A stretch of 62,273 nt of DNA from Ylistrum balloti (lineage: Eukaryota): the NCBI RefSeq assembly GCF_031769215.1, contig NW_026782915.1, positions 1 through 62,273 of the forward strand. The letters are read 5' to 3'. A model generated the notes under the pieces. The model had not been told where the DNA came from, ran no database searches, and saw only the letters and a program-made list of their open reading frames with translations. Every line of letters begins with the position of its first letter. The first letter of the stretch is position 1. Both the position numbers and the translations under genes were made by a program. This document shows positions 1 to 62,273 of the stretch, piece after piece.

Positions 1-1724
1 AACCCCTTCACAATCATGAAATGTCTGTGATATGATTTGTTGATACTTCTCTGGTGCTGAACTGATACCAAACATCAGCCGCTTATACCTGTATAATCCT
101 TGATGCGTCACAAATGTAGTTATCTCCCTTGATGAATCTTCTAATTCTATCTGGTGATATCCATACTTCATATCTAATTTGCTGAACACTGTACTCCCAT
201 TCATATTGTACAGTATCTCGTCCACAGTGGGTATTGGGTGTCTCTCACGGACTATAGCTTGATTAGCCTGTCTCATATCCACACATATCCTGATATCGCC
301 ATTAGGTTTTGGGACAACTATTACCGGGCTAACCCACGGGGTTGGGTCATTCACCTTCTCGATAATGTCCTGATCCTCAAGTTCATCAAGTTTAGCACCG
401 ACTTTCTCTCGTAGACTGTAAGGAATCCTATACATAGGTTGTGCCACCGGTTTTACAGATGGATCAATATGAAGCTTCAATTTGAAGTCATTCAGCTTCC
501 CAATTCCTCCAAAACATGACTTGTACTTATCCAATATATCATCATGGACTGAGTAGACTCCAATTTTCAGCACTCCGAGATCTACTGCCGTAGCCCTCCC
601 TAATAAAGCCGAACCTGTGCCATCAAGTACATAAAAGGCAGCCTCAATTTCATCATCACTTCCGTCAACAGACACCGTAGTAATAAATTTGCCAAGTAAC
701 GATAAAGGTTTATCTGCTCCATATGAATACAGCCGTTTGTCAGTTTTCTCTGAACGACACACAATCTTTCTTTTCTTTAAGTCCTCCCATGTAGGCTTGT
801 CAATGATATTGACTGTCGCTCCACTATCCACAACCATATCAACTTTGTGACCACCAACCATGAACGAAAGTCTGTCTGCATCTGTGTGTTGTACACTAAA
901 TGCATACTCTGCCTCTGACTCTACACAGTTCACTTTACCTTTGACCTTTGACAATGTTGACCTCTCTGCCTTTAGGCAACGTGGTTCCTTTGTTTTACAG
1001 CATGCACGAAAATGCCCCATCTTACCACACTTATTGCACTTTTTGTTTTTCGCTGGACAGCCTGAATCTTTCGCGAAATGACCTTCACGTCCACATCGAA
1101 AACATAAAGCCTTTGTGCTACTACTTGTTGACCGTTTTGTGTCCTTTTGTTTCACAAAGTTTATCTGATTGACTGAGCTTAGAGGAGACTCCATTTTCTT
1201 AGCCTGGACATCTGCCATTTCCATTGTAGCCGCGATTGTGCGTAATTGATCAAGTGTCAATTCCTTCCCCTTTTCCAGACATTTGGTTCTAAGTTTATGA
1301 GATTTACATTTTCTATTATTTGATCCCTTATTTGTTCCTCAATGTTCCCAAATTCACAAAGAACTGCTTGTCTTCTGAGTCTGGTGATGAATTGTTCGAT
1401 AGACTCGTCTTCCTGACACATTGACCGAAATACATACCGTTCGTATGGCACGTTTATTTTTGTTTCAAAATGTTTACTCAGTGTGGCTACCGCTACAGCA
1501 TACTCATCACCTCCCTCCGCCTCTGTTAGCGTGAAATAGATGTCTTGAACTGGTACACCTGCACAGTGTAGTAATAACGCTTTCAACTGTTTCTTGTCTG
1601 TTACACCCTTGCCAGTGGCAAATAAATCGAAACTACGAAGCCATCGCTTCCATTCCTGCTGTAAATGACCTGGGTCACCATGTGCGTTGAACGGCTCAAT
1701 ACCATTCAGGTCGATCGAAGACAT
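1..1724 (-). pseudogene. Gypsy gag-pol polyprotein with one frameshift, 3' end outside the window
   Basis: ATG 1724 (MSSIDLNGIEPF...). A 1-nt shift at 1309-1312 restores IIEKCKSHKLRTKCLEKG. The frame is then open to base 1: CFRCGREGHFAKDSGC and CNKCGKMGHFRACC knuckles (~1000-1100), DMVVDSGAT (~815-840), and RT motifs PWVSPVIVVPKPNGDIRICVDMRQAN, FSKLDMKYGYHQIEL, YRYKRLMFGISSAPEKYQ. Confidence 0.93.
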
Positions 1725-1793
1725 TTTCACAAATGACAGTTCGTATTTCTTACATACACCAGTTCTTGATACATTTACTAACGTATTCGCAAT

Positions 1794-1806
1794 ATCCTCG
1801 TCGCCA
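1794..1806 (-). promoter_or_regulatory. Primer binding site complementary to tRNA-Ser(GCU) 3' end
   Basis: Minus strand reads TGGCGACGAGGAT, 3 nt inside the LTR end. It matches the recalled tRNA-Ser(GCU) 3' end ...ATCCTCGTCGCCA. Confidence 0.85.
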
Positions 1807-1809
1807 GAT

Positions 1810-2080
1810 TGTCGTGTCGAATTGAATCAGAGCCCGAATTGAATCATAACACAAAACTGGTCTCGTTCAAATGGCCGCCTGTTTTAATAATAATGCCCGG
1901 ATGTTTCACAAGAACGATAACTCCACACATAAGACAATCAGAGTTATTTCCCATTACTCTACATCTAAACACTACAGGTGTAAAGTCTTTGTACTCGTTT
2001 CAAAGAAAAATACCCAGTTGTAACAATAGGAATTAAATAAAAAAAACATTTGTCCACTTGCCTTCGATTTTGTCACGACA
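1810..2080 (-). repeat. 5' LTR of the Gypsy element (~271 bp)
   Basis: Bounded by 7-bp inverted termini TGTCGTG...CACGACA and adjacent to the PBS. The partner LTR and TSD lie outside the window, so the distal boundary cannot be confirmed. Confidence 0.7.
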
Positions 2081-2287
2081 TAATGTTCCACGAGTGGAGA
2101 AAGTGAAAGCATATTGGGTTTGAAGACTTGGAATACGGCGATACAATTGTGTATGTCACGTGTGTGAAAGTTCACGTACATGTATATATTTGAAAATATA
2201 AATTTGCCATTTACAAGTTATGTTTAAAAATGAAAATAAAAAATTATATATACAGGTGGTATATGTAAATATTACGCAACGGCATAC

Positions 2288-2474
2288 CACGTGCGTGCGG
2301 GTTATAGTAGAATACACGCAAGAATTTGACCTACTTTACTTACAATGTACTATCGTTTACAAAGGGGCAAATAAAGTTTACAACTCGACACTTGGTAATC
2401 TGATAGACGTATACAGGTTTAAGACAGCGTTTCGTTGTGGAGATAAGACCAGATCTAGATGACTGCACACGCGA
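2288..2474. promoter_or_regulatory. Candidate P450 proximal promoter with bHLH-PAS (XRE) and E-box motifs
   Basis: CACGTG at 2288-2293, and TNGCGTG matches on the minus strand at 2315-2321 (CACGCAA) and 2468-2474 (CACGCGA), 240-430 bp upstream of the ATG. Motif match only. Confidence 0.3.
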
Positions 2475-2715
2475 CGGTGGGTTTATAATATCGGAGAGGC
2501 GGCCAGGAAAGCAGTTTATGCTAACGAGATCACATCGAGGGCTGACTGAGGGAAAACAGGTTTCGATTGTGAGACATATTGCATATTTGAAACTTATGCC
2601 AAATATCACAGATTGAACGGCAAACAATATAAGGAGAGATAGGAAAAGGATTAATAGTAGAACAATATTAGAGATTTACTGGAGCAACATTACATGTACC
2701 TTGGCCTCGGACAAG

Positions 2716-5700
2716 ATGCTTACTTTTATTCTCATCGGCGTTGTCATTGGATTTTTAACATATATGACGTTTATGAAATTCTTCTCCAAATCTAGAAATT
2801 TGCCACCGGGTCCAAAACCAAGACCGATTTTTGGAAATGATATTTTATTCAAGAAGGACCCTAAAGGTTACCTGGAGCTGACCAAATTGGCCGAAACATA
2901 TGGCGATGTTTATACGTTGTATTGTGGTACAACAGTCATCATAATTGTGAACGGCTATGACGCCATACACGAAGCGTTCGTGAAGAAAGCAGACGTGTTC
3001 ACGGATAGACCACAGCTGTTTGTGCCCCTGGTCGGCGTCTCCAGAGGAACAGGTAACTTGTTTATTGTTGTAATTATTCATTGTGATTATGCAAACTTAC
3101 GATCTGAGAGAAAACATTCCGCCTTTATACATGTGATACCGTACGTATTTGTTAGGGAGAGTAAAACGCTATCGTGACATTATCAGTTGACTTTGCTATA
3201 TGCCTATACCGACTCTAACGATTTTAAGTTCAGTAAACAGAATTTTTACCAAATAATTTTAATGGAGAATATTGAACCGTGGAATCTTAAGTGAGAAAGA
3301 GCAACATTGTATATACATTTATCTATATTTCCTGGTTTGAATAGTATATTGACACCATAAGTCGAAATCTACGAGTATACGCAAATACGGTATGTTATGT
3401 CTATCGGACATGCGGTGGTTGACATGTTGGTGTAACATTTTCATATAATGTAAACATAATTAGATTATTTCACTGATGCTGCAGCTGTGATCATCGGACA
3501 ATTACGTTTAGCATTTATATCATTTGTCTTATCAAATGTGATATTATCAATATTTTAGGTGCTGAGCGTCTTTTATATATTGCACATTTCATACATATTT
3601 ATTTCGCATGAGTATCTGCTCGCGACTTCCATTAAATTTTGTTGATTCACTTCTTCATGTGCGCCTATCCTAATAAATAAATAATAATAAAAAAATAAAC
3701 ATAAAATTTCAACAAACCGACTTCGTTTTATATAATAATCCATCTTGAGCTATACAACAACACTTCGATGTAAAGTTAATCGTCTTATGTTCCACCGTGC
3801 CTTACAAACACCATCAAAATATCGTTTTTCTTTTCTTTTCTTTTTTTTTAATATACTAATCTACAAATGACGACATTACAAGGTAACGTTTCTGTTTAGG
3901 TTTAACATATAACAGTGGACAGCCATGGAAAACTCTGAGAAGATTCACGCTTCAGACCCTCCGAGACTTTGGTGTCGGCAAGAAATCCTTAGAAGAGAAA
4001 ATCCAAGAGGAAATTGCGGTCGTCATGGAAACATTGGTTTCATCCAATGGGAAACCAGTTCGGATGAAACCGTGCCTTCTGTCAGCGGCAACTAACATCA
4101 TCTGCAGTGTGATGTTTGGGGAAAGGTGGGTACTATTATTCATATTGGAGTTTTGAATTAAGTATATTTAAGAATATATAGATAATTAAACCACCCATAT
4201 TTTTCGAGAGAAAAATTATACGCGTGGCCTAAGAATCAACTATATATCACATATGCAATAGATAATAAGTTTGAAAGGGAAAATAGCTACATATGGTGTA
4301 AATATATCAAATACTGCAAATCGTTACAGAACCTACCTGTATCTTGTTCCGGTTCCGGTTCCTTAGTACCTATATCCAGTGTACACAGTGTACATAGACC
4401 AGATTTGATATACTTGTATATAGTTTAACAGCCATATTTAATGAATAAATAAAACTTGCTTTATCATTGAATATTCCTTTAAAGCTCGGTGAGGACATAG
4501 AAGTCAAAGATGTTTCCAAATTAAAGGTAGATGCAGATGTACATGTATGATTACTACACTGTACATACGTATCGACTAGTGTGACCATTGCCATTTCTCT
4601 ATAACTTACTCCACTCAGTTCAAGGTAGTATTGTATAAACTATGTTATTGTATTCATGCTCCATGGAAACTTAGCGTTAATCAAACTATTCTTTCGCCCC
4701 TGTTACAGGTTTCAATATGATGAGGACAGGTTCACACAACTAACAGGCGTTCTGGAGGAAATCTTCAAACTCAACGCACCTTTTGCGAAGGAAAACTTTT
4801 TCTCCATAACAAGATGGTTTCCTTCTGGTCGCCAGGTATATGTAACTGAAATGAGACCTCTTTAGTTCAACGTGAAAGGTTAATAAGTAGGTTTATACAT
4901 CAGGTCAACAAAATTCCACGACCAGTCCAATGGGTGTACAATGGGACCTCAATAATCAAAGGCAAATGGGTTGTACACTGGTCCTCAGTGGTTTAAATGG
5001 GTGTACAATGGGGCGAGGTGTACTTTTGGACCATGTCATTCCAAACTGCAAGGGGGGTAGTTAATCAAACTTTAATGAGTACAATATACGCCATTGTAGA
5101 TTTAGAAAAAAAAGATTCGTTTTCGAAACGAGGCTTAATATGCAACCTCGTTTTAGTCAAAAGTGGGGTTCAGTCGTTTAATCCAAAACTTGAGACCTTG
5201 TTAGTACAAAATTTGGGACTATGTTAGTCCAGAACTTGGAACCTTGTCAGTCCATAACTTGGTATCTTGTTTGTCCAGAACTTGGGATCTTGTTACTCTA
5301 GAACTTTGGACTTGTTAGTACAAAAGTTGGGACTATGTCAGTGCAGAACTTAGGACTATGTTTATGTGATTCACATTTAAAAGATTAAAGTTAAGTTGAT
5401 AAATAATGTAAGTGTTTACTGAAACATCCGAGATAAGTTCTCAAAAAAAAAAAAAAAAAAAAAGTTTTCGGTGTACATGTATTTTGGTCACGGTCACATG
5501 GTTAAATACCATTATTACTTATCATTACACTCCAGTTGATATCTAAACGGAGAGCGGCTATAGAGAAGGTAAAATCTTACCTATCTAGAACCATCACAGA
5601 ACACAGGAAGACGTTTGACAGCAACAATATCCGAGATTTTATAGACCTGTACCTACAGGTGTGCGAGGATAAGTCTGACCCAGATATTTACACAGGTAAG

Positions 5701-8637
5701 CTTCAATTAGTTTCTCCATTTTTTCTTGAAAATATCATAATAAAATTGAAAAATAAACATGATAAGTCTTATACTTACATGTTTTTACAATGGACACCAA
5801 TTCAGCTGCTTGTGTACACGAACACTTCAAGTTTGTAGGCGTACGTCTATCTATAAAGGTAGCATTACCCTTATAGTTTAATTACTAATAGTATACTAAT
5901 GTTTTCAAAATAATAACTACAGTGTATGTTGATTTACTGTAAAAAAAGACTATTTTTCGTGTTGGGAAATTCACATTCGTATAAGTTAACGCAAAAATAT
6001 CACCTCACGAAACCATAATACAATATAATTGATACATATGAAAACTGCCTAATTTTTAAAAGCTACCAGCACGTTGTTTCTCACTTTCACTTTCTTCTGT
6101 GAAAATTCGGAATGTCTTTTTTCTCAATATGTTGAATTAAATATTAATTATATTGTAGAATCGAATATTTATAAGATAATTGTGGACCTATTTCTGGCGG
6201 GAGGCGAGACGACAGGTACCAGTTTGGACTGGTGCCTTCTGTATATGATCGCCTACCCAGACGTACAGGCACAATGTCAGGCAGAATTAGACCAGGTACA
6301 TACATGATGTGTCTGTTTAAAATGATGTACTTCTTTATCATACTAAAACGCCAGATTAACATACGTTTATTTGACTTATCGTAGTTTACTAAATATAGAC
6401 TTAATTCATTTGAAGTTTTCATCACGTGACTTAAATGCCTACAAAAAAAAAATGAATATTTTATCATATTCAATATACATATGTAGAAACGGTTGCACAT
6501 AGAAAAGTAATTTCAATATCAAAAGCTTGTTGAGTGAAAGATATATTAGGGTTTGATATATAACCTCGACTTTTCAAATTTCAACACATCTGACCTTTTT
6601 AATGCAATTTAAATTCGAATTTGTTCATTTAACACTAAAAAAGACCATTCAACATAATATCTTGACTCAAGGCTATCAGTTTTAAAATCATAAAATCTCC
6701 TCTGCAAATTAACCGAAAGGCCAAAAGTGATATTTGACCACAAGCATTTTACGATGAATGGTTATCACCCCTTCCCACTCCAACTTTACAAGTCACAAGC
6801 AGTGATCAATGTATCAAATATTTGGGCAAATAAGTTAGTTTGATTAAATATTTAAGATTTTCAGATTTTGACGTTGAGATTGATATTTCTGAGATTTTTT
6901 TAATGTTCAATATTGGTCGTAATTATGCTAGCCACATTTTGAGTTTTATCTGGTATTCAAGATGGATGCAAGCCGCCATTTTAAATGTTGACATTTGATA
7001 TTTGTTTCTGTGATGACTTTGTGGTGATATTCTCTAGACACATTGATGAGCATGATCTGTATTCATGCTATTTTTGCATGCCATATTTTGAGTTTCACTG
7101 GATATTCAAGATGGCCACCAGCCTTTAAACTTTTTGTGTTGATACATTTCGTTCGTTTCCGGTAGCTCTGAAGAAAAACTGCATAAATCCCCTTGTTACA
7201 AAACAAACAACTTAAATATAGTTACTTTTTTGTGCATGGAACATTTTGAGGTTCATGGGATTAACCCAAGTTGGCCATCAACCGCTCAACTATCTTAACA
7301 AAGACATGCCATTTTCTGTCACTGGATCCCAACAACCAATTTAGAGAGTAATACCAAAAGTACCAGCTGGTTTTAGTTCCCTGATTATTTCTAGGTGATC
7401 GGAAAGGGCCGCCCTGTGGGCCTTGCTGACAGAGGGACCTTGCCTTACCTGGAAGCCACTCTTCTAGAGGTACAGAGAATAGGAAATACATGTAAGTTTG
7501 TCTCTCACGTTTAAAGAATGTAAGGTAAACTTAACCGTATGGTAGTTTTACAATATACTTTACTGGAAGTTTAATCACCTTCATGTCTGGTAGTTTTACC
7601 TCACTGGTAACTTTATACCACCTGACTCGTTTAACCATATACATGTACATGTTAAGTATTTTCAATTTAAGAGAGCAATACATGTTTTGGATCAATATTG
7701 TTTTGTGACATACAACAACAATTTACACTGTTTCCCTTCACAAACTACTATCTCTATTGAAATATGTTATAGCTGTGACCTCAACAAACATAGCAACAAT
7801 TTGAAAGGATTCTTACACCAGATCTCTTGACAAATTCCCATTTTCTAAAAATAATTTTAAACTGTGATTTTATATTCCAGTGACCTTCTCTTTGCCACAT
7901 GTAGCCAAACATACAAGTGAGCTTAGAGGCTACACCATTCCCAAGGATGCCATTATCATAGCCAATCTGTACTCCGCCCACATAGACCCTAAATACTGGG
8001 ACACACCGCACAAGTTCTCTCCAGAACGCTTTCTCAATGACAACGGCAGTCTTAAGCGGAGAGATGGTTTTGTTCCATTTTCTTTAGGTAAGCTTATCTC
8101 TGATTGATGTGTATTATTAGACCTAATTAACAGAAAATGGTAATGTAATCTGCATATCAAATGAGAGAAAAAAAAATCAACGAATAGAGTTTACATGATT
8201 TGACCATGTGATTTTTGTGTTCTGTTAAAATATGAAAATCAATTATTTCAATTCTTATTACTAGTATTTCTCTTGGTCAACTCATTTTATGTACAGATAT
8301 ACACCCTTTCATATGTGGAATTATTACACAGTATGATATTACCAGTATATGATGCTTACTAAGGACGGAGGTGTGGGATTGGGGGTTGTGAACTTCAATT
8401 GCCAACAAATACTGAACGTGTCTTTTACTAAATTCACTTTTCCCCTCTGCTTATTTAGGTCCTCGTCTCTGTATAGGAGAACCTTTAGCCAGGATGGAGC
8501 TGTTCTTGTTCTTCACAAATTTGCTCCAGAAGTTCCAGTTCAGCACACCTCCAAACTCCCCTAAACCATCAATGGAAGGCATCCAGGCCTTAACGCTGAC
8601 TCCCCTACCATATGATCTAGTGGCACATCCCCGTTAG
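2716..8637 (+). CDS. Cytochrome P450, CYP2 clan (8 exons, 489 aa)
   Basis: Exons 2716-3052, 3900-4125, 4709-4835, 5536-5695, 6159-6295, 7395-7491, 7881-8087, 8459-8637. All introns are GT-AG, phases are consistent, total 1470 nt. Motifs: N-terminal TM anchor, PPGP hinge, WKTLR (C-helix), [14 protein letters not shown] (I-helix), EVQR (ExxR), PERF, heme loop [10 protein letters not shown]. Confidence 0.97.
5178..5360. repeat. 23-bp degenerate minisatellite, 8 copies, in P450 intron 3
   Basis: Units like TTAGTCCAGAACTTGGGACTATG start at 5178, 5201, 5224, 5247, 5270, 5293, 5315, 5338. Confidence 0.85.
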
Positions 8638-10209
8638 CTACGACCTTGACTGCAGAATTTCTGTAGTTTTCAGACTGAGCTATCCTCTAATTTATATATA
8701 GAACCATGTAGTTATAGCAACAGTCTGTATCAGATATGAGGTAAAATGTAAGTGGGAAAATGTCTTTACTGGTAACCCATCTTAAATTTTTATTTTATTC
8801 TGGGATTGCCAACTGTATTATTTTATTGCCAATTGTCATGACCACACAAAAACAGTAAAATATTCATTTATGAAAGTTATATAATGTTTCACATCTATTT
8901 CTACATCTATTGTTATGGTATTCTGTCACCCAAAAAACATTTTGAACTGTAAAAATTATTTTTGTGCATCATGAGATCTGCTAGATATTGAGATCTATGA
9001 GATTATGACTTACTTACAAACTTGTAGCTTTTACATAATTTTATCTATTTATATTTTCCAAGATTCAGATGTATATTTTTAGCTATCATAATGATATTTA
9101 AAGTAATGACACACATTAAAACATATATGTTCATCAAAGATTCACTTTAAGAGTTTCTCTCATTTTTCAAATACCTTTTTTAAACAAGCATTTTCTCAAT
9201 AATTCAAATAGCCAGTTTTCAGTGAAATTGGTTGACATCATGTCAGGCTTTATCATTTTTTCATACTGGGAAAACCTTGTATAGTGCCATTCCTTAGTTT
9301 TGTTGGATTTTCACTTCTGATGATAGTTTTAGATAAGGACTGTGAAAGTCATCAATTTGTTCTCTCCCAGATTTAATTCCACCTCAATTTTGTAACATTA
9401 TATATACACTCTAGCAAATTGAACAAGGAATACTAAATTCATAAGTATCTAAACATTTCACCAAAATAATATACTGTTTTATAAACCATCACAGCAGTTT
9501 ATTCAAGAAATTTACATCGTCCAATTTTTTTGTAAAATTAAAAATATAATGTGTTACATCATGATACATTTAAAATAAGAAAAAACACAAGTGTAACTAC
9601 ATACTATGACAAGGTTGACCTCGAGTTTCCCCAATACATAAGGATGATTTTTTTCTCGAAGACATGAAGGGTCCTACTACTTGTAACTACATGTTCATGA
9701 CAACTTCAGGTCAATATATCCTGATAAAATAAAATGTCTTGCACAACATTTGCCTTGGGAGATATAAATACTTTAATTTTCTAAAGAGATTTTCATGTTG
9801 ATTAAAAATGAAATAGGAATTCCTGAGACGTCCAGATATATGAACTCAAACAATTAACTCATTAACACTGTCCCTATTGAAATACACAATTTCACAGAAA
9901 ATGTAATTCATGAAAAGAAAAATGAAATAATTATGATCAATATACTTGAATTGATGTCATCGGAGTGGTTAGATAAATTTGAATCAAAGAGGCACTTTGT
10001 TGCCAGCCAATCTGAATCCTTTAAAATTAATCATATCCTCCAGTCTTCAAATTTTAACAAAGTTGAGGATCCTTCCCCATATTTACAGATAAAAACGAGA
10101 CCTATTACTTAACTGTCCCTATAAAACCGTTGGAAAAGAAACAGGAATGACCAAATAGAGATTTGTCATTATACACTGAATGTTGTTTGGTATGTATGTG
10201 ATATACAGA

Positions 10210-11537
10210 GATACAGTCAGTGTCCTATCTCCCACTGTCCTCATTATCTTCAGCATCTGATTTCTGATACAGTGATACAGTCAGTGTCCTAGCTCACACT
10301 GTCCTCATTATCTAAAACATGTGATTTCTGATACAGTGATACAGTCAGTGTCCTATCTCCCACTGTCCTCATTATCTTCAGCATCTGATTTCTGATACAG
10401 TGATACAGTCAGTGTCCTAGCTCACACTGTCCTCATTATCTAAAACATGTGATTTCTGATACAGTGATACAGTCAGTGTCCTAGCTCACACTGTCCTCAT
10501 TATCTTCAGCATCTGATTTCTGATACAGTGATACAGTCAGTGTCCTAGCTCACACTGTCCTCATTATCTAAAACATCTGATTTCTGATACAGTCAGTGTC
10601 CAAGCTCGTACTGTCCTCATCATCAGAAGCATCTGATTTCTGATACAGTCAGTGTCTAAGCTTGCACTGTCCTCATCATCAGAAGCATCTGATTTCTGAT
10701 ACAGTCAGTGTCCAAGCTCGCACTGTCCTCATCATCAGAAGCATCTGATTTCTGATACAGTCAGTGTCCAAGCTCGCACTGTCCTCATCATCAGAAGCAT
10801 CTGATTTCTGATACAGTCAGTGTCTAAGCTCGCACTGTCCTCATCATCAGAAGCATCTGATTTCTGATACAGTCAGTGTCTAAGCTCGCACTGTCCTCAT
10901 CATCAGAAGCAGCTGATTTCTGATACAGTCAGTGTCTAAGCTCGCACTGTCCTCATCATCAGAAGCATCTGATTTCTGATACAGTCAGTGTCTAAGCTCG
11001 CACTGTCCTCATCATCAGAAGCATCTGATTTCTGATACAGTCAGTGTCTAAGCTCGCACTGTCCTCATCATCAGAAGCAGCTGATTTCTGATACAGTCAG
11101 TGTCTAAGCTCGCACTGTCCTCATCATCAGAAGCATCTGATTTCTGATACAGTCAGTGTCCAAGCTCGCACTGTCCTCATCATCAGAAGCATCTGATTTC
11201 TGATACAGTCAGTGTCCAAGCTCGCACTGTCCTCATCATCAGAAGCATCTGATTTCTGATACAGTCAGTGTCCAAGCTCATACTGTCCTCATCATCAGAA
11301 GCATCTGATTTCTGATACAGTCAGTGTCTAAGCTCGCACTGTCCTCATCATCAGAAGCATCTGATTTCTGATACAGTCAGTGTCCAAGCTCGCACTGTCC
11401 TCATCATCAGAAGCATCTGATTTCTGATACAGTCAGTGTCCAAGCTCGTACTGTCCTCATCATCAGAAGCATCTGATTTCTGATACAGTCAGTGTCTAAG
11501 CTCGCACTGTCCTCATCATCAGAAGCATCTGATTTCC
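10210..11537. repeat. Minisatellite: ~6 x 64-bp units followed by ~17 x 56-bp units
   Basis: Core GATACAGTCAGTGTCYAAGCTCGCACTGTCCTCATCATCAGAAGCATCTGATTTCT. Unit starts at 10210, 10274, 10338, 10402, 10466, 10530, then 56-bp spacing from 10586. Confidence 0.97.
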
Positions 11538-12422
11538 CAAATGTTAACACTACAGTTTGAGTCACGTTTCATCTTACTGCATTCTCATGTACAGACAGGT
11601 ACATTTGTCCAATAAATTTCCTTACAGATCCATCTCCATCCATGTTCTGTCTGTAAAGAAAATACACAGTGTCTTATTTGCAGCCAGTGAGGAGTAAATT
11701 TTGAAATTTCATTAACAGCAAATGGAAGTTTGAATGGAAGTACCCTTTTTTGTTTTTTTTTTTTTTTTGTTAATTATAACAATAAAATCATGTAAATGTT
11801 GAAACCTTACAAAGTAACTTAACAGAATGCAACTTTTAATATCAAATTCATTTGACAATCATAATGATATCTATATTAAGTACTACATCCCTTCTCTGAC
11901 AGATAATAACAATAAAATCTAAGGTAGTATTGTCAGAATTATCAAACTATACTGATTTTTGTTTTGAAATCATTTAGACATGACACAAATGTGATTTATA
12001 CAGAATCTATTAAGAATACACTACATGTGATTACTTTTGTTAAATTTAAATTTTATCAACTTGTAATTAATCAATTTCTATATCCAAAGGCCATATTAGC
12101 TTTGATATATGTTGGCTGTCTTTGCTGATCACCCAAAATACAGTCTAGGACCTATAGAACAGTATTTTACGGTTATCTACTGGTTCCTATTAACAGGTAG
12201 TACATACAGAAATTACAGTCAGCCTAATTTGAGTACCATCTGCCAGGTACAGTTGTATATAGTATATTTAAGACAGCTATTTATATATTACCATAGGTAA
12301 GTATAGGTTACAATAAATTAACACTAGTAATAAACAGCCTTTTATCTGTGTATAATTTTGATTTTGTATTTGAAATGAATTTAGTTGAGTCTAGCCCAAA
12401 CACCCCAGATAGTCACCTGCCA

Positions 12423-15400
12423 TTATTCTGTGTAGAAGTAGGTCTCCAGTAGATTACAAGCTTCTTCTCTTATCTGTGTGTTGTTGTGGTACTCCAGGGT
12501 TTCTAGTCCCTCCAATCCTCCACATTCCTCCAATATCTTCTTTCCCTTGAAAGAAAGCATTCATCAATTTTTGTGTATTTCTTTAATGATTAAATCAATT
12601 TTTATTTACATACACAAACATTTTTAAAAATTTTCTTTTACTCATTTTAAAAAATCAGCTTTCATTATGCATACACACACATTTCATGTACTTAAAAGCT
12701 TCAAGTTTTTTTTGTTTTCGTGAACTGACAATAAATCTGCATTGCATTATTTAATATATCTGTTTTAAAGTAAACCTATATATTTTGGCAGAAATATTGT
12801 TTTGGCGATTTTCAATCTTAATATATAGTACTAAAATATGGTTTTGCTAATTGGATGTTTTTGTATATATAACAATAACTGTGAATGCCTGAATTCATTA
12901 TTATGCTTATTTATTCAAAACTGTTGCTGAGCTAAAATTACATTATAGCCAAAATATGCACATTTACGGTAAATGTCATTGAAAGTTGACTTTCCTGAAG
13001 TCCTGTGTCATCCAATACAATGATTTAATGTTATGCAAACTTCCAAATATTGTTTTCTGGTTATAATATCAGTATTTTGCAACCTACCTCTTCAGTCATT
13101 CGCAAAATCATTTCAATCAGCGCTATTCCCAGGTTCAGAATTTCCACATCATGTGACTTCAACACTGGCGCCACCTTCTGGAGAATTCCGTTATTTAACA
13201 ACTGTAAACAGAGTTCCTCGCCATGACAGGCAATATTACACAGCAGATACAAAGCCTGAAAAGTAAAGGAAACTGTCAGGACCAGATTAAGTATAATCAT
13301 AAGTAACAGTACCAAATAGTATATATTCATTTGTCTTCACAAAAAAGTGTTCACAAAGCATTCTAGATTATGTGATTGGAATTCATAATTAAGAATTATT
13401 CAAATTTCACATTCTATTTTCAACAATTTTAAGGAACTTAACACAAGAAGTAATACTGTTTTAAATAGAGATATTTCTGTATAAGATTATTTATATTTAT
13501 ATTAAAAAGAAATACTGGTTGGGTTTTCAAAAAGTTGTGCCAAATCCAACCCTTATTTTCAATTAGTTACACAAGGATACCAGAACAAATGTTTTGTTTA
13601 TTTACTGTAGGAACTTCAGTATCGCTCACTACAATTGTAAGACTTTTACAGAAATTTAAGCATACATTCTATGTCAATAAAACATCTATATGACCCCAAC
13701 ACTCCAAAACAAATCACTTCTATTCTAAGTAACATATCCTGTGCATTGTTTTTAAGAAAATCAAGTAATAAATTCTAAGAGTGAAGCCCCTAAACAAAAC
13801 TCTGTGTCTTTGGGTTGGATAGAAATTTAGCTATAAAGAACAATGACCTTGACCTCTGACATCAATGCTCTTTGACATTGAATATTTCTTTTGTAAACTT
13901 TGTTCGGCTTCATCCCAGAAACCTACAAGCCAAGTATCATGACCCTACGCTGACTGCTTCTTCAAAATTAGTCATTTGGAAAAAAAAGGCAGACCAGGCT
14001 GATGAGATGAAGTGTGAAAAACAGATAAGATCATACCTTTTTCAGCAGGCATTGTTAAATGACTTGATGTCATTTATCAACAGAATTTCTTTCAAATATG
14101 TTGAGTACCAGAAATTGATTGGTACTTTGTTGACAAGGCAAAAACCTTACCTCCATTTTGATGTCATAGGCTCCAGGGACCTGATCTAGAATCACTGGAA
14201 GGAGGGGCCCAAAGGCCAATGTGTGACAGGTATGGGGTTCCCCTGGGTAAAATAGAAATATCACACAAATAACAGATACACCACCTACTCTGTGAGGGAA
14301 ATTTATGCTAAGGATTGTTAACAAAGACACATAAGTGAAAAGCAATTTGTCATAATTTAGAGTGAGATACAGTAGAGTCAAACAATGAATTATACTGCAT
14401 CACACAGCTGTTTTGTCCTTCTAGGATTCATCAGTGATGCTAAGAGCCTAAAATTTGAAATCTAGGAGGTGATTAAGGAAAATCCAAAGTGATCGAAACA
14501 AAAGTCAAAATTTAGACGGGGGAGGTGAAGTATTCCCATAATTAGATAAATTTCGCAATTTTTATACATCAGACAATTTTACAACAGCGTCAAATACATG
14601 CGTATTTTCTGAACTTTGCCACCATTTTAGGCAAGTAGGTTACGGTAGGGTGCTAAAATAGGTAAAAATCATTTGGCAGTGCAAACTTCCCTGATGCTAA
14701 AGATATTGTAAGGTATAAGGTATTTGGAAAAGAGGCATGTTAAGGTACATTAACTACAGACATCACATCTTAATGTATAATTTATCATTGAAATGGTGAA
14801 AGTTATAATTCCAAAGCAAGGCCCCTATAACTGGTAAAATACAATATGTGGGTATGTGATTTAAAATGTGGACCTCAACTACAGACGTTGATACAACACA
14901 CAAGATACAGAAAGCCCCATATAAGTATAATATATGCAGTTTCACACTGGGGCATTTAAACATGACATTTGTACATCGATAGTTTCAGGTTTACATTACA
15001 GATCAGTGCAATAAGGTAACTAATGCAATTCCTATTTTACAAGATTTTAAAAATGGATTGAATGTATAAGTATATGAAGGAATTCTTTTTAAAAATGTAC
15101 AATTATTTTCATTTGACAATAAACCATGATTGGTAATAAGACCACCCTTGACTTTTCAGTAAAGATTTTATCAACCATCATTTCATTTACCTATGTTATT
15201 TGAGTTAAGGATTTCCTGGTTACATACAGTAATTTGAGTGTGAGAGAATTTTTTTGAAGAAAATATAAACATGTTTGTGTAGTATTAAATCCCAATGTTT
15301 AGAAGTCACTGTCTTCAATCATCTCACCTGCCATATTTGAAAGTACCCAGAGTGTTTCCTTACGGATATGTCGATGACTCGAGGAGAGATAGGCAGCCAG

Positions 15401-18400
15401 ACTCTGGAGGAGAGATGAGTTTGTGCATGCCATTTGTGTATACTCATCTGGACCACTGCACAGGTTTCCAAGGCAACGAAGCAATGGCGTTACTATCTGT
15501 AATATTGAGTAAATCTGAACTAAAATTTCCTTGTCTTGACATGCTTGTCTGTATCTATTCAATTCAATATTGTAAAGAAATAGTGAACTAGAGGTGTCGC
15601 CAGGATGTCCTCCCTCGTCCTAAATCGACAATAGTTTTGGAGGGGTTATGCAAGAAATCTTCATTTGGTCACCATGGCAACCATGAGGAAACAATTTCTC
15701 CCCCAAAAATGGTATCATTGTATTTGTCACCCCCTAAACCTTCTAATGACAATTTCAGCTAAATCAGAGAATCAGAAATTCTGACCTATCAGAAGCCTGC
15801 AAAGAGATTCCATGGTTATGGTTTTGGAAGACCTTATATGTTTGTCAAATTATAGGCTATAATTAGCTGAAGCATTTGATCATGTTTAAATGAAAAGTGA
15901 AAGGGCACAACTATATATCATTACGATCATGAGACTCAAACCCATGTGGTATGGGGCCAGTGACTCAAACCCATGTGGTCTGGGGCCAGTGACTCAAACC
16001 CATGTGGTCTGGGGCCAGTGACTCAAACCCATGTGGTCTGGGGCCAGTGACTCAAACCCATGTGGTATGGGGCCAGTGACTCAAACCCATGTGGTCTGGG
16101 GCCAGTGACTCAAACCCATGTGGTCTGGGGGAAGTGACCAAACCCATGCAGTCTGGGGGCCTTATATTGCATACCTGGAATACATGGGGATTTGTGGAGA
16201 CCAGTTGCACGAGGATGTCAACAATCTGTGTCAGAAATCCCAGTTTGACCATTTCTTCAGTAAACTCTGGACTGTGAACAAAAGAAGACCAATGGTCACA
16301 TATTTCCTTTAACAACCAGGAGAAACATGTGATCAAATTGCAGATATCTTAACCTTTATATAACTCCTGTGTGACTTTATGCATGTGTGCATTTACCGGT
16401 AAAATAATATTCATCCTTGATCTATTCTACAAATACCGAAAGACTGTTTCGCCCATCTCAACTTTTTTCAATAAGGTGGAAGAAAACCCAGCAATTTACC
16501 AGGTAGGTTTTAATTATTTGATGGTAAAGCAAACACAATCCTGGGAGAATGTTTTTCCTATATTCCTTTACACTTTTCCCCTGCTGTATCCACTAACTTA
16601 TTAAAGGCAAAAATTTGACTTTACAAATATACAGCTATATCAATTACAAGTATAATTACTGATATACTGATACTATCAAATATATTGATAATTCATTCAA
16701 ATATTTTCCAACTCCCCCATATATATCTTTAATATAGGTTGACATAACATAATCTTAAGTTCAATTTTTATCAGTTCGTAAGCACTCATCATTGTTTTAA
16801 CATGCTTTCTTTTTTATTTGTATGCTGGGATCATTCCAAAAATGAACAGCCAGCAGGGTTTTCCATAAGAGCTGGTCGCCGGCCGATTTGACCGGCTACT
16901 TTGATCATTTGGCCGCCTACACCAATCCAGTTCCGTAATAATGTTCCATACACGACTACACGTACACGGCAGGCCAGCCTCCTACTTTCACTACACAGCC
17001 TACTACTAACAAAATTGTGGAAAACCCTGAGCCAGAGTCATTTTAAGACCGGGCCTCCTTGTAGTAGCTGGTGACAACCTCACTGAACAAAAGGTGGCCT
17101 GTGGCATGACATCCATAGTAATACAGACTCAACCACATCGTTACAGACTGTCCCTTTCTCAGCTTCCTGAGGGACATGAACTGCCACATTTAGAGAGTGC
17201 AAAACAATGCACCTCGGATTTTCACCTGAGGTTACAACATAGGTCAACACTCGAACCGACCAAGCTATCATGGCCGCCTCCATAGAAACAAGTCTTGTAA
17301 GAAAACTTATAAAGCTTTACAAATGGATACAGTATACAATGAAAGTTTATAGAACTTGTAGATACTCAATAACCAAGACACTTTGTTTCCTTCCAAAATT
17401 GTATGGATTATCGAGGGTCCATTGTAAATTTTACTACAAAATTTTATCTGCTTTCAATATAGTATCATTACCGGTTGCTTCACCGATAAATACCTTTTAA
17501 GAAAGACCAGTGAACAGTAATATAAATATTTACAATGTATTTACATGATACTATGTATCATAAAATATAAGAAAAATCCAATGATGAGTGTTCTATTTAT
17601 TGCTCTTTTTAAAGATTGAAGATGTTAAAACGAGAAACCGTGAAAATGACAGAGCTATAGAATTCCATAAATCATTAAATTCATTTCTACCAAAAACATC
17701 TTTTATATCTTAGTAAATTAATGATCAATTGAAAAAAAAACTGTCTTTTTAGTACAGTTTTGTTCATTTACATGAACAATCTCCATGATTTGAGTGAGAG
17801 TCATACCTTGCAGCCAGATAGGTCAGTACCCAGGATACCTCAGTCAAGATGCCTTGGTTTTCTGCTGTGTTCACTAGTAATGTTTGAAGCAAAGGCAATG
17901 CCTTTACATTAACAACCTCCCTACATCAGGAAATAAATGTATTATAATTAGCTTCAGACAATTAGAAAATGTACAAACAATGACAATACTGTAATATCAA
18001 TGATAAAGAAAAATGTCATAATATCTAGTACAAGTTTCCTGTGTACTATACAGTATACCACAAGGTATACAGGGTGATAGGAAAATCTGGGCAAATCTAA
18101 ATAAGGATATCAATTGTAACGAACAAGAGACTGGTTTTCTCTGGTTTTATTAGTTGTAGTCCAATGGTTCACCCAAGGTTTGGGTCTTCTCCTTCATCCT
18201 ACGACAAGTTATGTACCTTAGACTCAAATCCTGGGTGTGAATTAATTCAAAATAGCAAAAGATATATGAGTTTATTGCAAGTCATGGGCTTATTGTCCTG
18301 CATGGGCTTATTGCCAGTAAAAACAGTAAACAGTAAAACAAATCTCAGGACAAGTACAAAATGCTAAGATAACCCCTTAAGGCAACTTCTCTTCCCAATA

Positions 18401-21400
18401 CAGTTGAATACTGATGTTGTAAATATAAACATAAATTCCTGTTATGTTTATGGAAGAAGTCTCCAGATATGTTTAAAATGCTGAAATGGAGGGGTTTTGG
18501 TAAATTACTCTTTTTTTCTTCTTCTTATTTTTTTAATCAAAATGCTGTTCAGCAAAACACAATTTGATGTCATAATAATATAGGCTTTCAAGTTCTAACA
18601 AAACTTAAAAGCCATGCTGATTGATAATATAAAGTTTGAAAGAGCTGAAAGCTGAAAAAAAGAACGTCAAACAAAAGACATTTTATGATAGAAATATGTA
18701 TGGATCATGGACGACATACCATAAATAGTGTCCAGTTAAAAAAATGTGCAGAAAGTATTTTGGAAAAGATTAAAAGAATACCAGAAAAGATTATAGAATT
18801 ATACTATAAGCCAATAGTAAACAGAAGAATTCTTACCTCTATAACTTAAAAGACCCAAGATGATTGTACAGTTATCCCCCTTACCTTGCTATATCATGTG
18901 ATTCCTTCACCAGATTGGACAAGGCAAATGAAGCTGACTGCACAACTGATGGATGAGGAGACTAAAATGAAAGTTGAAATATTTTGATTTTTTCAAAACT
19001 GAAATTCAATCTCTGGAAATACAGGTTTTAGATTTCATAGAAATAACAATTTTTGTGGAAAACTGAAAATGATTACAACAGCTATTTATTGGGTTGTGTG
19101 ACTGCTAAACCTTGCATGTATACAAGTTAAAATGGTACATAGCAGTGATAATTCAAAATAAAAAATCACACCATGCTACTATTTTGAAATATAGGACATA
19201 TTGTAAAGAAAATTTACTGTATAAAGGACTACTTTGCCACAAGTGAATGTTGCCACTTGATGACATACTCACAATATCTAATTTTAGCAATGTTATTACA
19301 TTTATTTATTGTTGCGTCATGTTCTAGCCAGATTTGGGTGGTGAAGGAAAATTGGAATTCTCTTGAGAAAATCAGACCTTGCCATACAATCATCTGGCAA
19401 AATTAAGACAGAGGTGAAAAAAAGCTGTTATGCAGTATTTCCCCATTTTTTCTCTTTCTTCATTTCAAATTCCGAAAACTGAAAGGTTTGACATAATGAG
19501 TAAATGAAATGTGATCTTTCACTGGATTAATCATACTTCATGGAGGAAGTGAGTTGTAGGAGTTAGAACTAATAAATTTACCTGTAAAAGCTACAAAATA
19601 CAGATTTACTTGTAGAAATCAAAACAAATTTACCTGTAGAAGTCAAAACAGATTGATCTGTAGTCTGACTTAAGGTAAAATACAGATTTACCTGTAAAAA
19701 TCAAAATAAATTTACCTGTAGACGTCAAAACAGATTGATCTGTAGTCTGACTTAAAGTAAAATACAGATTTACCTGTAAAAATCAAAATAAATTTACCTG
19801 TAGACGTCAAAACAGATTGATCTGTAGTCTGACTTAAAGTAAAATACAGATTTACCTGTAAAAATCAAAATAAATTTACCTGTAGACGTCAAAACAGATT
19901 GATCTGTAGTCTGACTTAAGGTAAAATACAGATTTACCTGTAGAAGCTAAAATACAGTTTTACATTGTAGAAGTTAAATAAGATTTACACGTACCTGTAA
20001 AAGCTGTACAAGAGGGAAGACAACTCCCTGGGCGTGTATCAGGCTACGACTTTCTTTACTATCCCCTGCTAAATTTCCTAGGGCCCATGCACTCTGGTCC
20101 TGACAAAGTAACATAAATTAGAAATTGTTGGTAGGATAAGCATTTCCTCTCTCTCATGCATATAATTTTCATTGTGAGATGAACTTGAACTTTTCAAATG
20201 TGACCTTTGACCTTTCAACCTTGGCAGGTGACCAACTTCATACAATAAAGTGTAGAACTATATGGTAAATATGAAGCAAAGATATTTAGACATTTAGATA
20301 TTTAGATATAGCACTGAGTCCAAGTGGGGTGGTATATTTAATTTCATAATATACGCTCACCTGTATTACTGGTACAACACTGCTCAGGTAAGTCACAAGG
20401 TAAGGTGCGATGTATTTAGCAACAGCGACAGCATGTTGGTGGGTACCTGCCGATATGTTAGTTATACACCATGCTGCCTCCTGTTGTAGCTCAATATCCT
20501 GTCCAGTGTATAGACCCACCAGCCAACTCAAGGAGTTTTCTATACTGTGAAATTCAAAACAGCCACCTCAATGAATTATCTATCTAAAAAAGTCATTTAT
20601 TATAGTTGTAGAACTTTAGAACATGACACACAAGTTATACTCATCATATGCTGTTATATGCTGGTAAATTATTACATCAATCTGCATTTTAAAGATTTGT
20701 AATGGTTTATTATTGCCTAAGGTTCACTTAAAGACGGGCCAGGTTTGGGTGGTTCAGGAAAGCTAGAGTTCCCAGAGAAAAATCAGCAACCTGTGGTTGA
20801 AACCTGATGTCTGCCCAATATTACATGCCTCAAACCTACATCCCAGAGGTGGAGGACAAATGAAAATGACTGTCAGACATCTTAAGCCATCATGGCTCAG
20901 GACTTGTGACCAGTATATATAGTGATACATGTAAAACTATGGTAGAGATAGTACTGGGTACACATTCAATCAGATTCTGTTTAACAAATAAAAAACGTTT
21001 TAACTGAGTGAGTGGATCAACTGACTGAAGAGAATTCAAGATAATGTGTTATATGTGGAAAGCAATTCTTTATAATAATTGTAATAGTGAGCTTGAACTT
21101 TTACCTGAAAAGCAATCCACCCTTGTTTTATCACCTTGTGAGTGTGGGCTTAATACATATAAAGGCAAAAAAGTAGTATTTCTTGAACGTGATTTTACAG
21201 AACAGTGTAAGTGAGTAGAATTATATTGCCAGACATGAATAAATATACACTGATGAAAATATCTCACCTTTAGACATCTGGTTTAAGATTTGGAACCCAA
21301 TAGAACACAACCACAAAGCATGCGTGCCATATATACATAAGATCAACTTTTGTCCTTAGTTTAGTGTTTTCAATATGCCTTTATTAAACAAACACTGGAA

Positions 21401-22656
21401 TTTTATTATCTGATAATCTATTGATACATTTTTATTATCTGATAATCCATTGATACATTTTTATTATCTGATAATCTATTGATACATTTTTATTATCTGA
21501 TAATCTATTGATACATTTATAAAATATAAGAAGCAAGTACTTTAAAGGGATAAAATCTAATTTACCTGAAGAAAACATCGATGTACACTGTGCCCTGAGA
21601 GAAGGCATGTTTTAAAAGTTTCAGGTTTTCCAGTCGATGTGCACCAGGTTTTTTGAGACCACAAGTGGCATTCCTCACCTCATAAAAGCAGAACAGGGTC
21701 TTTTAATACAGTTATAATTTCATAAACAAGAGGCCCATGGGCATTCAGGGTCATATTACTATAAAGACCTATATATGAAAGAAACCAAATTGGCCTAAAA
21801 TAAATTGCTCAACTACATTACAGCTTACATAAAAGACATTGGTTGGTTCATAAAGACATCTTCTGTGAATATGAAATCTTATCCTTTATACACAATTGCC
21901 ATTACTATGGACATATTGCTTGTTGAAAAACAAGGCCCGTTATCAAGAACCTTGGCCTTTTATTTACTGAGAAGTTGTTTATGCATTTCAACACATTTAA
22001 CCCTTGTGACCTTGACAGTAGGTTTAACTGTTTAACTGACATTTTAACAAACTTGATAGCCCTTATCATATTCTGCAGTCCAGTACCTGGTGTTTTTCTT
22101 GCATGTTCAACTCGTCCAACCATTTCAACTGCTTATGCGAAGTTGCCCTTATATACTATACACATGATCTTATATTACGGTAGCTAACTATAAAGACAGC
22201 AAATAATGCATACCTCATCTTGTGTGACTTCTACTCCAGCCTCAGCCTCTGTTATATACCGGAATCTCTTGGCATTTACAGCTTTGTCCTTCTTCTCCTT
22301 CCTTAATGCTTCGTAATTAACAGATCAACATTTGGTTGGCATTATTGCATGAATTTTATGACAGATACACGCAACTGCATGCATATCAATTGGGTTAGTT
22401 GATAATACATTTCCTGATATCGTCACTGAATAAATTAGATAAATAAAAAATCAATGCCAGTTGTAAAATGTCTTCGCCTCTACATTTACACATATCGCAC
22501 ATTTTTTTGTTTGTTTGTTTTTTAATTTTGAAAAGTGAATGAAAAAACTTGAAAATTCAGTATAAATGTATTTAACAATGCAGCATACATCTTTTTATAC
22601 ATGTAATATGTTGAATAGTTATGAATTGAAATTCATAATAATTATACTGTATAGAT

Positions 22657-22693
<37 letters not shown>

Positions 22694-23903
22694 AGACATA
22701 TATCATATTTTAGTTTTCGATGACTTAAAATTGATACATCATTTTCGCAACATCCTAGGATTTGTGAAGTCTACGATTGCCCGATCTTATTGATCTTCTC
22801 TACTCATGATACATACATTGGTAAGGCCTAAAAATATACTTGTTCGTTACATTTTGAATATGCCATATAACAGCTTAATTTTTAAAAGCACTTAATGACT
22901 TAGACCTATTTGTGAGTCATTGGTGTAAATTGTAGACCACTGAAGAATATTATCAGAGCTGACCATAGGCAAGGAGGGGTGAGGTTGGGGTGGTATTTAC
23001 TGAAATGTTGGGAAATAGAACATGTTTTATAGAATGGACCATTTCTCTAGATAATTTCAGTCAATGCAAAAGAATTGGACATTCTACACATAGCTATTAT
23101 TTTACTATCGTCTCAATGTCAGTTCCAGACAGTTATGTATTTTGTTGAGCCATAACACATGAACTATTGACCTGAGTGATCTCACACTTGAATATTTTAG
23201 GTTGCTTATAAAAATTTCCGATTCAAACAAGTCACTATGCAAATTTGAAGTCAGATCTGCAGACATTTTTTTTTGAAAAAAATACTGGTGTTTCACCAAT
23301 CAGTTTCTTTAGTAACTCTCATAGTATGAACAAATTCCAATCAATTTATGTATTTTTGGTGGCAAATCATCGACATAACGTAGCTAGAGAGAAATGATTC
23401 TAAATGGGATACTACAATAGCAGGAATATAAGACACGAGATCCATATTGCATATATATATGTATTTTAATATTTCACATATATAACGTCCGATTCCTGTG
23501 GTGGTCGATGTAAAAAAATAAGGTGGGCCATTCGATGTTAAGTCAAAAGAAAATGGAAGAAATACATGTGTCAATTTTACTGCTTTTAGGCTTGGTGGAC
23601 CTAGATATTAAGAATAAATGCATATACATATGTATGAGAGTTCAAGATGTTCGTGTTGTAGTAGTTCGCAAACATGGAACCGTTAAAGTGTACAGTTATA
23701 ATCTTTTATTTATTAGGATATAGGATGGACGCAGGCTGGGAATAAGCCCCTGTGTCCATATCTGTAGATGAATTTACCATAAATAATATTCTTAATGATA
23801 AATACTTCTGGTGTTATTTCTTACCAACTTCCTCATTTCTTGTCCGATCTCTGATTGTCTGGACATCATCAGCCTTGTGTTTGTATTGTGATTTCCGATC
23901 CAT
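12423..23903 (-). CDS. TMCO6: TMCO6-like / importin-alpha-like armadillo-repeat protein with N-terminal IBB domain (12 coding exons, 471 aa)
   Basis: Exons 23903-23825, 22308-22214, 21678-21566, 20544-20361, 20099-19995, 18961-18885, 17920-17807, 16271-16175, 15496-15328, 14242-14151, 13255-13088, 12545-12423. Phases are consistent, total 1416 nt. IBB-like MDRKSQYKHKADDVQTIRDRTRNEEVALRKEKKDKAVNAKRFR; ARM helices EAAWCITN, SAWALGNLAGDS, KETLWVLSN. The short length and motifs such as SPHPSVV and VTPLLRCLGNL favour TMCO6 over classical KPNA; the gene symbol is less certain than the gene model. Confidence 0.85.
15930..16160. repeat. 29-bp minisatellite, ~8 copies, in intron 8 of the ARM gene
   Basis: Unit GTGACTCAAACCCATGTGGTCTGGGGCCA. 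TGACTCA recurs at 15961, 15990, 16019, 16048, 16077, 16106. Confidence 0.95.
19575..20005 (-). repeat. 82-bp higher-order repeat (~4 copies) built from ~23-bp splice-junction-like monomers
   Basis: AAAATACAGATTTACCTGTA recurs at 19677, 19759, 19841 and 19923 (82-bp period). Nine TTACCTGTA copies precede the real donor at 19994. Confidence 0.93.
21401..21516. repeat. 29-bp minisatellite, 4 copies
   Basis: TTTTATTATCTGATAATCTATTGATACAT x4, each containing the inverted repeat ATTATC-T-GATAAT. Confidence 0.95.
21724..22190. mobile_element. Helentron/HINE-like non-autonomous element remnant
   Basis: Begins AAACAAGAGGCCCATGGGC and contains TGACCTTGA motifs, resembling bivalve HINE termini as recalled. 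Boundaries are approximate. Confidence 0.4.
22659..22690. repeat. (AT)n microsatellite
   Basis: Uninterrupted ATATAT run. Confidence 0.9.
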
Positions 23904-24364
23904 GATAAAATCAAAATATATAAAACCCAGGAACTAAAGTTTTGATCTTCATCCAACATCCATGGTTATTCTGCGAGGGATTTCAACTAGAGTAGCCTCC
24001 CCTCTCTGGATATTTACACACGGACGACGGATTAATGGAGGATTCTGGCCAGAGATATTATTTGTTCATGGATCTTAAGTTTATGATTTGCTTGAACAGT
24101 AATTCATGATTAAGAAAAGATATTGTTTTCCTGTAATATTGATATTTTAAAGATGAAAGTATTTTTTTTACCATAACATATTCTACAGCGTTAAAAACAG
24201 TTCGAAACGAACGACCCCGGAAGTTCAAAAGCGCGCCATATTTGATGCCACAAGTAATTGTTTCGACTGCTGTTTCCTTCGTCATATTAATATTCAATGA
24301 CGACCATGTCAGCGTCAGCGGAAAGATGATATATTCCTTTTTGATGTTCTAACATACAATTGCA
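23904..24364. promoter_or_regulatory. Bidirectional promoter between the ARM gene and MND1
   Basis: Start codons are divergent and 461 bp apart. ETS/GABP-type CCGGAAGT at 24217-24224 and YY1-type CGCCATATT at 24234-24242 lie in a locally CpG-rich stretch. Confidence 0.6.
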
Positions 24365-36869: not shown

Positions 36870-37990
36870 TTAGTTTAGTTCAGTTTAGTTTATTACCAGT
36901 GAAGGATCGTTACGATCCTCTATACCGGTCTCAGTGATACAATGATAATGTTTATAATTATTGTCATTTGAAACGTCAGATCCAGGAACTACAGAATTTC
37001 TGATTTATAATTATATACCAGTTCCTGATTTGCCCAGTGTTCATCTAATCTATTTTTGAAAGTGTTAACTGGTGATTCCGTGTTATTTACATTTACATTC
37101 CATGTTTTCCAGTTTATTTCTGGATAGTTAAAATCTCCCAGTATAAGAATATGCGAATAATGTTCCTTAGATATGCCTTGTAAAAAGGTTCGTAACTGAT
37201 CGTTATTCTCACTTGATCCGTTGTTCGATCTATACACAAGACATACTAACATCTCATCTGTACTATTTAAAGTTATGTTTACGCTGAGATATTCCTTAAA
37301 GGAAGTATTAAAAGCCACTTCCTTACAAGTTAGATAGTTACTAATATATAACATAAGGCCCCTCCCGGTAGGAGAATCCAAATTTTTAGAAACATAGAAA
37401 AATTGTTCCCGATATTACATTCAGATTCGAACACCGTATATTTGCTATTTTGTTTGCTATAACTTCAGTGATTCCAATTATCTGTGGTTTTTCAATATTT
37501 GTTCTTATGAAAAAGTTCGTCTTATTTGTTCCTGAGCTGATCGCCGTTGGTGTATAAACACTTTAACGACGACTTGACTTCCTTGCTCTTTCCCCGCCCC
37601 GAGTTCCGCTTACAATTTTGACTATTCGCAGAGCCCATGGAGGTCCGCGAACCCTGAACATGTATTACCCAGACGAGTTTTCTGCTTTTCCTTTGGCTTC
37701 ATCGCTGAGTGCCTTTTCTGCCCTTCTTTCATTCTCTGTTTAATCATTAATAATATTGCTGGTAATATGCTAATATTGCGGAATAGGTCCCGCTTTATTT
37801 ACTCGGATTAAAAAACGACTAGCATGGGTTTCTTTGATGCTTCAGAACTTTCTGTTTTTTGTACTTTCCTAGTCTTGAGATTTGAAGGATTTCCGTTTCC
37901 TCCAGTTCTAATTTGCATGCCGAAAATATTTTCCGTATTTTCTCTAAATCCATTTTCTAAGAACTGTGTAAGACACAGGGGAATAGAGAT
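36870..37990 (-). mobile_element. Degenerate, internally deleted CR1-type LINE
   Basis: ORF1 C-terminus (YMFRVRGPPWALRIVKI, ~37615-37660), ORF2 start (LKCLYTN...IIGITEV) and APE endonuclease motifs (LVYRS, ILILGDFNYPEINW) are fused directly to the ORF2 C-terminus (SPVNTFKNRLDEHW). The 3' UTR has the hairpin AGGATCGT-N-ACGATCCT (36903-36919) and an (AACTA)n tail. Confidence 0.88.
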
Positions 37991-39265
37991 ATAAGACGAA
38001 ATGTATTTCATTAAATTTTTTATTGTAAATGTATCTTGATCAAGACAATAACACTACATAAACTAGCCAGAATAAAATACCCAGTGGTTTATGATACCAT
38101 AAATGACACTCAAAACTTGTCTTAAAACTGTTGGCATATGAACGACAACGGCACACCGTAACATTACTGTTGTACTTTTTTCCAGTCCTGTAATATGCGA
38201 CATGAAATAACATAAGAGGATAAAGCTTAAATATAGCCTTTGCCCTGTCTGCTAATGTTATTTATTGAAGGGGTAAATAAAAAGATTTTGTACGTAAACA
38301 TGATAAGCGTTAGCAATTTGATGTTTGCCTCCAAAACTCTGTCATTTATAACGATTGTAAATGATATAGCAATGTAGTTGGATGTAAGATAACATATGGA
38401 AATCAGGTTTGATAAAAGTGGTTCATATTTTTAATTTTAATTTTGTAAACTGAATTCAAACATAACATCTGAACGTCGTTCATTGTAACCTTGCTGTATC
38501 AATTTTTCCCTATTTTCATTTTCTTTTTTTTCAATTTCTTCTTAAATTGTATTAAGGTTGGTTCATCAGCGCCATGATTTCCCGCAAGTGCATGACGCGT
38601 TTCTAAGTTTTGCTTTCGAGTTATGAATATTCCATTTCTAGTAACACTCCATGCTCTGATAGTATAACAAAATAATGAAAATATAAACAATCAAATATTG
38701 GTTGAACGGAATATAATGACAAATTATAAATTTGAAAAAACCCACATCAAACATTAGTAAGAGGGACATTATGGTTGTGAAAAGAGAGAGAGAGAAAGAA
38801 AGAAAACAAATTATGTAGAACAAAAAACATGTCGATCGTAATTATATCACAATTAATTCTATGCTAATTACACCTTATTGTTTAAATGTTTTGAATATTG
38901 AAACACAATTTCATTCTAAGTTTTGATATTCACTTTGATTTCCAATTACTGAATCCATAAATAAAAAACGTAAACATCTTTTCATTGCTGTAGGAAAATA
39001 TCGGCTGACCTGCTGGCTAGCAAAACGTCTAATTCTTCAGTGAATTTCTTATCCACTAGCCATATCTCATGTTTGCCAACACAATATTTGTCCTTTAGGT
39101 AGATATCCCATATCACCACCGAGGATTCAAAGGCTTTATTAATCATTACAGAAACATAAAGCCCATTTCACGACACCCGTGAAAATTGCACCACTTTCAC
39201 TGTGTAAAAATTGGGGAAACAGTAGAATTTTGAACCATCATGAATTCTTTTACTGATAGTAAAAG

Positions 39266-42200
39266 TTACATGCCTTTCCACTTCAATGCAAAGTAACCCA
39301 GAATACGAAAACCGATGATAGATAAAATTAAAGTTAATACATAGCAATGAAGATGCAGATCTATACCAACTCCTGCCAAAACATCTTGTGTCGTCACCAT
39401 TTCTGTCTTGTTCAAAATGCATTGTGGGTATGACGTAACACTTGTCTCGTTGCACCTTCAAAATAAATAAAATGAAAAATTCATAGGAGAAATTAAAAAC
39501 ACAATAAGGTAATATTTATGTTATATTCTATCATAAATAGCGAGTAAAGTTTTCTTTTTAAAGGAATACAACATACTTGTAAAGATATAATTTCGTCATC
39601 TTTATATAGGCTACTTGCCTGATATTCTCCATATCCTTCAGCATATATATCATAGTCGCAGCATACGGATAGTGAACCAGTGAAATATATTTACTCCAAA
39701 CTAACCAAGATGGTGGATGAATGTTGAAGAAGCCACCTAAAACAGTAACGTCGATAATTCTTTATTGCTGTTATGTCAGAAAATAGTTATTCGCAACTGC
39801 TATATTTCATCAAAGAATGTGAAATAGATACACCAGCGAATAAAACATTTGCATTCGAAAATTATAATAATAATAATAATAAAATAATGAATTCTAAGAC
39901 TTACCAGCGACTTATTAGGTCGAAATAAATGAAGGGATAAAAAAGATAATTATTTTTAAAACAAACTGATCTCCAAAAACGTCAAGTACATGTTTTTATT
40001 CTGAACCGCGTCACCAGTGAATGAATATATAATATCGTAGAGCCAAACAATATATTGTAATATATCTAACTGTATCTTACAGCTATTTATTCCGTCTAGA
40101 ACTCTTCAGTGATTCTAAGGGCATAATTTGTTGAAAAAGGCGACTGAAGAAAATTATTAAAATTTTATTGGTCGAAAGATTTTTTTAAAAACTTAGAACT
40201 TAGAAACTTAGAATGAATGTGCTAAAGGCAAAAGGCAATAAAGCCCTTTTCGAGGGACAAGGTTACCCAGTAACAAACCGCCGATGTTGAAACAGTCCAT
40301 GACAAGCATGCTTAGTGTCAGATCATTAATACAGACACCTATAACGTGTGCCAAACTCTGAAAAATAATTATTAAGTTTTTTATCGTTGACAAATCTTGA
40401 ATCTTTTCAATATTTTTTAAATCTTACATTCTCGTTTTCCTGAATTAAACATGAATATAACACGAGACTCAAAGCATTAAAATGTTAATTGTTTTTGACC
40501 ATTTCTTCTGGTTAAAATTTTAAACGTTTTTCAGTTTCTTAACTTTATTGTCGACTCATCTGTTTAAATCAATTAATAACAAAATATAATTACACGATGA
40601 AATGGTATTTTGATCGTAACATTAAAGTGATATAAAGGAAAAATGTATCAACGAGAAAAGAATACAGATTGTATGATAGTCCACCTCTCCGCTAACGAGA
40701 TTGTATTCAGTGGGAATATTTCATAGAAACATACACGTCAATCATATTAATATTATTATTATTAATATTAATATCAACACATTACTTACTTGTATCAGAA
40801 GGCAATTGAGAATTCCAAAACCACAGTAGGCAAAATATACTTCTACTCCTCCAAGGCCAGCAGCCCAGTAAACAGCCGTGTTGAACAGTGTTGGAATGAC
40901 CAATAATAGTGGCAACTCAGTGGTCATCTTAGACAGATAATAGGCCGATAATCGATAGACTCCTACTGACCGTTCCTTACGTATAACATCGGTCTCCTTA
41001 TGCACTGTAACGGTTGACAGAACGCCTTTTAAGCAGATATTTCACGTATATTTGTAAGATGAAAAAATCTAAAATGTCGACATAGAAATGGCAATAAATT
41101 CTCACATACTTCACAGGGAGGCCTCGTGGTAGCTAGGGATGAGGTAACTCTATCTAACATAGGATAAGGATTACGTATTATCTAACTTAACCATACAACA
41201 AATACATACCGCATTTCAAGGGATATGGATAATGGCGTGATGAACAGATTTGACAAAATCTAATTTAATACTGGTTATTTATGCGAGGAAAATAAGCAAA
41301 CAACTCAGATGACCGCAAAATAAAGTAAATCAAATATATATATATATATATAGACATCACAATAAAATGTAAACATAAAAAAGACAAAATGTGATGACCT
41401 AAACATGAATTACTTGAATACAGACTTATATTTTGTAGTGGTAAGAATTGTCTAATTTATGCAGGTTTATTTAATTCGAAAATTATAGATGAAAATGTAA
41501 TCAAAAATAGTGATTTCAATAATGATAGTACTTACAATTCCAAATAGTAGCGAATCTAATCCGAAGTCCCCAGTGCAACAAAGAGAAGAACACCTGCATT
41601 AACAAAACATCAATTAAAATGTTTGTTTTAATTCATTCAGGAGCTTACAATAATTCTGACAGAATCACGCTGCAGCCGCAATATTTAAGAACATTAAGCA
41701 CATTTATTAAGAACGTGGGAATGATATATACATGTATAAAACAAGTCGGACTTCATAAGAACTAAAGAACAAATTTATCATTTAACGTGGTAGAGGCCAG
41801 AAAATAAAACACGCAGTGTATTCAACTGAATCAGTTCTACCATACATTTATAACTGTCACAAGTGATAACAGCCGAACAGCAAAATGTTCAGGTTTTTAT
41901 GCTACAATCTAATTTAATTTCATGATATCATGTTGTACTGTCGATTTGATCAATTAACAAGAAAACCTGATTTAAATTCAAAAGGCCAAAGAAGACTTAA
42001 CTATGAGAAATTGATAGATAAACGATTGAATGGCAGATTCTAAAATTGCTTCATTTTTTAAATGAGCAGTTCACATAAAAAGCCTGAACAAAACTAAGAT
42101 AAAGGAACTAACAAAGTAAACATAATACACACCACGTATACATTTACACACGCATACAAATACACGCACATTAATTTCAGCATATGTACACACAATCAAA

Positions 42201-45200
42201 GACATAAATGTACATTTGAAGACTTAGACCAAAATGATAACATTTGCTCACTAATTATTCGACAGTAAACTCTATAGAAACATCAAACCAATCCATGCAA
42301 AATCGCAGAGATCTTTGTACATTGCCATAATATAAATTATCCACAAAATCTACAACATATGATTTATGGTTATATCTGAGATACAGTTTTAATGCTAATC
42401 TTACCAGACCCATTTTGTCTCTCACAGTTCTTTCTACATTGTCAATTTGAAAGTATACAGCCCCTACAACGAGCGCCAGAAATACGGCGTGGATTATGTA
42501 GTACTTCTTAAATATTTGACCTTTAGACTGCTTTAATATTCGCCAGTTTAGCATCTTCAGCTGGTGAAGCATTGATGTTGGCCATCGAGGCACAGCTTTT
42601 CCTTCTTCCATAACAAATGCTCCACCACTGCACATGGACAACTGTGAACCTGTTTTTGAACATAATGTATTTTATTGCAAAAAACGAAGGCTATGGCGTA
42701 ACATGCCTTTGTAAAGGAATGAAACATTTGTTCTTGTGCAACAGGAACACTTGTTTTTTGTTGTTTTTTTTAAAAATCAAATCAGATGCGTAGCGATTTT
42801 TATTAATTTCTAAACGTTCAGATGAATTTATTTACGGCTTACTTCTATTATAGTTAAATTTTAAAAGTGATGTATCTTAGCATTTAATGGCCTCCTAGAG
42901 GAAAGCGGGATATTCAACATTCCAGATGTCCGTCTAACCGTTTTCACGGAAACCCTTATTAGCCCATAAAAAATCAGGAAAATACTAACATGGCAACAAA
43001 GTCATAATTCAAACTCTAATTCTTGAACTCGTTACACACCAGGAAAGCTATTACAGGTTCCATGAAGAATGCTTTTGTTCCAGTCATTGTCGACATGTAG
43101 CGGTTTCAATTCATTTTCGTCACCTGTGTACGAGTATCTTCTCCTTCCCTGTCCTTTCCCGCGTACCGGAGGATATATTCTGAAACAGAGCACGACACGT
43201 TTAAGTCGTTTTATCATTATGTTTGAAAATAACGAAAAGAAATAGTAATATGCTGAAGAAAACTTCGAAAAATGCAGTTTGTAGATCAATATGGATATGT
43301 TTTTCAGATAAATATATATATATATATAGTTTCAGCTAGGGCGAAATGCTCCGTAAATGTCCTAACACGAAAGAAAGTATAGGGGATGTGTATTCTCACA
43401 TTCTATAGGTGATCAATGTCATGGGTTTGTTTAGTTGGTTATACCCTTTTCCGAATGTTCGACGAATGGAAAAGATGTAATGCCATGTTACAAATACTCA
43501 CGAGAGCAAAATTGTATTGACGTGAACGAGTGTAAGATCGAAACTCGAGATTTTCTCATTCAAAGGCGTCACATTGCATATTGAATCATGTAGCTATTGC
43601 GCTACAGTTGAAACAATAAGAACTATAAACATTCACAACTTCGCTAGTAATTATTACACGTGTAGTAATAATACGGCGTTATTACATTTATATCAAGATA
43701 GTTACGTGATCGATAAAATTATCAATAAAGTTAAACAAACCATCCTTTCATAAGGATGGCGCATCAAAGAAATGATTATTTCCTTTTAGTTAATAATGAC
43801 TAACTTGCGAACTTCTATGTGAAGCAACAAAGCAACATATGTTCATTTGATATTTGTTGAAGCAATGACGTTGTAAAACTACCCTTGATATGTGTAATAC
43901 ATTGCTCACGCAAAACGAAAGATCGGACCTGTTCAAATAATTAAAAAGACGTTTGGTTTTCCAATCACTAATTTTCGATGGAACTGGTTTTTGTTGATGT
44001 CTTGCAGGAAATGTAAAAAATATGATCTAGGAAAATTTGAAACCATCGATCTATTTCCATCTCAAGTTCCCGTTATTGATGAAATTCAGATGAGAAGTGT
44101 CATTTTTTTATCATAAAGATTATTTTCGTGGGAAACGAGAATATTAAAACGCAACAATCTGGTTTATGTAATCACCAAATATAATCGATAATCTAAACGC
44201 TTTCAAACTTTCTTTTGTTTGGTATTTTTCTAATGATCTCCTCATTGCAAATTGTTTCAGTTGTAAGGTTTTCTTGGTATGAGTTTGCACAAACGCTAAC
44301 CACTACAAAACTAGCCGATAGTAATGTCAAGGAAATTCGACCTAGATGTATTATATTATGCAGTGTTATTGTATACTACTATTAATCTATATAGATAATG
44401 AGAAAATATACAGAAGAGCATTGTGTATCATGTATTATAACAACGGAGATTTAACTTACTTAATGGTTTTCCCATTTTCCTTCAATATATCAATTGTTTT
44501 TGAATCTGATGCCAGCTGTTCCACTTAAACAAAAACACAGAAAATTTAGACAGGTCAACATATCTTATGTATAGACTCGATGAAGCTATTGAATGCTGAA
44601 TGCTAATATGTACACAAATATTTACATGGAGACCTCTGACAAAATATAAGGGAAATTAGACCAGGAATAACAGAAGGGCAAGTGTCTTTTGGGTATTCGA
44701 GAAACCAGCCTTATATAGAGCAAAATCTAAAACAACCAAAAACGAAACATCCATACCTCAAACGTCATATTAAATAATAAAATATTTTTTCTATAATGTT
44801 CATAAACGTACTGCTCGAAAAAATCTTTGTGTTGATTTACCCAAACAACTGTCGTCATAAAAAATCTTGATATTTGAAACAAACACTTAATTATCAGACA
44901 AACTTCGATATGGCAACTCCATCGGTTGGAGAAGCAGGTACAGTGTAAGTTACTTTTAGTAATGGAGAATTTACAAAAAACAAAAACAAAAAAACAAAGA
45001 AAACAAAAACAAACAAAAAACGACATCATTACACTCATTTGGAATAGGCATGCCTTAGTGAGAGTTCATACAAGCAATATTTTTAATAATCAATATCTAT
45101 ATAACGTACATCGAATGTCAATAGATGAAATATAACGTATATAGAAATTTACTAGCTAAAACATAATTTACATAGAAATTTACTAGCTAAAACATAACTT

Positions 45201-48200
45201 ACATAGAAAGTCAATATATAAAGATATAACTTACATAGAAAGTCAATATATAAAGATATAACTTACATAGAAAGTCAATATATAAAGATATAACTTACAT
45301 AGAAAGTCAATATATAAAGATATAACTTACATAGAAAGTCATAGAAATATATAAAGATATAACTTACATAGAAAGTCAATAGATAAAACATAACTTACAT
45401 AGAAAGTCAATATAACTTACATAGAAAGTCAATAGATAAAGATATAACTTACATAGAAAGTCAATAGATAAAGATATAACTTACATAGAAAGTCAATAGA
45501 TAAAACATAACTTACATAGAAAGTCAATATATAAAGATATAACTTACATAGAAAGTCAATAGATAAAACATAACTTACATAGAAAGTCAATAGATAAAGA
45601 TATAACTTACATAGAAAGTCAATAGATAAAACATAACTTACATAGAAAGTCAAATAAAGATAGAAAGTCAATAGACATAACTTACATAGAAAGTCAAAGA
45701 TAAAACATAACTTACATAGAAAGTCAATAGATAAAAACATAACTTACATAGAAAGTCAATAGATAAAACATAACTTACATAAAAAGTCAATAGATAAAGA
45801 TATAACTTACATAGAAAGTCAATAGATAAAACATAACTTACATAGAAAGTCAATAGATAAAACATAACTTACATAGAAAGTCAATAGATAAAGATATAAC
45901 TTACATAGAAAGTCAATAGATAAAGATATAACTTACATAGAAAGTCAATAGATAAAAGACATAACTTACATAGTAAGTCAATAGATAAAATATAACTTAC
46001 ATAGAAAGTCAATAGATAAAGATATAACTTACATAGAAAGTCAATAGATAAAGATATAACTTACATAGAAAGTCAATAGATAAAAAACATAACTTACATA
46101 GAAAGTCAATAGATACTTACATAGAAAGTCAATATATAAAGATATAACTTACATAGAAACATATAAAGTACATAGAAAGTAATATATAAACATAACTTAC
46201 ATAGAAAGTCAATAGATAAAACATAACTTACATAGAAAGTCAAAAGAAAGTCAATATATAAAGATATAACTTACATAGAAAGTCAATATATAAAGATATA
46301 ACTTACATAGAAAGTCATAACTTATAGAAAGTCAATAGAATAACTTACATAAAGTCAATAGATAAAACATAACTTACATAGAAAGTCAATAGATAAAAAA
46401 CATAACTTACATAGAAAGTCAATAGATAAAACATAACTTACATAGAAAGTCAATAGATAAAGATATAACTTACATAGAAAGTCAATAGATAAAAAACATA
46501 ACTTACATAGAAAGTCAATAGATACATAGAAAGTCAATAGATACAAAAAAAACATAACTTACATAGAAAGTCAATAGATAAAAACATAACTTACATAGAA
46601 AGTCAATAGATCATAACTTACAAAGAAAGTCAATAGATAAAACATAACTTACATAGAAAGTCAATATATAAAGATATTATACATAGAAAGTCAATAGATA
46701 AAACATAACTTACATAGAAAGTCAATAGATAAAACATAACTTACATAGAAAGTCAATAGATAAAACATAACTTACATAGAAAGTCAATAGATAAAACATA
46801 ACTTAATAGAAAGTCAATAGATAAAACATAACTTACATAGAAAGTCAATATATAAAGATATAACTTACATAGAAAGTCAATAGATAAAGATATAACTTAC
46901 ATAGAAAGTCAATAGATAAAGATATAACTTACATAGAAAGTCAATAAAAAACATAACTTATAACTTACATAGAAAGTCAATAGAATATATAGAAAAAAAC
47001 ATAACTTACATAGAAACAATATATAAAACATAACTTACAAAGAAAGTCAATAGATAAAACATAACTTACATAGAAACAATAGTAAAGATAGATAAAACAT
47101 AACTTACATAGAAAGTCAATAGATAAAACATAACTTACAAAGAAACAATAGATAAAACATAACTTACAAAGAAAGTCAATAGATAAAACATAACTTACAT
47201 AAAAGTCAATATATAAAGATATAACTTACATAGTCAATATATAAAGATATAACTTACATAGAAAGTCAATATATAAAGTCAATAGATAAAAACATAACTT
47301 ACATAGAAAGTCAATATATAGATAAAACATAACTTACATAGAAAGTCAATAGATAAAAAACATAACTTACATAGAAAGTCAATAGATAAAACATAACTTA
47401 CATAGAAAGTCAATAGATAAAAAACATAACTTACATAAGTCAAAGTCAATAGATAAAGATAAAAAACATAACTTACATAGAAAGTCAATAGATAAAAAAA
47501 AAACATAACTTACATAGAAAGTCAATAGATAAAGTCAATAGATAAAGATATAACTTACATAGAAAGTCAAAGATAAAAAACATAACTTACATAGAAAGTC
47601 AATAGATAAAACATAACTTACATAGAAAGTCAATAGATAAAACATAACTTACAAAGAAAGTCAATAGATAAAACATAACTTACATAGAAAGTCAATAGAT
47701 AAAAAACATAACTTACATAGAAAGTCAATAGATAAAGATATTACGTACATAGAAAGTCAATAGATAAAACATAACTTACAAAGAAAGTCAATAGATAAAA
47801 CATAACTTACATAGACAGTCAATAGATAAAACATAACTTACAAAGAAAGTCAATAGATAAAAAACATAACTTACATAGAAAGTCAATATATAAAGATATT
47901 ACGTACATAGACGGTCAATAGATAAAACATAACTTACATAGAAAGTCAATAGATAAAACATAACTTACAAAGAAAGTCAATAGATAAAACATAACTTACA
48001 AAGAAAGTCAATAGATAAAACATAACTTACATAGAAAGTCAATATATAAAGATATAACTTACATAGAAAGACAATATATAAAGATATAACTTACATAGAA
48101 AGTCAATATATAAAGATATAGCTTACATAGAAAGTCAATAGATAAAACATAACTTACAAAGAAAGTCAATAGATAAAACATAACTTACATAGAAAGTCAA

Positions 48201-51200
48201 TATATAAAGATATAACTTACATAGAAAGTCAATATATAAAGATATAACTTACATAGAAAGTCATTAGATAAAAAACATAACTTACATAGAAAGTCAATAG
48301 ATAAAGATAGAACTTACATAGAAAGTCAATAGATAAAAAACATAACTTACATAGAAAGTCAATAGATAAAAAACATAACTTACATAGAAAGTCAATAGAT
48401 AAAACATAACTTACAAAGAAAGTCAATAGATAAAAAACATAACTTACATAGAAAGTCAATAGATAAAGATATAACTTACATAGAAAGTCAATAGATAAAA
48501 AACATAACTTACATAGAAAGTCAATAGATAAAACATAACTTACATAGAAAGTCAATAGATAAAACATAACTTACAAAGAAAGTCAATAGATAAAACATAA
48601 CTTACATAGAAAGTAAATAGATAAAAAACATAACTTACATAGAAAGTCAATAGATAAAGATATTACGTACATAGAAAGTCAATAGATAAAACATAACTTA
48701 CAAAGAAAGTCAATAGATAAAACATAACTTACATAGAAAGTCAATAGATAAAACATAACTTACAAAGAAAGTCAATAGATAAAAAACATAACTTACATAG
48801 AAAGTCAATATATAAAGATATTACGTACATAGACGGTCAATAGATAAAACATAACTTACATAGAAAGTCAATAGATAAAACATAACTTACAAAGAAAGTC
48901 AATAGATAAAACATAACTTACAAAGAAAGTCAATAGATAAAACATAACTTACATAGAAAGTCAATAGATAAAACATAACTTACATAGAAAGTCAATAGAT
49001 AAAGATATAACTTACATAGAAAGTCAATAGATAAAGATATAACTTACATAGAAAGTCAATAGATAAAGATATAACTTACATAGAAAGTCAATAGATAAAA
49101 CATAACTTACAAAGAAAGTCAATAGATAAAACATAACTTACATAGAAAGTCAATAGATAAAACATAACTTACATAGAAAGTCAATAGATAAAACATAACT
49201 TACATAGAAAGTCAGCTGGATTATAATGCTCTCCGCATGATATTCCAAGGCCAGAGCAGTAACCTATTGCTGAACTAGCATGACCAAAATATGCCATCTG
49301 CAAGAAAGATTTAGAATTTAAAATAAATAACCAGATAATACCAACATGTCAACATTAAGATAATCCTTATTCCAAGCAATATTATCATGCATCAGTTTTG
49401 AAGTAATGCATTAATATTCTGCCGCAATTACAATATTTGATTTATTTTGTCGGATGAAGAATGTCGAATGGCTTTTGTACAGAAAATGAATATCTTAATG
49501 ACAGAATTTCATTAATTATAAATCATATACCGTATAATTTTATGCAGGGTTAAATGTGCCTTTCACTTCTTGTATGTTCCATTTTATGTTATGAGATGAT
49601 TTGTCATTGCAAAGGTTTATCATTATACATTACTCCTTTTCTATTAAAAGTATTAAAAGGTTGAAAACACAATTATCAGGTAATCTGACGCTTAATTAAA
49701 GATCTTAATAATATTTTAGGAAACACAGACTGGATAGATCTTCCACAACGAGATCCAAGTCCAACTATAAAACAAAACTCTCCAAACTAATCTCTTAGTT
49801 TTTGAGTGCGCGATAGCAGTTTGGTCTGATGCGATTTCAGGTAACGATCCACGACTTTTGGTTCTGTGCCTGTCTGTAATATGTTATGTTTCTCACAGAC
49901 CTAAGGTCACAATATTAATCAAGAACTTTTCTCATATGACATAATCTTGATTAGTCAGTAGCTATACTGTCGGGGTAGCCTACTCATGCTAACATACTCA
50001 TGGATGTAAACGAGGGGATAACCTTTGCTTGTTCTAATTTCTTCAAGGTTTTGACTTAATTCAAATTGAGATTACATTCTAAGTATACCTACCTCCCCTT
50101 CAACAAGAAGTAGTAAGGTGGAGAACATGTGAAAGACTTGACTTGAGGGCTGATGAATAGTGGCTACTATTGTCTTATTGAACTCTGTTGCGTAGTTTTT
50201 CAGCTGGACCATCAATGTATATGCAGTGCTGGAGTCTAAACCTGAGGTTGGTTCCTTTGTGATAATTGTAGTTCGAGATGAGTTAAATCAGACGACTATT
50301 TGAAATATTATAATTGAAGTTATCTGATGAAAGTCATAGATTATTCGATCATTGTAGAACTTCAGAGAAATAGAGTAATTATCGATTCCACAACCACAAT
50401 CATAATCAGCTATAGGTTTAGATCAGCATGAGTGTTTATTCAGTTTGAAAAACTTATTTGCTAGTCAAAAATGATACAAGATACTCTGTACAGCATTTTT
50501 TGAAATCCTTCCCATAGTTTTGCGACCTTATTCGCATCATAGACATTGGGTTATCTCCAATTTGCGTCAATACATACATAATAAACGATTTGTTGGTACA
50601 TGTAGACGTAATTAGTTTCACACAAACATGAAAAATATTATATTGTTTGGTTAAGGAAATTTCGATTTCTAAGGAAGACATATACAAGGAGGGTTACCAT
50701 GTGACTTGTAACTGAAAGTAGAACAGTCAAAAGCTCCAACATGACAGAAGAAAGTATCGATTCACCCTAAGTGTGGTGTGTTTTGACTGTTTGATCTTTG
50801 ATAGTTTTGAATCTAACCAGTGCACAGGGCGAATAACACTATATAGTCAACGAATGCATAATTAGTACCATCATATATGCTGTAGGTTCTGCAAACACTT
50901 CAAAACAAAAATCAAAACAGACCAGATTGGGAGAAAATCCATGCAAATTTCGCTTATATGTCAATCTTGTTGACTCCTGAAGTTAAGACTGAGTTTTTCC
51001 GGGTAACAGAAATTTGAAAAGTTAAGTTAAACAATAGGAAATGTTAAATGACAACTGACGAAGACAGATTCCAGTTTTTAAAATCCAACTTACATCTAAA
51101 AGGAGAATATCTGGGTCCGTCAACAGCTCACACGCAATACTAGCTCTCTTTTTCTCCCCTCCAGACATTCCTGATATACTCAACTTTCCTGATGTTTCAA

Positions 51201-54200
51201 TCACTACAAATAATTTGAAATGCTGAGATTCAAACCCATTAAATTGTATATAAACAATTTTGTAAAAGATAGGTTTTTCTTTCGTTCAATATGTGAAAAC
51301 TTTACCAAAATCAAAGCAAAAGTAATAAAGGAGATAATGAAACAATATAAACAATAATTAGTAAACTATGTAAATGAGATCAACTTAATGAAGTTATATG
51401 TGATATTACAGATTGAGATATTTGCATTTTTTTCAAGAAAGTTCCTCATGTGAAAAAGGATTACTATTGATTGTTTTTCAGTATCATTATATCATATTTA
51501 GCAAGCCAATTGCACATTCTATGGACGTATGCTAAAATCCGAATTTTCATTCTGCTTTCCGACTCTTTTATCACGAAAGTAAGATGGCGGTCAGTTCAAG
51601 CTGACAGCTACGATGTATTCACATAGACCTTTTCGTTATGTATATCAAAGGAATGAAAGTTATAACCAGTGTTTGTTTTCGAATGATAGATTCTTATCTT
51701 GCCCGAAAGCTGTTTGGCCAATTACATGATGATCACATCTCCTCTACGTACTACACAAGTGACCTTGTTTCTGGGTTGGGAGAGTTTGCCATAACCCTCA
51801 CTGGCGATACCAGTAACTGGAACTGTACATTATCAATGTATTATGAGAAGGTTTCATTTTCATGGCTATAAATTGGAGATTTTGTGAAAAGCGGGTCCCG
51901 ATTGAGTCATTGTTATCAGTCGGGTGTGACCTGCACAAATCGGATGACTTAGCAGGTATGTAAGGGTGAACACAATCTACCCCCGAAATATAGGACAAGG
52001 CCAATGCAACGGAACGTTTTTAATCTTAAATTTAAAAGTACATTTTAATTTACATGTGCATATTCATTTCCCTTTTTATAAACGGTCCAAATATGTATAA
52101 ATCATTATGTTGCTGTTATGTTGCATGATTGAATATTTCCTTGGAGCTACATTTTCGAGAAAATAAAAAAGATCTACTTCGTGAACTCTTGATTTCCAGT
52201 ATAAACATAGCTCATACATCTTTAAATACTTCTTCATCAGTTCATGGACATATGAATTCATGAATTAAGGAAACCTACGCCATGAAAATGGTACCTCACG
52301 AAAAATCGATGATTGTAAATTGTCTTCAAAAAGTTATCACGGTATATATGATGACTTTCATCTTCATCAGAAATATGACCTGTGTAAAGCCGTTTTACTG
52401 GTTTGATTTGCATCGAAATGTCAATTACGCCTATTTTGTAACTTCTATTCAAAACATAATTGGCAGTGTACTTTACTCGCTTCTGATATACATATATACA
52501 ATATGTAGTGAAGGTGAACATATTTTTACTGATATCCAGGTATTCTTCGACTTTTAACTTAAATAAATGATGTAATACACATTTTAAGCTATCTCAACAT
52601 TCCCCCAATATGACTTTTCGATCCCATCAGGTTTTGCTATTAAAGTCAATGTCATTCTCATATCTACTTATATTTAATTTGATAGATACCCGTGTACTCC
52701 ATTAAGATATGAGCAATTTGATTTTAAATTGGCGATTAACATATTTTTATGTTGGAATATGACAACAACATATGACTGAAATGATTAAATTAGAGTCATC
52801 CTATTACAGACAAAAATAGTAGAGTGCACTTCAACATTTTAATTTAGCTAATTAACCCTAATATTAACCAAACTATATTAACTTATCATACTTGCAAAAC
52901 TGGGAATGCTTTTTACATGTTCAATGTAAAGGAATTATACGAATGTTTTTATCTTTCAATCTTCAAAACTAATCATCCGATTTAAGCTTGTTACATCGCT
53001 TATGTCCAGGCAAAACCAATAACGGTAGAAATTCACTATCATATCAAAATGTAATTGTACCAAATAAACAAAACGACGATATCGCTTTAGTATCCTTTCC
53101 AATTTCATTTTATTATGAAATCATCATAAAAAGTATAGTTTCTGTTCTTATCTATATCATTCGCTCATAATTTCAGAAAAAAACACAATCTTCATCAAAT
53201 TAGGTTATCGATATATTGCAAATCTCCACTAGAAATTGTTCTTTAAAAACAAGAAGATACCAAATATGTTCACTTTAAAATACAATGAAACAGGATTAAA
53301 ATATGAAAGAATGAAGGTTTAAAGGGCTACTTTTCAAAAGTATACAACGATAACATACCTGTATGTAGACATTTCTGAAGACCAAGCGCCTTAACTATGG
53401 TGTTCATCCTCTCCAATTTTTCAGCCTTGGTGAATCTGTCAGATATTCTGATCATTGCTGTAAACTAACAAAAAGTACAACTTATCCATGATATATTACA
53501 TAACCTAAACTTTATTTCTTTAAAACAGATGTGAAACAAGTTATTTTAACTGATATTAATTGCTATTGTTTACCTGGGTGGAAGCGTGAGGGATCTTATA
53601 GCTGGAAGAGTTCACGTGGTAGGACAGGTGATCCCAAACCTTTTCCTACCCGAACCAGAATGTACTATTAGAATATTGTACGTACTTGTATGTTGCTACT
53701 TTATCTAATATTTTTTTTATTTCTGTCTCCTGTTATTATTATTAGTATATATATATATAACATTTCAGCTACCATCGACCTCTTTGTAACACTATCTCTA
53801 TTAAACATATTACAAATTACATTCAACATTTAAGATAATGATACCATTATAATGCTATTTACATAAAGTGTCTCCCATAACGTCAGAGAAGGCAAAAACA
53901 CGTCACTTTGAATGACGTAACCTAGTCGACGGCGTAGCACTTTGTCAAAAGGCATTCCGTTTAGATTTACTCTCCCAGAAACAGCTGGAATTCTACCTGC
54001 CAATGTATTAAGTAAGGTTGTCTTCCCAGATCCTAGGAAAAAAATCATCAGTAATAATGATAATAATAAATCATGATATGAGACTAAATATGTTTCTCTG
54101 ATGAATACTATGGATGTGTCAAGAACCAAAATCATACAATACGATTAAATATAACATAGTTTTGTAATAAAACTTAATTATTTGACAGCCACGATTTATT

Positions 54201-54420
54201 TACTAGATTTGTATTGAAAGGTGTTTGCCTTCAGTAGAGCACTAGGGTAATAACCAATTACATATTTACCTGTCGGACCCATGACTGCAAGTAGATCACC
54301 ACTGTAAACAATGCCGGAGACATTCTTCAGAATTTCTTTGGAATTGACGGCCACAACCAAATCCGTAAATTCCAAATAGGAATGCTTTGAATCGGATGTT
54401 GAAATAGTTGTTTTTAGCAT
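39266..54420 (-). CDS. ABC transporter subfamily G half-transporter, NBD-TMD (14 exons, 637 aa)
   Basis: Exons 54420-54270, 54032-53863, 53464-53359, 51203-51094, 50254-50093, 49297-49204, 44523-44460, 43179-43040, 42649-42405, 41593-41536, 41004-40790, 40357-40267, 39736-39619, 39455-39266. Phases are consistent, total 1914 nt. Walker A GPTGSGKTT, signature MSGGEKKR, Walker B ILLLDEPTSGLD, H-loop [18 protein letters not shown]. The exon-8 donor is the least certain junction. Confidence 0.94.
45121..49214 (-). repeat. ~31-bp satellite, roughly 130 copies, filling ABCG intron 6
   Basis: Plus-strand unit AATAGATAAAACATAACTTACATAGAAAGTC, with 31-33 bp variants differing mostly in the A-run. Copy number is estimated from length divided by unit size. 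Confidence 0.98.
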
Positions 54421-55749
54421 TTAGTTAAAAACAATATACCTAGATATTGGTGACGTAACCCAAATAGGGTATACTCCATCATTCTTAAAAACGTACAATA
54501 TCTTGATATAAATCTAATAATCGTTACTTGATATTCTCATTTCTCTTTGAAATCGACCAGATCAATACTTTCTAATCTAAAACTCTTTTATACAAAATTT
54601 TATATATTCACATAGACAAGATATTATAAAAGAAAGCATATTTTATGGACATAAAAACACAGTATGCATATGTAATATTTGATTTTTCGAAGCATTTCCC
54701 ATCGCTAACAATGCAGGTCTACTTAAATTTTTAAACGGAATCACAAATAATGATTCAGCGTATTTTGCACCTAAATTATTTCAAAGATCATTCATTCTCT
54801 GTCTTAAAAATACTTATGTTCACATAATTACAGATCTTTACTTTCCCCGATATTGTGATGTTGCTATGAAACACAATTAAAACTAATACTTTTATATATA
54901 TGATAAGCAAATGCACAAGATACAAACCATTTTAAACCAGATGAAGCGTCTTTTTGTTCGATAGACATTTACAATCTCTATAACAATGTCATTCGAAGGT
55001 ACAGGTATCTTCTTAAGCAATGAAGTTATGGCGTCAACTACACCACACACATACCGGTACAGTTAAAAAGAGTACTAACTATAACTGAACACCAGTACAT
55101 ATTTAGGAAAACGAAACGCCTTATCTGATTGGCTTCAGGCACAATTTTCATAGAAATTAACAAACATTCTTCATGGAACATAATGAAAGAGTAGCTATCC
55201 ATTAAGAATAATTAAATTGGAGATTTTATTACTGTACTTATTAATTTGACACGGTCATCATGTCGTGTAATTATTCATTATCTCCCAAAATTACATATTA
55301 AATTAGTGCAGTTAAGATATATCTTAGAATTCGTTAATTATTTTTGGTTTTTGTAACATTTGTAAAATAACTGGCTAGACTGAACGAAATACCATATATA
55401 ACAAGCACATTTTTGTGTGATCCCATTTCATCAATACTTAGGTGCGTTATTCTAGGATGTCTCGCGTGAAACGTATAAACACAGAGTTTCCATATTGACC
55501 GTTAACATTGCATATTTAGATACCACATACACTGAATAGTTATACTGCATATGACAGCTGCTTCGTCATTATCGATTTTCTCAATGTGATATGCGTCGAA
55601 TGAATGAATAATGTAAAAGGCAAATCCTCAAAATAATCTAGCAGGCAAGTTGGCAAACTAAACAAGAAGGCAAGTTGGCAACTTAATCTGGAAGCCTATT
55701 TGACAAAATAGTCTAGAAAGTAAGTTGGCAAAATAATCTAGAAGGCGTT

Positions 55750-56190
55750 GATGATATTTACAAGTCACAATTGATTCGATATTCAAGGGCCTGTTCCCAT
55801 TATCACGATTTTCGTGCAAGAAGTCGTCAACAAACTGACAAACTCGTGACACAAGGGTTAAAAAGATGCAGGTTGATTAAAATTATGAGGAAGTTTTATG
55901 GTCGCCATAGTGATACCATTGAGAAATATTTTGTGCGACATGACGTTGGACGTATTTGATGCTCGTTAGTTTGTCTGTTGGTTCTGTTGTTGTATAAATT
56001 GTTCTCAGTTACATGACGGTGTCGTCGATGAAGTAGAAGAAGCTTGCTCTTCCGGAACACCTGGTCTTATTATCCTTGTTCTTTTTCAAGAATCTCCGTG
56101 TTAATCTTTCTTTTGTTTTTATTTTACCCAAGTTTTATGAAATCTGAGTTTGAATTATGATTATGTAGCCATGTTTGTATTTTAGTAATA
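55750..56190 (+). mobile_element. Penelope-like element, RT C-terminal fragment plus 3' region
   Basis: Translates SQLIRYSRACSHYHDF...KLVTQG...KFYGRH..IEKY, the recalled C-terminal RT motif of invertebrate Penelope-like elements, followed by CTCCGGAACACCTGGTC. Confidence 0.7.
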
Positions 56191-57702
56191 TAGTCTAGAA
56201 GGCAAGTGGGCAAAATCGTGTAAAAGGCGACCTGGCGAAAAGCAATAAAAAATAAATTGTCAAACACAAAGGTTAGAGGATAATTGATTGGACGTACTTT
56301 TACAATTACTTACAGTGTTGGATTATTTTCGAGAACCTCACTGTCATAGGCATATTCTGCCTATATTCATAAGCGTTAAGACAGGGCAATGAGCATACAG
56401 GCCAACTTTCCGGATTCAATCGGGAGTTTCCCGATTCTCACTACCCTCCCCCTCCTCTCGGTCGTATGGATAAAAATTGGGGGAATCTCCAGATTTCAGA
56501 GATCCCGCTAGGCAGATCATATGTTATCTTGCTATATATGTCAGATTTATAAGGCCGGACCCCTGGCCACACAATCAAAGTTTAACTAGGTGAGTACATA
56601 GTCCAATTATCGAATTAGCGTCACCGACTTCAGAATAATCTTCGCTGGCCACTACGCAAGGGAGCACACTACCTAATTAAAGGTAGACTATTGGTCAGGA
56701 CTCTGCCTACGACAATATGTTTAAATAGGAGGTCAGTTGTGATGATAGTGAGTTATAGTCTGGTGCTGAATTGTTGTACAGGTAACTTGAACGGGTAAAT
56801 CAGAAAATCAAGTTCTGATAACTGTTCAGAAAACTGTTAATAACTGTTAAATAAAGGAATCAAATATATTTGTTTATATATAATAATAATAAAGGAGTAG
56901 ATGCATTAAGGATCAATTTTGGCCCCAGCATAGATTTTCTTAATTTTTATATCATGCAAACATGGACATATGACATTGATAAAAAAACAAGTTTTCAATA
57001 ATTCTGACAATGCGTTGCCTAGCAACGGGCCTGGAAACCAACCTACTCTTTACCGTCTATTTGCACATTTTAGTGATATTTCACTGTTTTTTTTATTATT
57101 TGGTGAAAATATTTAATCAATTTTTACATATCAATGGTATGATTTAAAAATCATATCATATTTGTGATCAACCATCATATATTACATGTTTAAGATTTCC
57201 TAGCAACACAATAGCAACCAAACTCTCTCCATAGCAACGGATTGTAATAAATACAATAATGGACACAGAAAATTGATGATAATACTCAAGGGCTGTTTAG
57301 ATTATGATACATCTTAAAAATGTAAATATGATGATACAATAGAGCATATAGGTGGTATTCCACAGTAACCATGTCTTACCATAGCAACTAAATATTTCAC
57401 CATAGCAACAGTACATGCAATAATCAGTACATCAATTTGTCAATACTTCCGTACACGGTTATCTTTATATTCTTGGTTAATTTGAAAAGGATATGAAATC
57501 AAACATGTTACAGTTAATGATTCTTACAAAAGTTAAAAGTTATTTCAAATAAACATTATGCACTAACAAAATACATTGTCATTCGAGATTAAAGCCAATT
57601 CCTCAGTCGATCAAGTGACCATCGTGCATTTGTAATTACATTTTTGGAGATTCCGAAATTTATATGTAATTTACATGGCTACATCGGTAAAGCTGTGCTG
57701 TT

Positions 57703-60051
57703 TTATTCCTCCGTGTTACCTTCATCATCACTCTCATCAATACTGATTGGGTCTGGTGTATAACTGGCATCTTGTAAATATTGTGTCCAGTCCTTACTAA
57801 AGTCAAAGGACTTGTCTAAATGACGTGCAAATCCCATATACCATAAGATGGATGCAACATGGGAGCAAGTCCCAACCACCCTCGCCCCAGCACGGCATGT
57901 ACAGTACCATCCTTGCACATTACAATCATCAAATGATACCCACAATTGGTAAAGTTTTGAGGAAAAATGTCGGCTCTGTATCTTGGCATTGATCAGATTA
58001 GCATCTACTTTACAGATAGATACTTCATATCCTCCCGTTTCGCTCATATGTTCCTGTGTGTAGGACCGTGCCAGTTTGAGCTGATACACTCCCAGTGTCA
58101 AATTCCGCAGGTCTTCTTCTGTCAGAACAGGAAATATGATATCAGTTGTGGTCTCCATCTTCTGCCACTTACTAGGTCGATTGAAAAGGCCTTCTCGTTC
58201 AATTCTCTCCCAAAGAGAATTCTGCTTCCGTGACAAATGCAACATTTTCGATCCTAGCAGTTGATCTTGCTCTGCATCCCCCGTGCTTATTGGTGTACCG
58301 AACTTGTTGAAGATTGCACACACAATCCTGACAATATCGCCTATGTATGGAATCTGTGAGTTTGGCAACACACGATCCAAATATTTCCAGGTTTTTAACC
58401 GTCCATTCACAGCCTCAACGACCCATCTGAAAAATAGTAAATAGATGCATTTTGAATGTGAATAAATGCAGTATTCAAATGCATATGATGGTAACTATAT
58501 CAAATAAATTTTGTTTTCAATTTCGACATCTTCTAAATGGACAGGTTTATGCAGTTCAACTTATAAAATCGAAAGTATCTAATTCTCACTGGGAATTACC
58601 TTTAACCATTTTAATGATATATTAATACAAATAAGTTATAAATATGTTGTAAAAGCAATTGGTAAAGTTAGTAAAATGTTACTCAGAACAAAGAGAGACC
58701 TTACCTTATTTTAGTAACAAGCCTGGAAGCGTTGCTTTCTCCGGTAGTGTGCTGTTTCCTTTGCTTGGAAAAAGAAGGCATCTCTGTTTGTATTCCTAGC
58801 TGTTGTAGGAGGTCCATGGAATCTCTAAAGCCTCTGTCAACCACAAACACATCATTTTCCTGAATCCACTCCTTGATTTCTTGAATGTTGGAATTTAAAA
58901 TCTGATTCAGGATGCTGGCATCATTGTTTTTGGAATCGGCAAAATAGGGACCTAACACGGACACTATGTAACCTGTTGTGGTGACAAACATCATAGGTTT
59001 TACCAACGGCCGGTGCTTATGCATGCTGTAACTCCTCCTTTGGAACATAAATTGGCCACTCTTTTGTATATAAATGTAGGTGCCATCAATTACAAGAATG
59101 GCTGGTTCCATAAGTCCTCCAAACAATGTTTGGGCGAGTGGTCTTGTGTGTTTCAGTATAACATCTTGTCGACTTACATGCTGAAATCCCAGATTTGATG
59201 GAACAAAGTCTTTCGCTAGTGCAACTCTTGCCGATGTTACTGCACGTCGAATAGAATCTTTTCCAATGTTAAAAACTGTTGATAGGACTTTATTTGACAT
59301 GCCACTTTTTAGTTTAGTAAGAAAGATGCCGACACAAGATTTAATGCTCCTATTCTGAAGATCGCACAGAACCAGCACAGTGAGTACACAAATCGTTAAA
59401 ATGCTGTGTACATAGTCCAGTTAGTGTAATGAAATCTTCATTCGAAAGGGCATGCGGTGAGTCAAAGTCAATGCGTTTGCTTTGCTGTGTATTTGCTACA
59501 TCTCTAATCTTAGAAATCAATGCCACTATTTCAGTACGATTAAGAGAAGATAGGTCACTTTTTATAGCAATGTTTTCACAAGCATCATTTTGCAATAGAC
59601 CATCCTCGATATGATGACTACAACATCTTGCTCCGAACGGAACTAAAACCCCTTTTTGCAGGAAGAGGTCGTATTTCGCGTCACGAGATATTACCACCAG
59701 TTTCTTTGGGTAAGTATTGCATACAAAACATTTTTTGTGGCTACTTCCAGTGGATGGGATTGAAAGTGTAATATTCCGCGGCGATGAAAGGATGTTCTTT
59801 GTTGATTTATTACAAGGGGCTTCAACTGAAGAGTGGTGTTGAGCGATGTGTGTACGACGCTGTAGTATTGAGCGATGACATGACATACGACACTTTCCAC
59901 AAATGACATCTTCTTCTTTTGTTTGTATCATATATGTTTTCAACAAATATTTTCTTAGTGAAGAGTTTTCCTTGCCTTTAGTGAAGCGCCTGTCCCCAGG
60001 TTTTGTTCTCTTAGAACAAACAACACACCGAAATTCTCCCTTTCCAGGCAT
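57703..60051 (-). mobile_element. PIF/Harbinger-ISL2EU-type (DDE_Tnp_4-like) transposase gene with HTH and C-terminal SWIM finger; one intron, one frameshift
   Basis: ATG 60051 lies just after an acceptor. Segment 60051-58705 has a frameshift near 59352; intron 58704-58427 (GT-AG); exon 58426-57703. Triad LVIDGTY / VVDRGFRD / RWVVEAVNGRLK, HTH-like FITLTG...[31 protein letters not shown]. About 690 aa if repaired. TIRs were not identified. Confidence 0.88.
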
Positions 60052-61760
60052 CCTAAACAAATAGATACTAACTATATTAAAATATGTCCCAAACATCAGA
60101 AACTAAAGGGCGTCTGGGCATTTACTTATTGTATGTTGAATAAATATGAAACATTGTATCCATCACTTGTTGTTTATACAGTGTATCATGCAATACTGAT
60201 CTTCATAATGTTATTACAATGATTTATCAAACATGTAAATTGATGTGTTAACAGGGACCCGAGTCAGATATGAGCATTGCTTTGACTAGGTGTTAAATAT
60301 TTGTATTACTTTACTAGAAGTCAATAATTGCTTTATTATACAGTATATACTGTATGAAATAATAAAATAATAGCTATTTTAGAAGCTGGTAGCTGGACTC
60401 ATATGAAGTAATCGAAAATGTTTATCATTGTTTTTCATAAATAGCCAACAAGGAAAGACTGGACAAACAATTGGAGGGAGACAGACAGTGACAATTACAT
60501 TAAACACATGTATAATAGAAAAAAAACCTGTTTTTATTACAATACATATATCAGTCACCTTTTTTAAAATAAAATATTGTAGTTGAAACGGAAATAAACA
60601 TGATAATGAGAGAATTCTCCTCCAAGTATTTCAGATTTCTGTTACTTAACAATTTGAAGCATAGAAATAAGATTAATTCAGGAACTTCCTAAAACACTTA
60701 CATGTAACTTCAAGAATCTCCAGGCATTTTCTCGCTACTCTCTGTCTCCTATTACATCACTAGTAAACCTTAAAGAATGAAAATAATGAAAATAAATAAT
60801 CTATTAAATCTTAAGTTCGGTGAAAAATCTGATTTTTACAAAACTTTATTTTAAAGAGTAGCTAATGTATATTATGCCAGTGTCAATCTGTTTTAAAAAA
60901 ATATATATCAAGCCAGTGTTTCGTATGTTTCCCGTAATTTGTTTTTGGTAACAGTACATGTAGCATTGATACTGGCTATACAGTATATCTGGAGCATATA
61001 AACACGTTTATATATACATGTAAGCATGTACATGTATATACTTCATTTAGTTATTCAGGGATGTGCCATTATAACAAGAGTTCTCCGAAATATACAAGCC
61101 AATAAACTAACTGCAGCCAAAAATGAAGCTAGGTCAAAAATATCAAATAGCCACAATATAATAATGTTCGATTCATTGTGCTGACGAAACTTACAAAGCA
61201 GAAGACTTACGTTTAATTTCTGAATCAAATGTATCCATAAAAATATTTGAATTCAGGTCCTCAGGATCGTTATGTTACTGGGATTCTTCAAAAGAAAATA
61301 TACATGGTAAGATTTTTCATCGTATTAATTTTACAATAGTATAAATGAGAGAAATTATACCCTAGCCCATAAGAATTAACACTTTAGTTTCTGCACGTAT
61401 ATGCTGATTATTTGATGCTAGCAAAAGTAAGTCCGACGCAAAAAATATATATAGAAAAAAAACTACCCTAGGTCGATAACAATTCAGCAAAATGACATCT
61501 AACGCGATGTAAGAGTTACAATATATCCAAAAGAAATATTTGTAACACCAAGACTATCGATGCAGATATAATTGTTTGTATTAGAATGCAAGGATATTTA
61601 TATGGAAAAATACATGTAGCAACATGATATAACGTCCTGAAAATATTCTAATATTTATAATTATTAATTCTATCAGTACATTATTGATGAATATAACTAT
61701 TAAAATCGAGAATAATTGAGGTGAAAGTTATAGAAAAAAAATAAGAATAAAAAATAATAT

Positions 61761-61841
61761 GGTGTGTGCCCGCGATTTGAACTCGCCACGGCAAAACTAC
61801 ACCTCCAGAGCATCGCACCTTCACCATTACACTACAGCGGC
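61761..61841 (-). pseudogene. tRNA-derived (SINE-head-like) sequence
   Basis: A-box TAGTGTAATGG (61834-61824) and B-box GAGTTCAAATC (61784-61774) at tRNA-like spacing. The acceptor stem does not pair. Confidence 0.6.
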
Positions 61842-62273
61842 TGATTACGTCACAGAGGAGATTTTGTTAGTAATATAAATCAAAACCAACACACTTCGGA
61901 TGTACACTGATTTTATTATGGGTGTGTGAATTGACTCTTTAGTTTATATCTCGTATATAGGAACACTTTCTCATTTTTATATGTTAGTGTATGTTTTGAA
62001 AACAACACTGTAGCAAATACAGTTTTGCCATTATGTTTTTTCTGACGATAAATCCCTGCATTTTGTTTGGTTGCAAAATTCTATTTTTAGACGCAGACTC
62101 AGACAACGTTATTATGGAAAATACCGTTTACAAACAAAAAAAGAAAAGGTTTTATTTTATTTTTTATACTTGTTATTGTATTTTTACTTACTGCATACTT
62201 ATCAAAACACTAGCAATATTAGACAACTTCTACAAGATGTGCAGATTGTGTTGACAGCTCTTCTACGTATACA

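What the first reader, a model, noticed from the sequence alone, without database searches (positions are those of the whole stretch)
44524..49297. A 4-kb satellite made of the gene's own exon end plus 5' splice site: ~130 tandem GTAAGT donors
Seen: ABCG exon 6 ends ...AAT CCA GCT GAC TTT CTA T|GTAAGTTATGTTTTATCTAT. The satellite unit on the sense strand is TGACTTTCTAT|GTAAGTTATGTTTTATCTAT, so the first unit overlaps the coding exon (A-D-F-L) and supplies the real donor at 49203. The array fills ~87% of the 4.7-kb intron. Variation sits mainly in the T-run while GTAAGT is kept in most units. Copies nearest the exon are the most uniform and those at 45121-45200 are degenerate. Using any later donor reads C-K-L-C-F-I-Y-stop, truncating the transporter before its TMD. 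Known: GTAAGT is the perfect intronic U1 snRNA match, and U1 binding also suppresses premature polyadenylation. Inference: a junction-seeded satellite acting as a U1 sink or decoy-donor array, whose copy number could tune productive versus NMD-targeted splicing. An independent second case at 19575-20005 suggests a general mechanism that I do not recognise as described.
Basis: partly seen in the sequence, partly recalled or inferred. Interest (0 to 1): 0.85.

Follow-up and report, generated by a model that had tools for sequence, protein, structure and literature searches.

The report
Splice-junction minisatellite in a scallop intron
A scallop transporter gene has copied the last 11 bases of one exon plus its splice signal about 128 times into the next intron; this kind of repeat is already known (amphioxus "mirages", the human F7 repeat), and nothing here shows that it has a function.

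Summary
Window 45101-49214 (minus strand) is a 31-bp minisatellite of about 128 units. Its first unit is the last 11 nt of ABCG exon 6 plus the first 20 nt of intron 6. There are 117 exact GTAAGT, and the array fills 88% of the 4,680-nt intron. The window is Ylistrum balloti contig JAUZWB010000966.1.

The junction is ancestral. The Mizuhopecten orthologue and four Ylistrum paralogues have the same 94-nt exon ending at GTAAGT or GTAAGC, and none has an array there. So the array was seeded from the junction after the two scallop lineages split.

The functional reading (U1 sink, tunable decoy donors) is not supported. GTAAGT is kept no better than other invariant hexamers of the unit, it decays in the oldest distal units, and the array is not conserved.

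The claim that this is undescribed is wrong. Minisatellites whose first unit spans an exon-intron boundary are known in human F7, CBS, IFI6, LMNB2 and PDGF, and in amphioxus as "mirages". In F7 only the first donor is used.

What stands out here is the size, and that the type recurs. I found four more junction-spanning arrays in about 270 kb of scallop DNA. The scan has also noted this type on many other pieces of this genome.

The parts
49204..49297 (-). ABCG exon 6 (94 nt), ending in the codons for N-P-A-D-F-L. Its last 11 nt (49204-49214) are the first 11 nt of the repeat unit.
   Evidence: Spliced mapping of P0151. The exon is 94 nt in four paralogues and in the Mizuhopecten orthologue. 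Protein alignment A2 supports this end.
49198..49203 (-). Authentic 5' splice site GTAAGT (phase 1), the first of 117 identical copies.
   Evidence: Sequence. A conserved GTAAGT or GTAAGC donor lies at the same position and phase in L001, L002 and L004-L007.
49189..49194 (-). GTTTTA, the donor used by the public RefSeq model. It adds C-K-L to the protein and is probably 9 nt off.
   Evidence: The P0151 mapping gives a 103-nt exon 6 with this donor. The CKL insertion is absent from all seven homologues aligned.
45101..49214 (-). 31-bp minisatellite of about 128 units. The five main variants have 26, 16, 13, 12 and 11 copies. 117 units carry GTAAGT.
47593..48042 (-). Block that is 99.6% identical (2 mismatches, no gaps) to 48515-48964, at a lag of 922 bp. 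This is a recent multi-unit duplication inside the array.
   Evidence: blastn of the block against the array and autocorrelation. Identical 63-nt compound units lie at 48870 and 47948.
48515..48964 (-). Partner copy of the 922-bp-lag internal duplication.
45093..45213 (-). Decayed distal edge of the array. The last four units carry 2, 5, 6 and 9 edits, and the donor hexamer has changed to GTAAAT, ATACGT and GTACGT.
44524..45100 (-). Unique 3' part of intron 6 (577 nt), with the acceptor AG at 44524-44525.
44460..44523 (-). ABCG exon 7 (64 nt; [10 protein letters not shown]...). It is 64 nt in three of the paralogues too (L005-L007; L004 has no counterpart).
19575..20005 (-). Second junction-derived array, in an importin-alpha-like ARM-repeat gene. 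It has nine TACAG|GTAAAT copies in an 82-bp higher-order unit. The 14-mer AGCTTTTACAGGTA is shared by the real junction (20005) and the last unit (19592).
   Evidence: Arm Pfam hits on the flanking exons.

Best explanation
This is a 'mirage'-type minisatellite. A 31-bp tandem duplication happened to span the exon-6/intron-6 boundary of an ABCG half-transporter gene in the Ylistrum lineage. Slippage and unequal exchange then amplified it to about 128 units (4.1 kb).

The duplication is silent because the most upstream donor, the one attached to the 94-nt exon, is the one chosen. That choice would follow from exon definition and from the 5'-to-3' order in which sites appear during transcription. 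The 116 downstream copies then lie inside the excised intron. Any use of a later donor would carry an in-frame TGA and be degraded.

The array is most likely neutral or slightly costly ballast, not a regulatory device. At most it could have side effects on splicing efficiency that depend on copy number, as reported for human F7 and CBS.

Shown: the structure, the junction origin, the lineage specificity, and the lack of donor-specific conservation. Inferred: the first-donor rule (by analogy with F7) and neutrality.
For: - Array anatomy and its overlap with the exon.
- The junction is ancestral and array-free in the Mizuhopecten orthologue L002 (94-nt exon ending at C|GTAAGTAAC, no 31-bp array in an intron of at most 1.9 kb) and in paralogue L001.
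- Four Ylistrum paralogues have a 94-nt exon 6 with a GTAAGT or GTAAGC donor in phase 1.
- The family consensus NPADFLLExL is restored only by the first donor.
- The gene is intact, with 14 exons and ABC_tran plus ABC2_membrane domains.
- The donor hexamer is not specially conserved. It decays in the oldest units.
- Turnover by block duplication, 99.6% identity at a lag of 922 bp.
- Experimental precedent: in the F7 IVS7 37-bp VNTR, identical functional pseudo-donors stay silent and the most upstream site is always chosen. Other human genes are listed there: PMC1557585.
- Amphioxus mirages do not disturb splicing: PMC3087553 and PMC3902484.
Against: - No RNA data were available, so use of the first donor is inferred. 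In human IFI6 and CBS the first two pseudo-sites are also used.
- In the F7 experiments, pseudo-sites with a perfect consensus match could shift splicing toward themselves. Here every copy has a perfect +1 to +6 match.
- In vitro work (from memory: Eperon and colleagues) found that, among strong duplicated donors, the one nearest the acceptor is preferred. That would predict trouble for this gene.
- Junction-spanning arrays look commoner than uniform seeding predicts (see the rival explanations), so the origin may not be pure chance.
- The public model uses a different donor, 9 nt downstream.
Confidence: 0.72

Rival explanations
1. The array is a functional decoy-donor array or U1 sink. The 116 extra perfect U1 sites would titrate or recruit U1 snRNP on the nascent transcript. 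Copy number would then set the balance between productive and NMD-targeted splicing, or would protect the transcript.
For: - 117 perfect GTAAGT copies sit in one intron.
- Every later donor leads to the same in-frame stop.
- VNTR length correlates with expression or splicing at human F7 and CBS (from memory, not checked here).
Against: - GTAAGT is kept no better than other hexamers of the unit.
- The donor is mutated in the oldest units.
- The array is absent from the orthologue and from all paralogues.
- The intron has no AATAAA and one ATTAAA outside the array.
- One gene's introns cannot deplete a cell's U1 pool (general knowledge).
Confidence: 0.08
2. The array is one product of a process in scallop genomes that is biased toward the 5' splice site. 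Either tandem duplications start preferentially at donors (for example through transcription- or splicing-linked DNA damage and repair), or junction-anchored arrays persist longer. Persistence could arise because their first unit is protected by selection and keeps re-seeding the array. This concerns origin, not function, and is compatible with the best explanation.
For: - Outside the index window, 3 of 12 intronic arrays in five genes span a donor and none spans an acceptor. The three are L007 exon 7 (69 bp x 5), the L004 neighbour gene (53 bp x 3.7) and L001 (35 bp x 51). My estimate under uniform seeding is about 0.66 expected, Poisson p about 0.03.
- In the window, 2 of 5 intronic arrays span a donor and 2 more start within about 50 nt of one.
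- All units carry only a short exon part (1-4, 11, 12, 14 and 27 nt).
- The exon-proximal units are the freshest and the distal units the oldest.
- Many unchecked first-reader notes, and one follow-up, describe the same thing elsewhere in this genome.
Against: - The sample is small, the null model is rough, and the p-value is marginal.
- The window cases were picked because of this feature.
- Minisatellites are very dense here (about one per 5-6 kb) and the introns were short before the arrays grew (0.3-1 kb). Chance, plus the silence of donor-spanning duplications, already predicts many cases.
- The donor-versus-acceptor asymmetry is expected from selection alone.
Confidence: 0.2
3. The array, or its copy number, is an assembly artefact.
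For: - Only one assembly of this species is on record.
- The 99.6% identical 450-bp blocks and the indel-rich patches at about 47630-46944 and 46323-45981 could reflect assembly or polishing noise.
- An amphioxus mirage was mis-assembled in a draft genome.
Against: - The array has ordered variant subfamilies, a decaying distal edge and unique flanks on both sides within one contig.
- Similar arrays occur at other junctions and in a second species' assembly.
Confidence: 0.05

Closest known systems
Human F7 intron 7 37-bp VNTR (Borensztajn et al. 2006, PMC1557585)
   Same: It is a minisatellite whose first monomer spans the exon-intron boundary (4 nt of exon plus 33 nt of intron). The authentic donor is therefore followed by identical pseudo-donors. 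These are functional but silent, because the most upstream site is selected.
   Different: F7 has 5-9 copies of a weak donor (TGG|GTGGGT). This array has about 128 copies with a perfect GTAAGT, 11 nt of exon per unit and 4.1 kb of array. Splicing has not been tested here.
Other human junction-spanning minisatellites: IFI6 (6-16) intron 2, CBS intron 13, LMNB2, PDGF intron 4 (listed in PMC1557585)
   Same: The donor is reiterated in the intron by a minisatellite that starts in the exon. IFI6 has 25 pseudo-sites and CBS 15-20 repeats.
   Different: [quoted passage not shown] All of these arrays are five-fold or more shorter than this one.
Amphioxus 'mirages' (Adh3, TnC, globins, PGBD5; PMC3087553, PMC3902484; original description Canestro et al. 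2002, cited from memory)
   Same: This is a named class of minisatellite-like tandem duplications of exon-intron boundaries in an invertebrate. They are length-unstable, recur across genes, do not disturb normal splicing, and show concerted evolution with diverged edge units.
   Different: Amphioxus mirages have few units (3-6 in the globins) and affect both 5' and 3' boundaries. The arrays I examined here all involve donors, and this one is far larger.
Recursive-splicing (ratchet) sites
   Same: They are intronic copies of a 5' splice site consensus.
   Different: A ratchet site needs a 3' splice site (pyrimidine tract plus AG) directly before the GT. The ABCG unit has CTTTCTAT before GTAAGT and no AG. 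Only the second array (TTTTTACAG|GTAAAT, 19575-20005) has that look, and it is untested.

Membership tests
Junction-spanning minisatellite ('mirage' / F7-IVS7 type) | Tandem array of units of tens of bp | tested here: met
   31-bp period, about 128 units.
Junction-spanning minisatellite ('mirage' / F7-IVS7 type) | The first unit spans an exon-intron boundary, so the splice site is reiterated in the intron | tested here: met
   11 nt of exon 6 plus 20 nt of intron; 117 GTAAGT.
Junction-spanning minisatellite ('mirage' / F7-IVS7 type) | The junction is the source and the repeats are derived, rather than a dispersed satellite that matches an exon by chance | tested here: met
   The same exon end and a GTAAGT/GTAAGC donor occur without an array in the orthologue and in five paralogues. 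The unit is absent elsewhere in the window and in the fetched loci. The whole genome could not be searched.
Junction-spanning minisatellite ('mirage' / F7-IVS7 type) | Normal splicing uses the authentic site and the repeated sites stay silent or nearly so | not testable with these tools
   No RNA data. The public model yields an intact 632-aa protein without array sequence, apart from 9 nt.
Junction-spanning minisatellite ('mirage' / F7-IVS7 type) | Length instability or polymorphism | not testable with these tools
   Only one assembly exists. The internal 922-bp-lag duplication at 99.6% identity indicates recent turnover.
Selected U1-binding / decoy-donor regulatory array | The donor motif is conserved above the rest of the unit | tested here: not met
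   GTAAGT has 117 copies against 115-121 for other invariant hexamers. It is mutated in the oldest units.
Selected U1-binding / decoy-donor regulatory array | The array is conserved in related species or paralogues | tested here: not met
   Absent at this junction in Mizuhopecten L002 and L001 and in Ylistrum L004-L007.
Selected U1-binding / decoy-donor regulatory array | U1 occupancy and a copy-number-dependent splicing outcome | not testable with these tools
   This needs CLIP, RNA-seq or minigenes.
Recursive splice (ratchet) sites | A 3' splice site (Yn-N-AG) juxtaposed directly to GTAAGT | tested here: not met
   The unit reads ...CTTTCTAT|GTAAGT, with no AG before the GT.

The most novel reading that the evidence does not exclude
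Scallop genomes may generate or retain minisatellites anchored on 5' splice junctions well above chance. This could happen through a mutational process linked to the 5' splice site, or because the selected first unit acts as a protected master copy that keeps re-seeding the array. Arrays of more than 100 perfect donors, like this one, would then measurably affect splicing kinetics or expression according to allele length. That would make these loci natural VNTR rheostats and an extreme natural test of how the spliceosome chooses among identical donors.
Probability: 0.15. Interest if true: 0.65.

Novelty: new member of a known kind. Interest (0 to 1): 0.35.

Why it matters
As a single locus, this is an unusually large example of a known curiosity. 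It is useful mainly as a natural substrate for asking how one donor is chosen among 117 identical perfect ones.

The practical points are these:
- Such arrays mislead gene predictors. The public Ylistrum model is probably 9 nt off at this junction. Two Mizuhopecten models read into introns or arrays, and one also skips an exon.
- The arrays seem frequent enough in scallops to contribute noticeably to intron growth. This one took intron 6 from about 0.6 kb to 4.7 kb.

If the excess at donors is real genome-wide, it would point to a mutational or persistence bias at 5' splice sites that has not been quantified.

Tried and rejected
- Dispersed satellite matching the exon by chance: rejected. The unit occurs nowhere else in the window or in six other scallop loci, and the exon part is the conserved NPADFL codons.
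- Selection on the donor: rejected by per-position and per-hexamer retention. My first segmentation was anchored on TGACTTTC, which biases positions 1-8. The hexamer count is free of that bias.
- Telescripting need: there are no AATAAA signals in the intron.
- Recursive splicing in the ABCG array: there is no AG before the GT.
- Independent reads: an exact-ORF look-up for the exon-6-plus-first-unit reading frame found nothing. P0001 was not on record.
- The 29-bp array at 15933-16158 is not junction-derived. It matches the exon end at only about 41% of positions and starts about 12-16 nt into the intron.
- Literature searches for a bivalve-specific description of junction arrays found none. 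PMC4039745 (C. elegans minisatellites) was not relevant.
- The ARM gene's full annotated model was not retrieved because of the length limits of the protein search. Its exon ends rest on reading frame, splice motifs and Arm Pfam hits.
Full report
**What is there.**

TRF finds a single array at 45101-49214 with a 31-bp period, about 130 copies and 83% matches. Read on the minus strand, the sequence shows an exon ending ...AAT CCA GCT GAC TTT CTA T followed by GTAAGTTATGTTTTATCTAT. The 31-mer TGACTTTCTAT|GTAAGTTATGTTTTATCTAT then repeats.

A dynamic-programming segmentation gives 128 units. The array holds 117 exact GTAAGT, of which 100 are preceded by TAT and 17 by TTT. There are also 5 GTACGT and single other variants. 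A 21-nt core of the unit occurs 112 times (up to 3 mismatches), all inside the array, against 0.01 expected.

The intron runs from 49203 to 44524 (4,680 nt), and 88% of it is array. Reading through the first donor gives C-K-L-C-F-I-Y-stop, so every later donor would truncate the protein.

**Host gene and organism.**

A profile-free search with one TMD exon, followed by a full-length search, identified the window's own protein. It is P0151, 632 aa, 'LOC132563754 [Ylistrum balloti]', on a contig of exactly 62,273 bp. The look-up gives GCA_031769215.1, JAUZWB010000966.1.

P0151 has ABC_tran plus ABC2_membrane domains, so it is an ABCG half-transporter. It maps to 14 intact exons on the minus strand.

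The public model does not use the GTAAGT at 49203.
- Four Ylistrum paralogues (L004-L007) and the Mizuhopecten orthologue (L002) all have a 94-nt exon 6 ending in phase 1 at GTAAGT or GTAAGC.
- The family consensus is NPADFLLExL.
- The three extra residues of P0151 have no counterpart in that consensus (alignment A2).

**Direction of derivation.**

The orthologous Mizuhopecten yessoensis locus (L002) has the same exon ending ...GCTGACTTCCTTC|GTAAGTAAC. The next mapped exon lies within 1.9 kb, and there is no 31-bp array. A Mizuhopecten paralogue (L001) has ...GACTACTTGT|GTAAGTTTG and again no array.

The junction is therefore ancestral, and the array is a derived, Ylistrum-lineage expansion of it. 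The unit is absent from the other six fetched loci. This excludes the idea of a dispersed satellite that matches the exon by chance, as far as the available data reach.

**Anatomy of the array.**

Five unit variants account for most copies (26, 16, 13, 12 and 11). They differ at unit positions 10, 21-22 and 28.

The first ten units average 0.8 edits from the junction copy. The last four carry 2, 5, 6 and 9 edits. There are two indel-rich patches in the middle.

A 450-bp block (48964-48515) is 99.6% identical, without gaps, to 48042-47593 at a lag of 922 bp. Other registers give about 94%. This indicates recent growth by unequal exchange of multi-unit blocks, unless it is an assembly duplication.

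**Is the donor under selection?**

No sign of it. Exact copies of each consensus hexamer were counted across the array:

| Hexamer | Exact copies |
|---|---|
| GTAAGT | 117 |
| TGACTT | 121 |
| GACTTT | 119 |
| TTGACT | 119 |
| TAAGTT | 119 |
| ATTGAC | 117 |

The donor is as well kept as any non-polymorphic part of the unit, and no better. In the three oldest distal units the hexamer reads GTAAAT, ATACGT and GTACGT.

The intron has no AATAAA and one ATTAAA, which lies beyond the array. A role in suppressing premature polyadenylation therefore has little to act on. Together with the absence of the array from the orthologue, this leaves the U1-sink or tunable-decoy idea without support. It cannot be excluded without RNA data.

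**Comparison with what is known.**

The class is described.
- Borensztajn et al. 2006 (PMC1557585) studied the human F7 intron-7 37-bp VNTR. Its first monomer is the last 4 bp of exon 7 plus 33 bp of intron. The 4-8 identical pseudo-donors are functional but silent, because the most upstream site is selected.
- Their introduction lists further genes with a minisatellite whose first monomer spans an exon-intron boundary: IFI 6-16 (25 pseudo-sites), CBS intron 13 (15-20 repeats), LMNB2 and PDGF. In the first two of these, the first two pseudo-sites are also used.
- In amphioxus such repeats are called 'mirages' (Adh3, TnC, globins, PGBD5). They are reported not to disturb splicing, to be length-unstable, and to show concerted evolution with diverged edge units (PMC3087553 and PMC3902484).

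An earlier follow-up in this scan (s1-258768) pointed me to the amphioxus term, and I checked it in the papers.

The present array meets the structural criteria of this class. Its splicing behaviour and polymorphism could not be tested. It differs in scale (about 128 units against 3-26) and in having a perfect +1 to +6 U1 match. In the F7 experiments, only perfect-consensus pseudo-sites could shift splicing toward themselves. Some leakage to later donors is therefore plausible here.

**Recurrence.**

At 19575-20005, in an importin-alpha-like ARM-repeat gene, there are nine TACAG|GTAAAT copies. The 14-mer AGCTTTTACAGGTA is shared by the true junction and the last unit.

Using exact spliced mapping of annotated proteins and TRF on other scallop loci, I found three more donor-spanning arrays:

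| Locus | Position | Unit x copies | Exon nt in unit |
|---|---|---|---|
| L007 | exon 7 | 69 bp x 5 | 12 |
| L004 | neighbour gene of the one fetched | 53 bp x 3.7 | 27 |
| L001 (Mizuhopecten) | 58-nt exon | 35 bp x 51 | starts at the donor |

Outside the index window, that is 3 of 12 intronic arrays spanning a donor and none spanning an acceptor. A rough uniform-seeding estimate gives about 0.66 expected (Poisson p about 0.03). This is my own calculation.

The result is suggestive, not established. Minisatellites are very dense in these loci and the pre-array introns were short. The donor-versus-acceptor asymmetry is also what selection alone would produce, because a donor-spanning duplication is silent and an acceptor-spanning one is not. 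Many unchecked first-reader notes describe the same pattern on other pieces of this genome.

**Verdict.**

The functional interpretation is unsupported, and the novelty claim is incorrect.

The best reading (confidence about 0.7) is a lineage-specific, probably neutral 'mirage' minisatellite, kept harmless by first-donor selection. The open and more interesting question is genome-wide: whether scallops produce or retain such arrays at donors above chance. That needs an annotation-wide count and RNA data.

Noticed in passing
window 49189-49203: The public RefSeq model for LOC132563754 (P0151) splices exon 6 at T|GTTTTA, 9 nt past the conserved GTAAGT donor. This adds C-K-L, which no homologue has. 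It is probably an annotation error induced by the repeat or by mis-annotated scallop proteins.
   Followed up: yes
L001 16722-18549 (Mizuhopecten yessoensis NEDP02076718.1): A 58-nt ABCG exon, orthologous to window 41536-41593, is skipped by gene model P0002. A 35-bp x 51 array (unit CGTAAGTAATATTTTGTTGACCTTATCATGCTAGC) starts exactly at its donor. A 43-bp x 41 array ends about 22 nt before its acceptor.
   Followed up: partly
L001 19566-21287; also P0001: The Mizuhopecten gene model P0002 runs on from the LLIQ exon and takes its C-terminus (TTAGDKETT...QRQQQEIRRQQ...) from a 35-bp x 43 array at 19766-21287, about 200 nt into the intron. Both P0002 and P0001 also read into the intron after NPAD(Y/F)L.
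   Followed up: partly
L007 19490-19833 (Ylistrum balloti JAUZWB010001056.1): A 69-bp x 5 array whose first unit contains the last 12 nt of ABCG-paralogue exon 7 plus its donor. Here the junction copy has diverged from the other units, which suggests an older array.
   Followed up: partly
L004 33684-33955 (minus strand; gene of P0225): A 53-bp x 3.7 array repeats the last 27 nt (9 codons) of an ABCG exon. The authentic copy is followed by GTGAGT; the two downstream copies are followed by TTGAGA and GGCGTA.
   Followed up: partly
window 15933-16158 and 21401-21518: Two 29-bp arrays in the ARM-repeat gene start about 12-16 nt and about 47 nt downstream of (putative) donors, without containing them.
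   Followed up: partly
window 10203-11536: A 56-bp x 18-22 array (168-bp higher order), open on the minus strand as an acidic repeat (SDASDDEDSASLDTD...). It lies downstream of the ARM-repeat gene's last coding exon (about 12426). It is either 3' UTR or intergenic; its nature is unknown.
   Followed up: no
window 57703-60102: ORFs like a PIF/Harbinger transposase lie upstream of the ABCG gene. The called gene (376 aa) has DDE_Tnp_4 and DDE_Tnp_1 hits.
   Followed up: no
window 1-1826 and 2617-8634: A retroelement gag-like ORF with CCHC knuckles lies on the minus strand at the window's start. A multi-exon cytochrome P450 gene lies on the plus strand and has a 23-bp x 8 intronic array at 5178-5356.
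   Followed up: no
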